A stretch of 64,000 nucleotides of DNA. Origin: Trypanosoma brucei. Taxonomy: Eukaryota. The notes under the pieces are model-generated. The model was not told the origin of the DNA and did no database searches. It was given only the letters and a program-made list of their open reading frames with translations. The position numbers and the translations under genes are program-made. The stretch is taken from the NCBI GenBank assembly GCA_000002445.1, contig CM000207.1, positions 352,001-416,000 of the forward strand. The letters are read 5' to 3'. This document shows positions 1 through 64,000 of this stretch, piece after piece; position 1 is the stretch's first letter, and the number at the start of each line of letters is the position of its first letter.

Positions 1-334
1 AGAAGAAAAAGAGTGCAAGAGACAGAAATCGGGCAACCATTACGGTGCACCAGGGTAGATATTTTTTTTATAAAAAAAAATAAAAGTAAAACCAATTACG
101 GACTCCACCGATTGCTGCCATGGAGGTTAACGATTGGGTCCCAACATATCGGAATGTTTTTTCATCACTCGTTATGAATGGTGACATGTTTTGGTGAAGG
201 CAATGAAAAAAACCAACAGACCAAAGACAAACTTAAAACGATAGCGTATCACCACCCATTGATATCAAATAAGAAAACTAACTTTCTTTTCTTTTTTTGC
301 CCTTCTCTCCATCTAAAGCCCATACGTCTCCAAC

Positions 335-2539
335 TCACCACACTGCCCGATCCACAGAACAGCTACGAGAGCGATAAGCGGGACTTTCTGCACCCTCCTG
401 CTGCCAAAACGTGGCATAGCGAAGGGCAGCATGACCCATCAATAGTGCATTCTCAATATGCAACTCAGTTAAAGACAACAACTGAGCGAGATTTGAAATG
501 TTCCGGTGATTAATCACATCCGCCGACCCCCGTGAGAAGTGCTGCATTGCTTCCAATGCCAAACCCTTCCCACCACTGCTTTGCACCTGGATCAAAAGAA
601 GTTCAGCATACAAGTGGTGTGGAAAAGTATCATCGCACCTGTAAATCTGCTTCGCTCTCAAGACAGACTCTTTCATCGCTGAGACCGCAGCGTCACGTTC
701 GACTTCCTGGGTGTCTTCATCAAGTAAAAACAACTCACCTCCATCTTGCAATATTTTACAACAGCGCAACAGTGCCTCCACTAGCATGACCTTGGCCTGA
801 CGCAGGGGTATCGGTAAGTATGGAACATTCTCGGGGTTCCGCTGCCCCACGACAGTGTCATATGTTTTGATAGCCTCCTTCAAGTCTGTGGTTGTCTGCA
901 GAGCGTAAATAGCTGCGTCATCCATCCACTCCACTTCAGCCGAGGAACTCCCGAACACTTTAACTAAACGCTGCCGAAGTTCCGTGAGTACACGTTTGCC
1001 GTTGAACCCTTCCACCGCAGCAACTAAATGGCAACAGCGGAATACCGTTTGGAGCTCCGCTTTCCGGGCTAGTGGTTGCTGAGGCCAAGGGTTTGCCTCG
1101 TACAGACGGAGTAAATTAGAAACCAGTCGCCAACGCGGCTCTTTAGTAACCAAGTAGCGACTCGAGACTAATTGCAAGCACGCTACCACAGCCGTACGCT
1201 CTAGGCCCTTACCGTCAGTCACCAGTTCCTCAACAAGGGGACCAGCAACGGGGGATATCTTCACGACATTGCGAAAAGATTGTAATAAAATGGTGAGCAC
1301 CTCAGAATGGAGCGACCGCGGTGTATACGTCCCCCTAAATATTGTCCACAATGCCTCCCCATGTGCTGAGTGGCCAGTAGCGTGACATGCAGCAATAACA
1401 AAGGCATACGACTCGGCTGTTGGAACAAGAGAACGAAAAGACATTTGTGTTATTGTCGTGTCCAAATTAGCGAGTAGAGACACTGCCGTTGACCACCTAC
1501 CAGCAGCTGCAACAGCCTTCAACACACCCTCCGCATACGCACAACCTTCCTCGCCTGATACCACCAACTTCGTCTTGGACACTTCGCCACAAACAGAAAG
1601 AGCTTTTTCCCAAACAAACTGCCGGTGCGCTGAGCCAACCGTGCACTGAATACGATGAAACGTGTCTGCACTACGCCACAGAGCATCTAGAGCGTGCGTG
1701 TGTGTTGTCAAGGTTGTATCGTAGCCGGACGCAAGGGTTTCTTGGTACAGTGAAAGTGCATGAATCCATGGTCTAGGTCCTCCAAGTCCCGTCTTGTATC
1801 CGGTCATTAACCCCATCACTCTGTTAGTCATTTCTACGGGTGGGATTATGCTAGGATGCATACTTTTGGCAAAGTTTCTCAAATGCAAGGCAGCGGACCA
1901 TGAAACGTCAAGATGCATTAGATCCGTTAGTGACGTTGCTAAAACAGCCACTCCACTTTTCCGCATCTGAAATTCTACTCTCGCCACCAGTTCATTGTCC
2001 GCACCCTCCTGAGTGAAGCCCAGAAGTTTGTTGAAGGAGGAACCACGCTCCGCCCACCTCTCCGTTGCACGAGCCAAGTAGTTGGTAAAGCTTGTGCGTT
2101 CCTCTTCTGTGAAAGTCGACCATCGCTCATCCGTCGTACCTGTAGAAGCCTCCATTAACTTTTGGAATTCAGTGCGACCAACGCGCTCTTCCACATGGCG
2201 CTGCAGTAAAATGCAGGCGAGTGTCTTGAAGGTAGATGCTGTTGGAGACTCCCCATCTGCGTTTAGCAACACCTGTAGTGCATTCATTGCATCTCCTTTT
2301 GTTTCTGAACGCACAATTGCTCGTTTCACTTGCCGCGTCAAGGGGGTCTCCATCTCACCATTGGAAAGTGATACTCTCAACGTAGCATTTGACTGGATGA
2401 AGGAATCATGAGGCCAAACTGCCGTTAAAGATCCCTTTTTTGATGTTTGGGATGTGGCTGCAAGTGCTCGATGCCATGCTTGTACTTGAGTCCGCCTCCT
2501 CAGTGCACGAGAAAGTTTCTCAGTTACACGTGGTGGCAT
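335..2539 (-). CDS. hypothetical protein, 734 aa; predicted all-alpha helical-repeat protein (PPR/TPR-like) with an Arg-rich N-terminus suggesting a mitochondrial presequence
   Basis: Long ORF in the same orientation as every other gene here. ATG confirmed at 2537-2539 (plus-strand cat). A polypurine tract (minus-strand polypyrimidine) lies immediately upstream at 2567-2625. The N-terminus MPPRVTEKLSRALRRRTQVQAWHRAL is Arg-rich and amphipathic, and the body is helix-forming with Leu/Ala-rich periodicity. I recognise no catalytic motif. Confidence 0.5.
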   Translation of the reverse strand: MPPRVTEKLSRALRRRTQVQAWHRALAATSQTSKKGSLTAVWPHDSFIQSNATLRVSLSNGEMETPLTRQVKRAIVRSETKGDAMNALQVLLNADGESPTASTFKTLACILLQRHVEERVGRTEFQKLMEASTGTTDERWSTFTEEERTSFTNYLARATERWAERGSSFNKLLGFTQEGADNELVARVEFQMRKSGVAVLATSLTDLMHLDVSWSAALHLRNFAKSMHPSIIPPVEMTNRVMGLMTGYKTGLGGPRPWIHALSLYQETLASGYDTTLTTHTHALDALWRSADTFHRIQCTVGSAHRQFVWEKALSVCGEVSKTKLVVSGEEGCAYAEGVLKAVAAAGRWSTAVSLLANLDTTITQMSFRSLVPTAESYAFVIAACHATGHSAHGEALWTIFRGTYTPRSLHSEVLTILLQSFRNVVKISPVAGPLVEELVTDGKGLERTAVVACLQLVSSRYLVTKEPRWRLVSNLLRLYEANPWPQQPLARKAELQTVFRCCHLVAAVEGFNGKRVLTELRQRLVKVFGSSSAEVEWMDDAAIYALQTTTDLKEAIKTYDTVVGQRNPENVPYLPIPLRQAKVMLVEALLRCCKILQDGGELFLLDEDTQEVERDAAVSAMKESVLRAKQIYRCDDTFPHHLYAELLLIQVQSSGGKGLALEAMQHFSRGSADVINHRNISNLAQLLSLTELHIENALLMGHAALRYATFWQQEGAESPAYRSRSCSVDRAVW

Positions 2540-2566
2540 GCCAGTTCATAAAGGAATTTATGAACT

Positions 2567-2625
2567 GAGAGAGAAAGAGAGAAAGAGAGAAAGAGAGAGG
2601 GAGAGGGAGAGGGAGAGACAGAGCT
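2567..2625 (-). promoter_or_regulatory. polypyrimidine tract ((CTCTYY)n on the coding strand) immediately upstream of the 335-2539 gene: candidate trans-splicing / upstream polyadenylation signal
   Basis: The plus strand shows (GAGAGAAA)n(GAGGGA)n for about 59 bp, i.e. a pure pyrimidine run on the minus strand, starting about 28 nt upstream of the ATG at 2539. Confidence 0.45.
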
Positions 2626-3477
2626 TCAACCCCTCAACCAACTTATCACCCACCGTGAGGTCAAAGGGCAACAGTTGGGACTAAAAACCAACAGTGTCAA
2701 CAAGAAAAAAAAAAGAGTAAGTACGTGAAGGAGGGTAAAAAAAAAAAGAAAAAAAGGAAAAGAGGAAGAAAAACAAAAAAAGAAGGTACGAAAGGACAGC
2801 GTAGTCGCACGAACACTCTCATGTATAATTGGTGGTATTCTTCCCTCTTTTCTTTCACACACAAAAAGTTACCGACCATGTCTCACCTTTTCGCTTTCCA
2901 TTTCGTATCTTTGCGTCTAAACGCATCATTGCGACACTTTTCAAACCCCAAACACAAATTGATTCCTGCAAAGAGTATAAAAGCTAAAACCGCACATGGA
3001 GGTGCTTGTCCGTTCGCGTATCACCACTAATGTACAGGAAAAAAAAATTAAATAGGACGAATATCTGCTAAAGGTAAGTAGAGGAGAGGGGGGGAAAAAA
3101 AAGGAAGATGGGGCTCCTTTTTGCCTTCCTTAAAGGATGATACCAAGAAACTGAAGTCAGTTGACGTAGAAGATTCCGCAACGGATTTTCTTTCTTTAAA
3201 AAAAGGAAAAACCGAAAAAGCCAGAGCGATTTCTGACACATTTTGGACGGAGGAAGGAAATATATTAGAACCATAGGAAGAATGAAAAATACATATAACC
3301 GTGCACACATGTACGCATACACGGGTGATTACTCCCAACTATAAACTGCTGCCTTCTCGCTACAAACTAGTGTAACATAACAAGGGAAAATGAGTACCAT
3401 GTTAGCATGCATTAACTTCGCTCCTTTTTTTATTTTTTTGCAGTATACTCTTTTTAAAATCTTATGTTTGTGCTCCT

Positions 3478-4773
3478 TCAAGTAACTATATGATGCATCG
3501 CACAAATCATATCCCCCAACTTCTCCCGCAGTACCACAGAAGAATCATCCTCCGAAAGATTTTTTTCTACTTCCACCTTTTCTGCCTTTGCATCACCACT
3601 ACTTCCGCCGTGTGAAGCCACACACCATTTTTCAACTGCCTCGTGTATTGCCAATGGTTGCATACGACTAATTGCATTAAAATGATTTGGAGTGCAGGAG
3701 TCATGGGAGGTCGCCATATATTGACGAATATTCATCACGTCCCCATCAATTGCTACCACGGCAGCCATATTTCCATACGTTCCACAGTAATTCGATGCGG
3801 AAAAAACACAAACCACAGCTGGAACTCCCTTCGGGGTGTGACGATACAGTTTGTAACCTCCCGGCTGCGTCTCGTGGCCACGTATGACTGTGCAAAGATT
3901 ATTCGCCTCCAGAAACCGACAAACTGCCTCATAACTGTAGTTGTATGAGCAACCACGTTTGGTATTGAAAACAAACAACTCTTCAGAGGGAGTTGCACAG
4001 TCGGTGTCGTCTCCAAACATGGGATCAGACCAGAGCAAATCGCACATGGGACCCGTCGACGGTGTTTCCCTGAAACGGTTAACAGTGTCAATTTCTCCAA
4101 GATAAGTTAACAATGGCGATAAACCGCCGTGCACACAGAAAAACCTATCATTTACAACACATGAGAGTGGAAAGCAGTCAAACGCTGCCATAATCTCTTC
4201 GTACACCATTGACGAATACTTGCTCTCAATCTCCTGCTTGAAGTTGAAACACGACGTTAGTTGTCGTGATTCGTGATTGCCACGTAGTAGTATGAAGGAA
4301 CGAGGGTACAGTAGCTTAAACGACATGCAGAGGAGTACAATTTCTGCACTAAAATCCCCGCGGTCCACGTAGTCTCCAAGAAAAACATATTGCTGCACGC
4401 TGGGATGACCATTAACTTCTAACAATGTCAGTAAGTCATGAAACTGCCCGTGAAGATCCCCACACACGACAGCAGATCCCTTTAATCGTACAACATTTGG
4501 CTCCTCTTTCATGATTAATGCACAGCGGTGGACAATGTTCAATGCATCCTCTACATGAAGTCGCCATCCTCTCCCAAAATGAACTTTAATATTATCTGCA
4601 AGCGGGGCGCCATCATTATCAAATACCAAATGGTGCGGCAACACGAGAGTCGGAAGTATCTGAGGATTACTGCCGGGAGATTCATCTGCATGAGATTTTT
4701 TCCAAACATATTCCCGTTCCTTCAAACCATCACGCCCACGTGTTAGCTCATGGTGTGAAGCACCACTCGACAT
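3478..4773 (-). CDS. serine/threonine protein phosphatase, PPP family (PP1/PP2A-like catalytic domain) with N- and C-terminal extensions
   Basis: All PPP signature motifs are present in order: GDLHGQ, GDYVDRG, LLRGNHE, VHGGLSP, an RG motif and IRGHE. ATG confirmed at 4771-4773. Confidence 0.85.
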   Translation of the reverse strand: MSSGASHHELTRGRDGLKEREYVWKKSHADESPGSNPQILPTLVLPHHLVFDNDGAPLADNIKVHFGRGWRLHVEDALNIVHRCALIMKEEPNVVRLKGSAVVCGDLHGQFHDLLTLLEVNGHPSVQQYVFLGDYVDRGDFSAEIVLLCMSFKLLYPRSFILLRGNHESRQLTSCFNFKQEIESKYSSMVYEEIMAAFDCFPLSCVVNDRFFCVHGGLSPLLTYLGEIDTVNRFRETPSTGPMCDLLWSDPMFGDDTDCATPSEELFVFNTKRGCSYNYSYEAVCRFLEANNLCTVIRGHETQPGGYKLYRHTPKGVPAVVCVFSASNYCGTYGNMAAVVAIDGDVMNIRQYMATSHDSCTPNHFNAISRMQPLAIHEAVEKWCVASHGGSSGDAKAEKVEVEKNLSEDDSSVVLREKLGDMICAMHHIVT

Positions 4774-5351
4774 CTATAAGGTAACGCAAATAACCCCCGA
4801 GAACAATATATGTTCTTCCTTTTTTTATTGTTTAATAAATAAAAAATGGTAATAATAATAATAATGAACTCTTAAAATAATTTTAAAAAAATAGGATGCA
4901 ACAACCTAAAAAAGTGAAAAAAAAATCTCAGAAAACATAGTGAATTCCCCTAAACACCTGACAATGGGGAAAAACATACAACATCAATTTTTAAAAAAAA
5001 TAAAAGGAAATAATAAAAGAATTTATCACACGTAGGGCACGAAGTCCAAAAAAAAAAAAAGAACCGCAGCGGGATTAACAGGAAAAGATGAAGATTTTGA
5101 AATCAGGAAAGATAAAAAGAAAAAAAAACAGAAACGTCGTGTAAGGAAGACACGACGGCACTATCACAGTACCAACCAACTCCCACCGAAATGTGGAAAA
5201 ACAAAAACAATAACCCGAAAAAAAAAAAGCAACACTACCAACTGAGAAAAGGGATTTTTAAAAAAAAATCCATACCACAATATTTTCTCTCTGCTATGGC
5301 AGATGTTTCTTTCTTCTTCTTCCTTTCTTCTTTTTTTTTTTTCAATGCCAT

Positions 5352-6746
5352 CTAATCGTCATCGTCTGAAGAAGTTTCTTCAAAGGATGGCTCCTCCTCC
5401 TCCTCCTCCTCCTCAGAGTTGGAGTCGGAACTTCCCCGGCGTGGTCTTTTCTTACCCGCTTTCTTAACTGGTTTCACAACCCTCTTAGTTGGTGCTTTCT
5501 TTGCTGAGCCCGAAGTTGTGGGGGCTTTCTTTGATATACTCGACTTTGATACCGAAGGTTTCAGCGTGGGTTTTCCCGGACCACCGCTTCGTGATGGTTT
5601 TGATTGTGAAGCCTTCCGATCCGCCGGACTTATTTTTAAGCACGCCTCCACGTGTTGTCGGTGCCGCGAAACAACCGCCTTCTTACATATTGGGCACTGC
5701 TCCTCCACAATGCATGTGCCAACAAGTGTATGAAGTTCATCCTGAGCATCAGACTCGCCAGCACGCCGGCGTGCCGCACGTTGTGTGCGCTCAACCGCCT
5801 TTTCCCGTTCCGCGCGCTCGCGCCACTCCTCAAGTCCTACCAAATCAATAAGATGCTGATTTACTGGATAATAAGGAAATCCAAACGCCTTCTTGCACGA
5901 GCCACACTTCACTTCAGTGTCGTACATGGTAACATCGTAATCGAAACCACGTTGGCAGTTTGGACAGGCGTGAAGGGCAGTGGCACATCCAAAGCGGCAC
6001 AGACACGTTTCACAATGCACTTTTTTTCCAGCTGGACCCATAAACAATGTGTAATGTTGCTTGGAATCCGGTTCCCAGGAAGTACGACATTGTGGGCAGC
6101 GCACAACAGTACGATTGTAAATACCACCAACTCGTGGCGTGCCTATTAATGCACGATTCGTAGACACAGATGGAGGAACTGCGGATGCAAGAAACATGAA
6201 ATCCTCATTACCCGCATCACTATCAGCAGTATCCTCTCCATTGGTATCTTCATCCTTGTCGCTACTCATGTCGCCCTCGTCATCGCGAAGAACAAAATCA
6301 TCCTCAACTATTGGTTTCGTCCGCTGTGGTATTATCTTTTTGACTGCTTCTTGCTTTTGCAACGTACTCGTGTGTGTTGTCCCTCTGGCTGCGACCTCCA
6401 CCAGTTGCTTTGGTTTCGCTTTCTTTACTCCTCCCTCAACCGTCTTTCTCTTATTCTTTTGTTTTTCCTCCTTTGCTTTTTGCGCCTGAAGGGTTTTGCG
6501 GTATTTCGGGTCTGCCACCTTCTCAAACGCACGTACCAGTTTCTGAAAGACTTCTGTTGCCTTTTCAAACCGGTTCTTTAGTTTATCCGGGTGGAGAATT
6601 CCCGCAAGTCGAATATAATTACGCCTCGCATCTGCAACCGACGTCTCGATAGTCACCACAGGAAGTTCAGGTGCTAATGAAAGTAACTGCAACACCGCCT
6701 CATCAGGACAGTCAAGAACTGACTGCGCAAGAACCACGACGTCCAT
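5352..6746 (-). CDS. DnaJ (J-domain) protein with a Cys-rich zinc-finger region and a Lys-rich then acidic C-terminal tail
   Basis: N-terminal J-domain with the HPD tripeptide (RLAGILHPDKLKN). Several CxxC pairs follow (CPQCRTSW...CETCLCRFGC...CPNCQRG...CGSCKK...CPICKK). The C-terminus is K-rich and ends in EEEEEEEE...DDDD. ATG confirmed at 6744-6746. Confidence 0.8.
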   Translation of the reverse strand: MDVVVLAQSVLDCPDEAVLQLLSLAPELPVVTIETSVADARRNYIRLAGILHPDKLKNRFEKATEVFQKLVRAFEKVADPKYRKTLQAQKAKEEKQKNKRKTVEGGVKKAKPKQLVEVAARGTTHTSTLQKQEAVKKIIPQRTKPIVEDDFVLRDDEGDMSSDKDEDTNGEDTADSDAGNEDFMFLASAVPPSVSTNRALIGTPRVGGIYNRTVVRCPQCRTSWEPDSKQHYTLFMGPAGKKVHCETCLCRFGCATALHACPNCQRGFDYDVTMYDTEVKCGSCKKAFGFPYYPVNQHLIDLVGLEEWRERAEREKAVERTQRAARRRAGESDAQDELHTLVGTCIVEEQCPICKKAVVSRHRQHVEACLKISPADRKASQSKPSRSGGPGKPTLKPSVSKSSISKKAPTTSGSAKKAPTKRVVKPVKKAGKKRPRRGSSDSNSEEEEEEEEPSFEETSSDDDD

Positions 6747-8345
6747 TTTTTATCTTGCTAAATTAATATGGTTGTCTGATTGATTAAAATAAGAGATTAG
6801 AAGATCAGTGAGGACCCGTGAAAAAAAAAAAGGAGGGGGAAACAAAAAAAAGAAGACTTCAATAACTCAAGAGATAATGACAATATCAATGGTAAATAAT
6901 ATACACAAATAAACAGAGAGAAGGAAAAGTGTCTGTAGCGTCGTGCATCATTCACACACACTTTTCACTCTTATTTATTTATTTACTTCTTGTTTTCATC
7001 CTTATTCGTTTTATTATTATTATCATTTTTTTTTTTTGCTTGAAGGGCTAACGCATGCATATATATAAATAAACATATATAATCAACAGAAGACACCAAA
7101 TCACAACAACTCAAATAAAAGAAAACAGCCGAGCATTAGGAGAAAGAAAAAGAAAAGTAAAAAAGGAAAAAAGAAAGCAATAAAAATGGGAGTGAAAGCT
7201 GACAACTGAGAGATTTTCGAGCGTCATCCAACAATTTAACTGCAGCACTGCTAATAATTTTATTGTCACTTTCTTTCTTTCTTTCTCTTTTAGTTTCATA
7301 GCTTAAAAGTAAATGCTCACGGTTGTGTTTTACACAAGCAGAAGGAAAGTATTGGAAGTTTATCAAGTGATTCATCGCCAACACCACCGAATGAATAACA
7401 TAAACTATCAGAAAAAAAAAGTGAGAAGGGTTTTAAAAAAAAAAGAAAAAGAAAAAAACACATAAAAAATATAGAAGCTAACAAATCACACAATAATAAG
7501 TAAAACTTTAAAAAAAAAAACAACCTCGCACTCACCACCATACTAAAACAAAACTCAAAACTGCTCTAAAGAGCAGTACCACGCAATTGTCATTATTTTT
7601 ATATTACTAGCAACGTGAAAGCATAATGCTTCGTTGACGTTACAAAGTGGTAACAAAACAAAAGTAATAATGATGACAACGGTAGTGAGGTGAGTAATTT
7701 GGTTTCATTACGATGGTTAAAACGTCATATTCACTTCATCCTATTATCATTATTGTTATCGCAGCCAATGCAATCGGCTCTTGAAGTGGAGAGAAAATCC
7801 CCTCCCCCCCCTCCACACACACACACACGTCATTGCACACGTTAGGGTGGTGGCTGAACAACAACAACAAAAAAAAAAAAAAGAAATAACATAAAAGTGA
7901 GATGAAGCGTGTGAAGAAAGGTGGAAGAAAAAAAAAAAGGAAAAAGACACACATACATATACACATACTTTTCAACAGCTGGTCATTAACTAAGCTCGTT
8001 TCCCCACCCCTTTTACAAACAGACGCGGTGCGAATCCTCATTTCACCCATACGTGGCCATACATCTACTATAAATATATATATATATTTATTTATAAATA
8101 AATGTAATTAAATCTGTATAACTATAAATACGCACGCCACAAAACTGACGAGCTAATACGCTTGAAAAGTAACGAATTAAGAACAAAAAAATATTACATT
8201 TGCGCCACTTTCCCCTGGTCACGTTGCTAAGTTTCCTTTCAGTTTCTTGTTTTTCTCTTCGAACTTCCCGTGCGAGAGAGAGAAAACAAAAGGAGACGTC
8301 ACCAGTCACGACAACAGCACCAAAAAAAAAAAAAGAGAAACGAAG

Positions 8346-9812
8346 TTAGTCCCAGACAACAGACTTCAAGCGGTTCATAAATCCCACTCGACCAAAAGTG
8401 GAACTACCTTTGCGCAGCGCAAGTCCCCTATTTTCCTCATCACTTACCGTTTCAACCTCTATCATATCCCAATGATCACTTAATGGTTCGACATAAACCC
8501 ACTCCTTTACTTCCCTTCGCTCAGTTTCCGTTTGCTTGTGCATATGACGTTGCACAATTTCTACAATAAGGGGAGCCTTCGCTTGTATAAAAGGATGCTC
8601 ACGTATCACCGCAACAGTGGCACGTTCAAATGAGTTTGTTTTCACTAATGACTCCACAAGCGACTTGGCATCATCCGATACATTGGCCCAATGCGGACCG
8701 ACGCAGCGGATGCCTTTCAGCATATTTTGGTAAAGAGAACTAAAGCATCGCGTAGCCACAGGCATATGACCACACAACAAAACATATGCTACAACACCTA
8801 AGCTGTACATATCCGCAAGATGCATCGTCTCTCCCAACGCCTCATACACACGGCGACGTTCCACGACAGCGCGTATATTCTCTGGAGAAGTGTAACCTGC
8901 GGTTCCACAAGGTACAAAAAGTTGTGTTTCGCACTGTTTCACATACTCCGCAAGGCCAAAGTCGATGATCATCACCCTTTTGAAGTCGTGCGAAAGAACG
9001 ATGTTTTCAAGCTTTATATCACGATGCACTATTCCTTTCTTGTGGTAAAGGTAGTCAAGACCTTCTGCCACCTGCAGGACAACATTTGCCACAAGAACTT
9101 CTACGTCGTATTTATATTCCTTAGCTAACCTCCATGCTTGCATGAGCGAACCGCCATCACCTGCTTCCATAACAATAACAAGGTGATGTGGTGTCTGCAA
9201 TACCTCCAATAGTTTTGCAACATTATGATGATCCACATCTTGCATTATTTCCAACTCTGTTACAATTTTCTTCCACGAACGATAGGTCACAACCGATGCT
9301 TTAGTTATTACTTTAAGTGCCACACGCCTTCTACAGGGATAACTCCGGTCTTCGCATTTATACACAGAGCCAAACCCACCTTTACCAATCATAGCTCCCT
9401 CAAAGAATGTTGGGAAGCGGTCTGTTATACTTTCATAATAAACATAATCTCCAACATTGAATTCAGAGAGGGATGTGTAACATGAATGCATGAGTGCGTT
9501 AATGCTGCGGCTGTCGAGAAATGACATAATGAGACGCGCCACGCTTCCATCACGCTTCCCCGTACGTAAGTTACGCAAACTTCTAAACACAGCGGGAAAC
9601 TTGCAGGAGTTGCACCGCCGTAAGCGTCGCCCACCATATGTAGCAGTGCATGGGGCACAATTGTCACAAAATATCCGTCCACACCACTGGCAGTGTTGTT
9701 TACTGACGAGTAGTGAAAACTTCTTGCGGCACAGGCGGTTCTCACAGGCATCTGTTGAGCACCAGTCGCGTCGCTGCTCACCGGGAATTACTAATTCATG
9801 CTCCCCGCGCAT
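8346..9812 (-). CDS. protein kinase (CAMK-like Ser/Thr kinase) with an N-terminal FYVE-like zinc finger
   Basis: Kinase subdomains GKGGFGSVYKC, VALKVI, HRDIKLENIVL, DFGLAEY and GTAGYTSPE are present. The N-terminal block WCSTDACENRLC...KQHCQWCGRIFCDNC...RRCNSC has FYVE-like spacing. The ORF track begins at a TTG codon (9834-9836); the first in-frame ATG is at 9810-9812 (MRGEHELVIPG...). Confidence 0.8.
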   Translation of the reverse strand: MRGEHELVIPGEQRRDWCSTDACENRLCRKKFSLLVSKQHCQWCGRIFCDNCAPCTATYGGRRLRRCNSCKFPAVFRSLRNLRTGKRDGSVARLIMSFLDSRSINALMHSCYTSLSEFNVGDYVYYESITDRFPTFFEGAMIGKGGFGSVYKCEDRSYPCRRRVALKVITKASVVTYRSWKKIVTELEIMQDVDHHNVAKLLEVLQTPHHLVIVMEAGDGGSLMQAWRLAKEYKYDVEVLVANVVLQVAEGLDYLYHKKGIVHRDIKLENIVLSHDFKRVMIIDFGLAEYVKQCETQLFVPCGTAGYTSPENIRAVVERRRVYEALGETMHLADMYSLGVVAYVLLCGHMPVATRCFSSLYQNMLKGIRCVGPHWANVSDDAKSLVESLVKTNSFERATVAVIREHPFIQAKAPLIVEIVQRHMHKQTETERREVKEWVYVEPLSDHWDMIEVETVSDEENRGLALRKGSSTFGRVGFMNRLKSVVWD

Positions 9813-9832
9813 GACTGCACAACTTAACACAC

Positions 9833-9836
<4 letters not shown>

Positions 9837-9867
<31 letters not shown>
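9837..9867. repeat. (TA)n microsatellite, about 31 bp
   Basis: atatatatatatatatatatatatatata, in the intergenic region directly upstream of the kinase gene. Confidence 0.9.
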
Positions 9868-9868
<1 letters not shown>

Positions 9869-10610
9869 GTAGAAGAAAAAAAAAGAAGAAAAGAAGAAAA
9901 AGGTAACGAAGAAATTACAGAACTGTGGCGTTAGATGTATCATCTCCGATGAGGTCACCACACCCACATGTGAGAAATGTATATGTATATGCAGTACTAA
10001 CGTAACGACACCGAACAAGAAGTAAATTTTTAAAAAGATCACAAGAGACAAAAAACAAAAACAAAAAACAAAAACAAAGGACACACAAAAATAATTTTAC
10101 AGATTGACAACCCGACACCTACATAGACCAAAACTTACCACCCGTTTAACGGAAACCCTCCCCTTCCCTCTCGATAGAATGCACAAGAGGCATCCAAGAC
10201 AGCTGTAGTTAATAAACGATAAGTTAATCGAGACAGACAAAAAAAGAAAAAAAAGAAAACCAAGACGGTAACCCTTCACAAAGGACAATGTATGGCACAA
10301 ATATCCCCCATCTTTTTTTTTTGAAATGTCGTGCGCGTTCTCTAAGGTTGCATAACACAACCGAAACTCGCACAAACCAATAACAGACCATCGGTTCCAA
10401 CAACTCAATGAATACAGTAGACGGATTTTACACTGGAATGTTTGCATGACTTGGAAGTTAGCCACGAAATGACACCGTCGCGACAGAAAATAATAATAAT
10501 AATAAATAATAACACAAATTGACAAGACGCATAATCCCCGCATCGCCCCCGTTTGGCCACCTTCACCCGGGTAAGGCTTCTTCCCCCTTTTCCTATAATT
10601 TACTGTCATA

Positions 10611-11033
10611 TTACAGTTTTCCAATTGCATGGTACCACATACGTTTAATTCCTTGAGGTTCCTCATCTACTGCTTGAAGAGCTGAATCCCCCTCAAGGGC
10701 CTGTCGTACTGCCATATCGTGTCGAGCCCCACATCGTTTCAACTCAGCCATCGGCTCTTTGCAGTTGGAAATTTCAAACATTCCAACCATCATGCACTGG
10801 TGAAGTTTCTCCGCCTCTCCTGCGCAAGCTCCAATAAGGTTAAACTTTCTGTAATCATACAAACCTTCCCCTTGTTTCGCTGTCCAGTCCTTAATACACG
10901 AATAATATCCCAATCGCTGATTCTCACAAGCTCCCTTTGGTCTGTCGGGCCCGTAGTCGAACTCCTTCAAGCACGAGCGCCATAATGTTGCCTCGACTGC
11001 GCAGGGGGCGGGATCCACAACCGGTACTGGCAT
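10611..11033 (-). CDS. small twin-CHCH protein with four Cx9C motifs, NDUFA8- or CHCHD5/Mic14-like mitochondrial intermembrane-space protein
   Basis: Four exact Cx9C motifs arranged as two pairs: C11-x9-C21, C36-x9-C46, C70-x9-C80 and C91-x9-C101. ATG confirmed at 11031-11033. 140 aa. Confidence 0.7.
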   Translation of the reverse strand: MPVPVVDPAPCAVEATLWRSCLKEFDYGPDRPKGACENQRLGYYSCIKDWTAKQGEGLYDYRKFNLIGACAGEAEKLHQCMMVGMFEISNCKEPMAELKRCGARHDMAVRQALEGDSALQAVDEEPQGIKRMWYHAIGKL

Positions 11034-12403
11034 AATAATACCACAGGTGTGTAGAGTTTCAATATACCCTTCCTTGCAAAATCCGTATGATCATGTTCAC
11101 AGAACCAAAAAATAAATAAATAAATAAATAAAGAGGAAAACAAGCACAATTCACATATTTAATTCCCACACCCAACATGGTGAAAAGAACAGTAGGCGGA
11201 GACTCGTCCTTTCCCGGTTATATACCACAAAGAATAAAAATAAAATACATGTATATTATATATAAATATAAATAGACTCGGCACAACATGCTGGATTGCC
11301 GCATACGCGCACACCCACACCGGATGAAATGGATGAAGGCATAACACGATGTTCCCCCACCTCCTCAAAGGAAAGGAAAGGAAAGGAATCATGAAGGGAT
11401 GAACGAAGAGGAAAAGCAGGAAACAAAAACAAAAACAACAACAACAATATATATATATATATACCTTTCTTCCTTTTCATATCATTCCCTTAGCAGCGCA
11501 AACAGCATTGCGGTGTACAGATCTTCAACTAATCTCATCCTCTGGTCGAGTGACGCGAAATAATCAAAAACAAAAACAAAAAGTGAAATAAAGAATTTTT
11601 TTTCATGATTAAGAGAGCAAGGAAAAAGGGAATGTCCCATACAATTTCTGGGGAATTGTGATTTTGCCGCACCGACCGCTTTTTTTTTCTTTTTATTTTT
11701 TCTTCCTTCCTTCGTTATGCACGCATGTTTTAGTAGTAGCAGGTGACTCTTCAATATTCTAGCAATAACCTCCGTGGTAAACCGTGGGAAAACGGTGGTA
11801 ATGTTAGTTTACGGTGAGGAAAAATGGGGGGGAATAAACGACACAGCCCCTCAATCGTCATGATAAAAATATTAATAAACAAAAAAACATGGTGAAAAAA
11901 AAAATGTGAAGCACCAGTACCGATTAACAAAAAGATATGAATGAGCAAAAAAGAAAAAGAAAGAGAAGAGCAAAAAAAAGGAGAAGGGTGCGAATCTTCG
12001 CAACGATCGCACAATTCAGCAGGCTAAAAGAGACATGACAAAAAAAAAAAAGAAATAAATATACGCTCATATATATATATATATGACGGAACGGTACCAA
12101 CGAATGCCTTGTTTCTCTAGCACAAAAGGTTTGCACCGCGCATATATGGTAATATCATGTGCTGAATAAAAAGATTTCCGCGTGCGAGCACCCGCACAAA
12201 CACACGGAAAGACTCCACACACAAAAAAAAATAATAATAAACACCCAATAAAGTGGTAGATGGAAATATGAGGCCACACACCCAACAGGCGCCCTTTTCA
12301 TCCAAGGAAAATTAACAATAAAATTAACAATAACAACAAAGAAAGAAATGGAAAAGAAAAGCGGTAACGCGCAGTTCATGCCTTATAGTCACACGACAGC
12401 GCA

Positions 12404-15400
12404 TTACCGCAGGTCTTCTGACACCTCCGCAACAGTGTGAGAGTGTCGGTCCTTTATTTTCTTCGACGATGTCCTCTTCTTTGTATGACCGCTGCTTCCT
12501 CTATCCTTTTCATCTGCTCCTATCTCTATTTTTGTCGCACTATTTCGTGATTTTTTGTGCGACATTTTGGTTTGAACAGCGTTGAGGTTGAGTAGGGCTG
12601 CTTTTTCCATTTCTTCTGAGAAAGGGTACTGAATTCCAATTCGGTCTGCCATGGCCATGTACTCCGCTAATTTGTTCTTCATGGGAACAACTTCCCCAGC
12701 AAGCATCTGCAGTTCCGCCTTCAGTTGCTCAACAGAGGCGTCATCACCTCCCTCTTTTTTGCGCAGAGCCTCCCTGGCTTGCCTAAGTTTAGAGCGCAAC
12801 CGTTTGTTCTCTGTCGTGAGCAGTTGCAGCTTTTTATCCGCTCCATCACCATTTACTGTTTTCTCGTCAACAGGGAGAATAGATGCGACTGGTTCAGCGG
12901 CACTCTCCAACTGCTGCTCAAGTTGTTGAATCTTTTCCTGCAACTCTTCCACCTGCCTCTCCAGGTCGTTTGTTGTGTAATCCTGCATTATACGCAGCTT
13001 CTCTGTGAGGTCAGCAATACTTTCCTTCAGCTTCCCATTTTCCTCTTGCAAAACCGATAGTTTGTCGTTAGATTCTTTCAGTTGCGCAGCCAAACTCTCA
13101 GCCTCCCTCTCATTTCCAACACTGCGATATGACGGGCTATCAGCACCGTGCGCCAGTACGTCCACCGCAGGGCCGTCATCAAAGCGAACAAGCGATAAGA
13201 GGTCGGTGTTTGGTTGCTTTTTCTTCTTTCTCCTGACTGGCAATGTAACAGCACCACTGACAATTTGTTCAGCACGCGCTGTTTGCAGCTTTTCTTCAAG
13301 TTGTTCGATGCGCCTACGCATAGCCGCTGCATCATCGTCTAACTTCTTCCTCTCTTCTTCAAACCTTTCATTGACCTCTGCAGAACTTCGTTCCTGCTCC
13401 TCTAACTGCCGATGTGCCTCTTTAAGAGTAACCCTTAACTGATCTACTTGTACACGCAGAGCAGTAACATCCGAATCTTCCGCCGCAGCGGATGAAGCTC
13501 GAGCAGCAACGCCACCGGCGGCTTCTGTGGATTGACGCAATTTGTCAAGTTCGCTTTCGATATGCAACCGCTCTTCTTCGACTTGATGCAACTGGGCACA
13601 CAACCTTCCACTTTCATTCTCGTACCTCTGCCTTTCTTCTGCTATGCGAACCTCCATCTCCAACTCCTTTTCATGCCGAACTGCCTCCAATTGATCATTT
13701 ACAGTTACCATTACACGACGTAGCTCCTCCTTCACGGCCTCCAACTCACTGCTAGTCGCCACTATCGTGGAGAGCAACTTTTCTTCTTGATTAGACTTTT
13801 CCTCCACCAAGCACTGATATTTATTCCTTTCCAGCTCAAGCGCGCGGTACTCATCCGTTAACTTTGCCATCTTCTCGTTGGTATTGGTGCACATCGCGGT
13901 TTCAGAGGCTAGACGCTCGGCAATTAATCCTAATTCAGCGGAGTGAGCAGAGCGAATTTGTTCGTTTTGCCTCAGTTGCTCCTCGTTCTCTGCCTCCAGT
14001 TCGTCAATCGTTTGACGGTACACCAAAAGCTCGGAGGTGAGCCGATCAATATCAGAAACCATTTGTTGGTTTTCGCTTACAAGTCTCGTGTTCTCGACCA
14101 TTACCGAGCGAATATCGTCAGGAACAAAGCTGTTACTCTCTAACTGTGCAGCAACGGTCCCTTCGCTTGCAACTGCGCGCTCACATTCGACTCCGCCAAC
14201 ACTAGTCCTTTGTTCAACACAGGCCCCAACGCCTTTGGTATCGTTAGCACCTCCACACTGCCGCATAACTTCTTCCATACGAAGCTGCAGTTCGTTTAAT
14301 TGGCCTTCGAGTGTAGTATTCTGGCCGCACAGTTTGTTATTTTCTTCCATCAGGCGACACACCTCCACACGAAGTTCCGCGCTTTCTTTCACAAGCGCAG
14401 CAACCTCGTCCTCACGCGACTTAAGAGTTTGCCTCTGGTTGTCTACAGTGTCCTGAAGACTCGCTCTCTCCGAACCCACACGTTGCAAGTCTGCTTGTGT
14501 TTCCCCCAGTTGCACTTTCACAGCTTGTAAAGAGAATTCCAGTGCCGTGCACCGTGCCTCAGTGTCACTTCCCGTATTCTGTCTTTGTGCTTCCTCTAAC
14601 TGAGTGATTTCTTCCCTAGCTTTTAACAATGCTTTTTCCGACTCCTCAGCACAAGAAAGACGCTCTCGTAACGTAGAAACCTCTTGCTGTAGCTCAGCTA
14701 CGCTTGTCTCAAATTGTGGTATTTTTTCTGCTTGCATGCGAGCCCTGTCAAGCTCCAACTGAGCTGCTTCGTAGTCACGAGAAAGCTGATCCCTTTCCAC
14801 CCTCAAGTTGTTGATATCAGTCGTAAGAGTTTCACATTGTGCCTCCAGCCCACGAAGCCGCTCCTCGTCATGTTCTTTTGTGGTTGCGAAGTAGGTTGCT
14901 TCCTCTTTCATTGCGGAAGATAGATCCGTCAGCTTCCCATTTTCTTCAGTAACTTGGGCAAGACGCGACTCCAAGATTGAAATCTTCTCCATTGCAGCCT
15001 CGTGTTGGTGTTGAGCGTCCTCGCAATTTTTGCACGATTTTGGCTCATTCATCGAGGCAGTCAGTAGCGTATCAACATCATAACTGGGTGCAGTCAGTTT
15101 TGCCTCCGCAGAACAACTCTCATTTTGTCTGATCCTATCTTCCAACTCTCTCAGTTTTTCGGTTAATGCCCTGTTCTCGGCTTCCACGTCCTTGTGCATG
15201 CTTGATTCAGTGGCAAGGTTTTCACGCAGATCTTCCAGCTCCTGTTCGTACCGTGTTATCTTGTCATGTAATTCCTGCTGCTTCTGCTCTGCGACGCTGG
15301 CACTGTCACATTCCTCCCTCGACGCTTGAAGCTCCCATTGTTGTTGAGTTAACTCCGCGGTTTTTGCTTGTAGTTCCGCTTGTAGTCGCTGTAGTTGGTC

Positions 15401-17221
15401 CCTCAATTCATCCTCTCGTATGCGATGCCGGTCAACCTCACTTCGTAAATCGTTGAACACCAAACTATTGGCCTCCAGTTCTTCCATACGAAGCTGCAGT
15501 TCGTTTAATTGGCCTTCGAGTGTAGTATTCTGGCCGCACAGTTTGTTATTTTCTTCCATCAGGCGACACACCTCCACACGAAGTTCCGCGCTTTCTTTCA
15601 CAAGCGCAGCAACCTCGTCCTCACGCGACTTAAGAGTTTGCCTCTGGTTGTCTACAGTGTCCTGAAGACTCGCTCTCTCCGAACCCACACGTTGCAAGTC
15701 TGCTTGTGTTTCCCCCAGTTGCACTTTCACAGCTTGTAAAGAGAATTCCAGTGCCGTGCACCGTGCCTCAGTGTCACTTCCCGTATTCTGTCTTTGTGCT
15801 TCCTCTAACTGAGTGATTTCTTCCCTAGCTTTTAACAATGCTTTTTCCGACTCCTCAGCACAAGAAAGACGCTCTCGTAACGTAGAAACCTCTTGCTGTA
15901 GCTCAGCTACGCTTGTCTCAAATTGTGGTATTTTTTCTGCTTGCATGCGAGCCCTGTCAAGCTCCAACTGAGCTGCTTCGTAGTCACGAGAAAGCTGATC
16001 CCTTTCCACCCTCAAGTTGTTGATATCAGTCGTAAGAGTTTCACATTGTGCCTCCAGCCCACGAAGCCGCTCCTCGTCATGTTCTTTTGTGGTTGCGAAG
16101 TAGGTTGCTTCCTCTTTCATTGCGGAAGATAGATCCGTCAGCTTCCCATTTTCTTCAGTAACTTGGGCAAGACGCGACTCCAAGATTGAAATCTTCTCCA
16201 TTGCAGCCTCGTGTTGGTGTTGAGCGTCCTCGCAATTTTTGCACGATTTTGGCTCATTCATCGAGGCAGTCAGTAGCGTATCAACATCATAACTGGGTGC
16301 AGTCAGTTTTGCCTCCGCAGAACAACTCTCATTTTGTCTGATCCTATCTTCCAACTCTCTCAGTTTTTCGGTTAATGCCCTGTTCTCGGCTTCCACGTCC
16401 TTGTGCATGCTTGATTCAGTGGCAAGGTTTTCACGCAGATCTTCCAGCTCCTGTTCGTACCGTGTTATCTTGTCATGTAATTCCTGCTGCTTCTGCTCTG
16501 CGACGCTGGCACTGTCACATTCCTCCCTCGACGCTTGAAGCTCCCATTGTTGTTGAGTTAACTCCGCGGTTTTTGCTTGTAGTTCCGCTTGTAGTCGCTG
16601 TAGTTGGTCCCTCAATTCATCCTCTCGTATGCGATGCCGGTCAACCTCACTTCGTAAATCCCTAAACATAACATTTTTTGATTCATCTTCGTCCTGAGCA
16701 ATACGAACAGTGACTGCAAGTGGACTACGACTTATAACCTCTTGTTGGTCACGCACAACCGCAGAGAGCTTTTGAACGTTGGCGTGCCCCTGCTGGACCT
16801 CCATCAGTAACTTTTGCACTTCGCCATTGGATGAGGTGTGCTGGGCTCGGAAGTCGGTGAATTCCTTGCACAAATTGTCTAATAACTTCTGCAGGTTTTC
16901 CGGCGTGGCTGTCTTTGAGCTTCCAAACAATTTAAACTTATCCCGTTCATAAAGTGCTTTAAGCACAGGTGTTTCGGAAAATATGTTGGTACTATAAGTT
17001 TCACACCTCACTTGCATCTCCGCTACAGTTCCAGAAAGTTTTGCATTCTCATCACATACCTTTGTAAGCACGTCCGTGAGCGACTTATTCTCCCGCTCGA
17101 GTTGCTTAACCCGCTTGACCAGTGCATCGGCCTCTTCAGTGGATTGCACAATTTGTATTGCCTTTACAGGTTGCTGCGCCGTCGGGCCGTTGTCCACATC
17201 GCAGTGTCCGGATGCCTCCAT
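12404..17221 (-). CDS. large coiled-coil protein (1605 aa) containing two in-frame tandem copies of a 403-aa unit
   Basis: Heptad-rich, E/Q/L/R-rich sequence throughout. ATG confirmed at 17219-17221. Residues from about 188 to about 993 are two identical 403-aa units (DLRSEVDRHRIREDELRDQLQRLQAELQ...LQLRMEE). No motor or enzymatic domain recognised. Confidence 0.8.
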   Translation of the reverse strand: MEASGHCDVDNGPTAQQPVKAIQIVQSTEEADALVKRVKQLERENKSLTDVLTKVCDENAKLSGTVAEMQVRCETYSTNIFSETPVLKALYERDKFKLFGSSKTATPENLQKLLDNLCKEFTDFRAQHTSSNGEVQKLLMEVQQGHANVQKLSAVVRDQQEVISRSPLAVTVRIAQDEDESKNVMFRDLRSEVDRHRIREDELRDQLQRLQAELQAKTAELTQQQWELQASREECDSASVAEQKQQELHDKITRYEQELEDLRENLATESSMHKDVEAENRALTEKLRELEDRIRQNESCSAEAKLTAPSYDVDTLLTASMNEPKSCKNCEDAQHQHEAAMEKISILESRLAQVTEENGKLTDLSSAMKEEATYFATTKEHDEERLRGLEAQCETLTTDINNLRVERDQLSRDYEAAQLELDRARMQAEKIPQFETSVAELQQEVSTLRERLSCAEESEKALLKAREEITQLEEAQRQNTGSDTEARCTALEFSLQAVKVQLGETQADLQRVGSERASLQDTVDNQRQTLKSREDEVAALVKESAELRVEVCRLMEENNKLCGQNTTLEGQLNELQLRMEELEANSLVFNDLRSEVDRHRIREDELRDQLQRLQAELQAKTAELTQQQWELQASREECDSASVAEQKQQELHDKITRYEQELEDLRENLATESSMHKDVEAENRALTEKLRELEDRIRQNESCSAEAKLTAPSYDVDTLLTASMNEPKSCKNCEDAQHQHEAAMEKISILESRLAQVTEENGKLTDLSSAMKEEATYFATTKEHDEERLRGLEAQCETLTTDINNLRVERDQLSRDYEAAQLELDRARMQAEKIPQFETSVAELQQEVSTLRERLSCAEESEKALLKAREEITQLEEAQRQNTGSDTEARCTALEFSLQAVKVQLGETQADLQRVGSERASLQDTVDNQRQTLKSREDEVAALVKESAELRVEVCRLMEENNKLCGQNTTLEGQLNELQLRMEEVMRQCGGANDTKGVGACVEQRTSVGGVECERAVASEGTVAAQLESNSFVPDDIRSVMVENTRLVSENQQMVSDIDRLTSELLVYRQTIDELEAENEEQLRQNEQIRSAHSAELGLIAERLASETAMCTNTNEKMAKLTDEYRALELERNKYQCLVEEKSNQEEKLLSTIVATSSELEAVKEELRRVMVTVNDQLEAVRHEKELEMEVRIAEERQRYENESGRLCAQLHQVEEERLHIESELDKLRQSTEAAGGVAARASSAAAEDSDVTALRVQVDQLRVTLKEAHRQLEEQERSSAEVNERFEEERKKLDDDAAAMRRRIEQLEEKLQTARAEQIVSGAVTLPVRRKKKKQPNTDLLSLVRFDDGPAVDVLAHGADSPSYRSVGNEREAESLAAQLKESNDKLSVLQEENGKLKESIADLTEKLRIMQDYTTNDLERQVEELQEKIQQLEQQLESAAEPVASILPVDEKTVNGDGADKKLQLLTTENKRLRSKLRQAREALRKKEGGDDASVEQLKAELQMLAGEVVPMKNKLAEYMAMADRIGIQYPFSEEMEKAALLNLNAVQTKMSHKKSRNSATKIEIGADEKDRGSSGHTKKRTSSKKIKDRHSHTVAEVSEDLR
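14270..16660 (-). repeat. near-perfect direct tandem duplication, unit 1209 bp, about 1.98 copies, inside the coiled-coil CDS and in frame
   Basis: Sequence at 14272 onward (cttccatacgaagctgcagttcgtttaattggcc...) recurs at 15481 onward, offset 1209 bp. The plus-strand sub-ORFs 14300-14530 and 15509-15739 translate identically, as do 14714-14923 and 15923-16132. Identity ends at 16660/16661, where tcgtaaatc is followed by cctaaacat versus gttgaacac. The left boundary is near 14270. Confidence 0.9.
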
Positions 17222-18015
17222 TTGTCTCTACGATGATGGCACCTACCTTTCTATGTTTATTAGAAGATCGGTAGTTATCTTCAACGTATTGTTAGTATTA
17301 TTTTTTTTATATTAAAAAAAAAAAGCGTCGGCGTATGTGCGACGAGGCGTGGTGACGGGTCCAGTCGTCACGTCACTTTGTATGGTTTCTAAATGATGGC
17401 AAGGGCACAATGATGACAACGAGGTATAGAAAAAGACGAACAGAGGATAAAAAAATAATTTAAAACAAAAATTAGAGGGTTGTGTGGATGGCATTTTACG
17501 TACTCACAAACGTTGTCATTGTGACAAGCAAAATTATCGTACGTTTTATGTCCGCAAATGAAAAAGTGAAGTAAGAGTGTGGAGAAGAGGGGAAGAGAAA
17601 AAAATTCCACACCAATAAAAGGAGATAGATAGAGGAACGCCGCGCTTACCGGGGAAAGCGTGTGTTGTGTAGTGCAGTGCATTTATCAAATCCCTTCACC
17701 TTTAATTGAGACTTAGGGAGAGTTGTTCCGTGGCCGTTAAACACATATTCCAGTGGACAACACCGATCCCAACAGACTCCACATCGTTCAACCATTTGCT
17801 TTTCATTCCATGCTGCTGTGCAAACGCGGTAAATGCGGCACCGAGACAAATATTCCCAAACCAGCGTGTCCATGTAAGAGGGAAGGGATGAAGAAGTAAA
17901 CACTAAACTTAAAGATGAATCACCCTACGATATACAGGGAACTACAAAAAAAAAGGCGGGGGAAAATATGACAATACCGCTTCCACATTCCATGCCTCCT
18001 TTAACACACAACTCC

Positions 18016-18669
18016 TCACTGGCGGCTTCCCGCAGCATCCAGAACCGCCAGATGATACATGCTATCCAGCAGCTGTTGCACATTCACCACCTGCTTGAAA
18101 GCACTCAACGCGGCTGTCAAAGCCATAAAGAACAGAAACGCAGGTTCAGCGATCCCATACACGCCGTACATATATAAGTTTAAGTAGAAAAGTTCCTGTC
18201 CGACGCAAAGTGCACACATAAACGGACGATTTGTATAATAAAGTCGCAGAAGTGAAAAAATACTGCTGCTCACGTCCTTATGACTAGTACGGCCAGCATA
18301 AAGCGACACGTACATGACGCAGAAATGCGAAGAAATATCCAGGAAAACAAGACATGCAAGCGAAGTGGCTCCCCAATGTGGAAGCGGTTGTAATACCTGC
18401 ACAACCACAACAATCAAACCAGCCGTTGACGCCCGATCCGTCAACATATCAAGTATCGCACCAAACTGTGTGCATTGGCCAAACCGTCGCGCTACCATGC
18501 CATCCACCGCGTCCAGCACAAAACCAATGATGTAACAAAATAAAAATGCAATGGGAAAGTGGCCGAGCAAGCAGAAGGAAATCAATGAAAGAATAACGCG
18601 TGTGTAGCCAATGAGGTTAGGGTAAAACAAACATACCTGCAGTGGTGTGGTAGTTTTAGCTTTCGGCAT
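18016..18669 (-). CDS. PIS: CDP-diacylglycerol--inositol 3-phosphatidyltransferase (phosphatidylinositol synthase)
   Basis: Exact CDP-alcohol phosphatidyltransferase motif D-G-x2-A-R-x8-G-x3-D-x3-D in DAVDGMVARRFGQCTQFGAILDMLTDR. Collinear similarity to human CDIPT (FYPNLIGYTRVILSLISF, FGAILDMLTDRAST, LRLYYTNRP...GQELFY). 217 aa, the size of a PI synthase. ATG confirmed at 18667-18669. Confidence 0.9.
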   Translation of the reverse strand: MPKAKTTTPLQVCLFYPNLIGYTRVILSLISFCLLGHFPIAFLFCYIIGFVLDAVDGMVARRFGQCTQFGAILDMLTDRASTAGLIVVVVQVLQPLPHWGATSLACLVFLDISSHFCVMYVSLYAGRTSHKDVSSSIFSLLRLYYTNRPFMCALCVGQELFYLNLYMYGVYGIAEPAFLFFMALTAALSAFKQVVNVQQLLDSMYHLAVLDAAGSRQ

Positions 18670-18686
18670 TGGTGCTGCGTTGCTTG

Positions 18687-18725
18687 CCTATGCCTATGCC
18701 TATGCGTGTGTTTGTGTTTGTGTAT
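18687..18725. repeat. short tandem repeats (CCTATG)3 followed by (TGTGTT)n
   Basis: cctatgcctatgcctatgcgtgtgtttgtgtttgtgtat, immediately upstream of the PIS start codon. Confidence 0.8.
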
Positions 18726-19132
18726 CTCCTTCCACCTACGTCAGACGGTAATGCCCCTGTTATTTGACACCGTGTCCACAAGTTTTCTGAAAAAGAAAAA
18801 AAATACTGGCAGAGACCAAAGACAAGTCAGAAAAGGGTTACAAACATACACGTACATGGAACAATTAAATAATTCCACGAACTTAACGACAACAGCGTGA
18901 CAACCCACCCGAAACCTCTTATTTCCCTTTTCTCCAAATCACGACCTTTCGTCATCACTGACATCAGGGACCACAAGAGTCAACAGCACAGTGCTCGACG
19001 CAGAGTGAAGAGAAACACACCGATAATCACATAAGCGGAGACAACACAACACAACACCACGCGACGCTAAAGTGATTATAGAAAAGCGCAACATATCCAT
19101 TCGTCAAAGAAAGAAAAAAAATGCACGGCACA

Positions 19133-19525
19133 CTACATGTCATCCATTCGTTCCTCTTCATCAATAGATGTCCCCTCCCGTCGAATTTCCTCACGCATGG
19201 CCTCCACACTAAATGGACACGCACGATACTTTAGTACTGGGTACCGAAAGTACACGTTCTCCCGTGCAACATGCTTCTTCGCAAGACAGTTGTCGCACAA
19301 CTCGGCATCCGCACCACTAAAGTTGTCAAGAGTACGATGCACTCCGCAAAGTATACACAGACGTTTACAATCAATGCAAACGAGCGACTGCGCGGGGGCG
19401 GTAGCTTTTGAGAAATGTGCTGCGGGAAGCAGACGGGTGCAGCTATTACACCGCAATCGTAAATGCTTCCTGGAAACTAACAGTGCGCCTGTGCGAATAG
19501 TGCAAAAGACAGCAGTACGCCACAT
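19133..19525 (-). CDS. possible small Cys-rich zinc-ribbon-like protein (130 aa)
   Basis: ATG at 19523-19525, and the orientation matches the transcription unit. Four CxxC pairs (C26xxC29, C50xxC53, C57xxC60, C77xxC80). An antisense ORF of similar length (19137-19553, plus strand) overlaps it, so coding status is uncertain. Confidence 0.35.
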   Translation of the reverse strand: MWRTAVFCTIRTGALLVSRKHLRLRCNSCTRLLPAAHFSKATAPAQSLVCIDCKRLCILCGVHRTLDNFSGADAELCDNCLAKKHVARENVYFRYPVLKYRACPFSVEAMREEIRREGTSIDEEERMDDM

Positions 19526-19553
19526 GAAGTACAGGAGCCTAAATGCTCCCTAG

Positions 19554-19574
19554 ACACACACACACACACACACA
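19554..19574. repeat. (CA)n microsatellite
   Basis: cacacacacacacacacacac, directly upstream of the 19133-19525 ORF. Confidence 0.85.
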
Positions 19575-19729
19575 ATTTCTTTTTCCAGAGGATGAAAACA
19601 ATAAAAATAAAAAATAAAAAAATATATGGATATGCCAACTCCTAGTTTCGCTGCGTCGTCAACTGCCTCAGAAGGAATCGCAAAAATGACGCCAAAAGTA
19701 ACAGTCATTTATTAAATAGAAAAGTACGG

Positions 19730-19734
<5 letters not shown>

Positions 19735-19771
<37 letters not shown>
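19735..19771. repeat. (TA)n microsatellite, about 37 bp
   Basis: Uninterrupted tatatata... run in the intergenic region. Confidence 0.9.
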
Positions 19772-19777
<6 letters not shown>

Positions 19778-19857
19778 ACGATAAACAAAACGAGCCGATT
19801 CGGCGAAAGCGTGGGTGAAATCCAAAGATAGGTGCTACACGCAAAGACTCGACATCG

Positions 19858-20958
19858 TCAACGAACAAAAGCAATATCACAATGAAGCAACACCACCTGA
19901 TCCTTCATCCTCTGCTCCACACGCCTTTGCACTTCCTTAGCGAAGGACACCGAATCCCCCACAACATCCTCCCAGGCCAAACCCTCCCCATTGAGCTGCC
20001 CGTTCCGTAGTAACTCCTCCAGAACAGCGGGATGCGTACAGGAATATCCTCGTGACAGGATTGCCCGGCGGTACCGCTCCGTCAGTAGCTCCTCCGCAAC
20101 ACTCTGCAAAGTAAGCTCGTATTGAGGGAAAGTACCGTTCTGTGAATAGTTGCGCACTAACGCTGGCCGTACACGCGAGCGAAACAAAAGCCGCGGTTTT
20201 TCAACACAATTTTTACCGTCCCTACCGGAGACGGGTTCGTCATATTTAGAGAAGGAAGGAGTTGCGCTGAGTAACCGCTGGCGGTCGAGTGTGAACCGGT
20301 ACGGATGCAATAGCGGTGCCAAATCCACAACAACAACGGAGTCCGTGGCGTGGAGGTACAACCGAATGCTGTGAATCAGCCAGTTAACTTTTATGTGTTG
20401 CTGTGTGAAGTTAATCCCACGCGTAGGCACCGCAGAGGTGCCACTATCGTTACTACAAGCATCACTAGCAATAGCATTGCTGCTGCTGCTGCAAGTTGCC
20501 ACATCGATCACACACCTCCGGCCCGTCCACCTATTACGAACCACTGCATAATCACATGAAAACGTTTTTCTACGGGCATCCGATTTTGGATCAGGATCCG
20601 TGGTCAAGACGTAACTTTTCGTCGTCATGAACCACACGGTTCCCCCAAAGGCAGCTGCAGAGAGAACTGCGTAAAGACTTAGCATCGCCTTAAGTCTTCC
20701 GAGTGCTGCGGTGGGACCTAACACACGAAACCCCTCCATAAAGCCGTAACCCTTCACACCATACACACCGGTACGTTCGGCAGCGGTGGCGGCTGAAGTT
20801 GAGGACGTCAGTGGTGTCGTGCTCCACGGTAATCTTTCCTTGGTATCATCGCCACCAGATGCAGCAGAATTCGATGATACACTCCGTGCACCGCACATCC
20901 ACGCTGCGCTTATTCGAGCAAGTCCCATAGGCGGGCATCTCCTTGTCAATCCCCACAT
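19858..20958 (-). CDS. hypothetical protein (366 aa from the first ATG)
   Basis: Long ORF in the unit's orientation. The ORF-track start at 20998-21000 is TTG; the first in-frame ATG is at 20956-20958 (MWGLTRRCPPMGLARIS...). No recognisable domain. The N-terminus is Arg-rich, a possible organellar presequence. Confidence 0.5.
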   Translation of the reverse strand: MWGLTRRCPPMGLARISAAWMCGARSVSSNSAASGGDDTKERLPWSTTPLTSSTSAATAAERTGVYGVKGYGFMEGFRVLGPTAALGRLKAMLSLYAVLSAAAFGGTVWFMTTKSYVLTTDPDPKSDARRKTFSCDYAVVRNRWTGRRCVIDVATCSSSSNAIASDACSNDSGTSAVPTRGINFTQQHIKVNWLIHSIRLYLHATDSVVVVDLAPLLHPYRFTLDRQRLLSATPSFSKYDEPVSGRDGKNCVEKPRLLFRSRVRPALVRNYSQNGTFPQYELTLQSVAEELLTERYRRAILSRGYSCTHPAVLEELLRNGQLNGEGLAWEDVVGDSVSFAKEVQRRVEQRMKDQVVLLHCDIAFVR

Positions 20959-21255
20959 TAAAGTAAGGACTACACCCCTTCCTTGGTGAACAAGCAACAA
21001 AGTAGTTCAGAGACGTAATACACTCCTTGGTACGGATGATGTTCAAAATAGGGCTTCTAGAGTAAAGGGTTACAACACTTTGGGGTAACCTATTCCAGCA
21101 TCACCTGCGGAGGTGGACAAACAGTAATTCATTCATAGAGTCAACGATGCAGTTGAGTGGGGTTACGGTGTTTTTGTCGCTGTCCACACACAGTGAAGAG
21201 ATGTAAGTGATAACAGACGACAACTGGAAAGTGATCATGTTACAACATCGCCGCT

Positions 21256-21990
21256 TCACTCAGATCGGGGGCGCTTCTGCCCTTTCCCCACGTCCTCCAC
21301 TGTTGCATCAGCAGTGCCAACATGTAATGTAACGGTGCGCTTCTCGCCCCCGTTCGCCGCGTCTCTTGTGAAAGAAGTGGGAACAGAGGTTGACTGGTGA
21401 GCATCAGGATCCGCAGGACCATGACTGCTCCCTTTCGTCTTCAATTTATCAACGAGTTGCTTCATTGAGTTGAGATGCAATGTTGACTGCTCCAGTGATT
21501 CCTCAACTTCCCTGAGCGCATGACTCGTGAGCACGCACAACGCCCTTAACTGCCGTAAACACAACCGACGGAGCTTAACACTAACATTTTCCTCCTCTTT
21601 ATCACGTTCAATATCCTCCGCTAGCTCAGCGCGGATCGTTGCTAATCGTCTCTCCCGAGCCTCCTTTGCGGCCTTCGCTTCCTCAATCGCCTTACCATTT
21701 CCCCCAGATGTGATGGCGACTTGCTGAACAACATTAGGAGGTGGTGGCTGATTCGCCACCCACACGGTTACACTGCTAGTAAGGTCACCAAATGCGGTAC
21801 CGCTAAAAGTCAGGGCCGTACTAACGCTGTTTAAGCTGCTGAAAATAACAATAAGACGATCTGCAACATCCCATCCCTCGATTGGCCCACACTTCGTAGC
21901 GAGTAGGCGGACAAAATCCTCGTAAAAGGCGGAAGGACAACCATCCACATAAATCGTCCGGTGAAGTTTACCAACGAGATCAAGTGTCAT
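21256..21990 (-). CDS. hypothetical protein (244 aa from the first ATG) with a C-terminal coiled-coil / charged region
   Basis: The ORF-track start at 22027-22029 is TTG; the first in-frame ATG is at 21988-21990 (MTLDLVGKLHRTIYVDG...). The region after about residue 140 is KEAREARERRLATIRAELAEDIERDKEE-type charged helix. No catalytic motif. Confidence 0.45.
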   Translation of the reverse strand: MTLDLVGKLHRTIYVDGCPSAFYEDFVRLLATKCGPIEGWDVADRLIVIFSSLNSVSTALTFSGTAFGDLTSSVTVWVANQPPPPNVVQQVAITSGGNGKAIEEAKAAKEARERRLATIRAELAEDIERDKEEENVSVKLRRLCLRQLRALCVLTSHALREVEESLEQSTLHLNSMKQLVDKLKTKGSSHGPADPDAHQSTSVPTSFTRDAANGGEKRTVTLHVGTADATVEDVGKGQKRPRSE

Positions 21991-22659
21991 GGTAATGGGG
22001 TAACAGTTCAAGCAGTCCAACCACCACAATAATCGTAAACTTTGATGGAACTACGCCTGTCGTCGCGAAGTATACATATATATATATATCAAGTACCGTG
22101 TGAAAGAAGAAACAATAAAATGCAAAGAACTGATGAGCAGCAGAGAAACATTATATAGCAAAGCAGAGGGTATAGCGAATAACATATACACGACCAGAGA
22201 CGCCGAAATTATAAACCGACCACAAAGTGAACAGGCATAATACCATTAAAAAACACACAAAACAGCCGGTGACTAATGTCATAGTAGAAAAAAAAATGAA
22301 AGAAGAAACAGTATGCTACGATAGCGGATGTCGCTTACATCGAATGGCACAGCAATCAGGAACGTTAGGAGGGCACGTAAAAGCATACATGTACTTCCTC
22401 ATAATTGCATATAATCAACAGTTTTTTGTTGTAAGAAAAATATAAAAAATAATAATCTATAAATCCCGCATAAGGTAACAACGCTGAAAAATATGGATTC
22501 ATCGCTTAGCTGTTGTATTCTATTTATCTAACAAGATCCTCTTGTTGCCTCTATGTTAGCCATTTTTTTTTAATTCAAATAAAAACGGCAGTGTACAGCC
22601 CGCCTCTACATCTTCAGCAGACGGGGAAAACAACCACCAGCAACTTCAAAAAAAAAAAG

Positions 22660-24612
22660 CTATCTCACGTCATATGACGACCCTTTATGATGAGAGGGCG
22701 GTGCCGTACCATTCATCATCACACCTGATTTCAAAGTTTTTGGGCGGTTGGAAGCCGCGGCATGCAGGGCGCCGCTACAATTATTGTCGGCATCATCCTC
22801 ATCATCAAAACATAACCTCAAAGCGCAGCTAGCCACTTCATACTCCTCATGATCACTCGGACTGCTGCCCCGGCCGTTAATGCGATGATAGCCGCTAATA
22901 TCACGGCGATATCTTGCGGAGGTAGGCGGCGCAAATGCGAAAGAAGAGTGTGTTGAGGTTCCTAATTGCGCATGATGTTGCCCGGTGGTAGTCCCACTGC
23001 CGTCGCTTGCACTGTTGTGTAACCGAATACCACTGTAACTCACACCATAACTTGATGTCCCAACGTCATCACGACTACACTTCGATGTGGCTGCCGCGGC
23101 TACGACGGGAGTGTGACTGATCGGAGAAGCACTGTGGAGCCACTCACTGTGAGTCTGAGATACGATACTGGGGGTACTTACGTTGCTCAAACTTTGCATG
23201 CATTCTGTTGATCGCAGAGGGCTTATAGTTATGAGGCTTGCGCTCGTACCAGAATAATCATCCACGGGACAACGGACTCTTTCTGTGGTGGCGCGAACTC
23301 GAACAATATCAGAAGCCGAGGGGCAACTCAACGTTGTACTTTTATCCATATCTTTATGGTTGTGGCTGTGGTTGGCGACGCAGTTGGTGCCAGTATGATG
23401 AACCGGCTCCGGAACATTCAACGTGGGTGCTCGGCTGCAGCACCACGACTCTTTTTTCTGCTGAATCCATCGGGTGCCATTTTTGGTTGTGTCAAAACTA
23501 CCTTGGTGTTGTAACACCGGCTCCTCAGCACGTGCTCGGTGCTTACTCTCGATGTAACGGTTGCTTATGCGACAATTACAGTCCCCTCTCATGAACGGGT
23601 GGTTCAACGCCTCCTGGCACGAAAACCGCAAGGCCTCATCCACGCGCAAAAGTCCTTGGAGGAAATGTCGTGCCGTTGGTGACAACTGTGAAGGGTAACG
23701 AATGGCACCGGAGGCAATGCATGAACACACGTCTCGTGCATCTAACATCTCGAAGGGCAGGAAACCGCAAAGCATACGATATGCTACTACACCAACAGCC
23801 CACAAATCAGCTTTGGTAGTGCAACCACGCTTCAGCACTTGTTCAGGTGCTAGATAGTCCAGCGTGCCACAAACCGTATGGCGTCTGCAATACCGAGGGT
23901 CGCTGTTGTTTACGCGCACGGCCCAAGAGAAATCGGCGAGAAGCAGCTTTTCTCCATGAAAAAGGATGTTATCTGGTTTTACATCACGGTGAATAATGTC
24001 CCTCTCGTGCAAAAAAGCCAATGCCGACAGAAGCTGTAGGAGAATGGTACGCACCTTATCATCAGGAAGAGAGGATCTCTGCTCCTTTTCTCTGTAGCAA
24101 TCAAGCAAATCCTGTAGGGTTCCACTATCTGCATATTCTAGCACTAGAACGATCCGCACATCATCCCAAAAGTACGCAAAAAGACGCAGAACATTCTTGT
24201 GGTAGCGCCCAGCGTATTCCTGTAATTCCACTTCACGTTGTAGTTGGTGGGCAAGGCTGTGAAAGCGAATCATATCCTTTGAAATGCATTTGAGGACCAC
24301 AGCGCATTTGCTCTGCTTCTCCCTAGCAAGGTAAACTTTCCCAAAACGGCCTTCGTCAAGTTTTCGTATTATAACAAAATCGTCCAAAGACCACATGGAA
24401 CGGTCCGCTGCGTGGTTCTGATGTTTACCGGGGGAAGGGGTTCGGTTAAATTGAAAACTTGCATCAGATGTCGAAGAAACATTCGCTACGACTGGGGATG
24501 GCGTTTCATCCAACTTAAAAGCTCCCGTGTCGCACCATTTCCCATGGCTGGCAGGAGTTCCTCTCTGCGCGCCGTCGTCACGTAAAGACGGCTCGCACAG
24601 ACGTGTGCTCAT
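22660..24612 (-). CDS. Aurora-family Ser/Thr protein kinase with a long (about 300 aa) Ser-rich low-complexity C-terminal extension
   Basis: The kinase domain is collinear with Aurora kinases: GRFGKVYLAREKQSKCAVVLKCISK, QLQREVELQ, HRDVKPDNILF, DFSWAV and GTLDYLAPE. ATG confirmed at 24610-24612. Residues from about 340 to 650 are S/T/G-rich with no motifs. Confidence 0.85.
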   Translation of the reverse strand: MSTRLCEPSLRDDGAQRGTPASHGKWCDTGAFKLDETPSPVVANVSSTSDASFQFNRTPSPGKHQNHAADRSMWSLDDFVIIRKLDEGRFGKVYLAREKQSKCAVVLKCISKDMIRFHSLAHQLQREVELQEYAGRYHKNVLRLFAYFWDDVRIVLVLEYADSGTLQDLLDCYREKEQRSSLPDDKVRTILLQLLSALAFLHERDIIHRDVKPDNILFHGEKLLLADFSWAVRVNNSDPRYCRRHTVCGTLDYLAPEQVLKRGCTTKADLWAVGVVAYRMLCGFLPFEMLDARDVCSCIASGAIRYPSQLSPTARHFLQGLLRVDEALRFSCQEALNHPFMRGDCNCRISNRYIESKHRARAEEPVLQHQGSFDTTKNGTRWIQQKKESWCCSRAPTLNVPEPVHHTGTNCVANHSHNHKDMDKSTTLSCPSASDIVRVRATTERVRCPVDDYSGTSASLITISPLRSTECMQSLSNVSTPSIVSQTHSEWLHSASPISHTPVVAAAATSKCSRDDVGTSSYGVSYSGIRLHNSASDGSGTTTGQHHAQLGTSTHSSFAFAPPTSARYRRDISGYHRINGRGSSPSDHEEYEVASCALRLCFDDEDDADNNCSGALHAAASNRPKTLKSGVMMNGTAPPSHHKGSSYDVR

Positions 24613-24689
24613 GTATGATCACTATAGCAGGCGAATATATATATATATTTGTGTATAAATATGTGATATATAAAACACCTGAAGGACAC

Positions 24690-24745
24690 AAAAGAAGAAA
24701 CCCTTGTGCCCCCTTCAAAAAAAAAAAAAGAGAAATACTATATAT
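24690..24745 (-). promoter_or_regulatory. polypyrimidine tract upstream of the Aurora-like kinase gene
   Basis: Plus strand aaagaagaaacccttgtgcccccttcaaaaaaaaaaaaagagaaa is T/C-rich on the minus strand, about 80-130 nt upstream of the ATG at 24612. Confidence 0.35.
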
Positions 24746-25285
24746 GTTATAACCAATGTCTCCTCCAACGGCCACAAAGATCACTGAAAAAGCAGGGAGG
24801 AGGAAAAAAAAAAGAGAGAGAAACAAAGAAGATGCCAAGGAAAGTAAAAGGAAGTAACAACTCAGAAGCAAAGATAGCACTCGCAACTTGAACAACTTAA
24901 CTCACTCAGCACAAAACTCTTTTTTTTTCTTCAAAAAAAAATGCAACAAGTGAAAAAACAAAACATATATCACTTCTGAGTATCGCGTCACGCGGAGTGC
25001 AACAACACAACTTCATGTTGTTTTGTTTCGCTGTTTTGGTCGCTTCAGCACACACAACTGCCGGCAAGTACCAAATTCCATATCCAACCAAACTGCAAAA
25101 TCACGTGTGCGAAACAAGTACCGGTCGTTAAATTACGAAGGCGAGAAGAGCAAAGAAGTCGCGGAGTTGTAACGTTGCACACTAAAGTGACCGCGTATGT
25201 CCATAAGCAAAGATACCTTCGAAGACTAAGAAAAGAGAACGTCAGAACATCGCTGGTTCGTAGTTATACCCCACGCACCAGTTTC

Positions 25286-26119
25286 TCACTTGGAAATACG
25301 CAGCCGGTTCTCCAGAGCGACAACTTTCGTTTCCAGTTCGTCATTGGCGCGCAGCAAATATAATAGAGCAGGTTCCGCTATCAATTTGTTCAGCGTGTAG
25401 AATTGAGCATCCTGCAAACCGCGTGCCGCCTCTACGGCATCAGCCATCCCACCACATCGCTGACGAACGAGTTCCACAGCCGCCTCCACTTCCGTTCGAA
25501 ACGTTTGCAAAAGCCGGTATGTTATATCAATCACAGGTGGTGATTTGAGCGGCATCTGGGAAATGGGAACAACCTCCAACTCCACCATCTCATGTGTTTC
25601 ACCAGGTCCCGTACGGAAGCAGTGAATAGATGTGGCATTCCGCTGCGTGCTGTCGCAGTAGAAAACACTGAATATGAGACCCACCCATCCACTCTCCAGC
25701 ATTTGGTATGACAGTTGCGAGCGAAGGTCCACGTGCGAGGGATATGGTGTAATACGTGGATGGCTGTGATACCAACCTATAACCCGTGTATGTGTCCCCA
25801 CTAACTCTGTGCAACGCTCTGCTTCCTCACTAGCGCCGGAAAGCACCTCAGGCGCAGTTTCCACACGGTCCGAGCGACGCACGCTGCGCTGCACTACCCA
25901 CGAATCCCACACGTTGGCTTCCTTGTATAAAATAGGGCTGGAACGGAAATCTTCACTTCCAACATCCGAATATGGATCGGAGTCCTTTGCAACACATATT
26001 TCCCCGAGCAGTAAACCCATCACCTCCTCCTGCTCCGTGGAGAATGCATGGGCGTAGCATGCCTGAACAACCGTGTCCGCCACACGGACCTTTTTCAATG
26101 GCGCATGCTTCGCCTCCAT
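25286..26119 (-). CDS. BRCC36: JAMM/MPN+ metalloprotease deubiquitinase, BRCC36 (BRCC3)-like
   Basis: JAMM motif E...HxH-x7-S-xx-D is present (EEVMGLLLGE; GWYHSHPRITPYPSHVDL). Extended collinear similarity to human BRCC36: HAFSTEQEEVMGL versus HALSTEKEEVMGL, and RRSDRVE...AERCTEL...RVIGWYHSHPRITPYPSHVDLRSQLSYQM...VGLIFS versus RRSDKRKDRVE...AERLAEL...RVVGWYHSHPHITVWPSHVDVRTQAMYQM...VGLIFS. ATG at 26117-26119. Confidence 0.85.
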   Translation of the reverse strand: MEAKHAPLKKVRVADTVVQACYAHAFSTEQEEVMGLLLGEICVAKDSDPYSDVGSEDFRSSPILYKEANVWDSWVVQRSVRRSDRVETAPEVLSGASEEAERCTELVGTHTRVIGWYHSHPRITPYPSHVDLRSQLSYQMLESGWVGLIFSVFYCDSTQRNATSIHCFRTGPGETHEMVELEVVPISQMPLKSPPVIDITYRLLQTFRTEVEAAVELVRQRCGGMADAVEAARGLQDAQFYTLNKLIAEPALLYLLRANDELETKVVALENRLRISK

Positions 26120-26223
26120 GAAGAAGGGAAGTCACACTACGAAACAGGGGGAGAAGGAAAAGAAAATTCGCAGATCCAGACTTCGCATCCACATCGGAAG
26201 CACAACAGAATTTAAAAAAACAA

Positions 26224-26266
26224 ATATATATATATATGTATGTGTGTGTGTATGTATGTATGTATA
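26224..26266. repeat. compound (TA)n(TG)n(TATG)n microsatellite
   Basis: atatatatatatgtatgtgtgtgtgtatgtatgtatgtatag, intergenic. Confidence 0.85.
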
Positions 26267-27048
26267 GAAGAAGAGACGCAGGGATACGGTCAAACAGTTA
26301 TCGATGAACTTATGCACACTGTGCCGAAGATGACACGAGCAAAATCAAACAACTCAGTACAGCAGATGGAAAACCAACGAAATGGCACCGACACACAAGC
26401 GCATGTACATGTAAACACACGCGGAAATTTATACGAAATATATATATATATATGACAATGGGGAAGCCGACTTTTACTCCCTTTTCCTTTGTTTCCTCAT
26501 GTGAAATGATCGAGATGATATCAGCGGTTACGGGGAGTTTGGAGGACAAATAAATAAGTAAGAACAGCAAACTAAAATCACCGACGCGGACAACTACCAA
26601 CACAAAAATATACAGCCCGGTTACACATATGCGTATGCGGAGGCATAGGTACTTGTATAACATGGATGTATGCATATGCACCTGAATGCAAAAAAATGTA
26701 GATATATAGATAAGGATATAGATATAGATATATAAGACTGGAGCAATTAACAACCTAACACACACGCTGCATAGTCACTTCATAAACATTCCACTACGCT
26801 GCAACCACTGGTTCTTGGCACCTCCCATCCTCCTACTCTATATAATTATTCCATCTCCCTTTTTGTACCTTCCTCGTTTTTTATTCCCCTGTATAGTCGA
26901 CATTGTTGCCGTCTATGTCCTCTAAAAAACACCCAAAAACAAGTAACGAAACACCAAATGAAATTTAAAAAAAAACGCACAAGCTGGCGCACATAACCTC
27001 TATGTACAAACTCGTTGGAAAAGAGCTCCACACGTCTCAACTGCATTC

Positions 27049-28854
27049 TTACAATTGGGTTTGTCCAATTGATTGGCATTTACTGAAACCTTGATTCTCT
27101 ATAACTGTGCGGAACAAAGACACTACAGTGTGCTGCGGTAGTTCACCAACAAGCTCCCATACCTGTGGCTCCTCTTGAAGCAGAGTGAAAAAATTTCCCC
27201 CCACATATTTGATGGCACGCTCGTGTAACTCCGGGACCTGATGTTTTGTTGAGTACATGAGCATTCGGAGAGCGTTCTGATAATTAAATGCCTCGTCGGC
27301 CTCTTTTTTTAACTGTCCATCCATACCAAATACGGCATGCATCTTCAGAACAATGGCAACATCCTCCGCCGAAAAGTCGTGTTGAGAATCGATGTGGTGA
27401 GAGTAAATAGCCGCGAGCAGCTTGTGCCATGCGCGTTGAGAAAAGTCAAACTCCTCCGAAGTGAATGACAGCTGAGATGACGGCAATTTGGAGCCCATTG
27501 CCTGTGAGAAAAGAATGCAACGTGAGGCAAGAACAAACCGATGAGCCTTCAGCACAAACTTCTGGGGACCAACAGTTAAATTTATGTCACTGTATTCACC
27601 AGACTCTGCCAACCACGTCAACTGCTTGCTAAGAGTATTCTTTACGGCGGGAATGCAAATTGGCGGCACCGTCTCCTGGCTGCGAAGTATCAGTGACAGT
27701 CGACGGAAGAGGTGACCGGGTATTTCCTCAAACTTCGGGTCTTGAATGAGTGTGTCGTAGTTTTCAAGCAGTGCCGACAAATAGAGTGCATTAAGCACCT
27801 CATCAGCCGCGTTAAATCGCGTCAACGCAATGTTAAGGATATTTTCGGACGTCAGAAGCGGCTCCACGAACCTCACACACAGGCTGCAAAGATCATAGAA
27901 TTCGCAGGCAGCTGCCAGAAGATACAAATCTAAAAGCGCCTCCGCCGACATAACGCCTTGCTCCGGGAGTTCTTCCGTGTATATGTAACGAAGGAAGGCG
28001 GAAAAAACAGCCGACGATACGGAAATGGCAACACTACATCCGGGTTGTAATGGTAGTATTGCAGCTGGAAGGATGGGGCGCATACGGGCAGCCACGATGC
28101 AGCGATGTGCCTTAAAACAACCGCCTTCCACTTCAAATGTCATATCCGCAAGCCCCTCCAGATGCTCGAAAGGGTATAAAAGGGGCGCCCGCAATGGTAT
28201 AGTCAAAGGACTTGGGATGAAGCTATTCCCAGGGGCTTGTGTGAAACGTTGGTTGTTTGAAGGAGAGCGGTGCACACTGCCGTTCACTCGGTCCCCGGCG
28301 TGACCTCTACGAGCGGAAGAATCTGCATCTCGATGTCGATCCACATTTGCAGGACATGGGTTAGAGGAAATGCTGAGGGAGCGCCTCCGCTGCGACTCAT
28401 TTGTATCACAAACCATTAGCAAAACCTCTATATCTATGAAGTAAGCATTGGATGCTTCATCTCGGTAAAGAAACTCACTCTGCGCACCAGTCAGTTGTCG
28501 GAGTGGCACGAAATGATTCACTCCCCACGCGCTACCGGTTTTCTGAAAGGTGCACCTAAATGTGGAACTCTTTGACAACCGTGTGTCCATATAGCACACC
28601 AAAGTTAATTTGAATTGAGCCACTACATGCTGTTGCGTGCAGAGTTGGAGATGTACAGAAAGGTAGGGCTCGTTAGATGGTGGAGCGCAACGCTGCTGAA
28701 GATGCAGCCGCCACAGATGATCCCCAATCCCGAATTTTGGACTGCAGTGAACAGTATCCGTCCTAGCAATTGTTTGTAGGATCTGTACAGGGCAGCTGTA
28801 GCGAAACCGGACGCTGTTGTTCGCAAGTACCTCCACCGTCTCAAGTAGTTCCAT
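27049..28854 (-). CDS. MATH-like plus two BTB/POZ domains (SPOP-like architecture; likely cullin-3 substrate adaptor)
   Basis: The N-terminal approx. 130 aa resemble a MATH/TRAF fold (NSVRFRYSCPV...SPKFGIGDHLWRLHLQQ). BTB motifs follow at DMTFEVEGGCFKAHRCIVAARMRPIL and DINLTVGPQKFVLKAHRFVLASRCILFSQAMGS. ATG at 28852-28854. Confidence 0.7.
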   Translation of the reverse strand: MELLETVEVLANNSVRFRYSCPVQILQTIARTDTVHCSPKFGIGDHLWRLHLQQRCAPPSNEPYLSVHLQLCTQQHVVAQFKLTLVCYMDTRLSKSSTFRCTFQKTGSAWGVNHFVPLRQLTGAQSEFLYRDEASNAYFIDIEVLLMVCDTNESQRRRSLSISSNPCPANVDRHRDADSSARRGHAGDRVNGSVHRSPSNNQRFTQAPGNSFIPSPLTIPLRAPLLYPFEHLEGLADMTFEVEGGCFKAHRCIVAARMRPILPAAILPLQPGCSVAISVSSAVFSAFLRYIYTEELPEQGVMSAEALLDLYLLAAACEFYDLCSLCVRFVEPLLTSENILNIALTRFNAADEVLNALYLSALLENYDTLIQDPKFEEIPGHLFRRLSLILRSQETVPPICIPAVKNTLSKQLTWLAESGEYSDINLTVGPQKFVLKAHRFVLASRCILFSQAMGSKLPSSQLSFTSEEFDFSQRAWHKLLAAIYSHHIDSQHDFSAEDVAIVLKMHAVFGMDGQLKKEADEAFNYQNALRMLMYSTKHQVPELHERAIKYVGGNFFTLLQEEPQVWELVGELPQHTVVSLFRTVIENQGFSKCQSIGQTQL

Positions 28855-29367
28855 GACTTCTGTGCTCTAGGTACAACAACTCGGAGCAAAGACAAAGAAG
28901 AAAAAAAAAGAGAGGGGGAAGGAAATAAGTAATTGCATACGCACCCCCACGTACAACTTAAATCAGGAAGGTTCACTGCTAGTTAAGACGCTCGTATATA
29001 AAGTTTTCTTTTTTGAAAAAAATATATATATGTATCGTGTACTCCCGCACTCATCCCCTCTACTCACCCCTATCACGCAATCCCACTCTAATATTCTGAC
29101 CCCAAGTAGGGAAAGCTGTATATACAAATTTTCATCTATCCAGATCCATTCAACTTCAGTGACCGATTTGGCAGTAAAATTGCGAAGACAAGGGCATATC
29201 GAACCAAACAGACACACACACAAAAAAAAAAAGAAGAACTTGTAGGACAAAAAAACTGGGGAAGGGTAACAGAAAAACAAAAGCATATAACAGGCTCAAC
29301 TCTACGGAAGAAGTATCGAACTGAAAGGTGTGTTGAACAGGACATGTGCCTTCATAAAGTCCCGTAC

Positions 29368-30765
29368 CTAAGAAGTTACGTCAGCGCAGTTGTCTTTTTC
29401 TGGAAGCGACTCCAGAAGATTTTCGGCAATGGTCCGGAGATGTTCAACTTGCTTCATGATGCGAGAGTAGGCGTTGCCGGTTGCTCGCCCATCAAGCCAT
29501 TCTGACACCTCCCGCAAGCGGTCTGCATACTCACGCTGAGCAACAAACTGTGCATCGCCTGCAAATGTATGTGTAAGCAAAGACAATGGTGTCAACAGCG
29601 TGCGACGCAGCGCCCCTTCGAGATGTGCCACAAACTCCTCAGAGAGACTAAGCTTACATATGTGGTGCATTACGATGGAAACGTTGCTAAACTCCTTCAA
29701 TAGTGAGGCGCAGTTCTCTTGCAACCGCTCAGGTAAATGCTCATGACCGGCGACAGGGTGGCTCGACACAGCGCATGCTTTCGTGAGTATACGTTTCACT
29801 CGCAGCTCGAAAACGTTAGCCCAGCGCCTGCATCCCTCCTCCACACCCGATAATGAATGAGTTTGCCGCAAAGCTTCCCGAGTTTTTTGATATGTAGACA
29901 CGGCAAGTTCAATCCACTCCCGATTTACCTCCATTAGGGCGTCGCGAATCGTCTGGTTCGGTTCTAGCAGTTCACTTCGCTCCAATAACACAAGGAAGTT
30001 GGTGTCCATCACATTTACGTTCGAGGCAAAGGAAGCACAGAATTCTCGAAGGTCTTCCAACGACTTTAACTCCTTCAACGTGGCTATCTGTTCCTGGCAC
30101 CAAAGTAGAAGTTTTTTTTGATCCCTCAGCAAGTCGGAGACGCACTCACGTTGAAGTTGGCGGCGGTGCCTTTCGCGGTTTAAAAGAGCATTAACACGCA
30201 ACTGCATTTTGGCGATCAGCTCTAACTGATCGCGAAGAACGCTAGGAGAAAGTGACGTACTATCTTCCCCTGCGTTATCAAGTTCCATGATAACGGATGT
30301 TGCCGAAGAAGAGAGTGGAGGCCAAAGATCAAATGAACTGTTAATGCCCGCCTCCTGTTGAACGGTGGTGACAATTGTGTACGGGGAACACATTAGTGCA
30401 TTTGATACGCGCTCCCTGTAGTGTGCTAATTCATTATACGCCGCGGCCCATCGGCGAGCCAATCCATTGTGATGCGACTCTCCCAATGTTTTACCGCGGA
30501 GTTGTTGTATCTTCTGCGTCAACTCCTCACGACGGCGTTGAGCTTCAGCGCACCTTGCCTTCGCAGCTGCACGCCGCTCTTCCACAGTTTGTGAAACGAA
30601 GTGTTCCACAAACTGTTTCTGTCTTCTCAACGCCTGCATTTCCGCTTCGGCAAGACGCACATGCGCCTCCAAGGACTCACCACTCGCAGGGTCTAATAAA
30701 TAAATATCATGGCAAAGGCTCCCAATCTCGGCCTTCGCTATAGTTTTCAAGTTGTACCCCGTCAT
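29368..30765 (-). CDS. hypothetical protein, 465 aa, largely alpha-helical/coiled-coil
   Basis: ATG at 30763-30765. Long ORF in the unit's orientation with charged heptad-like segments (RRAAAKARCAEAQRRREELTQKIQQLRGK). No recognisable catalytic domain. Confidence 0.55.
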   Translation of the reverse strand: MTGYNLKTIAKAEIGSLCHDIYLLDPASGESLEAHVRLAEAEMQALRRQKQFVEHFVSQTVEERRAAAKARCAEAQRRREELTQKIQQLRGKTLGESHHNGLARRWAAAYNELAHYRERVSNALMCSPYTIVTTVQQEAGINSSFDLWPPLSSSATSVIMELDNAGEDSTSLSPSVLRDQLELIAKMQLRVNALLNRERHRRQLQRECVSDLLRDQKKLLLWCQEQIATLKELKSLEDLREFCASFASNVNVMDTNFLVLLERSELLEPNQTIRDALMEVNREWIELAVSTYQKTREALRQTHSLSGVEEGCRRWANVFELRVKRILTKACAVSSHPVAGHEHLPERLQENCASLLKEFSNVSIVMHHICKLSLSEEFVAHLEGALRRTLLTPLSLLTHTFAGDAQFVAQREYADRLREVSEWLDGRATGNAYSRIMKQVEHLRTIAENLLESLPEKDNCADVTS

Positions 30766-30974
30766 TAACTTTAAGTACTTTTCCTTTCCCCTCTACGCTC
30801 TATTACTGGTAGTGCAACTCCACACTGAGGTGCCCGTGCGAAGTGTTGTAAAAAGAACACCTCACACTTGTTAAGCCTCTCACGCACCCAGAAATCGGAA
30901 TGCTTCGTTTAACACCCCACGCGTCTCTTATTTGTACCCTCGGCGTCCCACTAACCAACCTTGAGAATATTGAG

Positions 30975-30975
30975 A

Positions 30976-31000
<25 letters not shown>
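30975..31000. repeat. (AT)n microsatellite followed by a poly(T) run
   Basis: atatatatatatatatatatatat then ttttttttt, intergenic. Confidence 0.85.
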
Positions 31001-31006
<6 letters not shown>

Positions 31007-31452
31007 CTATATGTATATGTCTGTGAGATGGGTAAGATAAGTGACCTGTAAAAAGTATGAATTAGACCAAATTGTAAATAAGAAAGACGAAAATAGAGAA
31101 ACAGGGAAAGCAAAGCTACTGCTACTGCTGTTGTTGTTATTTTGGTGTTCAACACGTGTAATCAACAGACTGGAGTGTTACACGAACGTTAACGTGAAGC
31201 GCACGGGATTCAGGAAACTTGTCACGGCGAGCGTCAACTTGGTAGTGACTCCCCACGCATTAGCACAGCATCAAAATGGGAGGCAACCCCTGACCATATT
31301 ACTCACTGAATGGATGCAAACCACGATGACACACCAAAGTTGTGTAGCCTTTAAACATACACACATAAAGAACTGGTATAAACCGCACCAAATATTATAC
31401 GTGGACTGTGGCTTCATTGTTTTCTTTCCCTTTGCTTCCTCACAGCCACTGT

Positions 31453-32376
31453 TTAAAAGGAAGTATCACTGTTAAAGCAAAGTAAGTTATACCAGTTGCT
31501 GTAACGCGTACAGTCCTCGTATATGTACTGCATAGATGTGCGCATCGTTGGTTGCAGCGCCTCCCTGTGGTATAAGAAAAGGGGCATCACGAACATCCAC
31601 AGCACACCCGAGTACAACCGAAATGCCCAAGGAGGTGGGTGAACAGAGGTTGTAACAGCCAACCTCTCCATTAGAATGAAAAACAACGCACTTAATATGC
31701 GGGAGAGGATGTACATACTCATCTGGACAGTCACAGCACCTTGTTCACCCCAATACAAGCAACCAATAATGAACCCCGCCACCACGCTATGCCAGGGTCG
31801 TTGCCTCCCCTCTACCAAAGCCATTAGCGAGCGGAGCAGCGAAAACGTGAAAGCAGTGGCACCCAGTCGAAGGGCGTGCTGACGCGTGGCATCGAATACG
31901 CGACGGGCAATGACGCTGTACGGTGCGCTACTCCAAACCAAGTTGAGCACAAGGGCATGAGGAGCGCGAATACGAGCGCCGTAGACAAATCCGTTGCGGA
32001 ACGACTTAAGGGCATCAAATAGTATTTTGTACTTACCAGACCGAATCATGTCGTCAATCAGAAGTGTGACTTTCTTGGCTGCACTAATGGGACCACAACC
32101 CCTGTCCGCGGGCTCAGCCGCCATGACTACACGTAATTGTGGCCTTCCTTTAGCGACGGAGTGACTTGTCGATATTGATCCGGTCCCAACTAAAGCGGAA
32201 ACGCAGGAAACGGTAACAGAAACGAAAAAGAGGATGGATAGTCCGAAGAACGGAGTCCACGCAGAGTAGCGGATGTGAACATTGCAACTGGGGGTGACCG
32301 GAAAACAATAACCGGTAGCTGACAGATGCCACAAATCACAAATAGCCGCAGGCCTTGGGGTAGGAAAAGGCCTCAT
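31453..32376 (-). CDS. PXMP4: peroxisomal (glycosomal) membrane protein 4 / PMP24 family (Tim17-like fold)
   Basis: Collinear similarity to human PXMP4: SFRNGFVYGARIRAPHALVLNLVW versus GFRNGAVYGAKIRAPHALVMTFLF, MSMYILSRILSAL versus INMYLLSRVLFAL, and LYHREALQPTMRTSMQYIYEDC versus EYHRSTLQPSLQSSMTYLYEDS. The longest ORF starts at the ATG at 32374-32376 and adds about 84 aa, including a hydrophobic stretch. An internal ATG at 32122-32124 (MAAEPADRG...) aligns with the human N-terminus and would give a 223-aa protein. Confidence 0.85.
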   Translation of the reverse strand: MRPFPTPRPAAICDLWHLSATGYCFPVTPSCNVHIRYSAWTPFFGLSILFFVSVTVSCVSALVGTGSISTSHSVAKGRPQLRVVMAAEPADRGCGPISAAKKVTLLIDDMIRSGKYKILFDALKSFRNGFVYGARIRAPHALVLNLVWSSAPYSVIARRVFDATRQHALRLGATAFTFSLLRSLMALVEGRQRPWHSVVAGFIIGCLYWGEQGAVTVQMSMYILSRILSALFFILMERLAVTTSVHPPPWAFRLYSGVLWMFVMPLFLYHREALQPTMRTSMQYIYEDCTRYSNWYNLLCFNSDTSF

Positions 32377-32830
32377 ATCAATAAAACAATGAAAGAATAA
32401 TAATTAAGCAAACGAAAAATAGACCCTCCCCAAGACCGTTTCGCAGTGACAGCTACATTGAAAAAAAAAATGGAGGTCACATCTAAGCGGAATCGCTGAT
32501 ATACGCACTCTATTGAACGTGAAAAACGGGGAAGAGCGATCGTGGTTCTTGCCCCTCCATCACAACATTTTGCAGCTAAAGAAGAAAAAAAGACATTCTA
32601 AATATATGGTAACTAAAAATTCTATCACTTTCACACCCATGATGATGTTTTCCCGGTTACAAACGGAGCGGAGAACAGCATGGTGCGGTTCAACGGAGAA
32701 GTGACTGCTGAAAAAAGCGCTCGTGAGTAAACGCAAGACCGAGAAACCAGCATCGAGTGCTGCACCACACATCTGAAAGAATCAATTAAAGAAGGTGGTG
32801 TTGACGATAATTACTTATGGTCATACTATG

Positions 32831-35026
32831 TTACGCATCCTCTCGAAGGCTAATAACTAAGGCATTCTCCGGTGCGGCATTGCTCGCGCGCCATTGTACA
32901 TCAGCGGAGCAACGTGGGCACCGCGGAATCAGCTTTGAGGGGCGCACATCACCAATCACACTCGTCTTATACCTACAGTGCTCACACTGAATGAAGCGAC
33001 GTACTGTCTCCCGTGTCTCAACAATGTGTCCTAGCGATTTGCACCGTTCGTTGCGACGTAAATACCAGCGGTCACATTGCCGACAGTAATGTGCCTTTAA
33101 CTTCTGCTCTGTAACATCAGCCAGCGCCTCCAGTGCTTTGTCCTGCTGAAGTAGCCGCTCGGCCTGCCGTTCAAGTCGCTGACGCTCGTCTAAAGCACGC
33201 AGTTCGTCATTGACACTATGAAGTGACTCTGCAACTTTTCCCAGCAGAGACGCGGGGGGAGGTGCAGAACCACCAGTCTTGTTGGCGGTAGTTTCTCGCA
33301 GCCTCACTTCCTCTTGCCCTACAGAGGATCGTCCGGCAAATTTAGCCAATGAACCTTCAGCACGCAGTTGCCGCTCAACAACGTTAACAATAGCACTGCG
33401 TGTACCCTTTCCCCCCTGCGTGGTAACACCACTATTGTAGCTATTTCTCCCTGTCAAAATTGCGTCACCACGGCGACCTCCCCGCAGGGGAGCGAAGGCT
33501 GAACGGTCGTGAGGGGCGCTAAGTGGGGCAAACTTTTCGCGGACCTCCACCCACGGTGGTTGTTCACAGCCTTCACGTGGTCGTTTGGTCCCCCGCTGAC
33601 TCGGATGAAGGGCAAGGCGAAGAAGGCGATCGAAATTCTTTGCTTCCTCCGCAGCGGCGGCAGCCCCAAGCACAGCACGACCTTGGGTTCCTACGCCAAT
33701 CTGCGTAGGGATATAGCTAGAGGTCATACCTTTACCATCGCCGTTGCTTAGCAGACGCTTCGCGTTCTGGGCCACGTCGTTAACAGGAAGTACGTCGCCT
33801 GCGACAACACCCGCGTAGGCGTTTCCCGCAGCCATAACATCTGCTGATGCAGGAGTTGATGCGGGTAAGCCAGTGGATCCCCTCACCGTGAGAAAGCCGA
33901 GTTTTTGGCGCCGCAAAGCTTGTGACGACGTTTTGGAGGCGGTTATTTGGGCAGACTGGAGAGTCGCCAGATTTATGCACGTTAACGCCGGCGCACTCAA
34001 TCGAGCTGTCCCCAAGGGCTGTGACCGGAATTTGCCACTAACACCGGGGGCAGCACCGCGTGCCTCACGCTGAAGGTTGGCCATATGATGTGCACAATAA
34101 TTCGATAACGACTTATTGACGATATTTTTACAGAGCTCTCCAGACCGTTGCTGAGTACCCTGACATGTAGCAAGGTCTGATGCGAAGCCCAGTACACGTA
34201 CCTGGTCGCATGTGGTAACCTTTAAAATTCCGCAGTCGCCACTCGCGGTAGAGCCCCCACTTGTGGTGGCGTTGAAAGTTGTCTTTCCTACACTTTGATT
34301 TTCCATCCGCTGCATTCCTGACACCGCCAACACCAAACCGCTCAGAATCCTCGTGTAATGTGTATCAAATGCAGACCCGCCAAGAAGAATGGCCACCTCG
34401 CCAGCAGGGCTCACAAATGGTCCTTTCATATCCCACAAGTAGACAACACCGTATCCACGCCCGGTAGACGCTCGCTTTGGCTCCGTCTTATGGACCACCA
34501 CACCAACAACAGTACTGGGGGGCAATGAGTTTCCTCCAGCTGACTTAACAGATCGTCGAAGTCCTTCAAACGTGGTAAAGGGATGCTGCGCCAAAATGAC
34601 GGCCAATTGCTCGCAACTTCGCGTTGGTCGACTAACTTTAATATTGCTGTTGGGCTCCCGTACGATTCCTAACTGCGGCTTCCTAATTGGGGCATCATCC
34701 ACACCTCCTTTTGCAGTGGGAGTTGCCGTGACAACACTCATGAACGAAGCGGAGGGGTTGGTACTGCCTTCTGCCCCACTAAAAGTTTTATTTGCTGGAA
34801 AGACACTTGTGCCGAGGTCGTGCAGTGCAAGCCGAGATACAACGGGGTCTTCCATAGCAGCAGTCACTTGACTGAGACGACTAGCCTGTGAGTTTGGCGC
34901 CACGCCGATTGTGGAATCAACCGACCCACTCACATTTCCACTGGGGTCATGGAATACCGCAAAAAGATCCTCATCGCTTCGATCGTCACTGTCACTTGGA
35001 CTTCTCTTCCCCTCACTTCGTGCCAT
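32831..35026 (-). CDS. MCM10: MCM10 (DNA replication initiation factor) homolog with OB-fold/CCCH zinc-finger core and a C-terminal Cys-rich zinc ribbon
   Basis: Collinear with the human MCM10 internal domain: VVGVVVHKTEPKRASTGRGYGVVYLWDMKG versus GVVIKVLSKSEPKQTKNGRDYSIWTLSDL. The zinc finger C295-x10-C306-x11-C318-x2-H321 (DLATCQGTQQRSGELCKNIVNKSLSNYCAHH) matches the MCM10 CX9-10CX11CX2H signature. The C-terminus has CRQC...CEHC...CPRC. The ORF-track start at 35045-35047 is TTG; the first ATG is at 35024-35026 (MARSEGKRSPS...). Confidence 0.75.
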   Translation of the reverse strand: MARSEGKRSPSDSDDRSDEDLFAVFHDPSGNVSGSVDSTIGVAPNSQASRLSQVTAAMEDPVVSRLALHDLGTSVFPANKTFSGAEGSTNPSASFMSVVTATPTAKGGVDDAPIRKPQLGIVREPNSNIKVSRPTRSCEQLAVILAQHPFTTFEGLRRSVKSAGGNSLPPSTVVGVVVHKTEPKRASTGRGYGVVYLWDMKGPFVSPAGEVAILLGGSAFDTHYTRILSGLVLAVSGMQRMENQSVGKTTFNATTSGGSTASGDCGILKVTTCDQVRVLGFASDLATCQGTQQRSGELCKNIVNKSLSNYCAHHMANLQREARGAAPGVSGKFRSQPLGTARLSAPALTCINLATLQSAQITASKTSSQALRRQKLGFLTVRGSTGLPASTPASADVMAAGNAYAGVVAGDVLPVNDVAQNAKRLLSNGDGKGMTSSYIPTQIGVGTQGRAVLGAAAAAEEAKNFDRLLRLALHPSQRGTKRPREGCEQPPWVEVREKFAPLSAPHDRSAFAPLRGGRRGDAILTGRNSYNSGVTTQGGKGTRSAIVNVVERQLRAEGSLAKFAGRSSVGQEEVRLRETTANKTGGSAPPPASLLGKVAESLHSVNDELRALDERQRLERQAERLLQQDKALEALADVTEQKLKAHYCRQCDRWYLRRNERCKSLGHIVETRETVRRFIQCEHCRYKTSVIGDVRPSKLIPRCPRCSADVQWRASNAAPENALVISLREDA

Positions 35027-36393
35027 TCCAAAGGGGATCGGGCCCAACTATCTTACCTTTAGCTTTGCTATCCTGGGTTCCTAACGATTCACTTCCTTCC
35101 CGACGAACTCGCCAACGTGAATGCGGCTTTTAAAACAACAAATTCTGGCACACGTGGAGCCCACTGAATAACAAAAAAAAACGCTGTGTTTGCGCACCGC
35201 ATGGACAAGGGAAAGGAAAGGGGATAAAAGCGTATGGAAATGTAAATGATTTGAATAAGCAGCAGCATGCAAGGAAACATGTTGAAAGGACTGTGCAGTG
35301 GACCGCAGGGTGGGGAAATGTGTGGTGCGGGCACCAAAACAAAATATTGATATCGGACGAGCAAACATCCTCACTCTGAAGTTGGTACATCTAAAAACTC
35401 GCCTCACATACACAAGAAAACATAAAAAAGGGGGGAAATTATAAACGGAGAAATAATAAGGGGAATAAAATACAGTCTTCTATTTCATTCCCGGAACATC
35501 TAGTTCTCACTTACAAACTCCCACACACCTCTCGCACGCAGTTTTTCACTCAGCCACGCACAAAATCATATAATTACATACATTCACGGACCAGTCTTTC
35601 CTCATACCAAAGACAAAGTGAGGACGGGCACAAGTGCATACAGGTTGCACTAATTTCCCCTCTATTTCCTTCTCACTGCATGTCAAAACTTCCCCACCAC
35701 AAATGTGACAGGCAGAAATATGGACTTGTAATCGGGAGTGCGTGTGCGCACAGATACACACACGCATGAACTCGTGCCTCCAAATCCCCCCCCCTCTTTT
35801 TTTCTCCAGCGAAGTACTCATATTTGACGAAACAAAAAAAGGGATAATTACCCGCCCCCGCAGAAAGGGAGGGGGAAAACATTATATACATACATGACAA
35901 AAGGCACACAAACTAGTGGAGCTGGAGGTAGTTTGCTTGATCAAAGGTGGAACACAAGGATGAACAAATGAGCTCTAGCGAAAAATTCACATACAAGCAC
36001 AAAAAGAGTCCATGCGCGAGCTCAACACCTTGATGAACAAGAGGACACTAAATCATACATTAACAAGTAGAAAAGAGAATGCGCTCGTACAGAGTCAAAG
36101 AAAAATTAAAACTGTGATGGTCCATAATATTTCTCAAGCTGCTCGTCTACCATCTTCCCATACCCTCAGTTTCTTCTTCACAGAGCTTGCCACTGTCTAA
36201 AGATGTTTGAAATTGCATTACATTCATGTGACAACAAAGCGGAGGGGAGAAACGAGAACGAACGAACATGAGCAACGAAAAAAAAAAAGCACGAGGTGGA
36301 AAAACATGTAGCACCGCTCACACCATCAATTTTACAGATCACAAGTTTACTTCAGCTGCTACACGGTACGAGAACGCCCAAATCAATCCATGA

Positions 36394-39300
36394 TCATCTC
36401 CTGCTCAAACCAACTCTAGCCGTTTTTTGTGCCCTCCCTGCAGCAGCTCTTCCTGACAAGGGCGCATTTATTGGCAATGAGGGCACTTTTACTCCACCAG
36501 GGGCGGGACTGCTGCCAGAGGACGAAGCTGCATGACGCATAGCGTCCCTCATATCGCCTTTCCCTCGTTTGCCTTTGGACGGCGGTTGTGGGATCATTAC
36601 GTGGTGAGCGCTAGAAATCTCAGGTAGCGTAATAACCTTTGCCGTTGGTGAGTGTTCGCCGGCGGCGAACTCCTGCGAGGGATCCACAATTTGGGGGAGT
36701 GTGATAGCAACATCCTTCTCACTTCTCGTGGTGGCATTGACGATGGGATTGTTGTAGCTGATACCGTCTTTGCATTCGGTAACCACCTGGATGGTGTAGC
36801 TCGTTGACGGTTCAAGCCCTTCAAGTGTAAACGTCGAGTCAGAGACTGTGCTTGCAAGAATGGGTGTGCAGTTACGCACCCCAATGTAAACACGATAGTT
36901 AATAACCCGATTGCCAGACCGGTTGCTACTGGTCTCTGATCGCGATGGTGTCCACATCAGCGTGACGCTGTTGTCCGTGGTCCCCACCACCGTGAGATCG
37001 GTAACTGGCTCTGGCGCAGTACCACTTGTCACTCCAACGGGTTCACAATACTCGCTGAAAGGACTACCCTCATCAACAAGCGAACACTTCACCCGACAAC
37101 GCACCTTCGCGGCGGGTCCCGTAAATCGCACACGGCAGTTAGTTTCTTCAACAATATCGATAACGCGCCATTCCACCGATCCCTTTGGTTTCCCACGGGA
37201 GTCCGTTGGAGAATGTGACTGCTCAACAACATACCTGTACGCATGATAACAGTCTGGAGCCTCCCACTGTAGCAAACCTGTTTGAGCGTTCTGCCGCCGT
37301 AGAGTTACAGATTGAGGTGGGAATGGTGCCGTTGTCAAGTTGACCTCAACCCAAGCCCCCCAAGAGTTATGCTCATCCATCGCTCGGACTTTGACAGTGT
37401 AGGAGGTGCAGCCGGTGAGGCCATCAATCGTGATGTTCTTCATTGGACCCTCCTCTCCTTCCACATCAAACTCAAGCTGTCGGAAATAAGGCTTTGCCTG
37501 TGAGGCACACAGAACAATGCGGCGCCAATCTGGTAGAAAGTCGTCCCCGCCTTCCTCCGTGGGACCGGCCCCGACGGTACAAGCAGCGCCAACGTCAACG
37601 GCATTTGCACCATCTACTTCCCCTTCCACTGCCGCCGCAGCGCCACTGGCCGCAGGCAACTGCGTATCAGCGGGCTCAACCTCAAGAGGGGCTGCAGCAC
37701 GTGGCAGCGCTTCCGCAGCCTCCCCAGCTGAAACAGTATAAACTGTAGCAGCAGCGTCATTGTTCACGGCAGTAGCGTTAACCTCATCCCCATCGTCATC
37801 CTTATCTTTAGAAGGAATTTCGTCTGTCTTGCGTACTTCAACCTGATATTTCTTTACAATTTGAACAACTGCCTTCCGCTCCATGCTTCCCTCCTCACCA
37901 ACCTCTCCATCCACAATCCTGGCACCCCCGAGCAGTGGATCCCCATGCGCCGGTGGCGATGCTATTCCAGTAGGACTGCCACTGCTTTGTGCGTCAGGAG
38001 GTGAAACAAGCCTAGGGAGCAGGCTTCGTTCCGAAACGGGTGACGGAGACTGCTTTGCTGCCGCTCCTTTGCCCGACTTGCCCCGCTTTGACCCTCCACT
38101 CCCCTTGCTCCCCTTGGGACTTCGAGTACCTTTCCTGCCCCTCGAACCGGTCCTACCCTTTCCGGTGGAGGTTCTACCAGCTGCAGAGCCAGTCGCGTCC
38201 GGTGAAGCTTCGGGGGGTGGGGGTGGCTCCATTCGGTTGAGGGTGAACTCTGCGGAGTCGCATGTAACACCGTTGAGGGCAACACAAATGGGACACAGTG
38301 TCTTGAAACCAACCGTGGGGGTCCATTGGCCCCAACTTAATTCATCATACCGAGGTTGAAGTGCCATAAGATAATCCAAACCAGGAGAAAGGCCCTCCAG
38401 TAAATAGGTCGGAAGTAGAAACTCATCATCCGTCACGCCACAGTCACTTGGATTAATTACATGTTCCACAGTTTCATTACCACCCTTTAAGACAAGCTGG
38501 TATTCGCAGGGATCCAGCCGAGGTTGGGAGTTGCATTTTTCTTCGGAGCGATCACCTTCGCCACGGTCCCACTTCATACGCACATAGATTTCTCCTACAT
38601 TCACCACATCTAATCGCAACACACGCTGCGTGCGGAATAACCCTTCCTTGCTCCACAGACCCCAGCGCGAGTCCGTATTACATGAGCGTACAACGACAAC
38701 GTAGGCCGCATCAGCCTCCAGGGAGCAGATACGGTAGCGGTTCACATCCTTCGGGAACTGCTTATCAACGATAGCGAGGGCTGGAGAGTGTTGCGAAGCG
38801 AACACACACAAATGGTATGCAATTACCTCTGGTGTCCCAAGAACAACGGGAACTGCAGCAACGGCATTGTTTGTAGTACTAGGAAGGCTCTCTGGTTCGT
38901 CAGCAGAAGCCGGGGTCTCGCCGCAACACCCCACAATATCCGCGTATTCTTGCACAGTTTGTTCGTCACGGAACCACTCCACCGTGGCAAACTGTTCACC
39001 AGGGGAGGAGACAATAAGCTGCATCGGCTTTAGAGTCGCAAAGAACGTTCGATCACTCCAGGGGCTCCACGACTCCCGTCGAGAATCCAAGGAACGCACG
39101 GACACCGAGTAGACAGTGGCGGCTTCAAGCAACTTAGCCCGGTAGCTGTTTCGCGCGCCCTTGAACTGCTTGCTAATGTGGTAACTGTGCTCAAGACCGA
39201 TAACGTCCACCTGAAACGTTGAAAGGAAATCATCATTGCCGCAGAGCGCCTCCGATCCGTCTGGAAGTAGCAGAGATCGACGGGGTCTTTGCCAGGAAAA

Positions 39301-42300
39301 CTCGGCGTAATTTTCACCAATAGAACTCATTTCGACGGCAAACTTTGGTAAGGTCATAACATGGACGATTCGGCTCCACCGCCCCCATACATTGTCCACG
39401 CAGCAGCGCACATGAATTCGATATAGCGAATCGTGACGCAGATTGCGTGCAACATAAGTGGTTTCGCTTCCTGAGAGTGGTTTGTCAATTAGCAAAGACC
39501 CTTCATTTGCAGCAGCATTGGGGCCCACCTCATAAACACGAAGCTGGTAGCTATCCACGGGCTTGGGGGGAAACGGATTTCGCACTGGTAGTGGTTGGGC
39601 CCGCGGGTCACGCTCCCAATGGACAGCAAAGAAGTCCTCAGCGCCGTCATCCATGAAACACACCATGTCACGCAGAGTTACGTCATATAGACCATCACTC
39701 CACGCACCTGGCTCCGCTCTACTTTGGTTGAGAGCCTCCACTATGCCTTCATCCTCAGCCTGTGGGAGTTCGGGATGTATGGTATCAACAACAAACTCTT
39801 CGTGCGGCTTATACCAACGTCGCACACTCACACGGTATCGGTGATGAGATAGCAACTCCTTTACTGTGCTGTTACGAACATTTGATGGAATTATCATCGT
39901 GCGGCGTAACCGGGGGGGAAGCTCCTCTGCATCCTCCTCGCCATATGACACATCAGTGAAGTCGTGAACAGCTAGCTCATAGCAAATCAACTCTTCTACA
40001 TCCGAAGGTTGCAGGTCGCTCGTGGCAAATGAGTTCGGAAGTCGTTGCCACGACGCCGTTAGGTAGTCTTCACCAAGGCCAATCAACTCCACACTCAACA
40101 GATTGAGTGTTCCACAGGTAACGTGGGTGCTACTGAGGCCAAACTCACCGCTTCCGTAGCACGCACGGACGGCCAAAGAGTACCGTTTGTCTGGTTTTAG
40201 CGACGACACTGTGAATGTCGTCTTCTCACCTGGCACGTTGAATGTGACACCCTCATCCTCACCTTCTTGCACGAAAGTGATGGCATAGTATGCAACACGA
40301 GTCTTTGCGCTGTTGTACATCGCGGACCTTACTTCTGGTTGGTCCAGAAGGGGGTATCTCTTTTGGCACAATCCGGGTTTCAGTTTGTCAGGTGACATGG
40401 CCCTAAAGGAGGAGCGACGCCCATCTTCTCTTTCCAGAGTTGTTTGAGACTCCGCAGCGAAACCAGAACTTTCGGAGAAATCTCCGGTCTGGCCCCCAAC
40501 ACTTCTGCTGCTTTCCCCCACGGTGATGGGTGTGTTATCGTCGCTGTCACGCCCACTGCTTCCCCCGTTGGACGTTTCCTCACCTTCGTCACTTAGCGTA
40601 CCGTTAGTATCTGTGGATGTGCGCACCATTACTTGCAGTTCATCGGGTTCCTTGCGCCTCCAATGAAGGCGCACATAGTCCTCACCAATAGCCAATACTT
40701 CCGCGCTTATAAGCTTCATGGTGTACACGCAACGTTCCTCCGACCAGAAGCCCCATTCACCAAGGTTGTTCGACGCGCATATTTTAAAAGTATACGGCCT
40801 GTTCGGGGTGAGAGAATCGAGGCGGTACTCCTGAAGATCACCAGCAAACCGCTTTTCGCACAACAACTTGCGGCTGGCTTCATCACAGCGATAGATGCGT
40901 AGAAGGTAGCCGGAGCAATCGCGACACCCGACGCAGATCGTTGGATCAAACCTCCCCTCATATTCGGTACCCTCATCACCTTTTGGTTGTTGCTCCTCAC
41001 GACCCCACTCCAACATGACAGAGTGCTCTGTGATTTGTGTGGGGTAAACCTCTAGGCGCTTAAGTGTCACAAAACGAAGCGGTTCCGACCACATACTTGA
41101 TGCTTCACATTCGTCAATGGAAAGCACCCTGACGGTATAAACTGTGTCCAGGTTCAGGCTTTTCAAACGGTAGTAGGTGTTGGTGGCTCCCGTTAGTACA
41201 ACATTTAACTGCAAGCCATCACGCCCAAGTACATCAATCATGTATGCTGATGCAACGTAACTCCCGGTGAACACTTCAGCCATATCCATTCTCGGATGCT
41301 GCCTGGGGGGAACGCGTTTCCATTCAATTTCGGCGTACTGTTCGTCGATGTGCTTCACATTGACCCGGATCTTCGACATCGTGAGGAAGTGTTGTTCAGC
41401 GCTCCACGCGCCCAACTGGCCTCCCGTGGTCACGCTCATAACTTGGACACTGTAGAAACGATCTTGCTTCAGATTTTCCACTCGGAAAGAGAATGTGTCT
41501 TTGTTGAACCGTCTAGTTAGGTGCAGCCGACCACTCCCATCACTTTCGTACTCAACCGGATGCTCCTGCGGGGGCAGAGGGCCCTGTGTCTGCTGCGTAG
41601 TGGTTAAAACTCCCACAATTTCATCTGCTAGCGTCTTTGGCGCTAGTTCTTCTTCGCTTACCGCGGGTTCCTCACAGCTCTCCCCATCAACGCCATTATC
41701 TTGTAACTCCAACACCCGCACGTAAAACATTTCATTATCCACGCCATGTTGCAGAACATTCATATCATTGTCGTAGTCTACTCTTCGATCTCGTCGCCTC
41801 CAGGTTATCTGGGCCCAATCTTCACCGAGTTTCTCCACAGTTGCAGACATACCAGGCATTGTAACGCATGTTTTTGGAGCACACCAAAGCCCCCAAGCTT
41901 CCTCAGCACCCCACTCACGCACTTCAAACGTGTACTTTGTGTCCACCTGCAGCTTGTCAACACGGAAGACACAGCACGAGCGCATGGTGCGGTACTCCTC
42001 GCAGATCTTCCCCTCATCATCTTCATTCTCACTCTCCCATGTAATACGCAGTTGACAAACACATCCTTCATGAGAAGACGCATCACTTCTCAGTGTGTTA
42101 GCTTCATCTATAGGTGGCAGACGCTTATTTGGAGCTCGGTGCCACTCGATGTCCACAAAGGTTTCAGATATGCACGTGATGGACAACTGGATGAGGCTCT
42201 GCGTCATGAACTTCAACGGCGGCGTCCATGGACCCCAACCTACACCGTAATCGCAACACAGAAGTGCCGTGTACATAGTATTCCATACCAGTTGCTTCAC

Positions 42301-45300
42301 CGTGAAGGCACAGATGATGGGTTCGTTAGTATCTCCGTTACTTTTGCCTTGAATGTAATGATCTTCAAAGGTGCCATTCTGATGAATGATACGCAACTGA
42401 TAACCCCTAATCGGTGTGTGCTCGTGCACAACTACTTCACCACGACCGCTAGCAAGCCAGTTCCTCTTCGCCTTGACGCTTTCCTTAAGGTCACGAAAGG
42501 TGGCAATCCTAGTGTATAGTTCTTGCTGCTCTTCACTCGAAAGCTCCTGTTCCTTTGCCTTAATGTCCTTGGGGCACATACTAGAAAACTCCTTGTTAAG
42601 CTCGAACAACTGCCTCTCGTCTGCTTCAATTTTCGCCGACACAGCTGGTGGTAAGCGATGCCAATAAAGACTGATAAAATGCTCACCAAACCGTTCATGC
42701 AGAAGTTCGATTGGCCTCAACGTTACGAACCGGTTGCGCTCACTCCATGGGCACCAGTCCCCCACGGCGTTCCGCGTCCGCACCTCCATCTCGAAAGGTG
42801 AATCGGGCGTGAGACCCTTCACGGTAATGGAGAGCACTTCGGGGCGTAACTGCACGTCAAAGAGGACAGAGTCTTCCCTTGGTAGACCCAAATCCATGTT
42901 TGCAACTGCTGGAGTTGACGGCTCCCCACCGTCCGAGGACGTCGCCAACTGGGCGCCACCAGGAGCCGACATGTCCACATGGGCGCACTCCATATGGCAT
43001 GCACTGGTAGCTCCTGACATCAGCTTGCGTTGCTGCCGCTTCATTTTGGTCAATAATCTCATAGATTCCGCTCGGCGCTTTCGCCCAACCATCTTTTGAG
43101 AGGGAGAATGAAGTAATAAATGATGAACTCCCTGAATGGTTGGCATAACTCCTTCACCATAAAATCGCAGGTGGTATCCTGTTACCTCTGGGTCGCCCAA
43201 AACAATGTTTTCAACACGGAGGTGATGTATTGCGTCATTGCGGACCGCTGCGTTGTGCTCGTGCCGTAACTCAAGGTGGTCTTTCAAATTATTCCGCTCC
43301 TCTGACTCCTCCAGTTCCTGTAACCGTCGTTTCATGTCGAAAAGTTCGTGTCGCTCACGCTCATCACAGCGTCGCTCCTCTGCGGTACGGCGCTCTTCAA
43401 GGAATGCTTCGTATTTTCTGACATCCTGCGGTATCCGGAACCAGCGGATAATCGCCATCGTCTCGGTGTGGTGCGATACTTCGGTAACCATGGAGGTGAG
43501 AGTTAGCACAGATTCACGGTGAGAAAGCATCGACCAGTGTCTCTTTTCACTCAATGAACGCACGCACACAGAATAAATCTGGTCGGGTTGGAGACCGGTG
43601 ATACGAACAGACATTTGGTACTTGGATAACGTAAGGCACTGTTGCACATCGCACGTAATGCCCTCAAGATAAAGCTCGTAACGCTCGATGGAGTAGTCCC
43701 CAATTTGCACTGCGTCCCAATCGTTGCCGTCATCCTCACCGTCCTCGACCTGTAATTTGCCTTCCACTCCATTGTCACTGGGAAGCACGGACGCCGGCTC
43801 AGGCTCGGCGTCGGACCCCGCATCCAGACCACTGAGGATATCAGTTTCTGTAAACATGCCGCAAAGCTGGGGCAAGTCCCCCAAGTCATCAGGTTTGTTG
43901 AGATCAGGCCGAGCACAAGCCCAATCGGGTAGCGGTCGACTCCAACTCACCAGAATAACATCTTCATACACGGAGTGTACCTTCACCTTCAGTCGACCCT
44001 GCGACACAAACTTCGTTACCTCGCTCCACGGACCCCAGTACCCCTCTGCCTTGGCACGCATGCTCACCGCGTATATGGTGTTACTCACAAGGTTTCCTAA
44101 ATGATACGAGGTTGCAGTGGGCTCAAGAGAGAGAACAGTATCCAGCGAAAGGGGGCCCTCGTACTTCTTTTTTGCCTTAGCATCCAACCGAGTGGCACGA
44201 AGCTCATACGCAGTCACTTTCACCACACCACGAATAATACCCGTTTCTGGGGTTGTGTCAAGCTTCCGGGGAACGCGTCGCCACCCCACCAAGCAGTAGT
44301 CCTCACCAATTTCGATTGGTACAACACCCATCGGATGAACCATTTCCACGACAGCCGTTTGGGAAAAAGTTCCCCATGAATCGGGCACGAACTTCCCTCT
44401 GAAATCAATCCGTTGCTCGCATACAACAACACGGTAATGCGCACCTGGGGTTAAATTACAGAGTCGCAGTGATCGCTGGGAGGTTTCGTATAGTCGGGCA
44501 CCGTTTACAAGAGGTTCATCACGCTCATCGAACGGCTCTTCCGCTGCCAGAGGTTCGATGTGCACCTGGTAATTGTGGATGTCCGCTTCCTCGGGGTAGC
44601 AACAGAAGCAGTGGCTCACTGCTCTTGTCATGGGTGGACGAGTCCATGAAACGTTTATGAAAGTTTCGGTTATGCTGTCAGTACTTAACTTTAGGAGCGG
44701 ACACGTTACCAATATCCGTGGCTTGCTCCAGTGACCCCATGTGTTGTTTTTATCCTGCGCCCGTACGGTAAGGGTGTACTCGGCATCCGCCTGAAGATTT
44801 GTAACTAGTCGACCCATTTCGGCCGCCGGAGCATAAAACTCTACAATATCATCTGCACCAGGTAGGCCACCGGAGAGGCGACGGCACTCCATCTGGACAT
44901 GCCACTGCAGGATATCAGGGCATCCACGCATCACCGTCTCATCAAAAATGTAATCATCGTCCCCGTCACCACCTTCACCACTCGCTAACTCAGAGGATGC
45001 AGTGCAACCATAAACATGTCGGGCACCACGACTAATAATCGAAACACAGCTGCTAGCCCTCCGCTTTATTTGTTCAACATCAGACCCGCCCACATCTCCT
45101 TCTGCCGCCAACGCAGCTTCAGACGCGGCGCTATAGCTTCCGGTGTCACTGCTCCCCTCACCGTCTGTGAAGCCGGAAGTGCGCCGTCCGCTGCGTCGGT
45201 CCACAAGGTCGCTGCGCCGCTCTGCCAGATCGCTGCGGCGGCCCCATTCCAACTGACAAAATGTTTCACCGACAAGCAGCACGTTTGCTTCAACTGATTC

Positions 45301-48300
45301 GAGAGTCACGAAGCGCCTAGAATCACTCCACAAACCCAGTTCATCATATGTATCTTTTGCTGACACTTCGACCGAGTATATCGTTGAAAGTTTCAGCGAC
45401 GACAGCGTACATGTTGTTTGCCTAAAATTGACATACTGTGATACCACTTCATTACCTTCCTTGTCCAGTACATGTACCTTGTACCCGCTCACGGCCCTAT
45501 CCACTGCATTCGTCTCACCTTCATTTTCCCAATTCCTATCACCTGCCCAATTTGGTCGAAACCAAGACACTGTGACGTAATCTTCACCGATGGCCGTAAT
45601 GTCCAACTGCAATTTCGGTAGCGTGCGTACGCGGGCCTCCTCGTTCCAAAATCCCCATATACCCTCGTAGCCCTTCGCACACAGCCAGACACAATACTCC
45701 GCAGATGGCTGCAGATCTTTGAGCCGGAAACTGCTGACGTACGGGCTGAGATCGTAGACGTAATGAACCGGATCACCGACTCTCTCCACCCTTAGTCTGA
45801 ATTGCTGCACAACATCCTCAGACTCAAACACCGCTTCGGTGTCACAGCGGTCAAGGCACGTGGGCAGATGGCGACGCCATTCAACAATGGCAAAATGTTC
45901 GCCAACGTTCCCGAATGTCACACGGAGCCTCGGTTTGGTGTGAAACGACCGGGTCGCCCAAATTCCCCAATCCTGCTTATCTGAGCCACGTGACCGCACA
46001 CCGAATTTATACACCGTATCTGGAAGAAGACCACGAAAAAACAGCTTGTTGTCTTGCACCTCCTTCGTGAATTTGAAATATCCGTCGCCAGCGATGCATA
46101 CCTCGTAACCTTTCGCAGTGGCATCGGTGTTGAGAGCAGTGTCAAAACTAACCAAATTGGAGGTGTCAGACATTCGCGACCACGAAACCCACACGGCATC
46201 TTCGGACACGTGGTGGATGGAGATATCCATTCCAGGAATAGTGCGCACCTTTGCTTCTGTGCTCCACACGCCCCACACTGAATTTTCTCCACAAGTTTGC
46301 ACCACGATACCGTATGTGGTCGAGGGTTGCAGTTCATTGATGTGCAGCGCAGTGAGAGAATTGCTTACTTCAATCAACTTCTGAAAACTTCCATCAATTT
46401 CACGGATTTTTACTCGAGAGGCTACAATAGTTCCCTGTTCAAGTTTCACCTCTGACGATCCACTAACGTGTGGCGGGATGTTGTGCTTGTTGCGTTTCCA
46501 TCCTACACTGACAAAATCTTCTCCAATATCAGTGAACTCTACCTCTGTGGGTGGCACCGTGGCGAAGAAAAGCGGGGGCTGCGACCACATACCCCATTCA
46601 CCGTTCGTCAATTTTGACCGGACAGAAACACAGTACACGGTGTTGGCACGAAGACTGGGGATGGTATGTTCTGTGTCTTCCGTTGTGCTACAAAATTCAG
46701 TTTGGTATATCAAACGGTGGTCGGCTGCGTTTACTGGCAAAGACGAATTATGCACACGCGGCTTAAGTTGTCCTGTGGAACTATGAGGCAACAAGTTCTC
46801 TACGGGGGATGTTACGCACAACATAAGGCAAGGACGGCACTGGCCAAATACTACTACTCTATCGTCGCTGCTTCTGTTTCCATCGTCCTCAGGAAGCCGC
46901 TTCTGTTGGTGGGGCCGGTGTACATTGATTTCACAGAACTCCTCGGATATAACTCTCGTCTGGATTTCCAAGCTCTTCATCGTAAGGCACCACAGTGGCG
47001 AGCTCCATGAGCCCCACTCCTCGTCGTTGTAATTTGCCTTTATTTCCACGCAGTAGTATGTATCCGGCTTCAGGTTGGAGATACGGTACGGTGAGTCTCC
47101 ATCGCCAAGAAAAACTTCGAACACAACACCCCCAACGTTGAACACCCGCAAATGATACGATGTTACGACACCCCTCCCGGTTGCGTAATTTTTCTGGTTC
47201 GGCGGACGACGCCGCTCCCAAGCAATTATGGCATAATCGTCTGCTACTTCTACAGCCCGAGTAAGGATGGTATCACGGGTGAGTATTTGCACGGGCGGGG
47301 TCCAAAGCCCCCAATCCCCACTTGGTCCAGCGGCTCGTATTTGAATGTTGTATGCCGTGGCGTGGTGAAGTCCGTAAATCTTAAGCTCCCGCATGTCCGC
47401 TGGTAGTGAATGGTCCTTGGAGTAGGACTGGTCAATACTCTGTATGCGCAGTTCCTGCTTTGTGACGGTCAAGTCTCCAGTGTGGACATCCTTGTTTTTC
47501 AGCGGATTGGCATCTCGGCTCCACACAATGCTTACATAATTCTCTCCGATGATGAGGTTGTTCACCGGAATTCGAAACTGTGCGTTTGAACGGAAGCGCA
47601 ACGGCTGACTCCACAAGCCCCACATCCGCGTGGACGTGCACGCACGCACGACAGCCATATATTCTCGATCAGGAAGCAGGTCTTCCACACGTAACGACGT
47701 GTGCTCACTGGACACAACCTTGTACCGGGCAACTTCAGAGTTCCCACCCATATGATAGCCACTCAGCGAGCTCGCCGACGACCCAGAGAGCTCCCGGCTG
47801 AAAACAAACACAGCATAGCTCGATACGAACATATCAGCAGCTGCCACGGCCACCGTATTGTCCCTGTCATCACCTTTTGTATTAATGCCGTCTCCACCCA
47901 CCAGAACATCGTCAACTAGCTGCCGCTCCCACATGAGCCGCACAAAGTCCTCTCCGATTTCGTCAACATGCATCATCATAGGAGCCAGTGTACGCAGCTT
48001 CACGCGACTCCAAGCACCCCACTGCTCCACCTCGTTGCATGCACGGACTGAGACGATGTAAGTTGTTGCAGGCTGTAGGTTGCTGATCTTGAAACTCGTT
48101 CCCAACATTTCCTCCCTTAGGACTTCGGTTTCCCCAGAATCAACGCAGTCGACGCAAAGCTCATACTTGAGATCGGCCCATAACTCAGAGATCCCCATAT
48201 CAGAAGATCCCATAGGTAGGGGTACGTCAGAGAGTCCACGACGCCACACAACCTGGGCGAAGTCTTCACCAATATCCCATAGTCTCACACCAAGTGGTTG

Positions 48301-49833
48301 CAGCGTTTGTGTGTGTTTGGGGTCAGTGAACTCACCCCATCCCTCATAACCAGTTAGACGATTAAATTGGTATGACCTGCATTTTAAAATATACATGGTG
48401 TTGGGCCTCAGCTTCTCTACAGTAAACATACATGTATCTCCATCTGACACGATTTCCTCATCTTTCACAACATTCAACTCGTCATGGCTCTCAACCTGCA
48501 TAATAACGATGTTGAATCGAGATGCAAAGCGGCCGTTGCACTCTCCCTCGAGTTTCATAGTTATGAAGTCCTCACCGCGCTCCAAAAAAGTTAATGAAGC
48601 CCTTGCCTCCGTGCGAAATTTCTTGGGTTCTGTCCACATACCCCACTCATTGTTCAAGAACGTCCGTATTGATACATTATACTCCGTCCCGGATGTGAGA
48701 CCCTCAATGTGTATGACTTTATCATCTGCCAACGGTCCAACATCAAGCCTTTCCTCCTGCTTGTACACAGAGTTAAGACTACTGAGACGGTACTCTACCT
48801 GAGTCTCCGTCTCTGCGTCGATCATTCTGGCCCAGGTAAAAGAAAGGAATGACTCCCCTGAGGCAACTACAGATAGCTCCGGACGACTAGCAGTTCGCAC
48901 GCAAAGCGGTTCAGAGCACCTCCCCCAATAGCCCTGCACGCTCAGGCTACGGACAGTGAAAATATAAGAACCCCCTGGTGTTAACTTATCTAGGCGGTAC
49001 GTCCGCTCTTGTTGAGGGAACTCAACAGAGCGAAAAGTCTGACAATCCGATTGAACCAGGACCTCATAGCGGTGCACGTCGTTATCTGGCACAACGTAAC
49101 CGATGGTATCGTCTGAAGTACTGGCTAGAGCCCAACTGACGGTAACAACATCCTCACCGCAGCTCAGGAGTGACATGACATTCGTCTGCCTAGTGAGGAA
49201 GCGACCAACCTCCACCCATTTCTTCATGGTGTTGATGAGCGTCTTGTACCGAATCATAACAATATAAGCCGTACCTGGCCGCAGACCTCGAACTATGTGT
49301 GTTCGCACACCTGTTTCGAAGCGGTCACAAAATTCCTGCCTCATATCAGATTCCCTGAGTACCCGTAACTCAAAGTCGTCAATATCGGCAATGGAACGGG
49401 TGGCATCAGCATCGATTTCCGCAGCGATGCCCGTTGGGGCCCTTGCAGGTCTGTCCCACAGCACACGCACGTAGTCCTCACCAACATCATTGATTTGGCC
49501 CGTAACCGCCGCCAAAGTGGCCGTCCGTGTCACCTCCGACCACACGCTCCACGACATCGTTTTCTCCGAATACACACGAACACGGGCCCTATAAAAACTT
49601 GAAGCCCGAAGCTTCACCACTTTGTGACGCTGTTTGATAGGCAAGACTATATCGTAGAGAGTTTCAACAGTGTCTTCCCCTGCTGTTTCCTCATCCACCT
49701 GAAGCTGCCACTTCGTCACGTCGGTAACGTCATTCCAGCTATGCTTAGAATCAAACTGGAACCCAAACTCCCCAAACATCTCGCCCATACGGTTCACAAC
49801 GGCATTGCACAGAATATCTGTATTAGCTTCCAT
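36394..49833 (-). CDS. giant protein (about 4479 aa) built from about 30-40 diverged fibronectin type III-like repeats, plus a Gly/Ser/Lys-rich low-complexity segment near the C-terminus
   Basis: One uninterrupted 13.4-kb ORF. Recurrent unit of about 100 aa beginning (I/V)GE(D)(Y/F)hxhxWxR and ending WGxWSxPxxF(R)T; at least 28 clear copies (e.g. IGEDFVRLMWERQ...WGLWSQPLRFRS; IGEDYVTVSWFRP...WGFWNEEARVRT). The C-terminal copies are canonical FN3 (PEPVTDLTVVGTTDNSVTLMWTP...YRVY...LEPSTSYTIQVV). No N-terminal signal peptide. The ORF-track start at 49852-49854 is TTG; the first ATG is at 49831-49833. Confidence 0.85.
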   Translation of the reverse strand: MEANTDILCNAVVNRMGEMFGEFGFQFDSKHSWNDVTDVTKWQLQVDEETAGEDTVETLYDIVLPIKQRHKVVKLRASSFYRARVRVYSEKTMSWSVWSEVTRTATLAAVTGQINDVGEDYVRVLWDRPARAPTGIAAEIDADATRSIADIDDFELRVLRESDMRQEFCDRFETGVRTHIVRGLRPGTAYIVMIRYKTLINTMKKWVEVGRFLTRQTNVMSLLSCGEDVVTVSWALASTSDDTIGYVVPDNDVHRYEVLVQSDCQTFRSVEFPQQERTYRLDKLTPGGSYIFTVRSLSVQGYWGRCSEPLCVRTASRPELSVVASGESFLSFTWARMIDAETETQVEYRLSSLNSVYKQEERLDVGPLADDKVIHIEGLTSGTEYNVSIRTFLNNEWGMWTEPKKFRTEARASLTFLERGEDFITMKLEGECNGRFASRFNIVIMQVESHDELNVVKDEEIVSDGDTCMFTVEKLRPNTMYILKCRSYQFNRLTGYEGWGEFTDPKHTQTLQPLGVRLWDIGEDFAQVVWRRGLSDVPLPMGSSDMGISELWADLKYELCVDCVDSGETEVLREEMLGTSFKISNLQPATTYIVSVRACNEVEQWGAWSRVKLRTLAPMMMHVDEIGEDFVRLMWERQLVDDVLVGGDGINTKGDDRDNTVAVAAADMFVSSYAVFVFSRELSGSSASSLSGYHMGGNSEVARYKVVSSEHTSLRVEDLLPDREYMAVVRACTSTRMWGLWSQPLRFRSNAQFRIPVNNLIIGENYVSIVWSRDANPLKNKDVHTGDLTVTKQELRIQSIDQSYSKDHSLPADMRELKIYGLHHATAYNIQIRAAGPSGDWGLWTPPVQILTRDTILTRAVEVADDYAIIAWERRRPPNQKNYATGRGVVTSYHLRVFNVGGVVFEVFLGDGDSPYRISNLKPDTYYCVEIKANYNDEEWGSWSSPLWCLTMKSLEIQTRVISEEFCEINVHRPHQQKRLPEDDGNRSSDDRVVVFGQCRPCLMLCVTSPVENLLPHSSTGQLKPRVHNSSLPVNAADHRLIYQTEFCSTTEDTEHTIPSLRANTVYCVSVRSKLTNGEWGMWSQPPLFFATVPPTEVEFTDIGEDFVSVGWKRNKHNIPPHVSGSSEVKLEQGTIVASRVKIREIDGSFQKLIEVSNSLTALHINELQPSTTYGIVVQTCGENSVWGVWSTEAKVRTIPGMDISIHHVSEDAVWVSWSRMSDTSNLVSFDTALNTDATAKGYEVCIAGDGYFKFTKEVQDNKLFFRGLLPDTVYKFGVRSRGSDKQDWGIWATRSFHTKPRLRVTFGNVGEHFAIVEWRRHLPTCLDRCDTEAVFESEDVVQQFRLRVERVGDPVHYVYDLSPYVSSFRLKDLQPSAEYCVWLCAKGYEGIWGFWNEEARVRTLPKLQLDITAIGEDYVTVSWFRPNWAGDRNWENEGETNAVDRAVSGYKVHVLDKEGNEVVSQYVNFRQTTCTLSSLKLSTIYSVEVSAKDTYDELGLWSDSRRFVTLESVEANVLLVGETFCQLEWGRRSDLAERRSDLVDRRSGRRTSGFTDGEGSSDTGSYSAASEAALAAEGDVGGSDVEQIKRRASSCVSIISRGARHVYGCTASSELASGEGGDGDDDYIFDETVMRGCPDILQWHVQMECRRLSGGLPGADDIVEFYAPAAEMGRLVTNLQADAEYTLTVRAQDKNNTWGHWSKPRILVTCPLLKLSTDSITETFINVSWTRPPMTRAVSHCFCCYPEEADIHNYQVHIEPLAAEEPFDERDEPLVNGARLYETSQRSLRLCNLTPGAHYRVVVCEQRIDFRGKFVPDSWGTFSQTAVVEMVHPMGVVPIEIGEDYCLVGWRRVPRKLDTTPETGIIRGVVKVTAYELRATRLDAKAKKKYEGPLSLDTVLSLEPTATSYHLGNLVSNTIYAVSMRAKAEGYWGPWSEVTKFVSQGRLKVKVHSVYEDVILVSWSRPLPDWACARPDLNKPDDLGDLPQLCGMFTETDILSGLDAGSDAEPEPASVLPSDNGVEGKLQVEDGEDDGNDWDAVQIGDYSIERYELYLEGITCDVQQCLTLSKYQMSVRITGLQPDQIYSVCVRSLSEKRHWSMLSHRESVLTLTSMVTEVSHHTETMAIIRWFRIPQDVRKYEAFLEERRTAEERRCDERERHELFDMKRRLQELEESEERNNLKDHLELRHEHNAAVRNDAIHHLRVENIVLGDPEVTGYHLRFYGEGVMPTIQGVHHLLLHSPSQKMVGRKRRAESMRLLTKMKRQQRKLMSGATSACHMECAHVDMSAPGGAQLATSSDGGEPSTPAVANMDLGLPREDSVLFDVQLRPEVLSITVKGLTPDSPFEMEVRTRNAVGDWCPWSERNRFVTLRPIELLHERFGEHFISLYWHRLPPAVSAKIEADERQLFELNKEFSSMCPKDIKAKEQELSSEEQQELYTRIATFRDLKESVKAKRNWLASGRGEVVVHEHTPIRGYQLRIIHQNGTFEDHYIQGKSNGDTNEPIICAFTVKQLVWNTMYTALLCCDYGVGWGPWTPPLKFMTQSLIQLSITCISETFVDIEWHRAPNKRLPPIDEANTLRSDASSHEGCVCQLRITWESENEDDEGKICEEYRTMRSCCVFRVDKLQVDTKYTFEVREWGAEEAWGLWCAPKTCVTMPGMSATVEKLGEDWAQITWRRRDRRVDYDNDMNVLQHGVDNEMFYVRVLELQDNGVDGESCEEPAVSEEELAPKTLADEIVGVLTTTQQTQGPLPPQEHPVEYESDGSGRLHLTRRFNKDTFSFRVENLKQDRFYSVQVMSVTTGGQLGAWSAEQHFLTMSKIRVNVKHIDEQYAEIEWKRVPPRQHPRMDMAEVFTGSYVASAYMIDVLGRDGLQLNVVLTGATNTYYRLKSLNLDTVYTVRVLSIDECEASSMWSEPLRFVTLKRLEVYPTQITEHSVMLEWGREEQQPKGDEGTEYEGRFDPTICVGCRDCSGYLLRIYRCDEASRKLLCEKRFAGDLQEYRLDSLTPNRPYTFKICASNNLGEWGFWSEERCVYTMKLISAEVLAIGEDYVRLHWRRKEPDELQVMVRTSTDTNGTLSDEGEETSNGGSSGRDSDDNTPITVGESSRSVGGQTGDFSESSGFAAESQTTLEREDGRRSSFRAMSPDKLKPGLCQKRYPLLDQPEVRSAMYNSAKTRVAYYAITFVQEGEDEGVTFNVPGEKTTFTVSSLKPDKRYSLAVRACYGSGEFGLSSTHVTCGTLNLLSVELIGLGEDYLTASWQRLPNSFATSDLQPSDVEELICYELAVHDFTDVSYGEEDAEELPPRLRRTMIIPSNVRNSTVKELLSHHRYRVSVRRWYKPHEEFVVDTIHPELPQAEDEGIVEALNQSRAEPGAWSDGLYDVTLRDMVCFMDDGAEDFFAVHWERDPRAQPLPVRNPFPPKPVDSYQLRVYEVGPNAAANEGSLLIDKPLSGSETTYVARNLRHDSLYRIHVRCCVDNVWGRWSRIVHVMTLPKFAVEMSSIGENYAEFSWQRPRRSLLLPDGSEALCGNDDFLSTFQVDVIGLEHSYHISKQFKGARNSYRAKLLEAATVYSVSVRSLDSRRESWSPWSDRTFFATLKPMQLIVSSPGEQFATVEWFRDEQTVQEYADIVGCCGETPASADEPESLPSTTNNAVAAVPVVLGTPEVIAYHLCVFASQHSPALAIVDKQFPKDVNRYRICSLEADAAYVVVVRSCNTDSRWGLWSKEGLFRTQRVLRLDVVNVGEIYVRMKWDRGEGDRSEEKCNSQPRLDPCEYQLVLKGGNETVEHVINPSDCGVTDDEFLLPTYLLEGLSPGLDYLMALQPRYDELSWGQWTPTVGFKTLCPICVALNGVTCDSAEFTLNRMEPPPPPEASPDATGSAAGRTSTGKGRTGSRGRKGTRSPKGSKGSGGSKRGKSGKGAAAKQSPSPVSERSLLPRLVSPPDAQSSGSPTGIASPPAHGDPLLGGARIVDGEVGEEGSMERKAVVQIVKKYQVEVRKTDEIPSKDKDDDGDEVNATAVNNDAAATVYTVSAGEAAEALPRAAAPLEVEPADTQLPAASGAAAAVEGEVDGANAVDVGAACTVGAGPTEEGGDDFLPDWRRIVLCASQAKPYFRQLEFDVEGEEGPMKNITIDGLTGCTSYTVKVRAMDEHNSWGAWVEVNLTTAPFPPQSVTLRRQNAQTGLLQWEAPDCYHAYRYVVEQSHSPTDSRGKPKGSVEWRVIDIVEETNCRVRFTGPAAKVRCRVKCSLVDEGSPFSEYCEPVGVTSGTAPEPVTDLTVVGTTDNSVTLMWTPSRSETSSNRSGNRVINYRVYIGVRNCTPILASTVSDSTFTLEGLEPSTSYTIQVVTECKDGISYNNPIVNATTRSEKDVAITLPQIVDPSQEFAAGEHSPTAKVITLPEISSAHHVMIPQPPSKGKRGKGDMRDAMRHAASSSGSSPAPGGVKVPSLPINAPLSGRAAAGRAQKTARVGLSRR

Positions 49834-51011
49834 CTTACTTTTGTAATATACCAACCTGATCTTCCCTCACCTTCCCCCTTTCCTCTTCCTTATTTACAAA
49901 TAGTGATCCGTACTGTTTCCCTTCCTCTCTCCCTGATTAGTCACTATTCCTCCCCCTCAATTCCTTCCGTTCTTGAGCGGATGTCCCTTTTTCTCTAGAT
50001 GAATGTGCCGGAACAAACTTTTTGCCGGGCAGTCTCTTGTCGTGTTGCGTGCCCCCTTTCAGTTACCATGCAACGTAAGACAACAGTAGCAGGTGGGAAG
50101 TACAAATGGACAACAGAAACGAGACGGGACAACAACGAATATCCCCTCTCTACGACTCCGTCGTACACTCCGTCTTCCTTTTTTGGTTTGTTTCTCACCC
50201 TGCTGCAATAACGGAAGTAGCCACCAAAAAAAAATCGGAGCCCAAGAAATTAAAGAAAGGCAAAGATGCAAATGTGACGAAAGCGGTAGGAAATCGAAAC
50301 AGCAACTTGGGTTAGGATGAACAGAGCGAAAAGGAAAGGTGGCACATAGGTATTCACAGCCGTGGGCCTCAATTTATGAGAAGGAGGTGAAAGAACATGT
50401 TAAACAGAAAAAAGTGTAAGCACTTCAGCACGAAAAAGTGGAAACCTAAGGTGTGGTAGACAACAAAAAAACGCTAAAACAAAAAAGAATTAGGTCCACG
50501 CACACTTGCGCTTGTGTAAAACAGTCTCCGAGATAACAACTCCTAAAAAGGAACAAAAGAACGGGGCATGGAAAACAAAAAACAAGTGAAAACGGTCCTC
50601 AGTATACGTAACGGTGAGGAAGGACGTGATGTACCCGCTCCGACGGCCACGCATCCCGCACTGACAGGAGAGAGGTGGGAGTGGGGAAGAGTGCGAATCA
50701 ATCGTGACACACATCACGGAAGGGGCACCACATATGCCACAGCAACAGAAAACATATTTTGCGCCCTGAGAGACACATATCGCCTTGCGGTGGGCCCCCA
50801 GGCACCCTCAGGTGTAGACACACACGACGGAGTTTGTGAGTTTACTATAAACAAAGAAAATAAAAAAGAGAATCGGCAACCAACATTTCGCTTCCTTCCT
50901 CCGATCTAGGGTCCCCGTCAAAACCTCTAGTGGGAAAAGAAAAGTGAGGCAACGATCACGACAATGCTACAGAAGAAAGACATAAAATGGAAATGAGGCG
51001 GCGTCCCAGTC

Positions 51012-54000
51012 CTAAACGAACCCAAACTCATACATATGGTGGAGTGACACCTCCAACTTCTCCCGCATAGTGGCCGCGGAACTGTATGGCTGCAACAGCA
51101 GCGAGATGGGTGAACACGTGTGGGCCGTTGGAACGGCAGCGGGGTCATCCCCACACGATACCTGCACTTTTTCAGGCAATGGAACACGGCGCTGCCCACT
51201 GCAGAACAGCAAAAACATTGCACGCTGCCTGTTGCTCATGCCACGCACCACTTCAACGAGCATATCACAAACAGCTTTAGTTAACAAAGAAACATCTAGC
51301 GACGACATCACATCCTCGGCTGTTGCGCATGGTGAACCACAGACCCGCTGCTGCAGGTCGTCCCAGCGAATTAGTTGGAGAGAGTGAGAAGGAACAACAG
51401 AGGTAACACCCAGTCGCATGGCAGATAACAACTCGTCGTACTGGTGGACCAACGCTCGCCCTACCTCCGTGCGGCGCCTTTCAACTTCGATGCTCTTGCA
51501 CAAACCCTGCGAAGTAACAACGGCACCTTCCGAGAAACACCCTTTCGGGAATGCAGGTGCTAAAGATCGTTTGGAGCGCAGCGCCCCCACAGTATCAGAG
51601 GCAGCACAAACCAGCCCCCATTCAATCACAGGTATAGAATAATAAAACTCGTCATTGAGAAGAAAATCATCGTCTTCAAGAGCTCCGCGCACGCTGTCAT
51701 CAATGTCGGCGTAGTAGTCTTTTACAGTAACCTCGTCAAAGGTAAGGAACATCCACACGAGACGCGGCAGCGTTATTGAAAGCATCACGTAGCCACTCAA
51801 TGTGATGTTTCCAATTAGCTTCCCAAACCATGTAAAAAATTGCAGGAACAGCTGTCGGTGGTTGGGATTACTCCTGTAGAAATCGATGTTTGGCACCAGA
51901 GTCACCATAGTGCTGTGGCTTGATAGTTTGAAGAATGGAAGCAGTGGTTCCATACGACGCCCACCTTCGTCCTCACGGTACTGCAATTCATCGCACATCA
52001 TCGAAACTACAGAACGCGTTACACCACCCGCATCGTCCGCCACCTCGCCAGAAAGGCGGGTAGTAAACATGACAGCGTCACGGTAAATATCGGCATCATG
52101 CGTCTGATGAAATAATTGGCCGGTGACGCTCTTATCGAACAGAGTAATGAAGTCAAGAGTCTCACCATGCTCTAGCACGCCTTTAGCCTCCTTAAGATCA
52201 ATCAAAACATGCCGATGCCGCTTGACGTTGTTGCGGAGCAACCGACGGTCGATCTGTCGCTCTACGATAGCCCACCGCGCAGCAAAAAATAGGAGGCGAC
52301 GTACTTTTTCATAGTTTCTCATTAGAAACTGTGAGTTACGAAATATGTTGTGACTTTTCGCCACACTTACAGCTAGTGAGTTGATGGAACGTAGGTGTTG
52401 CAAGTAAGGCTTCAACTTGTACAGTGACCCGCCGCCAACTTCGGAAGACAAAAGAGGATAATTACGTAGCGCCTCACGCCCACCCTCCATCCATGTGTCG
52501 GTCTCTGCCAAAGAATCCACCGTAAACCCACAGTTCACAACATCGTTCACCAAATCACAGAGCTGCACGTAAAAGTCAAAGCATTGAGGTTTTACGGAAC
52601 TTTCTAGCCTTCCTCCCTCTTCGCCACATCCTGGGCTGAAGTCTTTGTAGCCTTCTGGCTTAAACTGCGTGTAGCTGAGTCGCACCAAAACACCGTGTGG
52701 ATCCATGGCTGCACTGACATAGGGGTAAATGGCCTCTCCTTTCCCTTGAGTCGACACAGCGATCCATGTGAGTTCTTCCCCGTTGACACTCCAGCACATC
52801 ATCATAGTATCAAGATCCAAAAGTGTACCAATAATATCACCGCCAACAATTGGTCGTGGTGTTACTAAAGCCTGTTCACCAGTCATTATGCGCAGCCGGT
52901 CTTGGCAATTAAACCCCCACGAATGGATGTCGCTTCCAACATGCTGTCCACTGCTGACCACTTCATGTTGTATTGTACCCCACCCCATAACGATTGTTTT
53001 GCCGCGCTCGTCAAAGTTTGGTGGTAGTACCACTTCATAATAGTAACGCCCACCCTTGTTACCAAGCACCCCCACACTTCCTCGTACTTGTCCTACTATT
53101 AGCTCGCCACCACTCCCCATCCTCGTGTCAGGAAGCTCCACAACGTACGGGAATGTGTCAGGTGACGGCTCATCGAATAGAGCAGGAAGACGTTGACTCC
53201 TTTCCATCCGCTCTCCGACCTCGATTAGCCAACTTGTAAGTGTTACATCTGCACTAATGGATGCGTTAACGCCTCGTAAGGAGGCGTGCACCATAAGCTG
53301 CTGTTGATTGGCAACCACAGGAACCATGGTGATTACCTCCCGCAGGCACTGCACATTAAGTTTCTGCCCAGATGCCTCCTCTAACAACAGGTTAAGGGCG
53401 GCGTAGCATACTTCACGGAACGTACGGTCACCACCCCCTCGAACGGCGTTGAGCGACAAGGCATACAACAGGTAGTGGCGTTGCTTCTGGAATGGTGTGT
53501 TGCAATTCATCAGCACGCGGGCTATGGAGGACAGCGACCACACCATCTGCTCACTCCTTTTGCCGGAAAGCAGAATTTGCAAACAGGAAGTAAATATACT
53601 TTGAGCGGCATCGGTGGTAACTTTTCTCAGCTGTGTAAGCCAGGTATCCTCAATCACGCGGAGGCGGCACAGAACACTAAACTTCGCCAACCCCTTTGGT
53701 GCAAGATTCGGTCCCCAACTGCAGACGATACGACTGCAGAAGTAAATAATCGCGGGAATGACTGCACGATAACCCCGCCCATCCTGTTTTTGCTCTTGTA
53801 TTGGGTTTACCTTCAACGACAGGCAACCGCTTTCAAATTGACCGTCGTCGTCAGAGGAGTGCATGAGGGGGGGGACGTAGCGGGTAAGATCACCGGCCTG
53901 CGGTGACACGGCCAACACAGCATCCAGCATCTTACGAAATGAGTACGCAGTGCTCTTCATGTCGGTGTACGACTGTTTTTCACTTCCAAAAGAAACAAAC

Positions 54001-57000
54001 CAGCTCATCCTATCTCCAGCGCCAACGAGTTTCGCCTCTGCCACACCAACATGCTTCTCCTCGGGTAACCACAAAGTCTCCTTCTGGCACTGTTCGCATA
54101 AGTACCGTGACTCAAACTGAATGAAAGAAATGTACTCACGCATTTTCCCGCACTGAGTGCAAAACGCTTGCTTGTTGTCGCTAACTGTTGATGCATCAGT
54201 AGAACCCAAACACAAGCGCATGTTGCCACACGTCGTACATACTTTGTTGTGATTTGAATTAAAGGCGTAGCTGCACAACATGCATGTCCACGTGGCTCCT
54301 GGGCGTGCTGTGGTGCACATTGCGCAGCGTGTAGAGTCTGAAAGGTTAATGAACGTGCACACTGCGCACGTCCACTCTTCCTCCGCCCTGTTAACATTGT
54401 TTGGTCTTTCCATACACTTGTACACGCAACGCCCACGCAAATGGTGACTTGAAACGTACTTCCCGCTAAAAGAAAAGGGTCCATGGGTATCAGCTCCTTC
54501 GCCTTCAACCTCATTTCCCGCGGTGACACGCAAAGTTACACAGACGCCCTCCTCAACCAGGAGCCACTCACAGGCGAAGCCAACAAAGGGAGAGGGAAGA
54601 CCGAGTCGCTGCATTACATGGTGAAGGGTTACACAAAGACTGTACGGGGCGGCGTGGCCCTCGCCCGCACAGTGGCCCCATTCCTCATCACAGACCGGAC
54701 AGCGGAGGTATACGATTTTTTCCGCCTCACCGGCATGCTCGTCTGCACGGGCATTGCCATCATCCGATCCACCCTCGCCACACTCGCTATATACATTATC
54801 ATCAATATCTTTCTTGTTGGAAATAGTCATACAGAGCTTGTCGTTGTCCGGTAACAACATCAACTCGTTCCACGCCTCCAACAAAATCTGCGACCCGTTA
54901 GGATGAACAGTATCCGGCATGGCCAGTATGCGAATGAATTGGCTTAACAACAGCCGCTGCGTCTCTTTGTCCCACAGTGTTACCTCCCCCATGTCTAACT
55001 CTGACAGAAGTCGAAGTGCGCAAATAAACGTTTTCGTCGAGTGGATGTAAACGATCTCATTGTTGTGCTCATCTGTGGTAAAACTAATAGACCTTGATAA
55101 GACACCCATAATCTCATTCGCAAGTAACCCCAGGGGAAGATCACCACTTACCACCGATTCATAATTTGGTTCTATTGCTACAGCAGGAACCGTGATGCTT
55201 CCACTACCACCTTCTCCTAAAACAATTTCGGCAAGAGAGCCCTTCTGTCTCACCAAGCGGACATCGAACGACCCTTTAATCTCTCCACGCGGCGGTCCAG
55301 TATAGGTAAACGACATTTCATCCCCGTCAGCACCCAAAACTTGAAGAGCCACAATTTCGTCCTGTCTCAACATTTGGGAAAGAAGCGGCACTAGAACAGA
55401 ATCCCAGCAACTGAGCATCGCCCGCATAACAAGTCGGGCACGGATGCCCGTTTCACAGGGCATGTACATCCACGAAGAAGTGGCGTCTTTATTATACATC
55501 TCCACAAACGGAAAGACAACCTTCACAGCAGATGGAATGTTTGTATAGAGAGTTCCCAATGGTAACTCATTGCGCCCAAAAGATATGCACCGTGCCTTTG
55601 TGTCAACTGTAACGGTAATTATATCACCTGAGCCAAAGATAATGCCATCTTTCTTCAGCATCCAGTGCTTAGAGTGTCGAAATAATTCAACACGGGCAGA
55701 TGGTGCCTCGACATCCGCAAAGTAATCCGTTATCGCGTAAACATGGTTCATGTCTTGCCGCGTTCCAGGATGTTGCTCAAGTTCTGTGCTTGTGGGGAGC
55801 GAATCATGGCAAGCAACGCCAACGTAGTAAAGGCGACCAAGAGAATCAAACTCAAAACCTCGTCTAACACGTACGGAAAACGACACAACATCGCCCAACG
55901 AACCGTCCAAAGGTATACCTTGTGATGCGAAGGAGGTGGTGTTCTGCACACCCCGGGAACTGCACTCCTCCGCTGTCAGTGATTTAACATGTCGACCGCC
56001 TGAAACAACGCGGAGGTCAGTTGCCGCGCTCGTTGTTGTGAAAAATGGTTTGTATACAGGGGCAGTAACCTGTCGAGAGAGTTGGCAGCAGCAATCCCAC
56101 AAGGGTATTGGATTGTACGTGGTGATGTCGAAGTTGCGGCCCGGTTCCTGCAGCACGACGTGTATTGTTGTCAGTGCTGCGCATCGTGCGCGCTCACCAG
56201 CCTCCTCACAGCAGACCACCTTTGTTAACGTACTGAGTATGTCCGCTGGGTGGGAAGAACAGTAAATTGCGGTACGCATAATGGTGATGTAGTCCATGAG
56301 AAAGCGGTGGTACACAAAAGAGGCAGCGCTCCGTTTCACTCGTTCAGTAGCATCATTAACATCATCAAGGAGTGAGAGATGCTTGATAGAATCAATAAGG
56401 CTTTCCACATTTTGACGCAGCCTGCAACAGCAACCGTCAATGAACCCCCTCCATGCCTCCTCGGAGTGGATGTGCCTTCTGCCAGAAGCGGTCCGATTCT
56501 TCACTTGCAACGAAGAGGAGGTGGGAGGGCTACTAACTCCACTTACCGACCGGTGAGCCTGAGCAAATCGCCGAGTACAGAGAGAAATCAAATAGGCGAA
56601 AACGAGAGTCGCGAACATAGAAATAAAGTGGCGGGTGGGTAGGCAATCACTACAAATTGATGCATCCCCTTTTCCTACCAAGCTGGCTGCGACAGTGGCA
56701 TCAATCGAACCAAGAACACTCAGCTCATCTGACCTAAACGAAATCCGAACGGCTTTCCCTTCCAAAGATAGTGAATCCGTAACGCCCACAAGAAGGTACA
56801 GCGCACGTGGGGGCGCTGGGAAAGAGGCAAAGCAGACGCCGTTCACAAGCAAACAAACCGCGCGCGTGGAAGTTTTGGGCGAAAAAGGGAAGCAAAACGT
56901 AACCCTGTCACCACGGGAAAGGGGCGGCAGAGAAAACACACGGTTTGCGTGACGAAGTTTTCCGCTGTGTGGTTCAAAATAAAACCCCAGTGGATCGCCT

Positions 57001-59945
57001 TCAACAATGTTACTCGTCACACCTGGGTGCTGTCCTGATGCGAGGGCAACAATCAACTCCTTTGACGGCATCGCCGTCAGGTTAATATCTGCGGCGTAGA
57101 GCATTGAAGAGGCAGCATTTGACGACGAAACGAGCGGCGGCGGCCGTGGTGATGAAAGCACCGAGGAAGGAAGAGTAGACGATATTGAAACGGTAGTTGA
57201 CGACAAGGAGAAAAGCTGAATGCTGGGAAAATACAACGGGGTGGAAGTGCTGCAAGCAGGTTCCCGGCCAGAAGGAACCCAGACGCCCAAACCACGCTCG
57301 CTGGCGCCGACCATGGTGAGCCCAACGAAGGTACCACCGTCATTCCCACCGTCACATTGCACCCTATCCCCTGTTTGTCCGCCATGTCTATGGACATCGC
57401 AATCCCCTATAAGGGCCCGCACGGACTCAATCACACTGTTCTCCTCCACTTCGTCCACCTTAAACGACGCAGTGCGCGCAAAATCGGTGAAACTGGGGAG
57501 GAGTCCCTCTACCTGACTAATAATTTTGTCCCAGATAAAGTCCAAATCCCTCTCATCCAACGGCGTTGCAAGTAGCGAAAGACTAATGAGCGCGAACGGA
57601 CCAAATTTATCCGTATCCCACAGGAACCGATGGGGCCCAAGTCTCCGCTGTTCTCCCTCAGGCATTGACATTACGTGCTGAAGCGCGGCAAATACGGCAG
57701 TGAACAATCGGTGTACCAAAACACGAATCTGTTCAGTCAAAACCTCTCCACAACCACTGAACCGCATCAGGTAGTGGTCACTTTCGTACATCATGAGGTC
57801 GCGAAGGAGGCTCACTACGCGGAACATATCCTGCGGAACGAAGCTTTCCTCCGCGCGCAGCAAAAGAAGCAAGGCACTTATGCACGTTCTCGCTCGCTCA
57901 GATTGTGTTGACAGATAATCACGCAGCTGAGCAACAGTAGCGGTGGATGAAAGAAGAGCAACGGTTCCTTCCACAATCTGCGTTGTTGACAGCTTGCAGG
58001 ATGATGCATGCTCGGAAGCAAACGCAGCCACGTCGGTGGCATCGGGATTCCCCCCAATCACACTGCTCGCAAGGCTAACGCGCTTCACAACATCCTGCCA
58101 AACCCATGACCCCCATGTTACTTGATCCGGCTCCCGCTCAGCAATGATGCTTCCAATCATACATAGCGCGGCACGAACGCCCCGCACATCACTCTGACGG
58201 CAAGAAATTCGCCTTCGCAGAGCACCGTCATCCATTTTTGCTATTTCCTTCAGCAGCGGTGGCAATTCCCTTGTCTCCACCCGAGGTTGCAGACCATTTG
58301 AGAACAGCATGATCGATTCCTCCCTCAGGTTTGTTGCGACGGGTGGACACTTTATTTGCTGCAGGAGATGGGTGGCGATTTCTAACTGGGCAGAACTTAA
58401 GGCGGCTCGAAACTCCTCTGCCCACCGACCATTCACTTCCACACACATCTCCAGCCGCACCTCCGCCTCCAACATAGGAACTCGAGCGCCTTCGTAACCC
58501 CTGCGGTACCTCAAGACACAACTGCAACCACCAATAAGTTCATGGGTCGCCTCCTCAACCGGCTCAAACCAAACTACGTTGGTTGATCGACGCGTCTCAC
58601 CGGCATCATCGCCGGTGCTCCCACCCCCAAGGGATGCATGCGGAATTAGTGCAATCTGCACATCATCACAATTTAACGCTTTCCGGACATGTACAGTGAC
58701 CTTCCGCGCCAGGGGAGCCACCAGAAACACTTCCGTTGTCTTCGCTAGCTCACTAGCAGGTGGGTTAAGTTCTAACGATCCGGCTTGTACCTTCGGCAGT
58801 TCAGTTTCAGCTGCACTAGTCCTTATTGCCGAGGGCTCATCTAGTCCCACCGGTAAGCGTCCCTCACCCAGTTGTGTATTTGAGGGAGACACCGAAGTCG
58901 ACTCGTTACGAGGTCCCACCTCAAGAGAGAGTACATACTTGGTCACGAAAGTCGCGGTTGACAACGAGCCGCGATTGGAACCACAGGGACGGGGTGGTCC
59001 CCGAACTCTTTCCAATATATGCGCCACATCCGCCGTGTCAGCCTCATCCAGCTTTGTGAAGCGCGTGATGTGAAGGATTGGCAGCACTACGTTGAAACCA
59101 AATATATCATTCTCCCCAGGAGTTTTGGATGACTCATTCCACCGGTCGAGCACCTCGCGTAGAATGCCAAGAAAAGCCACGGCGCTCCTTTTGTGGTGCA
59201 GCGCTTGCCCAGACAGGGATGCAGCTGTTGATACGAGCTGTTTTTGGCCATCGTTCTGCGGGGACGCCACCACCTCAACCATCTCCCTAATCCTCCCCTG
59301 CAGCCAACGCTCGTCTTGTCTCCCCTTAAGGTATGGAACCACCCAATTTAACGGGGCAAATCCTCGTCTTTCAGGGCTTACCATGGCTTCGCCACGAGGA
59401 ACATCTACACAGATTAAGGCCGATTCCGACAATCGACGTTGTGTCTTCTGGTTCATTGCTTCCCCACTGCCAGGCGCCCGACGCTCATTACATACGGACG
59501 AACTTTGCACCTCTAACTGACTGGATGGTAGCGTCGGATTTTCGAGGCATTGCTCTTGTGGAACCACGGCAGCTCTTTCACGTATAGATTGCAGCGCCTT
59601 TTGAAAGAGGGACGCACGCAACCAGTGACATGTCACCTGGTCCCAGCAAAACTCTGGGCGGACTGTTCTAACTATTTCAGCCACAGTATCATATATGACG
59701 CGGGCAAGCTGCATATCATCATTGTCGGACTGCGATACGCACGGCACCTTGAGCGGCCTAGCGCCCAAAGAGGCATCAAGGCCGAACTGAAGAAGCGGCC
59801 AAGCCAATTGGCAAAGGCGGTCAAGTGGAATGCTCATCATGTCGGCAATGGGGAAATCGATCACCTCCCCCGACGTAAGGCAGTGGCGAACGAAGCGACC
59901 CTGTGTCTGCTCTGGGAGTTCACCGGTTTGTTGCGACGTAATCAT
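51012..59945 (-). CDS. giant HECT-domain E3 ubiquitin ligase (about 2977 aa) with two SPRY domains and RanBP2-type zinc fingers (HERC1/HECTD-like architecture)
   Basis: C-terminal HECT domain with the catalytic-Cys motif VPTAHTCSPISLLLQPYSS...EFGFV (plus-strand approx. 51012-52060). SPRY domains lie at approx. 55450-55925 (GRLYYVGVACHD...GIIFGSGDIITVTVD) and approx. 52700-53060 (GGRYYYEVVLPP...WGFNCQDR...GDIIGTLLDLD). RanBP2-type zinc fingers (EWTCAVCTFINLSDSTRCAMC; TWTCMLCSYAFNSNHNKVCTTCG) lie at approx. 54130-54410. The ORF-track start at 60024-60026 is GTG; the first ATG is at 59943-59945. A polypyrimidine tract plus AG precedes it. Confidence 0.85.
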   Translation of the reverse strand: MITSQQTGELPEQTQGRFVRHCLTSGEVIDFPIADMMSIPLDRLCQLAWPLLQFGLDASLGARPLKVPCVSQSDNDDMQLARVIYDTVAEIVRTVRPEFCWDQVTCHWLRASLFQKALQSIRERAAVVPQEQCLENPTLPSSQLEVQSSSVCNERRAPGSGEAMNQKTQRRLSESALICVDVPRGEAMVSPERRGFAPLNWVVPYLKGRQDERWLQGRIREMVEVVASPQNDGQKQLVSTAASLSGQALHHKRSAVAFLGILREVLDRWNESSKTPGENDIFGFNVVLPILHITRFTKLDEADTADVAHILERVRGPPRPCGSNRGSLSTATFVTKYVLSLEVGPRNESTSVSPSNTQLGEGRLPVGLDEPSAIRTSAAETELPKVQAGSLELNPPASELAKTTEVFLVAPLARKVTVHVRKALNCDDVQIALIPHASLGGGSTGDDAGETRRSTNVVWFEPVEEATHELIGGCSCVLRYRRGYEGARVPMLEAEVRLEMCVEVNGRWAEEFRAALSSAQLEIATHLLQQIKCPPVATNLREESIMLFSNGLQPRVETRELPPLLKEIAKMDDGALRRRISCRQSDVRGVRAALCMIGSIIAEREPDQVTWGSWVWQDVVKRVSLASSVIGGNPDATDVAAFASEHASSCKLSTTQIVEGTVALLSSTATVAQLRDYLSTQSERARTCISALLLLLRAEESFVPQDMFRVVSLLRDLMMYESDHYLMRFSGCGEVLTEQIRVLVHRLFTAVFAALQHVMSMPEGEQRRLGPHRFLWDTDKFGPFALISLSLLATPLDERDLDFIWDKIISQVEGLLPSFTDFARTASFKVDEVEENSVIESVRALIGDCDVHRHGGQTGDRVQCDGGNDGGTFVGLTMVGASERGLGVWVPSGREPACSTSTPLYFPSIQLFSLSSTTVSISSTLPSSVLSSPRPPPLVSSSNAASSMLYAADINLTAMPSKELIVALASGQHPGVTSNIVEGDPLGFYFEPHSGKLRHANRVFSLPPLSRGDRVTFCFPFSPKTSTRAVCLLVNGVCFASFPAPPRALYLLVGVTDSLSLEGKAVRISFRSDELSVLGSIDATVAASLVGKGDASICSDCLPTRHFISMFATLVFAYLISLCTRRFAQAHRSVSGVSSPPTSSSLQVKNRTASGRRHIHSEEAWRGFIDGCCCRLRQNVESLIDSIKHLSLLDDVNDATERVKRSAASFVYHRFLMDYITIMRTAIYCSSHPADILSTLTKVVCCEEAGERARCAALTTIHVVLQEPGRNFDITTYNPIPLWDCCCQLSRQVTAPVYKPFFTTTSAATDLRVVSGGRHVKSLTAEECSSRGVQNTTSFASQGIPLDGSLGDVVSFSVRVRRGFEFDSLGRLYYVGVACHDSLPTSTELEQHPGTRQDMNHVYAITDYFADVEAPSARVELFRHSKHWMLKKDGIIFGSGDIITVTVDTKARCISFGRNELPLGTLYTNIPSAVKVVFPFVEMYNKDATSSWMYMPCETGIRARLVMRAMLSCWDSVLVPLLSQMLRQDEIVALQVLGADGDEMSFTYTGPPRGEIKGSFDVRLVRQKGSLAEIVLGEGGSGSITVPAVAIEPNYESVVSGDLPLGLLANEIMGVLSRSISFTTDEHNNEIVYIHSTKTFICALRLLSELDMGEVTLWDKETQRLLLSQFIRILAMPDTVHPNGSQILLEAWNELMLLPDNDKLCMTISNKKDIDDNVYSECGEGGSDDGNARADEHAGEAEKIVYLRCPVCDEEWGHCAGEGHAAPYSLCVTLHHVMQRLGLPSPFVGFACEWLLVEEGVCVTLRVTAGNEVEGEGADTHGPFSFSGKYVSSHHLRGRCVYKCMERPNNVNRAEEEWTCAVCTFINLSDSTRCAMCTTARPGATWTCMLCSYAFNSNHNKVCTTCGNMRLCLGSTDASTVSDNKQAFCTQCGKMREYISFIQFESRYLCEQCQKETLWLPEEKHVGVAEAKLVGAGDRMSWFVSFGSEKQSYTDMKSTAYSFRKMLDAVLAVSPQAGDLTRYVPPLMHSSDDDGQFESGCLSLKVNPIQEQKQDGRGYRAVIPAIIYFCSRIVCSWGPNLAPKGLAKFSVLCRLRVIEDTWLTQLRKVTTDAAQSIFTSCLQILLSGKRSEQMVWSLSSIARVLMNCNTPFQKQRHYLLYALSLNAVRGGGDRTFREVCYAALNLLLEEASGQKLNVQCLREVITMVPVVANQQQLMVHASLRGVNASISADVTLTSWLIEVGERMERSQRLPALFDEPSPDTFPYVVELPDTRMGSGGELIVGQVRGSVGVLGNKGGRYYYEVVLPPNFDERGKTIVMGWGTIQHEVVSSGQHVGSDIHSWGFNCQDRLRIMTGEQALVTPRPIVGGDIIGTLLDLDTMMMCWSVNGEELTWIAVSTQGKGEAIYPYVSAAMDPHGVLVRLSYTQFKPEGYKDFSPGCGEEGGRLESSVKPQCFDFYVQLCDLVNDVVNCGFTVDSLAETDTWMEGGREALRNYPLLSSEVGGGSLYKLKPYLQHLRSINSLAVSVAKSHNIFRNSQFLMRNYEKVRRLLFFAARWAIVERQIDRRLLRNNVKRHRHVLIDLKEAKGVLEHGETLDFITLFDKSVTGQLFHQTHDADIYRDAVMFTTRLSGEVADDAGGVTRSVVSMMCDELQYREDEGGRRMEPLLPFFKLSSHSTMVTLVPNIDFYRSNPNHRQLFLQFFTWFGKLIGNITLSGYVMLSITLPRLVWMFLTFDEVTVKDYYADIDDSVRGALEDDDFLLNDEFYYSIPVIEWGLVCAASDTVGALRSKRSLAPAFPKGCFSEGAVVTSQGLCKSIEVERRRTEVGRALVHQYDELLSAMRLGVTSVVPSHSLQLIRWDDLQQRVCGSPCATAEDVMSSLDVSLLTKAVCDMLVEVVRGMSNRQRAMFLLFCSGQRRVPLPEKVQVSCGDDPAAVPTAHTCSPISLLLQPYSSAATMREKLEVSLHHMYEFGFV

Positions 59946-59965
59946 TTCAGAAAGCAAACAATGCA

Positions 59966-60002
59966 CTGAAGGAACAATAACCCCCCCCAAAAAAAAAACA
60001 AG
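59966..60002 (-). promoter_or_regulatory. polypyrimidine tract plus AG dinucleotide: candidate spliced-leader trans-splice acceptor for the HECT ligase gene
   Basis: Minus strand reads cttgtttttttttttggggggggttattgttccttcAG, followed 20 nt later by the first ATG (59943-59945). This is the standard kinetoplastid pre-mRNA processing signal. Confidence 0.5.
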
Positions 60003-61926
60003 ATGACGAATCAACAGGGTCGGCACGGAGCGAAATGAAATGTCGATCCCTAAGTAAAAAAAAACAAACTTACTTCTACCAGTTTGTTTTCGTTGACGAC
60101 CACCACTGCCCCCTTAGTTACACTACTAACCGATGCTGGTATACGTGTAATATATATATATATATATTTTATTTATTTAGAGATGTACACTTCCCCTTCC
60201 ACCTACTCACTACCAGATACGACAACCTCCCGCAGTCTTGTCGAACACAAAATACAGGCAAACACTGCACACTCGCACCTTTAAAAAAATGCACCGCGAA
60301 TACCAGTGTGTTCAGCCCCTAGATCTTCGAAACGAATAACACAGAGCACAGTTAGAGAATAGCAATAATAAAAAAAAAGCGTGGCGAGCGGCAAAGCAAT
60401 ATAAGAAGGCAGTTGGTAACGACGAGGAGGCGGTTTCCCCCGCCACAACCACATATATATATATATATATTTATTTATATATTATACGTTCGTACCCTTT
60501 CCGCTTTGCAACATTGAGAAGGACCGGGTTGTCCCACCTTTTGAGGTAGTGAGACTGCCGCACTCGCTCCAAACCAGCTAAATTCGAGATTCTGTGTAGT
60601 GGTTTGGAAAAAAAAAAGAGTTCGGAACCATACAAATAAACACAATAATCACCTTATATCTCAAATGATGGGACAGATGAAGTGGAACCGGTGCGGTTTA
60701 GGTGAAGAGCCTGCACCACCGCTCCCTAACAAAATGCGTATACAACTCCTCTAACCAAACAAATAACTGTGGTGAGTCGAGAAACCATTACGCAACAAGC
60801 AAAAGTGTAAGCATACGTCCATGCTTACATTCATTCATTCAGTGGGATCCCGCGAATCCCTACGCTCATTTCGCACCCAACCGCAGTATTCACAAGGTCT
60901 CGAAAACCGGTTAGAGGTTCCAACAATATTCCGCGCACACCAAATACGCACTTAGATTGCCATGAGCAACCCCAACGAAATGATTTGTCCCTTCCCTCTT
61001 TTTTTAAAAAAAAAAGATACAACTTCGGGCACAGCAACGTATTACACACAAGGAAATGGCACCATCCACGGTGCAATCGGGAAGCATACCCAACAGGAAC
61101 ATTATGCGGTAACTAAACCGCACACGTTGGCATTGCCCCGAGGTGCCCTCCATGACACGTCACAAATTCATGATGCACCACCTTCTCATATTTTTGTTTT
61201 TTTATTTATTTTTAGGTGCGGTTGGCAGCTCGAGTGACAATCCACGTTGTTAAATGCCGGCAAGTTGTACCCCTTCCGATTTCGCCTTCGGGTAAAACAA
61301 ACAAACAAAAAACCTTGCCCTGCGTCAGTTATCTCCCGTCCCCACATACAGATGCACGCACACACACAGGAGGAGTACAACAAATTCTACACCATAAGCA
61401 AAATATTCCATATGAATAGGGGCGGTGCTTGCCAGCACATTGTGGGTAATCAAATATAAAATGGCCCACATCAGCGATTTTGGTACGGAATGGATGTCTT
61501 ATGCGGAACCCTCTACTCGCACTTCCTTGGTAAACCTTTTTTTTTTACAAACATGCAAGTACAGTGGTGGTTTTAATTATTTTTTTTTCTACTGCGCCAA
61601 AAAACTGCCTTGTTTATGTCAATCACATCCGCAAATAAATTCTTTTTTTTTCGGTGCCGTAATGATCTAAACTGTACGAAATACGGCTGAAAAGAGACTT
61701 TGAGGGGCTGTTTCGCCCACGCTGGGCACCGATCGAAGCACTAAAAAAAAAAACGTTGATGCAGAGAGGATTCCAGTAGACCACAAACACGGTTCTCTGA
61801 AAGGGACCCGCTAAACACAAAGAGTGATTAAAGGAGTTTGGCAATTCCACAGAAAGCACGTTAGGATAGTATCTGAAAGTGGGAAAACGCCAAATGGCAC
61901 AAAGACCAAAACGGCCGGGCCGGTGC

Positions 61927-63810
61927 TTATGATATTCCTTCACCAAGAACAGTGAGCTGGCGCAGTGCTTCATTCCCCGTCATCATTGCGGTACAGCCAT
62001 AACTAACCGCCTTTCGTGGATGTGCGGCTTCCCACTGCTTGAGATCGTCGTACTCGGCCACGCAACCACCGCCAATGGTGAAAACAATAGCCTGTGAAAA
62101 ATGTGCTTCATTGAGGTCAACTTGTTTCCTGCTGCGTGGATCGTACCCTACTACTGTTGCTAAAAGTTCCGCCCGCAAATTGCTACTGCCTGCTGCGCGG
62201 GAACCACCAACGCCCACACCGGATGAGGTTGAGGAATCCTGCAAAAGAGAGTCCACAAGTTTCGTTAGTGGCAACTGGGACTTTGAGTTCGCGCCAAGTG
62301 AATTAACAATATTCTTAGCCAGTGTTTGCGCCAAACCCCACGCAAAACCATGGGCACCGTCTGCTTCACCACCAGTGGGATTGGCGGTTCCAAGTGACCA
62401 CTGACGTAAATGTTTGAGGTATGAAAGTGCCGAAAACGGCATGCCCTCGAAAGCTGGGGCACACTGTTCCAGAACTGTTTCGTGCTCTCCTTGCGTGCCA
62501 AGAAGGTACGCAATCAGATAAAGTCGCTGACGATCCTCAGCGGTCCCACAACCAGTTAGCAATAGGTTTTCAAACTGCTCGTGGTCGAGCCCCTCCTGTT
62601 GAATAATGCCCAGTTCTACCCCATGGAAGCGATCAAGGTGGGTTTGACGAATGCGATGAAGAAGACTGTACGCCATTTTTGTGTGTGCATCCAACATTCG
62701 CTTCTTCTCCCCAAGTTTTGGAGCATTGGCAAGCAGTTTCGACATGGAGTCCGTGCCCACATCACCATCCACATCACATGTGCTTTCCGAAAGGTTAGCA
62801 TGCTCTTCGCGGTACCGTTTCAGCGCCGCCTCAATATTACCACCCACTGCGCTAAAGTCAAGAAGAGCGTTATTGCGGTAGAAATCATCTCGATCGGGGT
62901 TTATTTCGAAAAACGTCTCAACTCCGTCATCCCCCAGCACAGTGACTTTATTTAGGTGCATGTCTCCCAGTTCCGCGAGTAGTCCCCGATACGAGAATGG
63001 GTGATGGAGAACCGTAGCAAGGTCACTGGAGCGGTCGACAATAAGAAGTAGTGGACGTCCAAGCACATTGGCAGATGCAGGTGTTAGGGTTCGCTCGTTC
63101 AGAGAGTCATTAAGAGACACAGACAAACGCCGAGCGACCTCCTCCGCCGGCCCCGTCCTGCTGTGTGCAATAACTGGAAGCACTTGCTGGGACAAGAGGA
63201 CATGCAAGATGCCCATAACTATTTCATTTAAGTGAGCTTCCACATCTTCATCCTTGGCGTGGCGGCTGTTTAGTATAACGAAGGAATCCTTCTGCATCAA
63301 GGTAAACAGGTCATCCTCCAGTGCCACGTAGTTCAGCGTGCGATCGAAAACTCTAATATGTTCAATGTTCTGGAGTTGACCACGAGTTAGCCTCTCAGCC
63401 AGATGCTCCATGCTTCTTCGAGAAATCTGCGAAGTGAAATTTATGTACACCCACTCATAAAATTCCTTCACCGCATCACTAGCCATTATGTTTATGTTTT
63501 CGTCAGTCGGTGCACAGAAGTAGATGGCCGGAGCACCAGGCACTGGATCCCGTTTAGATTTGATGTGCATATACAACGTAATGCCAAGTTCCCGAAGGTC
63601 CCCAACCCTCAGCAGCGGGGCAATAATGTCGCGTCCGATGTCATCGTAAATGAGGAGACGCCATGGGGCAACCGCCGCTGGCCCGTAAGTTGCAGTCATC
63701 GGTTGAGGCGCTGGAACACCGCCCTGCCCAAGCGGTAGAGCAGATGAAATCATTGCTTGTATGACATCTCTCTGTCGCTGACGCAGTGAAATCTTCCGCT
63801 GCGGTGGCAT
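61927..63810 (-). CDS. SLY1: Sec1/Munc18-family protein SLY1 (SCFD1 homolog, ER-Golgi SNARE regulator)
   Basis: Collinear with human SCFD1/yeast Sly1: WRLLIYDDIGRDIIAPLLRVGDLRELGITLYMHIKSKRDPVPGAPAIYFCAPTDENI versus WKVLIYDRFGQDIISPLLSVKELRDMGITLHLLLHSDRDPIPDVPAVYFVMPTEENI, then YINFTSQISRRSMEHLA and LNYVALEDDLFTL. The ORF-track start at 63823-63825 is TTG; the first ATG is at 63808-63810 (MPPQRKISL...). Confidence 0.9.
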   Translation of the reverse strand: MPPQRKISLRQRQRDVIQAMISSALPLGQGGVPAPQPMTATYGPAAVAPWRLLIYDDIGRDIIAPLLRVGDLRELGITLYMHIKSKRDPVPGAPAIYFCAPTDENINIMASDAVKEFYEWVYINFTSQISRRSMEHLAERLTRGQLQNIEHIRVFDRTLNYVALEDDLFTLMQKDSFVILNSRHAKDEDVEAHLNEIVMGILHVLLSQQVLPVIAHSRTGPAEEVARRLSVSLNDSLNERTLTPASANVLGRPLLLIVDRSSDLATVLHHPFSYRGLLAELGDMHLNKVTVLGDDGVETFFEINPDRDDFYRNNALLDFSAVGGNIEAALKRYREEHANLSESTCDVDGDVGTDSMSKLLANAPKLGEKKRMLDAHTKMAYSLLHRIRQTHLDRFHGVELGIIQQEGLDHEQFENLLLTGCGTAEDRQRLYLIAYLLGTQGEHETVLEQCAPAFEGMPFSALSYLKHLRQWSLGTANPTGGEADGAHGFAWGLAQTLAKNIVNSLGANSKSQLPLTKLVDSLLQDSSTSSGVGVGGSRAAGSSNLRAELLATVVGYDPRSRKQVDLNEAHFSQAIVFTIGGGCVAEYDDLKQWEAAHPRKAVSYGCTAMMTGNEALRQLTVLGEGIS

Positions 63811-64000
63811 CTTTATGCAAAACAAGAATCAAGCTAACGAGGTGGAAAAAGAAAAAAAGAGAAATTACCATATCTTCCCGGAAATAAGTACGGCGCTCAT
63901 GCCTGCAGCCTACACTCAGACTATGGCAGTGGGCAACGAGGTCCTAAGTGGTTGGGACTACGGAAAAGTCGCAGAACATGTGCAACGGTAGCAAAGTGAA

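What the first reader, a model, noticed from the sequence alone, without database searches (positions are those of the whole stretch)
14270..16660. In-frame, essentially identical 1209-bp tandem duplication inside a 1605-aa coiled-coil gene
Two adjacent 1209-bp units (1209 = 3 x 403 codons) are identical at the resolution I can read, as are the six-frame sub-ORFs they contain. The encoded protein therefore carries two perfect 403-aa coiled-coil modules. Perfect identity over 1.2 kb means either a very recent duplication, ongoing concerted evolution or gene conversion, or an assembly artefact where the true copy number is higher or lower. Large tandem-repeat coiled-coil proteins in trypanosomes are typically cytoskeletal or flagellar, and their repeat number is often strain-variable.
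Basis: seen in the sequence. Interest (0 to 1): 0.6.

Follow-up and report, generated by a model that had tools for sequence, protein, structure and literature searches.

The report
In-frame 1.2-kb duplication, trypanosome coiled-coil gene
A Trypanosoma brucei gene for a long rod-shaped protein of unknown function contains a real in-frame 1.2-kb internal duplication whose two copies are kept identical by ongoing DNA exchange; this is a tidy but ordinary case of repeat evolution in a published reference genome.

Summary
Window 14270-15451 and 15479-16660 are 1182 nt and 100% identical. They are offset by 1209 nt (3 x 403) and separated by a 27-nt segment that is not repeated. The protein therefore has two perfect 394-aa modules joined by a 9-aa linker, not two perfect 403-aa modules.

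The window is T. brucei brucei TREU927 chromosome 9. The 1605-aa ORF is XP_803449.1, "hypothetical protein, conserved".

The same junction and linker occur in T. b. gambiense DAL972, a separately assembled shotgun genome, and in T. equiperdum OVI, where the first copy is an assembly gap. Twelve nucleotide differences between TREU927 and DAL972 sit at the same positions in both copies. Only one difference is private to a single copy. This is the signature of concerted evolution, not of a single very recent duplication.

Orthologues at the same chromosomal position in T. vivax, T. grayi and Leishmania carry the module once. T. vivax has instead expanded a short 51/81-nt array in the same central region.

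The family is kinetoplastid-specific, matches no Pfam family or solved structure, and has no known function. The exact copy number still needs long reads. This is a new member of a known kind, of low to moderate interest.

The parts
12404..17221 (-). 1605-aa coiled-coil gene. It is identical to T. brucei brucei TREU927 XP_803449.1 / EAN76283.1 / UniProt Q38FY7, 'hypothetical protein, conserved'. The TriTrypDB ID is probably Tb927.9.1590, possibly Tb927.9.1600.
   Evidence: ORF listing. Exact-sequence cluster look-up. Neighbouring genes anchored to published IDs: Tb927.9.1540.1560.1570 and .1610.
15479..16660 (-). Repeat copy A, the 5' copy in the gene: gene nt 562-1743, protein aa 188-581 (DLRSEVDR...ELQLRMEE).
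   Evidence: 100% identical to 14270-15451 over 1182 nt.
15452..15478 (-). 27-nt unique linker between the copies (aa 582-590, LEANSLVFN). It is either a strongly diverged copy of the 27 nt upstream of copy A or junction filler.
   Evidence: Boundaries. It matches the upstream 27 nt at 13/27 (p about 0.02-0.04) and the downstream 27 nt at 9/27. It is identical in TREU927, DAL972 and T. equiperdum.
14270..15451 (-). Repeat copy B, the 3' copy in the gene: gene nt 1771-2952, protein aa 591-984.
16682..17164 (-). Conserved N-terminal domain of the kinetoplastid family, about aa 20-180. It lies outside the duplication.
   Evidence: Alignment A1: 25-51% identity to the T. brucei sequence across trypanosomes, Leishmania, Bodo saltans and two unnamed Logan sequences. 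Family alignment.
16232..16243 (-). CxxC motif (CKNC, aa 327-330) in the non-helical break of module A. The second copy is at 15023-15034 (aa 730-733).
   Evidence: A CxxC at the homologous place is read by eye in T. grayi, T. cruzi marinkellei, T. vivax, Leishmania and three Logan sequences. The AF2 model is non-helical across most of aa 305-329.
15023..15034 (-). Second copy of the CxxC motif (aa 730-733), in module B.
12620..12673 (-). Conserved C-terminal motif KLAEYMAMADRIGIQYPF (aa 1517-1534), the family's most conserved short element.

Best explanation
The feature is a genuine in-frame tandem duplication of a roughly 1.2-kb segment of the central rod of a kinetoplastid-specific coiled-coil protein. 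It arose in the T. brucei lineage.

Shown:
- The two 1182-nt cores are identical in TREU927.
- They differ at one site in T. b. gambiense.
- The two subspecies differ from each other at 12 further sites, and each of those differences is present in both copies.

Inferred: the copies are repeatedly homogenised. The mechanism would be gene conversion or unequal sister-chromatid or homologue exchange between the two misaligned units, i.e. concerted evolution.

Inferred: the 27-nt linker lies at the edge of the homologous tract, beyond the reach of exchange. It is either the eroded margin of an originally 1209-nt unit or filler inserted at the junction.

Inferred for the protein: the duplication adds 403 residues that are almost all helical. 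That is about 55-60 nm of extra rod if the region is a continuous coiled coil (0.148 nm per residue is textbook geometry). It also adds a second copy of a hinge carrying a conserved CxxC motif. The conserved N-terminal domain and C-terminal motif are untouched.

Whether the extra length is adaptive or nearly neutral is not known. The T. brucei orthologue is the most divergent in the family and evolves under weak constraint.
For: - Repeat geometry and frame.
- Identity of the locus: exact match to TREU927 XP_803449.1.
- Same architecture in DAL972: 1605 aa, no N in the locus, and the copies differ at one site only. DAL972 contigs came from an eight-fold capillary whole-genome shotgun and were ordered against the 927 reference (PMC2854126, read).
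- Concerted pattern: 12 TREU927/DAL972 differences at unit positions 120-897 occur in both copies, and one (position 39) is private to DAL972 copy B. Within-genome divergence is 0 and 0.08%, against about 1.0% between subspecies.
- T. equiperdum OVI keeps the end-of-copy / linker / copy B junction. A 10-N gap begins exactly where copy A should start.
- The duplication is lineage-specific. The module hits T. grayi, T. cruzi marinkellei, T. vivax, Leishmania and the Logan relatives only once. The T. vivax, T. grayi and L. guyanensis genes are syntenic, lying directly downstream of the CDP-alcohol phosphatidyltransferase gene. T. grayi and Leishmania have no DNA self-repeat of 200 nt or more.
- Helical rod: the AF2 model gives helices 182-234, 238-304, 330-430, 432-478 and 484-599. 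Heptad periodicity.
- Gene conversion and concerted evolution among tandem duplicates are documented in T. brucei (PMC1855330, listed but not read; cited as reference 31 in PMC2854126).
Against: - All the evidence comes from assemblies. The unit (1.2 kb) is longer than a capillary read.
- TREU927 chromosome 9 is a shotgun consensus of two homologues (PMC2854126). Perfect identity could therefore be partly a consensus effect, and the true copy number could be above two.
- Only two complete alleles were compared, so the number and direction of exchange events cannot be estimated.
- The T. congolense orthologue could not be retrieved, so the age of the duplication is bounded only loosely: after the split from T. 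vivax and before the divergence of the T. brucei subspecies.
- The linker's homology to the upstream 27 nt is weak (13/27, p about 0.02-0.04).
- No functional or localisation data could be tied securely to the gene.
Confidence: 0.75

Rival explanations
1. Assembly artefact. The real locus has one copy, or more than two, or two diverged copies. The perfect two-copy structure would then be produced by shotgun assembly of a repeat longer than the reads.
For: - The unit is 1182-1209 nt, longer than capillary reads.
- TREU927 chromosome 9 was assembled from whole-chromosome shotgun data holding both homologues (PMC2854126).
- The T. equiperdum assembly breaks exactly at the start of copy A, with a 10-N gap. 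This shows that assemblers struggle at this site.
Against: - The copy-end / linker / copy-start junction can only exist if at least two units are in tandem. It is present in three assemblies from three projects.
- DAL972 gives the same 1605-aa length and resolves one copy-specific SNP, so its copies were not simply pasted.
- The structure is exactly in frame, and the linker is unique sequence.
Confidence: 0.12
2. A single very recent duplication with no later exchange. The copies are identical only because there has been no time to diverge.
For: 0/1182 differences in TREU927. The duplication is absent from every non-brucei orthologue seen.
Against: - The same junction and the same 27-nt linker occur in TREU927, DAL972 and T. 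equiperdum. The event therefore predates the divergence of these alleles.
- Since that divergence, 12 substitutions have ended up in both copies and only one in a single copy. Independent evolution after one event predicts copy-private differences only.
- If the 27-nt linker is a diverged copy of the upstream flank, it is about 50% diverged while the core is 0% diverged.
Confidence: 0.08
3. Identity is maintained by strong purifying selection on both modules, not by DNA exchange.
For: The module contains elements conserved across the family: the CxxC hinge and the KAKETIAYMEL-like motif.
Against: - Selection on the protein cannot hold synonymous sites identical. Four of the 12 shared inter-subspecies differences are synonymous and are still present in both copies.
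- The gene is weakly constrained, with dN/dS about 0.6-0.7 between subspecies.
Confidence: 0.02

Closest known systems
Concerted evolution of tandem duplicates in T. brucei (tandem gene arrays; Jackson 2007, PMC1855330; Jackson et al. 2010, PMC2854126)
   Same: Head-to-tail duplicates are more alike within a genome than between subspecies. Subspecies-specific variants are shared by all copies. The mechanism is attributed to gene conversion or unequal exchange.
   Different: The published cases are arrays of whole genes, thought to raise dosage in polycistronic units. Here the two units lie inside one reading frame, so the result is a longer protein and not more mRNA. This gene is not mentioned in the parts of PMC2854126 read here (PMC1855330 itself was not opened), and its candidate IDs occur in no searchable main text.
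Repetitive cytoskeletal proteins of trypanosomes, such as the MARPs with about 38-aa repeats and FAZ1 with 14-aa repeats (named from my own knowledge, not checked here)
   Same: Large structural proteins with in-frame, near-identical tandem repeats in a trypanosome.
   Different: Those proteins carry tens of short units. This one has two very long units (403 aa), each containing a substantial part of the ancestral protein. The T. vivax orthologue, with 28 units of 17 or 27 aa, resembles that class more closely than the T. brucei protein does.
Unnamed kinetoplastid orthologue group: T. grayi XP_009310384.1, T. cruzi marinkellei EKF34013.1, T. vivax KAH8618798.1, L. braziliensis XP_001562472.1, Bodo saltans CUG90824.1
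   Same: Shared N-terminal domain of about 165 aa, a YRQTI-ELE-EN-E motif and a C-terminal EYMAMADR(I/L)G-YPF motif. The trypanosomatid members checked are syntenic, lying next to the phosphatidylinositol synthase gene.
   Different: Only the T. brucei-group proteins carry the 403-aa module twice. T. brucei has also lost about 100 aa around the CxxC region and has degenerated several family motifs.
Rad50 zinc hook: a CxxC at a break in a long coiled coil (resemblance recalled from memory; a lead only)
   Same: A conserved CxxC sits in a short non-helical break inside a long helical rod.
   Different: There is no sequence or profile similarity to Rad50 or SMC proteins. The motif is missing from two family members. 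Metal binding and dimerisation are entirely untested.

Membership tests
Kinetoplastid orthologue group of XP_803449.1 (unnamed conserved coiled-coil protein) | Conserved N-terminal domain of about 165 aa (LTKVC-EN ... GWFGGSK ... SH-S-N-EVQAL ... GPLAV) | tested here: met
   Alignment A1: 25-51% identity to the T. brucei sequence, with 12 invariant columns. phmmer E-values range from 1.7e-95 to 3.4e-15 for named kinetoplastid proteins.
Kinetoplastid orthologue group of XP_803449.1 (unnamed conserved coiled-coil protein) | C-terminal motif EYMAMADR(I/L)G-x-YPF and mid-rod motif (I/L)L(I/V)YRQTI-ELE-EN-E | tested here: met
   Both are present in T. brucei, at aa 1517-1534 and aa 1065-1081, and in most members.
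Kinetoplastid orthologue group of XP_803449.1 (unnamed conserved coiled-coil protein) | Conserved gene order: immediately downstream of the CDP-alcohol phosphatidyltransferase (PI synthase) gene | tested here: met
   The same neighbour is seen in the window, DAL972, T. equiperdum, T. vivax, T. grayi and L. guyanensis.
Tandem duplicates under concerted evolution | Copies are more similar within a genome than orthologous copies are between genomes | tested here: met
   Within-genome differences: 0/1182 (TREU927) and 1/1182 (DAL972). Between genomes: 12-13/1182, with 12 differences present in both copies.
Tandem duplicates under concerted evolution | The duplication predates the lineages compared (same breakpoints and junction) | tested here: met
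   Identical 27-nt linker and identical boundaries in TREU927, DAL972 and T. equiperdum.
Tandem duplicates under concerted evolution | Direct evidence of exchange: conversion tracts, mosaic copies or copy-number polymorphism among strains | not testable with these tools
   Only two complete alleles are available. No long-read or population data could be reached.
Classical trypanosome short-unit repetitive cytoskeletal proteins (MARP / FAZ1 type) | Many copies (tens) of a short unit (about 14-40 aa) | tested here: not met
   There are two units of 403 aa. TRF and the k-mer offset analysis find no short-period array in the T. brucei gene.
Myosin heavy chain (UniRef name of the T. cruzi marinkellei orthologue K2MFC5) | Myosin motor (head) domain | tested here: not met
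   No Pfam family reaches its threshold in the T. brucei protein or in P0007. No hit to any PDB chain. The name reflects coiled-coil composition only.
Rad50-like zinc hook | CxxC at the apex of an antiparallel coiled coil, coordinating Zn between two chains | not testable with these tools
   A CxxC in a helix break is present and mostly conserved. Neither the topology nor metal binding can be assessed here.

The most novel reading that the evidence does not exclude
The central rod of this kinetoplastid-specific protein may act as an evolvable spacer, its length reset independently in different lineages by in-frame tandem expansion. The expansions seen are:
- T. brucei: 2 x 403 aa.
- T. vivax: 28 units of 17 or 27 aa.
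- Bodo saltans: about six copies of a roughly 79-aa unit.

On this reading, the T. brucei duplication adds about 55-60 nm of rod and a second CxxC hinge. It would change the geometry of a cytoskeletal structure, possibly one associated with the flagellar pocket, and copy number would vary among strains.
Probability: 0.12. Interest if true: 0.5.

Novelty: new member of a known kind. Interest (0 to 1): 0.25.

Why it matters
The practical value is as a caution about this locus. The gene model contains a 1.2-kb perfect repeat that short reads cannot resolve. The T. equiperdum assembly breaks at exactly this point. Copy number, SNP calls, RNAi or CRISPR targeting and peptide quantification at this gene all need care.

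It is also a clean small example of concerted evolution acting inside a reading frame in T. brucei, with subspecies-specific variants copied into both units. It shows that this conserved kinetoplastid protein tolerates large lineage-specific changes in rod length.

It does not open a new class of mechanism, and the protein's function remains unknown.

Tried and rejected
- Two of the three word-indexed protein searches failed. The N-terminal 187 aa found nothing, not even the 97%-identical DAL972 protein. The N-terminal profile A1 found a single fragment. T. congolense, T. evansi and other close relatives therefore could not be retrieved. The orthologues came from the exhaustive representative search instead.
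- An exact-product look-up of the window protein in the contig collection returned nothing, so no further TREU927-like assemblies were obtained.
- Pfam on the protein and on six orthologues gave only sub-threshold coiled-coil noise: ATG16, CALCOCO1, TPR_MLP1_2 and a zf_Tbcl hit at E = 0.048 over the CxxC. phmmer against PDB sequences gave no hit. A fold search was not run, because the model is long helices with pTM 0.26 and would only return generic coiled coils.
- Full-text searches for Tb927.9.1590, Tb927.9.1600, old-style Tb09.160.05xx IDs and Q38FY7 found no main-text mention. Phosphoproteome and PLK-proteome supplements gave nothing.
- TrypTag source data list Tb927.9.1600 as 'flagellar pocket, ventral'. 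I could not establish that this ID belongs to the 1605-aa gene. A 97-aa ORF (102 aa in the DAL972 annotation) lies between it and Tb927.9.1610, and sequential numbering would make the big gene Tb927.9.1590. The localisation is not used as evidence.
- Simple junction models for the linker were tested. It is neither a copy of the downstream flank nor a clean chimera of the downstream and upstream flanks.
- The 38-nt 'inverted repeat' at 19734-19771 is only an (AT)n microsatellite.

Full report
**What is in the sequence**

The ORF 12404-17221 on the minus strand encodes 1605 aa. I compared every base between 12000 and 18000 with the base 1209 positions further on. This gives a single unbroken run of identity from 14270 to 15451. 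So 14270-15451 equals 15479-16660: 1182 nt without a mismatch.

A self-BLASTN of the whole window shows this is the only long repeat in the 64 kb. The period, 1209 nt, is 403 codons, so the reading frame is preserved.

The 27 nt between the copies (15452-15478) are not repeated. They match the 27 nt upstream of the first copy at 13/27 positions and the 27 nt downstream of the second at 9/27.

In the protein, aa 188-581 equals aa 591-984, and the two blocks are joined by LEANSLVFN. The description needs only this correction: two perfect 394-aa modules plus a 9-aa linker, not two perfect 403-aa modules.

**Where the window comes from**

The 1605-aa product is identical to XP_803449.1 / EAN76283.1 / Q38FY7 of Trypanosoma brucei brucei TREU927, annotated 'hypothetical protein, conserved'.

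Of the 19 ORFs of at least 180 aa in the window, 18 lie on the minus strand. The exception is a plus-strand ORF inside the 4486-aa gene. This is what a kinetoplastid polycistronic unit looks like.

Four neighbours can be tied to published gene IDs:
- The Metallophos gene at 3478-4773 is TbCaNA1, Tb927.9.1540.
- The DnaJ-like gene at 5352-6746 carries the acidic C-terminal sequence quoted for Tb927.9.1560.
- The FYVE-kinase at 8346-9836 fits Tb927.9.1570.
- The 217-aa CDP-alcohol phosphatidyltransferase at 18016-18669 fits PI synthase, Tb927.9.1610.

The gene is therefore Tb927.9.1590 or Tb927.9.1600. I could not decide which. Neither ID appears in the main text of any paper in the library.

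**Is it real or an assembly product?**

Three assemblies carry the diagnostic junction (end of unit, linker, start of unit).

T. b. gambiense DAL972 has a 1605-aa orthologue with exactly the same layout. There is no N in the locus, and one nucleotide distinguishes its two copies. DAL972 was sequenced by eight-fold capillary whole-genome shotgun, and its contigs were ordered against the TREU927 reference (PMC2854126).

In T. equiperdum OVI the gene runs 1-561, then a 10-N gap that begins exactly at the start of copy A. It then continues with the last 32 nt of a unit, the same linker, a full copy B and the rest of the gene. That is how a short-read assembler breaks at a two-copy repeat. It confirms the tandem junction independently.

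What the assemblies cannot prove is that the number is exactly two, or that identity is truly 100% within one haplotype. The unit is longer than a capillary read, and TREU927 chromosome 9 is a shotgun consensus of both homologues.

**Recent duplication or concerted evolution?**

TREU927 and DAL972 differ at 44 of 4818 gene positions. The resulting 99.1% identity is close to the 99.2% coding average reported for the two genomes.

Within the repeat, 12 differences at unit positions 120-897 occur at the same position in both copies. One difference (position 39) is private to DAL972 copy B. Eight of the 12 are non-synonymous and four are synonymous.

The linker and both boundaries are identical in all three taxa, so the duplication event is shared and predates these alleles. 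If the copies had then evolved independently, the differences would be copy-private. Instead they have been copied across.

This is the classical signature of concerted evolution by gene conversion or unequal exchange. At least one homogenising event is needed in each lineage. The fact that synonymous differences are shared rules out protein-level selection as the cause of identity. The same process is documented for tandem gene arrays in T. brucei (PMC1855330, listed but not read; cited as reference 31 in PMC2854126).

The linker may be the eroded edge of an original 1209-nt unit. At protein level, ANSLVFN|DLR resembles the upstream KNVMFR|DLR, and also the ENISLA|DLR and ERVSLV|DLR of T. grayi and T. 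cruzi marinkellei. This evidence is weak (p about 0.02-0.04), and junction filler remains possible.

**How old and how widespread?**

An exhaustive phmmer search with aa 1-600 found 13 representative proteins. Those with names are all kinetoplastid proteins: T. grayi, T. cruzi marinkellei, T. vivax, Leishmania (Viannia) species and Bodo saltans. Several unnamed Logan assemblies also matched.

The T. vivax, T. grayi and L. guyanensis genes sit directly downstream of the CDP-alcohol phosphatidyltransferase gene, with the same kinases around them. They are positional orthologues.

The T. brucei module matches each relative once only, collinearly. The T. grayi and Leishmania loci contain no DNA self-repeat of 200 nt or more. 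Among the genomes I could reach, the duplication is therefore specific to the T. brucei group. T. congolense could not be retrieved.

The same central region has expanded independently elsewhere:
- T. vivax carries about 1.8 kb of 51-nt and 81-nt units, giving 28 protein repeats of 17 or 27 aa.
- Bodo saltans carries about six copies of a roughly 79-aa unit.

**What the protein is**

No Pfam family reaches its threshold in the protein or in six orthologues. No PDB chain matches by sequence. The UniRef name 'Myosin heavy chain' on the T. cruzi marinkellei orthologue has no motor domain behind it.

A single-sequence AF2 model of aa 1-600 has mean pLDDT 68. It makes the module almost entirely long helices (182-234, 238-304, 330-430, 432-478, 484-599), interrupted at about aa 305-329 by a mostly non-helical stretch. 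Hydrophobic periodicity of 3.5 residues recurs along the protein. So 'coiled-coil rod' is a fair description.

The family is defined by four elements:
- An N-terminal domain of about 165 aa.
- A KAKETIAYMELAQS motif.
- A YRQTI-ELE-EN-E motif.
- A C-terminal EYMAMADR(I/L)G-YPF motif.

The helix break in the module carries a CxxC that is present in most family members. The duplication doubles it.

T. brucei is the most derived member. It lacks about 100 aa around the CxxC region and has degenerated several motifs: GWFGGSK has become FKLFGSSK, and KAKETIAYMELAQS has become KAREEITQLEEAQR. Its dN/dS against DAL972 is about 0.6-0.7, based on few substitutions.

The likely consequence of the duplication is structural: about 55-60 nm more rod and a second hinge, with both conserved termini intact. 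Whether that matters to the cell is unknown.

**Verdict**

The interpretation narrows to a real duplication specific to the T. brucei group and homogenised by concerted evolution. A residual assembly caveat about exact copy number remains.

The sequence has been public since 2005, but I found no description of the repeat. It is a new member of a known kind and of modest interest.

Noticed in passing
L003:9672-11445 (T. vivax, syntenic orthologue of the gene): The T. vivax orthologue has its own in-frame tandem array of 51-nt and 81-nt units, giving 28 protein repeats of 17 or 27 aa (aa about 545-1150). It lies in the same central rod region that T. brucei duplicated. This is an independent expansion.
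   Followed up: partly
P0012 (Bodo saltans CUG90824.1, 2352 aa), aa about 590-1180: The free-living relative also has about six copies of a roughly 79-aa unit (RLVEAQEVIADHESQLGQTVSLQNFL...) in the rod. This is a third independent repeat expansion in the family.
   Followed up: partly
window 16232-16243 and 15023-15034 (-): A CxxC motif (CKNC) sits in the only sizeable non-helical break of the module. By eye it is conserved at the homologous place in T. grayi, T. cruzi marinkellei, T. vivax, Leishmania and three of the five Logan relatives. The duplication gives T. brucei two of them. It is reminiscent of a zinc hook, but this was not tested.
   Followed up: partly
window 17389-17682 (-): A 97-aa ORF, annotated as a 102-aa gene in DAL972, lies between the coiled-coil gene and PI synthase. 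It makes the gene ID ambiguous (Tb927.9.1590 versus Tb927.9.1600). TrypTag source data list Tb927.9.1600 among four 'flagellar pocket, ventral' proteins (PMC9981465, supplementary file 15). If that ID is the big gene, it would give a localisation.
   Followed up: partly
window 12404-17221 (-) versus the orthologues: The T. brucei protein is the most divergent family member. It has about 100 aa deleted around the CxxC region and several family motifs degenerated. dN/dS against T. b. gambiense is about 0.6-0.7, with 6 non-synonymous and 1 synonymous change in the first 187 codons.
   Followed up: partly
P0007 (T. cruzi marinkellei EKF34013.1 / UniRef K2MFC5): The orthologue is named 'Myosin heavy chain' in UniRef, but no Pfam family, and so no myosin head domain, reaches E <= 0.001. 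The name is likely an annotation artefact of coiled-coil composition.
   Followed up: yes
L003:12520-13218 and L004:11312-12301: In T. vivax and T. grayi the conserved C-terminal part of the orthologue is called as a separate downstream gene in another frame (232 aa and 329 aa). This is probably a frameshift or assembly error that splits the gene model.
   Followed up: partly
window 36394-49854 (-): A 4486-aa ORF made largely of fibronectin type III-like repeats (Pfam fn3 E = 3.6e-113). It has no near-identical DNA repeats, in contrast with the homogenised duplication in the coiled-coil gene.
   Followed up: no
window 51012-60026 (-), 61927-63825 (-), 32831-35047 (-): A 3004-aa HECT ubiquitin ligase with SPRY and RanBP zinc-finger domains, a Sec1-family protein, and a protein with a primase zinc finger. 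These are ordinary neighbours in the same polycistronic unit.
   Followed up: no
window 19734-19771 and 12308-12333: An (AT)19 microsatellite, which self-BLAST reports as a 38-nt palindrome, lies in an intergenic region. A 12-nt unit repeated 2.2 times (AAAATTAACAAT) lies just downstream of the gene's stop codon.
   Followed up: yes

What the first reader, a model, noticed from the sequence alone, without database searches (positions are those of the whole stretch)
25286..26119. BRCC36-type (not RPN11/CSN5-type) JAMM deubiquitinase in a kinetoplastid
The match extends well beyond the JAMM catalytic motif and tracks human BRCC36 specifically (EEVMGL.IGE; RRSD...AER..EL...GWYHSHP.IT..PSHVD.R.Q..YQM...VGLIFS). 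In animals BRCC36 is active only when paired with an MPN- partner (Abraxas/ABRO1) in the BRCA1-A or BRISC complexes and cleaves K63 chains. Trypanosomes lack BRCA1, so the partner, and the pathway that a BRISC-like K63 deubiquitinase serves here, are open questions.
Basis: partly seen in the sequence, partly recalled or inferred. Interest (0 to 1): 0.5.

Follow-up and report, generated by a model that had tools for sequence, protein, structure and literature searches.

The report
Trypanosome BRCC36-type deubiquitinase, already annotated
The gene really does encode a trypanosome version of BRCC36, an enzyme that trims lysine-63 ubiquitin chains, but public databases and a 2014 paper already label it as such, and what remains unknown is which partner protein switches it on.

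Summary
Window 25286-26119 (minus strand) is an intact 277-aa ORF, identical to T. brucei brucei TREU927 XP_803455.1. It matches solved BRCC36 chains at E=1e-37, against 1e-6 or worse for RPN11, CSN5 and AMSH. It groups with plant and animal BRCC36 in 178 of 200 bootstraps. A confident AlphaFold model (pLDDT 90.7) aligns full-length only to BRCC36 structures, including the two C-terminal coiled-coil helices. All catalytic residues are present (E32, H118, H120, S128, D131), as are the BRCC36-specific activation residues R78 and E210.

The assignment is not new. The identical T. equiperdum protein is already named "Lys-63-specific deubiquitinase BRCC36", as are the T. cruzi and Novymonas orthologues (Angomonas and Strigomonas: "BRCA1/BRCA2-containing complex subunit 3"). 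Arcas et al. 2014 list a T. brucei BRCC3 orthologue with BRCA1, BARD1, BRE, MERIT40 and Abraxas scored absent. I found no functional study.

A conserved hydrophobic heptad stripe on the distal C-terminal helix suggests a coiled-coil partner is retained. I could not identify that partner: nothing in the window resembles it, and no kinetoplastid proteome or AFDB search was available. SHMT, the animal BRISC targeting factor, is absent from T. brucei. This is an ordinary, correctly read gene with a modest open question.

The parts
25286..26119 (-). Complete coding sequence of the 277-aa BRCC36-type JAMM/MPN+ protein, stop codon included
   Evidence: ORF list. Identical to T. b. brucei XP_803455.1 and T. 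equiperdum SCU67492.1. BRCC36 chains are the best PDB sequence matches at E=3.5e-37.
25568..26098 (-). MPN+ catalytic domain, residues 8-184
   Evidence: Pfam JAB covers residues 8-142. The AF2 model shows strands and helices from E8-14 to E180-184. Foldseek aligns this core to BRCC36, RPN11 and CSN5.
26024..26035 (-). E-loop, residues 29-32: supporting Glu E29 and catalytic Glu E32
   Evidence: These align with human E30/E33 and ant E27/E30. Both are at least 90% conserved across 58 sequences.
25931..25990 (-). Variable surface loop, residues 44-63, between strands beta2 and beta3
   Evidence: Lowest-confidence region of the model (block pLDDT 66). Column identity is only 0.26 within kinetoplastids, and the loop is much longer in T. 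cruzi and Leishmania.
25799..25888 (-). Ins-1 region, residues 78-107, beginning with invariant R78 (RSVRRSDRVE) and including helix alpha2
   Evidence: R78, R85, V86 and E87 are invariant. R78 corresponds to ant BRCC36 Arg53, which contacts helix alpha4 in the active state.
25727..25768 (-). JAMM motif H118-S-H120-P-R-I123-T-P-Y-P-S128-H-V-D131: zinc ligands, transition-state Ser and the proximal-ubiquitin-contacting Ile
   Evidence: H118, H120, P127, S128 and D131 are invariant, and I123 is at least 90% conserved. They correspond to ant H94, H96, I99, S104 and D107.
25457..25525 (-). Helix alpha4, residues 199-221, with invariant E210 (equivalent to ant Glu183)
   Evidence: AF2 helix 199-221. 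E210 is invariant in 58 sequences. Ant Glu183 contacts Ins-1 Arg53, and the Glu183Ala+Asp186Ala double mutant loses activity.
25292..25444 (-). Helix alpha5, residues 226-276: a long coiled-coil helix with a conserved a/d heptad stripe at 255, 259, 262, 266, 269 and 273
   Evidence: AF2 helix 226-276 with pLDDT 90-97. The stripe is 89-97% hydrophobic in 36 kinetoplastid rows. Foldseek alignments to BRCC36 chains span about 270 columns and include these helices.

Best explanation
The gene encodes the kinetoplastid orthologue of BRCC36 (BRCC3), a zinc-dependent JAMM/MPN+ isopeptidase. Shown here: it belongs to the BRCC36 family by sequence, phylogeny and full-length fold; it keeps every catalytic residue; and it is conserved in position and sequence from free-living bodonids to Trypanosoma and Leishmania. 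Inferred: it cleaves K63-linked ubiquitin chains, because the residues that contact proximal and distal ubiquitin in ant BRCC36 are conserved or conservatively replaced. Also inferred: like animal BRCC36, it is activated when its C-terminal helices alpha4 and alpha5 form a helical bundle with a partner, which positions alpha4 (E210) against Ins-1 (R78) and supports the E-loop. The partner is most likely a highly diverged MPN- or coiled-coil scaffold that sequence searches do not recognise. The pathway must be independent of BRCA1-A and of SHMT2, because BRCA1/BARD1 and SHMT are absent from T. brucei. It would oppose K63 chains written by the UBC2-UEV1 (UBC13-type) E2 complex.
For: Family: PDB phmmer gives BRCC36 at E=3.5e-37 and the next family at 1.3e-6. 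After the kinetoplastid hits, essentially all named hits in the 5.8-billion-protein search are BRCC36 proteins. The NJ tree with verified outgroups supports the BRCC36 clade in 178/200 bootstraps. Fold: the AF2 model has pLDDT 90.7 and pTM 0.85, with an MPN core plus helices 199-221 and 226-276. The top 11 Foldseek PDB hits are all BRCC36 chains; the ten that resolve the C-terminal helices score E=1e-21 to 7e-16 with TMq 0.57-0.77 over about 270 columns, and the eleventh (5cw6, MPN domain only) scores 8e-14. Other families match only the core. Catalysis: E32, H118, H120, S128 and D131 are invariant or nearly so. Substrate and activation residues: I123 matches ant I99, L141 matches M117, R78 matches R53, E29 matches E27 and E210 matches E183. 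Partner: the alpha1 interface positions stay hydrophobic (Y22 and F26 for human L23 and L27), and the distal alpha5 heptad stripe is conserved while alpha4 is too short to cover it. Purifying selection and orthology: orthologues occur in Bodo and Neobodo, and gene order is shared with Leishmania. Substrate supply: L. mexicana UBC2-UEV1 makes K63 chains, and the T. brucei orthologues are 77% and 70% identical.
Against: No activity, linkage specificity or interaction has been measured for any kinetoplastid BRCC36; I found none in the literature searches. Pfam BRCC36_C (PF18110) does not hit the C-terminus even at E<=1, and it is not among the precomputed domains of the kinetoplastid orthologues. 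The equivalent of ant Asp186, half of the Glu183/Asp186 pair, is Ala213 and is not conserved in kinetoplastids. One alpha1 interface position is polar: Q19 replaces ant Met17 / human Leu20. No scaffold, BRE or MERIT40 homologue is recorded for T. brucei (Arcas 2014), and I found none. The single-chain AF2 model folds confidently without a partner, so a partner is not structurally proven.
Confidence: 0.78

Rival explanations
1. A self-sufficient BRCC36. The kinetoplastid enzyme works as a monomer or as a homodimer whose own alpha4/alpha5 helices form the helical bundle, with no MPN- pseudo-enzyme scaffold. The lineage would have lost Abraxas/KIAA0157, BRE and MERIT40 along with BRCA1.
For: Arcas 2014 score BRE, BABAM1 and FAM175A as absent in T. 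brucei, while Naegleria keeps BRCA1, BRCC3 and BRE, which is consistent with lineage-specific loss of the other subunits. Zebrafish BRCC36 alone forms a homodimer through the same alpha1 surface. The AF2 single-chain model is confident throughout. Kinetoplastids differ from animals at Ala213 and Q19.
Against: The zebrafish homodimer is inactive and its C-terminal helices are disordered. The residues that couple alpha4 to Ins-1 (R78, E210) and the supporting E29 are invariant, which fits retention of the partner-dependent activation mechanism. The FAM175A 'absence' in Arcas 2014 is uninformative, because that pipeline finds the family only in vertebrates even though insects have a KIAA0157 scaffold.
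Confidence: 0.17
2. A misassigned member of another MPN+ family (RPN11, CSN5 or AMSH/STAMBP), that is, a proteasome-lid, signalosome or endosomal deubiquitinase.
For: All of these families share the JAMM motif. The Pfam JAB model does not discriminate among them.
Against: There is a gap of about 30 orders of magnitude in E-value in favour of BRCC36. Identity to human RPN11, CSN5 and AMSH-LP is 19-20%, against 33-36% to BRCC36, and the tree separates them in 178/200 bootstraps. These families match only the MPN core structurally (TMq about 0.45-0.48).
Confidence: 0.01
3. A BRCC36-derived protein with a changed job: either a non-catalytic scaffold or an isopeptidase for a different ubiquitin-like modifier or linkage.
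For: No biochemistry exists for this lineage. The complex partners that define the function in animals appear to be missing. T. brucei also lacks SHMT, the BRISC targeting factor.
Against: Every catalytic residue and the tested ubiquitin-contact residues are conserved across about 40 kinetoplastid-type sequences. The JAMM core is the most conserved part of the protein, with column identity 0.81. That pattern is the opposite of what a pseudo-enzyme would show.
Confidence: 0.04

Closest known systems
BRCC36 / BRCC3 of animals (catalytic subunit of BRISC and BRCA1-A; PDB 6H3C, 6R8F, 6GVW, 5CW3)
   Same: The MPN+ domain has an identical JAMM catalytic set. Ins-1 carries the invariant Arg. The proximal-site Ile and the supporting Glu of the E-loop are present. 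Two C-terminal helices (alpha4, alpha5) include the invariant alpha4 Glu. The full-length fold matches at TMq 0.70-0.77 for 5cw3_A, 5cw4_A, 6gvw_B, 6h3c_B, 8py2_A and 6r8f_A. Identity is 33%.
   Different: No recognisable Abraxas/ABRO1/KIAA0157, BRE or MERIT40 is recorded in the genome, and BRCA1, BARD1 and SHMT are absent. The C-terminus is too diverged for Pfam BRCC36_C. Ala213 replaces the Asp186 equivalent, and alpha1 carries Q19 in place of Leu/Met.
Arabidopsis BRCC36A/B
   Same: A non-animal BRCC36 orthologue. Plant BRCC36 proteins are 34-36% identical to the trypanosome protein and fall in the same clade.
   Different: Plants keep BRCA1, BARD1, BRE/BRCC45 and MERIT40, and AtBRCC36A acts in the BRCA1 pathway of homologous recombination. 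Trypanosomes lack these. Plant proteins also carry a long insertion before alpha4 that is absent here.
AMSH / AMSH-LP / Sst2 (K63-specific, partner-independent JAMM deubiquitinases)
   Same: The same catalytic chemistry, and an Ins-1 element used to read K63 linkages. This is the model for the 'stand-alone' rival explanation.
   Different: Only 20% identity (E=2e-3 by sequence). AMSH has the Ins-2 zinc module and no C-terminal coiled-coil helices.
RPN11-RPN8 and CSN5-CSN6 (MPN+/MPN- pairs in the proteasome lid and the COP9 signalosome)
   Same: The principle of an MPN+ enzyme activated inside a complex with an MPN- partner. The MPN core is shared.
   Different: A different family by sequence and phylogeny. 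The heterodimer geometry also differs from that of BRCC36-KIAA0157.

Membership tests
BRCC36 (BRCC3) family | JAMM/MPN+ catalytic set: Glu, His-x-His, Ser and Asp | tested here: met
   E32, H118, H120, S128 and D131 are present. H118, H120, S128 and D131 are invariant, and E32 is at least 90% conserved in 58 sequences.
BRCC36 (BRCC3) family | Closer to BRCC36 than to any other MPN+ family, by sequence score and by phylogeny | tested here: met
   BRCC36 scores E=3.5e-37 and the next family 1.3e-6. The NJ split has 178/200 bootstraps, with outgroups verified 100% identical to PDB chains.
BRCC36 (BRCC3) family | Ins-1 with its invariant Arg, and the Ile of the beta4-alpha3 linker that contacts proximal ubiquitin | tested here: met
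   R78 corresponds to ant R53 and is invariant. I123 corresponds to ant I99 and is at least 90% conserved. L141 corresponds to ant M117 and is a conservative change.
BRCC36 (BRCC3) family | No AMSH-type Ins-2 zinc module | tested here: met
   The model goes from alpha3 (129-141) through four short strands to alpha4 with no inserted module. Full-length alignments to BRCC36 chains leave no extra domain. An H165/C166/H175 cluster exists but is not conserved in Bodo, Neobodo or animals. Zinc binding itself was not tested.
BRCC36 (BRCC3) family | Two C-terminal helices (alpha4, alpha5) that form the coiled-coil helical bundle | tested here: met
   AF2 helices 199-221 and 226-276 have pLDDT 90-97. 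Foldseek aligns about 270 columns to BRCC36 chains. The heptad stripe is conserved. Caveat: Pfam PF18110 (BRCC36_C) gives no hit at E<=1.
BRCC36 (BRCC3) family | The alpha4 acidic pair (ant Glu183/Asp186) that holds Ins-1 in the active conformation | tested here: inconclusive
   The Glu183 equivalent, E210, is invariant. The Asp186 equivalent is Ala213 and varies within kinetoplastids.
BRCC36 (BRCC3) family | K63-linkage-specific isopeptidase activity | not testable with these tools
   Inferred only from conserved contact residues. No biochemical data were found for kinetoplastids.
BRISC / BRCA1-A complex | An MPN- scaffold (Abraxas, ABRO1 or KIAA0157) paired with BRCC36 | not testable with these tools
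   No kinetoplastid proteome could be searched and AFDB was unavailable. The ABRO1-seeded search listed only vertebrates. Nothing in the window matches the scaffold family: HMM E>0.7 and hhalign probability below 1%. Arcas 2014 score FAM175A as 0 in T. brucei, but their pipeline finds it only in vertebrates.
BRISC / BRCA1-A complex | BRE/BRCC45 and MERIT40/BABAM1 subunits | not tested
   Literature only. Both are scored absent in T. brucei by Arcas 2014, while BRE is present in Naegleria.
BRISC / BRCA1-A complex | Targeting partners: BRCA1-BARD1 and RAP80 for BRCA1-A, or SHMT2 for BRISC | not tested
   Literature only. BRCA1 and BARD1 are scored absent in T. brucei. SHMT is absent in T. brucei (PMC4866688).
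RPN11 / CSN5 / AMSH families | Best sequence, phylogenetic and full-length structural match to that family | tested here: not met
   E-values are 1e-6 to 2e-3, identity is 19-20% and these families lie outside the clade, and only the MPN core matches structurally.

The most novel reading that the evidence does not exclude
Kinetoplastids run a stripped-down or rewired BRCC36 module. The enzyme would be activated either by a lineage-specific scaffold unrelated in sequence to Abraxas/KIAA0157 or by self-association of its own coiled-coil helices. It would act on K63 chains in a pathway that involves none of the canonical BRISC or BRCA1-A subunits or targeting factors (no BRCA1, BARD1, BRE, MERIT40 or SHMT). 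That would reveal either the minimal ancestral core of the complex or a new way of activating a JAMM deubiquitinase.
Probability: 0.3. Interest if true: 0.5.

Novelty: already known. Interest (0 to 1): 0.2.

Why it matters
If it were characterised, this would be the first dedicated K63-chain eraser of the JAMM class described in kinetoplastids. It would complement the K63 writer UBC2-UEV1, which is needed for Leishmania differentiation. The large Leishmania DUB knockout screen covered only cysteine-peptidase DUBs, so this enzyme has not been tested genetically. Evolutionarily, a BRCC36 kept for hundreds of millions of years without BRCA1, BRE, MERIT40 or SHMT would show which part of the BRISC/BRCA1-A machinery is the indispensable core. 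Practically, selective BRISC molecular-glue inhibitors now exist for the human complex (PMC7617869), so a parasite complex with a divergent scaffold could be a selective drug target. None of this overturns current understanding. The homology itself is already recorded.

Tried and rejected
1. RPN11, CSN5 or AMSH identity. Rejected by sequence scores, phylogeny and fold.

2. Partner search by structure. I intended to run Foldseek with the model against AFDB, which holds kinetoplastid proteomes, but the library was not available.

3. Partner search by sequence. I verified human ABRO1 residues 1-269 against the PDB and used it as the seed. The search gave 477 hits and listed only vertebrate ABRO1. 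That profile is too narrow to reach kinetoplastids. Both large-database tools also show only their top 120 or 150 hits, so weak kinetoplastid hits could never surface. I therefore did not spend the exhaustive representative search or the third homologue search.

4. Partner encoded next door. A local ABRO1/Abraxas HMM and hhalign against all 202 window ORFs, including the syntenic unannotated neighbours, found nothing. Pfam at E<=5 on the four unannotated ORFs found nothing relevant.

5. A second copy or pseudo-enzyme paralogue in the window. The BRCC36 HMM hits only the one ORF.

6. Functional literature. Searches for BRCC36, BRCC3, BRISC, Abraxas or JAMM together with Trypanosoma or Leishmania returned only annotation-level mentions.

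7. An explicit published statement that trypanosomatids lack BRCA1. I found none beyond the Arcas orthology table.

8. Surface analysis of the model.

Full report
**Observation.** Window 25286..26119 (minus strand) is an intact ATG-to-stop ORF of 277 aa. Every ORF of 200 aa or more across the 64 kb is on the minus strand apart from one that lies inside the 4486-aa gene, which fits a trypanosomatid polycistronic unit. The protein is identical to T. brucei brucei TREU927 XP_803455.1 / EAN76289.1 and to T. equiperdum SCU67492.1. It differs at two residues from the T. b. gambiense protein. The observation, its coordinates and the organism call are confirmed.

**Family assignment.**
- Pfam sees only the generic JAB/MPN domain (E=3.3e-14).
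- phmmer against all PDB chain sequences separates the MPN+ families sharply. BRCC36 from mouse, human, zebrafish and ant scores E=3.5e-37 to 4e-27 over residues 14-190. The best non-BRCC36 chain is an archaeal RPN11-like protein at 1.3e-6. Eukaryotic RPN11 scores 7e-5, CSN5 1.8e-4 and AMSH 2e-3.
- In the 5.8-billion-protein search, the hits after the kinetoplastid orthologues are, where named, essentially all animal and plant BRCC36 proteins.
- I recalled human RPN11, CSN5 and AMSH-LP sequences and verified each as 100% identical to PDB chains. A neighbour-joining tree on 253 columns puts the kinetoplastid clade as sister to plant plus animal BRCC36. The split from the three outgroups appears in 178/200 bootstraps, and kinetoplastid monophyly in 184/200. 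Identity is 33-36% to BRCC36 and 19-20% to the outgroups.

**Structure.**
- AlphaFold2 on a 58-sequence alignment gives a confident model (mean pLDDT 90.7, pTM 0.85). It shows an MPN core followed by two long helices, residues 199-221 and 226-276.
- The top 11 Foldseek hits against the PDB are all BRCC36 chains. Ten of them align about 270 columns at E=1.3e-21 to 7e-16 with TMq up to 0.77 and TMt up to 0.84. The eleventh, the zebrafish MPN-domain structure 5cw6, scores 8e-14 over 179 columns.
- RPN11 and CSN5 chains follow at E of about 1e-11 to 1e-9 and match only the core (TMq about 0.45-0.48).
- The C-terminal coiled-coil elements that define BRCC36 architecture are therefore present, even though Pfam BRCC36_C (PF18110) does not detect them by sequence.

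**Residue-level tests** against the ant BRCC36-KIAA0157 structure paper (PMC4579573).
- The catalytic set is complete: E32, H118, H120, S128 and D131 are invariant or nearly invariant in 58 sequences.
- The supporting Glu of the E-loop (ant E27) is E29.
- The invariant Ins-1 Arg (ant R53) is R78.
- The proximal-ubiquitin Ile (ant I99) is I123.
- The distal-site Met (ant M117) is L141, a conservative change.
- The invariant alpha4 Glu (ant E183) is E210, which is invariant in all 58 rows.
- The alpha1 heterodimer-interface residues corresponding to human L23 and L27 are Y22 and F26, and those columns are 100% hydrophobic.
- Two departures: the equivalent of ant Asp186 is Ala213, and ant Met17 / human Leu20 is Q19.

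**Evidence for a partner.**
- Within 36 kinetoplastid-type sequences, the JAMM core is the most conserved segment (column identity 0.81).
- The distal half of alpha5 carries a clean a/d heptad stripe at 255, 259, 262, 266, 269 and 273. These positions are 89-97% hydrophobic.
- Helix alpha4 has only 23 residues against 51 in alpha5, so it cannot cover that stripe. In the ant complex the corresponding leucines (L240, L244, L247) pack on the scaffold's alpha5.
- This is indirect evidence that a coiled-coil partner is retained. It does not say whether the partner is a heterologous scaffold or a second copy of the enzyme.

**Evolutionary context.**
- Orthologues occur across Trypanosoma, Leishmania, Leptomonas, Angomonas, Novymonas and the free-living Bodo saltans and Neobodo.
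- The gene order Tim17-family, unknown, MATH-BTB, JAMM, protein kinase, unknown is shared between the Trypanozoon and L. mexicana loci.
- The gene is therefore an ancient kinetoplastid gene that has been maintained.

**Prior knowledge.**
- The assignment is not new. The identical T. equiperdum protein is named "Lys-63-specific deubiquitinase BRCC36, putative".
- T. cruzi and Novymonas orthologues carry the BRCC36 name, and Angomonas and Strigomonas orthologues are named "BRCA1/BRCA2-containing complex subunit 3".
- Supplementary Table 3 of Arcas et al. 2014 (PMC3969565) lists a T. brucei orthologue of BRCC3 (GI 71743978). The same table scores BRCA1, BARD1, BRE, BABAM1 and FAM175A as absent in T. 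brucei. Naegleria has BRCA1, BRCC3 and BRE.
- I found no functional study of the kinetoplastid protein. The Leishmania DUB knockout screen covered only cysteine-peptidase DUBs.

**Pathway constraints.**
- K63 chains are made in this lineage. L. mexicana UBC2-UEV1 (UBE2N/UBE2V orthologues) forms K63 diubiquitin, and the T. brucei orthologues are 77% and 70% identical.
- SHMT, which targets animal BRISC, is absent from T. brucei (PMC4866688).
- BRCA1 and BARD1 are scored absent.
- Neither of the two known animal targeting routes can therefore apply.

**Partner search.**
- AFDB Foldseek was unavailable.
- A search seeded with verified human ABRO1 listed only vertebrate ABRO1.
- The large-database tools list only their best 120-150 hits, so a weak kinetoplastid hit could not be seen.
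- A local ABRO1/Abraxas HMM and hhalign scan of all 202 ORFs in the window found nothing: E above 0.7 and probability below 1%. The BRCC36 HMM hit only the target ORF (7e-112).
- The partner remains unidentified, and no claim of absence can be made.

**Verdict.** The gene is a true BRCC36 orthologue that is almost certainly catalytically active. It is probably K63-specific and probably partner-dependent, but both of those steps are inferred. The homology, and the absence of BRCA1-A partners, are already on public record, so novelty is low. The partner and pathway are a real but modest open question that needs proteome-wide structure searches or co-purification.

Noticed in passing
window 27049-28854 (-), 25286-26119 (-), 51012-60026 (-): Three ubiquitin-system genes lie within 35 kb: a MATH+BTB (SPOP-like cullin-3 adaptor) immediately upstream of the JAMM gene, the JAMM gene itself, and a 3004-aa HECT E3 ligase with SPRY and RanBP zinc-finger domains. 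The MATH-BTB, JAMM, kinase order is conserved in L. mexicana. This is probably coincidental in a polycistronic unit.
   Followed up: partly
window 36394-49854 (-): A 4486-aa ORF built almost entirely of fibronectin type III / Ig-like repeats (Pfam fn3 E=3.6e-113, with many related Fn3/Ig models hitting along its length). This is an unusually large FN3-repeat protein for a trypanosome.
   Followed up: no
window 32831-35047 (-): A 738-aa protein with a primase-type zinc finger and an Mcm10 CCCH zinc motif, so a likely Mcm10 orthologue.
   Followed up: no
window 8346-9836 (-) and 22660-24612 (-): Two protein kinases. One carries an N-terminal FYVE zinc finger. The other is a 650-aa kinase directly downstream of the JAMM gene and is syntenic in Leishmania.
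   Followed up: no
related proteins P0005 (T. cruzi) and PMC12618653: The T. cruzi BRCC36 cluster holds 37 member sequences. A 2025 genome paper reports the 'Lys-63-specific deubiquitinase BRCC36' gene family co-occurring with the TcMUC/MASP/TS-GV genome category. This suggests copy-number expansion in T. cruzi, in contrast to the single copy seen in this window.
   Followed up: no
window 25931-25990 (-), protein residues 44-63: The loop between beta2 and beta3 is hypervariable. It has about 20 residues in T. brucei, is about 28 residues longer in T. cruzi, and is about 40 residues longer and Ala/Ser/Gly-rich in Leishmania. It is the lowest-confidence part of the model.
   Followed up: partly
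window 25595-25627 (-), protein residues 165-175: An H165-C166...H175 cluster (IHCFRTGPGETHE) is conserved in Trypanosoma and Leishmania but not in Bodo, Neobodo, animals or plants. Whether it binds a second metal is unknown.
   Followed up: no
related protein P0002 (T. congolense): The T. congolense orthologue is annotated at 395 aa, against 253-335 aa in the other named kinetoplastid orthologues. This is probably an N-terminal over-extension in the gene model.
   Followed up: no
window 24634-24674, 26227-26265, 26438-26453, 26699-26734: Short (AT)n, (TATG)n and (ATATAG)n tandem repeats flank the gene in both intergenic regions. This is typical low-complexity trypanosome intergenic sequence, and it produces the spurious 'YIYIYI' ORFs in the ORF list.
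   Followed up: partly

What the first reader, a model, noticed from the sequence alone, without database searches (positions are those of the whole stretch)
32831..35026. Recognisable MCM10 orthologue carrying both the OB-fold/CX10CX11CX2H finger and a metazoan-type C-terminal zinc ribbon
The internal domain aligns residue by residue with human MCM10, including the diagnostic CCCH finger spacing, so the assignment does not rest on generic zinc-binding features. The C-terminus has an additional CxxC...CxxC...CxxC cluster, reminiscent of the metazoan MCM10 C-terminal domain that yeast lacks. MCM10 is patchily annotated in protists, and kinetoplastid replication initiation is divergent (ORC1/CDC6-like factors), so a clear MCM10 is useful for reconstructing the replisome.
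Basis: partly seen in the sequence, partly recalled or inferred. Interest (0 to 1): 0.5.

Follow-up and report, generated by a model that had tools for sequence, protein, structure and literature searches.

The report
Trypanosoma brucei MCM10 replication factor gene
This is the already catalogued MCM10 DNA-replication gene of the sleeping-sickness parasite Trypanosoma brucei; the only mildly new point is that its C-terminal double zinc module, described in reviews as animal-specific, also occurs in many single-celled eukaryotes.

Summary
A 731-codon ORF lies on the minus strand (CDS 32834-35026, stop 32831-33). It encodes a protein with a CX10CX11CX2H finger (aa 288-314) directly after an OB-fold, and a C-terminal CX2CX10CX4H + CX2CX18CX2C pair (aa 648-706). 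The MCM10 interpretation is supported. Pfam's Mcm10-type finger scores above its curated cut-off. A 34-sequence AlphaFold model puts MCM10 internal-domain crystal structures (maize, Xenopus) in ranks 1-5 (E~1e-12, TM 0.78-0.82) and also recovers the Xenopus MCM10 C-terminal domain. A CTD profile built without animal sequences hits that domain at E=1.3e-7.

It is not new. The window is T. brucei TREU927 and the protein is XP_803462, listed as T. brucei Mcm10 by Liu, Richards & Aves (2009). UniProt names it 'Protein MCM10 homolog', and sister taxa are annotated 'Primase zinc finger/Mcm10 replication factor'.

One correction has some value. 'Metazoan-type' is a misnomer. The ZnF2+zinc-ribbon module, with all eight ligands invariant, is also found in apicomplexan, green-algal, metamonad and choanoflagellate MCM10s, contrary to review statements that the CTD is metazoa-specific. 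Only the zinc module is shared; the upstream part of the animal CTD is not detected. Function in trypanosomes is inferred, not tested.

The parts
32831..35026 (-). MCM10 gene: CDS 32834-35026 (731 aa) plus stop codon 32831-32833
   Evidence: The translation is identical to XP_803462.1 / UniProt Q38FX6.
34952..34975 (-). N-terminal acidic DEDLFAVF motif (aa 18-25) in an otherwise poorly conserved, low-confidence N-terminal region
   Evidence: D20, F22, V24 and F25 are invariant in 5 Trypanosoma species. 'DLF' is retained in the consensus of 34 relatives. Its function is unknown.
34286..34666 (-). OB-fold of the internal domain (aa 121-247)
   Evidence: AF2 pLDDT is 86-98. Foldseek top hits are MCM10-ID structures 7y01, 3ebe and 3h15. 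Pfam MCM10_OB scores 17.5 bits (sub-threshold) here and 38.6 bits in the Lotmaria orthologue.
34241..34285 (-). Variable, low-complexity loop (aa 248-262) between the OB core and the last strand/finger
   Evidence: Its length varies and it is rich in N, S and T across Trypanosoma. pLDDT is below 50.
34085..34165 (-). ZnF1, the CCCH finger CX10CX11CX2H (aa 288-314)
   Evidence: Pfam PF09329 scores 35.7 bits, above the cut-off of 28.8. It aligns to the Xenopus and maize MCM10 fingers. The ligands are invariant in 34 relatives.
33575..33898 (-). Conserved motifs in the ID-CTD linker (aa 377-414 GFLTV..GLP..AYAGV..LP; aa 443-484 helix plus KRPR)
   Evidence: Blocks are invariant in 5 Trypanosoma species and retained in the 34-sequence consensus. 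Model confidence is only 45-72. The role is inferred only.
33119..33208 (-). Long helix (aa 607-636) leading into the zinc module
   Evidence: AF2 predicts helix 607-636 at pLDDT 72-84. It lies within the Pfam PF24863 match, aa 613-681.
33026..33085 (-). ZnF2, the CCCH finger CX2CX10CX4H (aa 648-667)
   Evidence: The spacing is identical to Xenopus CKTCKYTHFKPKETCVSENH in 2kwq. pLDDT is above 92.
32909..32986 (-). Zinc ribbon, CCCC, CX2CX18CX2C (aa 681-706)
   Evidence: It aligns to the Xenopus ribbon in 2kwq, which has CxC in place of the first CxxC. The ligands are invariant or nearly so in 67 hits.
32867..32893 (-). Conserved tail W712...SNAAPE720
   Evidence: W712 is nearly invariant in 34 relatives. 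The SNAAPE motif is conserved in the euglenozoan-like group only.

Best explanation
The ORF is the single, intact MCM10 orthologue of Trypanosoma brucei. Shown here: it has the MCM10-specific internal domain, an OB-fold with a CCCH finger (ZnF1) packed against it. [quoted passage not shown] Inferred from what is established for yeast, Xenopus and human MCM10: OB+ZnF1 and ZnF2 bind single- and double-stranded DNA, and the protein docks on the Cdc45-MCM2-7-GINS helicase. There it promotes the final origin-melting and helicase-activation step and then travels with the fork. The disordered N-terminal region and the ID-CTD linker carry short conserved motifs that probably mediate partner binding. 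The late-G1 transcript peak reported for 'an MCM10 homolog' in T. brucei fits a role at the G1/S transition.
For: Identity: the product is 100% identical over 731 aa to XP_803462.1 / Q38FX6, 'Protein MCM10 homolog'. That accession is listed as T. brucei Mcm10 in Liu et al. 2009.

Sequence: PF09329 scores 35.7 bits, above its cut-off of 28.8. PF24863 scores 24.9 bits and PF22379 17.5 bits, both collinear but sub-threshold. Orthologues pass those cut-offs: Lotmaria has OB 38.6 and CTD 27.3. The Trypanosoma profile hits Xenopus MCM10-ID at E=2.3e-7.

Structure: the AF2 model has the ID at pLDDT 86-98 and the zinc module at 92-97. Foldseek ranks 1-5 are all MCM10-ID structures (E 1.7e-12 to 1e-11, TM 0.78-0.82); the next hit is an RPA OB-fold at 6e-5; 2kwq (MCM10 CTD) scores E 2.3e-4, TM 0.62, rmsd 2.8 Å.

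CTD reciprocity: the trypanosome CTD profile was run against 1.84 billion proteins and gave 67 hits. Of these, 55 match PF24863 and 36 match PF09329. A 24-sequence CTD profile with no holozoan sequences hits 2kwq at E=1.3e-7, and the next PDB hit is at 0.009.

Selection and expression: 12 zinc ligands are invariant in 34 relatives. The zinc module is the most conserved segment within Trypanosoma, with 54% invariant positions. The transcript is late-G1 regulated (PMC10212563).
Against: There are no functional data for any kinetoplastid MCM10 in the searchable literature, so every mechanistic step is by analogy. No canonical PIP box was found. No N-terminal coiled coil and no winged helix are evident in the model, so partner interactions may differ from those in yeast and metazoa. 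The T. brucei protein on its own is below Pfam's cut-offs for the OB and CTD models. The structural match rests on a predicted model, not a solved structure.
Confidence: 0.95

Rival explanations
1. It is a generic OB-fold/zinc-finger ssDNA-binding protein (RPA-, Teb1- or SSB-like) that only superficially resembles MCM10 and works outside replication initiation.
For: OB-folds of RPA, Teb1 and bacterial SSB/PriB also appear in the fold search at E of 6e-5 to 1e-2. Pfam MCM10_OB is below its cut-off for this sequence.
Against: MCM10-ID structures lead by about seven orders of magnitude and cover OB plus finger together, with TM 0.78-0.82 on targets of 166-177 residues. The finger has the MCM10-specific spacing and passes the Pfam cut-off. 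The same protein also carries the MCM10 CTD.
Confidence: 0.02
2. The C-terminal zinc cluster is an independent, convergent treble-clef or ribbon pair, not homologous to the metazoan MCM10 CTD.
For: Short Cys-rich motifs give weak hits to unrelated zinc proteins such as sirtuin-1, thioredoxin 2 and ClpX. With only 5 Trypanosoma sequences the 2kwq hit was marginal, at E=0.033. PF09332 (the animal ribbon model) does not match the non-animal proteins at E<=0.01.
Against: With a deeper non-holozoan profile, 2kwq reaches E=1.3e-7 across both motifs. The spacing is identical: CX2CX10CX4H followed by 13 residues to the next Cys. The module sits at the same terminal position, downstream of an MCM10 ID, in at least 25 full-length proteins. 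The fold match has TM 0.62 and rmsd 2.8 Å. 55 of 67 hits match Pfam's MCM10 CTD model.
Confidence: 0.03
3. It is a decaying or non-functional relic, because kinetoplastid replication initiation is divergent and may not need MCM10.
For: C. elegans tolerates loss of Mcm10 (stated in bioRxiv 10.64898/2026.05.15.725099). Early genome surveys reported MCM10 as apparently absent from the TriTryps (PMC1914216).
Against: The reading frame is an intact 731 codons. The gene is conserved in T. congolense, T. grayi, T. theileri, T. melophagium, Lotmaria and a prokinetoplastid, with every zinc ligand kept. The transcript is cell-cycle regulated.
Confidence: 0.01

Closest known systems
Xenopus laevis / human MCM10 (ID structures 3EBE and 3H15; CTD structure 2KWQ)
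   Same: The OB-fold + CCCH ZnF1 internal domain is shared (Foldseek E~4e-12, TM about 0.8). So is a C-terminal ZnF2 (CX2CX10CX4H) followed by a CCCC ribbon with the same inter-motif spacing (profile E=1.3e-7; Foldseek TM 0.62).
   Different: ZnF1 has CX10C rather than CX9C. The first ribbon knuckle is CxxC rather than CxC. The first about 210 positions of Pfam's CTD model are not matched, so no winged-helix part of the animal CTD was detected. No N-terminal coiled coil is predicted. Structural-alignment identity is only 17-21%.
Zea mays MCM10 internal domain (7Y01)
   Same: It is the best structural match (E=1.7e-12, TM 0.78, 23% identity) and the best single-sequence PDB hit (E=4e-4).
   Different: The solved construct holds only the internal domain. 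Whether land-plant MCM10 has the zinc CTD was not tested here.
Saccharomyces cerevisiae Mcm10
   Same: The ID architecture and the presumed role in CMG activation are shared (established knowledge; not tested here).
   Different: According to PMC5333062, yeast lacks the ZnF2/ribbon CTD and instead has its own C-terminal MCM-binding region and nuclear localisation signals. The trypanosome protein has the zinc module.
MCM10 of other protists and green algae (Cystoisospora, Cyclospora, Kipferlia, Parachlorella, Pleodorina, Hartaetosiga)
   Same: They have the same three-zinc-site architecture: ID finger plus terminal CCCH and CCCC. All were retrieved with the trypanosome CTD profile at library-wide E<=1e-3.
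   Different: They have CX9C (CX10C in Cystoisospora, CX8C in Kipferlia), and the coccidians have CX12C in the second ZnF1 spacer. They lack the euglenozoan SNAAPE tail.

Membership tests
MCM10 | OB-fold in a central internal domain | tested here: met
   In the AF2 model aa 121-247 has pLDDT 86-98, and the top five Foldseek hits are MCM10-ID crystal structures. By sequence alone it is sub-threshold: PF22379 scores 17.5 bits against a cut-off of 27. Orthologues reach 25.7 (T. congolense) and 38.6 (Lotmaria).
MCM10 | CCCH zinc finger (CX9-10CX11CX2H) immediately C-terminal to the OB-fold | tested here: met
   The motif is at aa 288-314 with exact spacing CX10CX11CX2H. PF09329 scores 35.7 bits, above its cut-off of 28.8. 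The ligands are invariant in 34 relatives.
MCM10 | OB and ZnF1 packed as one unit as in the Xenopus ID structure | tested here: met
   Foldseek alignments of 191-206 columns cover nearly whole ID chains of 166-177 residues, with TM 0.78-0.82 and rmsd 3.7-4.0 Å. This rests on a predicted model.
MCM10 | Reciprocal specificity: searching outward with the protein's domains returns MCM10 proteins and not other families | tested here: met
   The CTD profile gave 67 hits, of which 55 match PF24863 and 36 match PF09329; every named hit is an MCM10 or a protein with an MCM10 domain. The full-length profile against PDB returns only MCM10 entries at E<1e-3. Reciprocal BLAST against the human and yeast proteomes was not possible with these tools.
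MCM10 C-terminal domain (metazoan definition: WH + ZnF2 + ZnR) | ZnF2, a CCCH finger (CX2CX10CX4H) | tested here: met
   It is at aa 648-667 and aligns to the 2kwq finger with identical spacing. PF24863 scores 24.9 bits here, just under the cut-off of 26.8, and the database's precomputed Pfam list includes it.
MCM10 C-terminal domain (metazoan definition: WH + ZnF2 + ZnR) | CCCC zinc ribbon after ZnF2 | tested here: met
   It is at aa 681-706 and aligns to the Xenopus ribbon in 2kwq. The fold match has TM 0.62. Pfam's animal ribbon model PF09332 does not match at E<=0.01.
MCM10 C-terminal domain (metazoan definition: WH + ZnF2 + ZnR) | Winged-helix region upstream of ZnF2 | tested here: not met
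   The PF24863 match covers only profile positions 224-292 of 293, whereas the mollusc covers 2-293 and the choanoflagellate 26-292. The model shows only helices, with no beta wing, in aa 394-636 at modest confidence. The trypanosome therefore shares the zinc module, not the full animal CTD.
MCM10 | N-terminal coiled-coil oligomerisation domain | tested here: inconclusive
   No helix longer than 3 residues is predicted in aa 1-120, but pLDDT there is below 50. This region is poorly conserved in MCM10 generally.
MCM10 | PIP box / Hsp10-like motif in the OB-fold (PCNA and Pol alpha binding) | tested here: not met
   There is no Qxx[LIMV]xx[FYWH][FYWHL] match anywhere in the protein. This is an accessory feature, not a defining one.
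MCM10 | Binds DNA and CMG; required for origin firing | not testable with these tools
   This needs biochemistry or genetics. No kinetoplastid study was found.

The most novel reading that the evidence does not exclude
The ZnF2 + zinc-ribbon DNA-binding module of MCM10 is not an animal invention. It was already present in the last eukaryotic common ancestor and was lost in fungi (and possibly land plants). If so, the yeast model lacks an ancestral part of the protein, and T. brucei would be a genetically tractable single-celled organism in which to find out what the still-unexplained zinc ribbon does. A more speculative corollary: suramin, a trypanocide, inhibits DNA binding by vertebrate Mcm10, so TbMCM10 could be one of its intracellular targets.
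Probability: 0.7. Interest if true: 0.4.

Novelty: already known. Interest (0 to 1): 0.22.

Why it matters
For trypanosome biology it matters little, because the gene has been listed as Mcm10 since 2009 and is labelled as such in UniProt. The small added value is comparative. The field's reference review states that the MCM10 CTD is 'not present in unicellular eukaryotes' and 'specific to metazoa' (PMC5333062). The data here show the zinc module in Euglenozoa, Metamonada, Apicomplexa, Chlorophyta and choanoflagellates with all ligands conserved. That changes which parts of MCM10 should be regarded as ancestral. It also suggests that conclusions drawn from yeast, which lacks the module, may under-represent the ancestral mechanism. 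The NCBI product name ('hypothetical protein, conserved') could be updated.

Tried and rejected
- The word-indexed homologue search with the full protein and with the 5-species alignment returned only five Trypanosoma proteins. Candidate lists were probably swamped by low-complexity words.
- A third search with a cleaned ID alignment returned nothing, not even the query's own protein. I treated this as a tool limitation, not as evidence.
- AF2 of the ID alone with 5 sequences gave pLDDT 36.9 and was discarded. The full-length run with 34 sequences succeeded.
- The CTD profile from 5 Trypanosoma sequences gave only a marginal PDB hit (E=0.033, tied with sirtuin and thioredoxin zinc sites). Widening the profile resolved this.
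- A regex search for a PIP box found none.
- Literature searches for TbMCM10, ZmMCM10 and Mcm10 + Toxoplasma + zinc returned nothing.
- The rivals considered and rejected were a generic OB/SSB protein, a convergent zinc cluster, and a relic gene (see rival explanations).
- I did not test whether fungi or land plants truly lack the module, and I made no phylogeny, so 'ancestral to eukaryotes' rests on distribution only.

Full report
**What is there.** The stated interval holds a single long ORF on the minus strand. The mechanical ORF list starts it at a TTG (35047), but the first ATG is at 35026 and the stop codon is 32831-32833. 17 of the 18 ORFs of at least 200 aa in the window are on the minus strand. 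Pyrimidine-rich tracts followed by AG lie upstream of the ATG. Both features fit a trypanosomatid polycistronic unit; this is an inference. The translation is 100% identical over its full length to XP_803462.1 / EAN76294.1 / UniProt Q38FX6 of Trypanosoma brucei brucei TREU927.

**Checking the motifs.** The CX10CX11CX2H pattern occurs once, at aa 288-314. The C-terminus contains CX2CX10CX4H (aa 648-667) and CX2CX18CX2C (aa 681-706). All twelve ligands are invariant in five Trypanosoma species that are only 42-50% identical overall. They are also invariant in 34 full-length relatives drawn from several eukaryotic supergroups. Within Trypanosoma the zinc module is the most conserved segment, with 54% invariant positions against 35% for the internal domain.

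**Is it MCM10?**
- Sequence level: Pfam's Mcm10-type finger (PF09329) scores 35.7 bits against a curated cut-off of 28.8. The MCM10 CTD model (PF24863, 24.9 vs 26.8) and the MCM10 OB model (PF22379, 17.5 vs 27) match collinearly but fall just below threshold. Orthologues pass them: Lotmaria has OB 38.6 and CTD 27.3.
- PDB by sequence: a profile of the five Trypanosoma proteins hits the Xenopus MCM10 internal domain at E=2.3e-7, with the weak OB segment and the strong finger segment in the right order.
- Structure level: a first AF2 run on the ID with five sequences failed (pLDDT 37). A full-length run with a 34-sequence alignment gave pLDDT 86-98 for aa 121-325 and 92-97 for aa 640-720.
- Fold search: Foldseek against the PDB placed five MCM10-ID chains (maize 7Y01; Xenopus 3EBE and 3H15) in ranks 1-5, at E from 1.7e-12 to 1e-11 and TM 0.78-0.82 on the target. 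The next hit, an RPA OB-fold, is at 6e-5. The Xenopus MCM10 C-terminal DNA-binding domain (2KWQ) was also found, at E=2.3e-4, TM 0.62 and rmsd 2.8 Å.

**The C-terminal domain.** I searched a profile of the trypanosome CTD (aa 628-731) exhaustively against 1.84 billion representative proteins. It gave 67 hits at E<=1e-3, nearly all at the extreme C-terminus of 560-1070-aa proteins. Of these, 55 match Pfam's MCM10 CTD model and 36 match the MCM10 finger. At least 25 full-length hits show an upstream finger of the MCM10 type. A 24-sequence CTD profile containing no animal, choanoflagellate, algal or metamonad sequences hits 2KWQ at E=1.3e-7 across both zinc motifs, and the next PDB hit is at 0.009. 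The spacing is identical to Xenopus: CX2CX10CX4H followed by 13 residues to the next Cys. The one difference is that Xenopus has CxC at the first ribbon knuckle. Homology of the zinc module is thus established.

The whole animal CTD is not present, however. Pfam's 293-position model is matched over 2-293 in a mollusc and 26-292 in a choanoflagellate. In trypanosomes, green algae and one of the two coccidians only the last 70-90 positions are matched. The model shows only helices, with no winged helix, upstream of the module.

**Distribution.** Named hits include:
- Lotmaria (trypanosomatid) and Papus (prokinetoplastid)
- Cystoisospora and Cyclospora (Apicomplexa)
- Parachlorella and Pleodorina (Chlorophyta)
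- Kipferlia (Metamonada)
- Hartaetosiga (choanoflagellate)
- Lymnaea (mollusc)

They contradict the statement in the main MCM10 review that the CTD is 'not present in unicellular eukaryotes' and 'specific to metazoa' (PMC5333062). The databases already know this implicitly. UniProt calls the Kipferlia protein 'Replication factor Mcm10 C-terminal domain-containing protein', and the T. equiperdum orthologue is annotated 'Primase zinc finger/Mcm10 replication factor'. I did not test fungi or land plants and made no tree, so an origin in the last eukaryotic common ancestor is likely but not demonstrated.

**What is already known.** Hammarton (2007) reported MCM10 as apparently absent from the TriTryp genomes (PMC1914216). 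Liu, Richards & Aves (2009) then listed XP_803462 as T. brucei Mcm10 (PMC2667178). Briggs et al. (2023) found 'an MCM10 homolog' among late-G1-peaking transcripts in both life-cycle forms (PMC10212563). I found no functional study of any kinetoplastid MCM10. A 2018 preprint notes that, apart from PCNA and the MCM subunits, core replication proteins are functionally unstudied in T. brucei.

**Mechanism.** The domain architecture is shown. The mechanism is inferred from established work on yeast, Xenopus and human MCM10 (PMC5333062; bioRxiv 10.64898/2026.05.15.725099). On that basis OB+ZnF1 and ZnF2 bind DNA. The protein engages CMG, drives the transition from double CMG to two active forks, and stays with the replisome. 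The trypanosome protein lacks a canonical PIP box and shows no predicted N-terminal coiled coil. It has its own conserved short motifs: DEDLFAVF near the N-terminus, GFLTV..GLP..AYAGV in the linker, and a SNAAPE tail. Their partners are unknown.

**Verdict.** The modest residual interest is the correction that the MCM10 zinc CTD module is pan-eukaryotic rather than metazoan. A side note is that suramin, a trypanocide, inhibits vertebrate Mcm10 DNA binding (PMC6731595). That connection has not been tested on the parasite protein in any paper I could search.

Noticed in passing
window 34952-34975 (-), aa 18-25: An acidic DEDLFAVF motif lies in the otherwise unconserved N-terminus. D20, F22, V24 and F25 are invariant in Trypanosoma, and 'DLF' survives in the consensus of 34 cross-supergroup MCM10s. 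It may be a short linear partner-binding motif.
   Followed up: no
window 33575-33898 (-), aa 377-484: The ID-CTD linker holds conserved blocks (GFLTVxGSxGLP...AYAGV..G..LP; LGV..RGRxVLxAA; KRxR) that persist in the 34-sequence consensus. They are candidates for CMG or Pol alpha contacts and a nuclear localisation signal.
   Followed up: no
window 32867-32893 (-), aa 712-720: After the ribbon, W712 is nearly invariant in all 34 relatives. The SNAAPE tail is conserved only in the kinetoplastid/euglenozoan-like group and is absent in algae, holozoans and Kipferlia.
   Followed up: partly
proteins P0011-P0075 (hits): ZnF1 spacing splits the family. The kinetoplastid-like sequences mostly have CX10C. 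Green algae, the choanoflagellate, the mollusc and Papus have CX9C, and Kipferlia has CX8C. The two coccidians have a CX12C second spacer, and Cystoisospora also has CX10C in the first.
   Followed up: partly
window 36394-49854 (-): The upstream neighbour is a giant 4486-aa ORF built of dozens of fibronectin type III-like repeats of about 100 aa (Pfam fn3, 370 bits in total). This is unusual for a trypanosome protein. A 257-aa ORF on the + strand (41746-42519) lies inside it and is probably spurious.
   Followed up: partly
window 31453-32376 (-): The downstream neighbour is a 307-aa protein of the Tim17/Tim22/Tim23/Pmp24 family (PF02466, 51 bits). Its mechanical N-terminal extension probably precedes the true start codon.
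   Followed up: partly
window 1-64000: 17 of the 18 ORFs of at least 200 aa are on the minus strand, and cumulative GC skew falls steadily. The whole window is one directional polycistronic gene cluster. Another very long ORF (3004 aa, 51012-60026) was not examined.
   Followed up: no
database record XP_803462.1 / EAN76294.1: NCBI still names the product 'hypothetical protein, conserved', although UniProt and the sister-species annotations call it MCM10. This is an annotation lag rather than a biological gap.
   Followed up: yes
literature (PMC6731595): Suramin, the classic drug for T. brucei infection, is a potent inhibitor of DNA binding by human and Xenopus Mcm10. No searchable paper has tested the parasite's own MCM10.
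   Followed up: partly

What the first reader, a model, noticed from the sequence alone, without database searches (positions are those of the whole stretch)
36394..49833. 4479-aa protein composed almost entirely of diverged FN3-like repeats with a conserved GE(D)(Y/F)..W.R ... WGxWS..F.T signature, apparently cytoplasmic
FN3 arrays of this length are characteristic of metazoan muscle or extracellular proteins and of some bacterial surface proteins; a repeat protein of about 30-40 units in a kinetoplastid is unusual. There is no N-terminal signal peptide or obvious transmembrane segment, which suggests an intracellular scaffold, possibly cytoskeletal or flagellar. The WGxWS element recalls the WSxWS motif of class-I cytokine-receptor FN3 domains. 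The repeats are highly diverged at the DNA level, so this is an old array rather than a recent amplification. A C-terminal Gly/Ser/Lys-rich tract (GKGRTGSRGRKGTRSPKGSKGSGGSKRGKSGKG) and an acidic stretch could be a charged linker.
Basis: partly seen in the sequence, partly recalled or inferred. Interest (0 to 1): 0.6.

Follow-up and report, generated by a model that had tools for sequence, protein, structure and literature searches.

The report
Giant flagellar FN3-repeat protein of trypanosomes
This is the annotated trypanosome gene Tb927.9.1750, a 500-kDa intracellular chain of 33 fibronectin-type-III modules that sits in the flagellar skeleton and whose Leishmania counterpart is needed for normal swimming; its exact place and mechanism in the flagellum are still unknown.

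Summary
One ORF on the minus strand (36394-49833) encodes 4479 aa (503 kDa). It consists of 33 tandem FN3 domains joined by linkers of about 4 residues, and it carries the reported GE(D)(Y/F)..W.R and WGxWS..F.T signature.

The protein is identical to a T. equiperdum entry and differs by one residue from T. brucei TREU927 Q38FX4, gene Tb927.9.1750. No signal peptide or transmembrane segment was found.

All 33 units are individually orthologous and collinear in T. cruzi, Leishmania and Bodo, and largely so in prokinetoplastids and diplonemids. Units within one protein are only about 20% identical to each other, so the array is old and fixed in length.

Published data place the protein in the flagellar cytoskeleton:
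- The L. mexicana orthologue LmxM.26.2380 is about 31-fold enriched in flagella and detergent-insoluble.
- Its deletion nearly halves swimming speed and directionality, much like loss of the paraflagellar rod.
- The T. brucei protein is in the DRC1-APEX2 axoneme-proximity proteome.
- Its RNAi is deleterious in bloodstream forms.

The gene is already annotated and has been screened, but its mechanism and its exact site (axoneme or PFR) remain open.

The parts
36394..49833 (-). Complete CDS of Tb927.9.1750 (4479 aa, 502.8 kDa, pI 5.2; stop codon at 36394-36396)
   Evidence: ORF list and translation. 100% identical to T. equiperdum SCU67497.1 and 1 mismatch to T. brucei TREU927 Q38FX4. Gene ID taken from the orthologue table of PMC6615630. 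Mass and pI.
49771..49833 (-). N-terminal 21 residues ahead of the first FN3 unit; acidic, with no signal-peptide-like hydrophobic core
   Evidence: Translation and hydropathy scan. Conserved in orthologues (mean identity 0.45).
45301..49770 (-). FN3 units 1-14 (aa 22-1511), back to back with linkers of 4-6 residues; units 7 and 10 carry moderate loop insertions
   Evidence: Self-profile HMM, unit alignment, linker lengths. Each unit has its own collinear orthologue in T. cruzi, L. mexicana and Bodo.
46555..47565 (-). Units 8-10 (aa 757-1093), the most conserved part of the protein (56-66% mean identity across 13 orthologues); unit 9 holds the invariant KANYN-EEWG-WS stretch
   Evidence: Conservation profile, invariant columns. 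AlphaFold2 model m4e45cea49404: pLDDT 87.7, pTM 0.77, three beta-sandwiches of mainly seven strands (the insertion-bearing unit 10 shows more). Foldseek PDB top hits are all tandem FN3.
44701..45288 (-). Unit 15 (aa 1516-1711), split by an 88-residue acidic, Ser/Gly-rich loop (aa 1543-1630, nt 44944-45207) after strand B; the loop contains a short RRSDL tandem repeat
   Evidence: Two partial HMM hits merge into one full-length match (83 bits) when the loop is removed. Low conservation (identity 0.09). 21-nt tandem repeat at 45189-45241.
43999..44688 (-). Units 16-17 (aa 1716-1945)
   Evidence: Self-profile HMM; collinear orthologous units.
43498..43986 (-). Unit 18 (aa 1950-2112), with a 61-residue acidic loop (aa 1973-2033, nt 43735-43917) after strand B
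   Evidence: Splice test gives a full-length FN3 match of 86 bits. The loop is poorly conserved. Composition.
42718..43485 (-). Unit 19 (aa 2117-2372). Order of elements: strands A and B; a conserved charged helical hairpin (aa 2138-2203, nt 43225-43422); strand C; a disordered basic loop (aa 2243-2319, nt 42877-43107); then strands C' to G
   Evidence: AlphaFold2 model m3424d667eabc: helices at model residues 22-57 and 63-87 with pLDDT about 71-93, and residues 127-203 below 50. The hairpin motif QCDERER-ELFE-KR is conserved (E44, R45, E59 and E76 nearly invariant; identity 0.41 and occupancy 0.99 over aa 2161-2220).
42199..42699 (-). Unit 20 (aa 2379-2545), with a three-helix insertion (aa 2396-2461, nt 42451-42648) between strands B and C; the A-B strands RFGEHYINLYWHR are almost invariant
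   Evidence: AlphaFold2 helices at model residues 280-300, 305-314 and 317-345. Invariant columns F266-R277. Splice test 69 bits.
40717..42186 (-). Units 21-24 (aa 2550-3039); unit 22 has an acidic loop insertion
   Evidence: Self-profile HMM; orthologous units.
40105..40704 (-). Unit 25 (aa 3044-3243), split by a 98-residue Ser/Glu/Gly-rich loop (aa 3065-3162, nt 40348-40641)
   Evidence: Splice test gives a full-length match of 87 bits. Low conservation.
38296..40092 (-). Units 26-30 (aa 3248-3846); unit 26 appears to have an insertion in the F-G loop before its G-AWS motif
   Evidence: Self-profile HMM, unit alignment, translation. The F-G loop placement in unit 26 is my reading of the sequence, not modelled.
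37327..38289 (-). Unit 31 (aa 3849-4169).
   Evidence: The C-terminal half matches the FN3 profile (32 bits). With the tract removed the match extends to profile positions 6-97 (43.6 bits). The tract is the least conserved part of the protein (identity 0.07-0.15, occupancy 0.33-0.86). The fold of this unit was not modelled.
36757..37314 (-). Units 32-33 (aa 4174-4359): more generic FN3 domains without the WGxWS motif; unit 33 is the best single Pfam fn3 match
   Evidence: Pfam best stretch 4276-4359. PDB sequence hits to fibronectin. Unit alignment.
36397..36756 (-). C-terminal tail (aa 4360-4479): basic (pI 10.7), Ser/Pro/Ala/Gly-rich, weakly conserved, probably disordered
   Evidence: Composition, conservation 0.22. 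Disorder is inferred from composition only.

Best explanation
The ORF is Tb927.9.1750, an intracellular structural protein of the flagellar cytoskeleton found in kinetoplastids and diplonemids.

**Shown**
- It is a chain of 33 non-identical FN3 beta-sandwiches joined by linkers of about 4 residues, with no secretion or membrane signal.
- The number, order and individual identity of the modules are conserved from Trypanosoma to Bodo, and largely to diplonemids.
- Several modules carry loops inserted after strand B. Two of these are conserved charged helical bundles and the others are variable low-complexity loops.
- The Leishmania orthologue is detergent-insoluble, enriched in flagella and needed for normal swimming speed and directionality.
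- The T. brucei protein is biotinylated by axoneme-anchored DRC1-APEX2, and its knock-down costs fitness in bloodstream forms.

**Inferred**
- The chain forms an extended, fairly stiff rod. Taking the usual 3.5-4 nm per FN3 module, it would be about 115-130 nm long. This is my own estimate, not a measurement.
- The rod lies along or between the periodic lattices of the flagellum, either the axonemal doublets or the paraflagellar rod and its connectors.
- Each module acts as a distinct docking site, and the helical insertions of units 19-20 act as projecting binding elements.
- Losing this scaffold would weaken mechanical coupling or regulation of the beat. That would explain a swimming defect as strong as loss of the whole paraflagellar rod.

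Whether it sits in the axoneme or in the PFR is not resolved.
For: **Fold and architecture**
- Pfam fn3 E=3e-113.
- 33 units from the self-profile; linkers almost all 4 residues.
- AlphaFold2 models with pTM 0.77 for three consecutive units, and helical insertions between strands B and C.
- Foldseek top hits are all tandem FN3.

**Fixed, position-specific array**
- 32-34 profile hits in every full-length orthologue from Trypanosoma to Diplonema.
- Best unit-to-unit matches are collinear in 33 of 33 steps for T. cruzi, L. mexicana and Bodo, 28 of 33 for the prokinetoplastid PhM-4 and 29 of 33 for Diplonema.
- Paralogous units within the protein are only 20% identical.

**Intracellular**
- No TM-like or signal-like segment.
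- TM 0 and signal peptide 'null' are listed for LmxM.26.2380.

**Flagellar cytoskeleton**
- LmxM.26.2380 spectral counts: Ci 14, Cs 0, Fi 44, Fs 1. log2 soluble/insoluble is -7.4 and log2 cell body/flagellum is -4.95.
- Listed as 'proteome and tagging' evidence for flagellar localisation. The orthologue is in the Subota 2014 T. brucei and Dupe 2015 L. donovani flagellar proteomes.
- Tb927.9.1750 is in Table S1 of the DRC1-APEX2 pellet proximity proteome.

**Function**
- Complete deletion of LmxM.26.2380 gives speed 3.98 um/s and directionality 0.161, both p<0.0005.
- Mutants not different from the parent give 6.8-7.4 um/s and 0.29-0.33.
- The PFR-less dPFR2 mutant gives 4.68 um/s and 0.164.
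- RIT-seq representation of Tb927.9.1750 drops to 0.05 (day 3) and 0.02 (day 6) in bloodstream forms. It is listed there alongside IFT, hydin, dynein and PFR genes.
Against: - No image, immuno-EM or cryo-ET assignment was available to me, so the position inside the flagellum and the rod-like extended state are inferences.
- The protein is not a modelled chain in any PDB entry; the best sequence hit is fibronectin at E=1e-5. If it were a well-ordered, periodic axonemal component it might have been built into recent trypanosome axoneme maps. That expectation rests on my own knowledge, not on a check.
- It is absent from the Broadhead 2006 salt-extracted flagellar skeleton proteome.
- The motility phenotype comes from one population-level screen, and no add-back is listed for this mutant.
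- No titin-like super-repeat was found. That weakens, but does not exclude, a ruler matched to a short lattice period.
- 14 of 59 spectra came from the insoluble cell-body fraction. One study also finds the protein near Alba3/4 granules, so a pool outside the flagellum is possible.
Confidence: 0.7

Rival explanations
1. It is specifically a component of the paraflagellar rod or of the PFR-axoneme connectors. On this view it is a lineage-specific lattice strut, not a protein of the axoneme proper.
For: - No Chlamydomonas or human orthologue is listed.
- Named orthologues occur only in kinetoplastids, prokinetoplastids and diplonemids. These lineages are known to build a PFR (established knowledge).
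- The deletion phenotype (3.98 um/s, directionality 0.161) is almost the same as that of the PFR-less dPFR2 mutant (4.68 um/s, 0.164).
- It is absent from solved structures. I am assuming here that trypanosome axoneme maps are among them.
Against: - It was not flagged as a PFR proteome component in the Beneke table; the prior evidence is given as 'shotgun proteome only'.
- It was labelled by DRC1-APEX2, which is anchored on the axoneme. That pellet fraction does also contain the PFR.
- Many axonemal mutants (DRC, MIA) swim equally slowly.
- No euglenid orthologue was identified.
Confidence: 0.3
2. It is not a static structural element. Instead it is an assembly, transport or regulatory factor, for example a cargo adaptor or signalling platform, and its loss disturbs flagellar composition indirectly.
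For: - It is reported as a potential TbDYRK substrate and in APEX proximity to Alba3/4.
- It has long disordered, charged loops typical of regulated interaction hubs.
- Some spectra come from the cell-body insoluble fraction.
Against: - It is almost entirely detergent-insoluble (1 of 59 spectra soluble) and strongly enriched in flagella.
- The 33-module architecture with fixed length and order, conserved over a very long time, is what one expects of a built-in structural part.
- The IFT mutants in the same screen are far more severe (1.6-2.1 um/s, flagellum absent).
Confidence: 0.1
3. It is an extracellular or surface adhesion protein, like most long FN3 arrays in animals and bacteria.
For: - The best PDB structural and sequence matches are extracellular FN3 proteins such as fibronectin, Dscam, LAR and contactins.
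- The W-x-x-W-S motif resembles the cytokine-receptor WSXWS motif.
Against: - There is no signal peptide, TM segment or C-terminal hydrophobic GPI-type signal. TM 0 and signal peptide 'null' are listed for the orthologue.
- It is absent from the flagellum surface/matrix proteome (Oberholzer 2011: NO).
- It is detergent-insoluble and reachable by an axoneme-anchored peroxidase.
Confidence: 0.02

Closest known systems
[quoted passage not shown]
   Same: It is this gene. The protein is 100% identical to the T. equiperdum entry and differs by 1 residue from T. brucei TREU927 Q38FX4. LmxM.26.2380 is 5059 aa, the same length as my L. mexicana hit.
   Different: Nothing differs. The published record is limited to database annotation and rows in supplementary tables (flagellar proteomes, a knock-out screen, APEX, RIT-seq). 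No paper I could search discusses its architecture or mechanism.
Titin / twitchin / obscurin / myomesin: intracellular FN3- and Ig-repeat filament proteins of muscle
   Same: All are giant cytoplasmic chains of beta-sandwich modules with short linkers that are built into a periodic cytoskeletal lattice involved in force generation. Titin A-band FN3 tandems are among the Foldseek hits (8bnq).
   Different: - There are no convincing Ig (I-set) domains; the only hit has E=0.028 and is below the cut-off.
- There is no kinase domain.
- No super-repeat periodicity was found.
- The lineage differs, and similarity does not go beyond the generic FN3 fold.
- The helical hairpins inserted in the B-C loop have no counterpart in muscle proteins that I know of.
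Hydin, CFAP47, CFAP65 and similar giant ciliary proteins made of ASH/MSP Ig-like repeats
   Same: These are very large axonemal proteins built from many beta-sandwich repeats and needed for normal beating. Hydin and CFAP47 mutants appear in the same Leishmania screen.
   Different: - The repeat family differs (ASH/MSP versus FN3).
- Those proteins are conserved across ciliated eukaryotes, whereas this one has no Chlamydomonas or human orthologue.
- The hydin mutant is much more severe (2.3 um/s, curled flagella).
Class I cytokine receptor FN3 domains with the WSXWS motif
   Same: A Trp-x-x-Trp-Ser motif lies just before strand G of an FN3 domain, with a conserved Arg in strand F ('VRA') that could in principle stack with the Trp residues. 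The positional equivalence rests on established knowledge of the receptor fold.
   Different: - The consensus is WGxWS, not WSXWS; only two of the 33 units read W-S-x-W-S.
- There is no signal peptide or TM segment.
- There is no two-domain receptor module with its conserved cysteines.
- The motif recurs in about 25 consecutive domains rather than once.
- The Pfam Interfer-bind match is one of several overlapping generic FN3 hits.
Integrin beta4 cytoplasmic FN3 pairs
   Same: These are a precedent for FN3 domains working inside the cell as cytoskeletal docking modules (1qg3 is among the Foldseek hits).
   Different: They comprise four domains in the tail of a membrane receptor, not a free-standing 33-domain chain. 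They are also unrelated in lineage and context.

Membership tests
FN3 domain superfamily (Pfam PF00041 and relatives) | Profile match above the curated gathering score | tested here: met
   fn3 scores 370.6 bits against a cut-off of 25, E=3.1e-113, in 18 stretches. Pur_ac_phosph_N, FN3_DSCAM-DSCAML_C and Interfer-bind also pass their cut-offs.
FN3 domain superfamily (Pfam PF00041 and relatives) | Seven-stranded beta-sandwich fold of about 90-100 residues | tested here: met
   AlphaFold2 of units 8-10 shows three beta-sandwiches of mainly seven strands (the insertion-bearing unit 10 shows more; pLDDT 87.7). Units 19-20 have the same strands plus insertions. The top 50 Foldseek PDB hits for both models are all FN3-containing structures.
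FN3 domain superfamily (Pfam PF00041 and relatives) | Core signature residues: Trp in strand B, Leu in the E-F turn, and the Tyr 'corner' in strand F | tested here: met
   W in 23/25 aligned units, L in 32/33 and Y in 31/33.
Orthogroup Tb927.9.1750 / LmxM.26.2380 | Sequence identity with the named T. brucei gene product, and full-length collinear orthology with LmxM.26.2380 | tested here: met
   1 mismatch in 4479 aa to Q38FX4 / XP_803466.1. The L. mexicana hit is 5059 aa with 33/33 collinear units. The table in PMC6615630 pairs LmxM.26.2380 (length 5059) with Tb927.9.1750.
Flagellar cytoskeleton component (axoneme/PFR fraction) | Enrichment in isolated flagella and in the detergent-insoluble fraction | not testable with these tools
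   Taken from the literature, not tested here. LmxM.26.2380 counts are Fi 44, Fs 1, Ci 14, Cs 0 spectra. Tb927.9.1750 is in the DRC1-APEX2 pellet proteome.
Paraflagellar rod component | Localisation restricted to the PFR-bearing part of the flagellum, and dependence on PFR1/PFR2 for incorporation | not testable with these tools
   No localisation image or PFR2-dependence data could be reached. The TrypTag supplement as held does not contain the gene ID. The only support is a similar knock-out phenotype and a compatible taxonomic range.
Class I cytokine receptor homology module | WSXWS motif in a membrane-proximal FN3 domain of a type I transmembrane receptor with a signal peptide | tested here: not met
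   The consensus is WGxWS (G in 24/30, S in 4/30 at the second position). No signal peptide or TM segment was found. The motif is repeated in about 25 domains.
Titin-like muscle filament proteins | Mixed Ig (I-set) and FN3 modules arranged in super-repeats, usually with a kinase domain | tested here: not met
   I-set scores E=0.028 and 14.9 bits, below its cut-off of 23.7; no kinase family was hit. No similarity peak appears at any lag from 1 to 16 (|z|<1.5).

The most novel reading that the evidence does not exclude
The protein is a fixed-length molecular ruler or longitudinal strut of the euglenozoan flagellum. It would be a rod of about 120 nm made of 33 non-equivalent FN3 modules that lies along the PFR or the PFR-axoneme interface. 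It would set or bridge the lattice periodicities there, with the conserved helical hairpins of units 19-20 as cross-links. That would make it a flagellar functional analogue of titin that arose independently of muscle.
Probability: 0.2. Interest if true: 0.7.

Novelty: already known. Interest (0 to 1): 0.4.

Why it matters
The trypanosome flagellum is essential for viability and transmission, and its lineage-specific parts, such as the paraflagellar rod and its links to the axoneme, are still poorly assigned to proteins.

This 500-kDa protein has kept exactly 33 distinct modules in the same order across kinetoplastids and, largely, diplonemids. In Leishmania its loss slows swimming as much as loss of the entire paraflagellar rod. 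It is therefore a strong and testable candidate for a structural scaffold.

It also shows that long FN3 arrays were recruited for intracellular mechanical roles outside animals. As a discovery, however, it is not new. The gene is annotated as an FN3 protein and already appears in flagellar proteomes and in a knock-out screen.

Tried and rejected
1. **Chance or spurious ORF.** Rejected. The ORF is conserved at full length in 19 database clusters and peptides have been detected.
2. **Recent tandem amplification.** Rejected. There is no DNA repeat with a period near 300 bp, and units are 20% identical.
3. **Titin-like super-repeat.** Mean BLOSUM similarity by domain lag 1-16 shows no peak.
4. **Orthologues outside Euglenozoa.**
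   - An exhaustive HMMER profile search of 1.84 billion representatives gave clear orthologues only from kinetoplastids, prokinetoplastids and diplonemids.
   - The next tier (Anaeramoeba FN3 giants at 312 bits, then amphioxus FN1, PTPRQ, usherin, bacterial proteins) lacks the WGxWS/GEDY signature.
   - Hits at about 22% identity that do carry the signature turned out to be a shorter diplonemid paralogue family, DIPPA_17498.
5. **Solved structure.** None exists; only generic fibronectin hits were found.
6. **Literature.**
   - Searches combining FN3 or fibronectin type III with trypanosome, flagellum, TrypTag, paraflagellar or accession numbers found nothing relevant.
   - The TrypTag and hyperLOPIT supplements, as held (partly truncated), do not contain the gene or the word fibronectin.
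   - The Subota 2014 paper is not held.
7. **Clues from gene neighbourhood.** The neighbours (HECT E3 ligase, Mcm10-like, Tim17-like, MATH-BTB, Sec1, kinase) are unrelated, as expected in a polycistronic unit.
8. **The 'charged linker' reading of the Gly/Ser/Lys tract.** Replaced by an intradomain loop in unit 31.
Full report
**What is in the sequence.** The window carries 17 ORFs of 200 aa or more on the minus strand and one embedded plus-strand ORF. This is the layout of a kinetoplastid polycistronic unit. The ORF in question runs from 36394 to 49854. Its first ATG is at 49833 and gives a 4479-aa protein of 502.8 kDa and pI 5.2. Pfam assigns it to fn3 with E=3.1e-113 in 18 separate stretches, and to several other FN3-type families above their cut-offs.

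**Repeat structure.** A profile built iteratively from the protein's own repeats finds 37 segments that resolve into 33 units of about 100 residues. The units are separated almost always by 4 residues. The strand-B Trp, the E-F Leu, the Tyr corner and the W-G-x-W-S/T motif are present in the great majority of units. Units are on average 20% identical to one another, and there is no DNA tandem repeat with a period near 300 bp. I found no membrane-helix-like or signal-peptide-like segment.

[quoted passage not shown] That entry sits on a 64.8-kb contig, probably the source of the window. The protein differs by one residue from T. brucei brucei TREU927 XP_803466.1 / Q38FX4. The orthologue table of Beneke et al. 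2019 (PMC6615630) pairs LmxM.26.2380 with Tb927.9.1750. LmxM.26.2380 is 5059 aa, the exact length of my L. mexicana hit.

**Evolution.** Full-length orthologues of 4300-5300 aa exist in T. cruzi, T. rangeli, T. melophagium, Leishmania, Leptomonas, Bodo saltans, the prokinetoplastid PhM-4, and the diplonemids Diplonema, Sulcionema and Rhynchopus.
- Every full-length orthologue gives 32-34 hits to the unit profile.
- Each T. brucei unit finds its best match at the corresponding position. Matches are collinear in 33 of 33 steps in T. cruzi, L. mexicana and Bodo, 28 of 33 in PhM-4 and 29 of 33 in Diplonema.
- The array is therefore ancient, fixed in length, and made of modules that each keep their own identity. 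Units 8-10 and 13 are the most conserved (54-66% mean identity over 13 orthologues).
- An exhaustive profile search of 1.84 billion representative proteins found no convincing orthologue outside Euglenozoa. The next-best proteins (Anaeramoeba FN3 giants, then metazoan and bacterial FN3 arrays) lack the signature.
- Diplonemids have at least two further paralogous FN3 giants.
- No euglenid sequence could be named.

**Insertions.** Six units appear as two partial profile hits. Removing the intervening segment restores a single full-length FN3 match of 44-87 bits.
- AlphaFold2 of units 19-20 (pLDDT 77) shows the geometry directly. Strands A and B come first, then a long helical hairpin (aa 2138-2203), then strand C, a disordered basic loop and strands C' to G.
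- Unit 20 has a three-helix insertion at the same place.
- The hairpin carries a conserved charged motif (QCDERER-ELFE-KR), and the A-B strands of unit 20 (RFGEHYINLYWHR) are almost invariant.
- The other insertions are acidic or Ser/Gly-rich and poorly conserved.
It is not an inter-domain linker.
- AlphaFold2 of units 8-10 gives pLDDT 87.7 and pTM 0.77 for three consecutive sandwiches, which suggests defined inter-domain packing.
- For both models the best PDB matches are tandem FN3 structures.
- I looked for a titin-like super-repeat and found none.

**Where the protein is and what it does (literature).** In the L. mexicana flagellar proteome, LmxM.26.2380 gave 44 spectra in the insoluble flagellar fraction, 1 in the soluble flagellar fraction, 14 in the insoluble cell-body fraction and 0 in the soluble cell-body fraction. 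The log2 soluble/insoluble ratio is -7.4 and the log2 cell body/flagellum ratio is -4.95. The table lists 0 TM domains and no signal peptide.

In the same paper's mutant table it has code K21. Flagellar localisation is supported by 'proteome and tagging', and the orthologue is present in the Subota 2014 and Dupe 2015 flagellar proteomes but not in Broadhead 2006 or Oberholzer 2011. Swimming data from that table are below.

| Mutant | Speed (um/s) | Directionality |
|---|---|---|
| K21, complete deletion of LmxM.26.2380 | 3.98 | 0.161 (both p<0.0005) |
| Mutants not different from the parent | 6.8-7.4 | 0.29-0.33 |
| dPFR2 (PFR absent) | 4.68 | 0.164 |
| DRC and MIA mutants | about 3.7-5.4 | not compared |
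| Hydin mutant | 2.3 | not compared |

In T. brucei, Tb927.9.1750 is listed in Table S1 of the DRC1-APEX2 proximity proteome, which was made from detergent-insoluble pellets containing axoneme and PFR (PMC8141408). RIT-seq values quoted by Ouna et al. 2012 (PMC3332058, Table 4) are 0.05 at day 3 and 0.02 at day 6 in bloodstream forms. The gene is listed there next to IFT, hydin, dynein and PFR genes. One study lists it as a potential TbDYRK substrate found near Alba3/4. It is not a chain in any PDB entry.

**Interpretation.** It is shown that this is an intracellular, detergent-insoluble flagellar protein made of 33 FN3 modules, and that its orthologue is required for normal motility. It is inferred that it forms an extended rod of about 115-130 nm, taking the usual 3.5-4 nm per FN3 module. 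On this inference the rod is built into the axoneme or the PFR and its connectors as a scaffold with position-specific docking sites.

The taxonomic range and the PFR2-like phenotype favour the PFR side. The axoneme-anchored APEX labelling is compatible with either. I put about 0.3 on a PFR-specific role, 0.1 on an indirect assembly or regulatory role and 0.02 on an extracellular role.

**Comparison and novelty.** Functionally the closest analogues are titin-type intracellular FN3/Ig filaments and the giant ASH-repeat ciliary proteins such as hydin. Membership in either family fails on domain type, super-repeats and phylogeny. The WGxWS motif sits where cytokine receptors have WSXWS, but every other defining feature of that family is absent.

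The gene is annotated and has already been picked up by proteomic and knock-out screens, so the finding is 'already known'. What appears not to have been described is the strict 33-unit collinearity back to diplonemids and the helical insertions in the B-C loops.

Noticed in passing
window 51012-60026 (-): The gene immediately upstream in the window encodes a 3004-aa protein with a C-terminal HECT ubiquitin-ligase domain, SPRY domains and a RanBP2-type zinc finger. It is a giant E3 ligase.
   Followed up: partly
window 32831-35047 (-), 31453-32376 (-), 27049-28854 (-), 61927-63825 (-), 22660-24612 (-): The neighbouring genes are functionally unrelated: an Mcm10-like zinc-finger protein, a Tim17/Tim22/Pmp24-family protein, a MATH-BTB protein, a Sec1-family protein and a protein kinase. 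Almost all ORFs of 200 aa or more lie on the minus strand, as in a single polycistronic unit.
   Followed up: partly
window 12404-17221 (-) and composition at 12-18 kb: A 1605-aa ORF gives only a weak match to a 6-TM 'ArAE_2_N' family. It lies in the only stretch of the window where AT skew turns clearly negative (-0.10 to -0.23).
   Followed up: no
window 45189-45241 and 37626-37664: Two short imperfect tandem repeats (21 nt x 2.5 copies and 15 nt x 2.5 copies) lie inside the variable loop insertions of units 15 and 31. The first encodes RRSDLAERRSDLVDRRSG. This suggests the loops grow by local slippage.
   Followed up: partly
window 41746-42519 (+) and 37883-38359 (+): Two ORFs of 257 and 158 aa lie antisense inside the giant gene. 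They are most likely by-products of the long open frame on the other strand. They were not examined further.
   Followed up: no
protein P0021 (T. b. gambiense DAL972 CBH13972.1): The T. b. gambiense model is 4277 aa. It aligns to the window protein in two overlapping pieces at only about 94% identity with many gaps. That is low for subspecies of T. brucei and suggests an assembly or gene-model problem in that record.
   Followed up: partly
proteins P0038 (DIPPA_17498, locus L001) and P0062 (DIPPA_01460): Diplonema papillatum and other diplonemids carry further FN3 giants. One is a family of about 2400 aa with the same WGxWS/GEDY signature, about 22% identical and collinear with the N-terminal third of the trypanosome protein. 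The other is a family of about 3500 aa that largely lacks the signature. Metagenomic relatives of the first family at about 33% identity may belong to other euglenozoans.
   Followed up: partly
aa 957-1093 (window 46555-46965), unit 10: Unit 10 has a highly conserved insertion (RPxQQKRLPEDDGN...FGQxRPxxMLCVTSP). AlphaFold2 models it as extra strands packed on the sandwich, followed by a short disordered loop. It is as conserved as the core, so it is probably a specific binding surface.
   Followed up: partly
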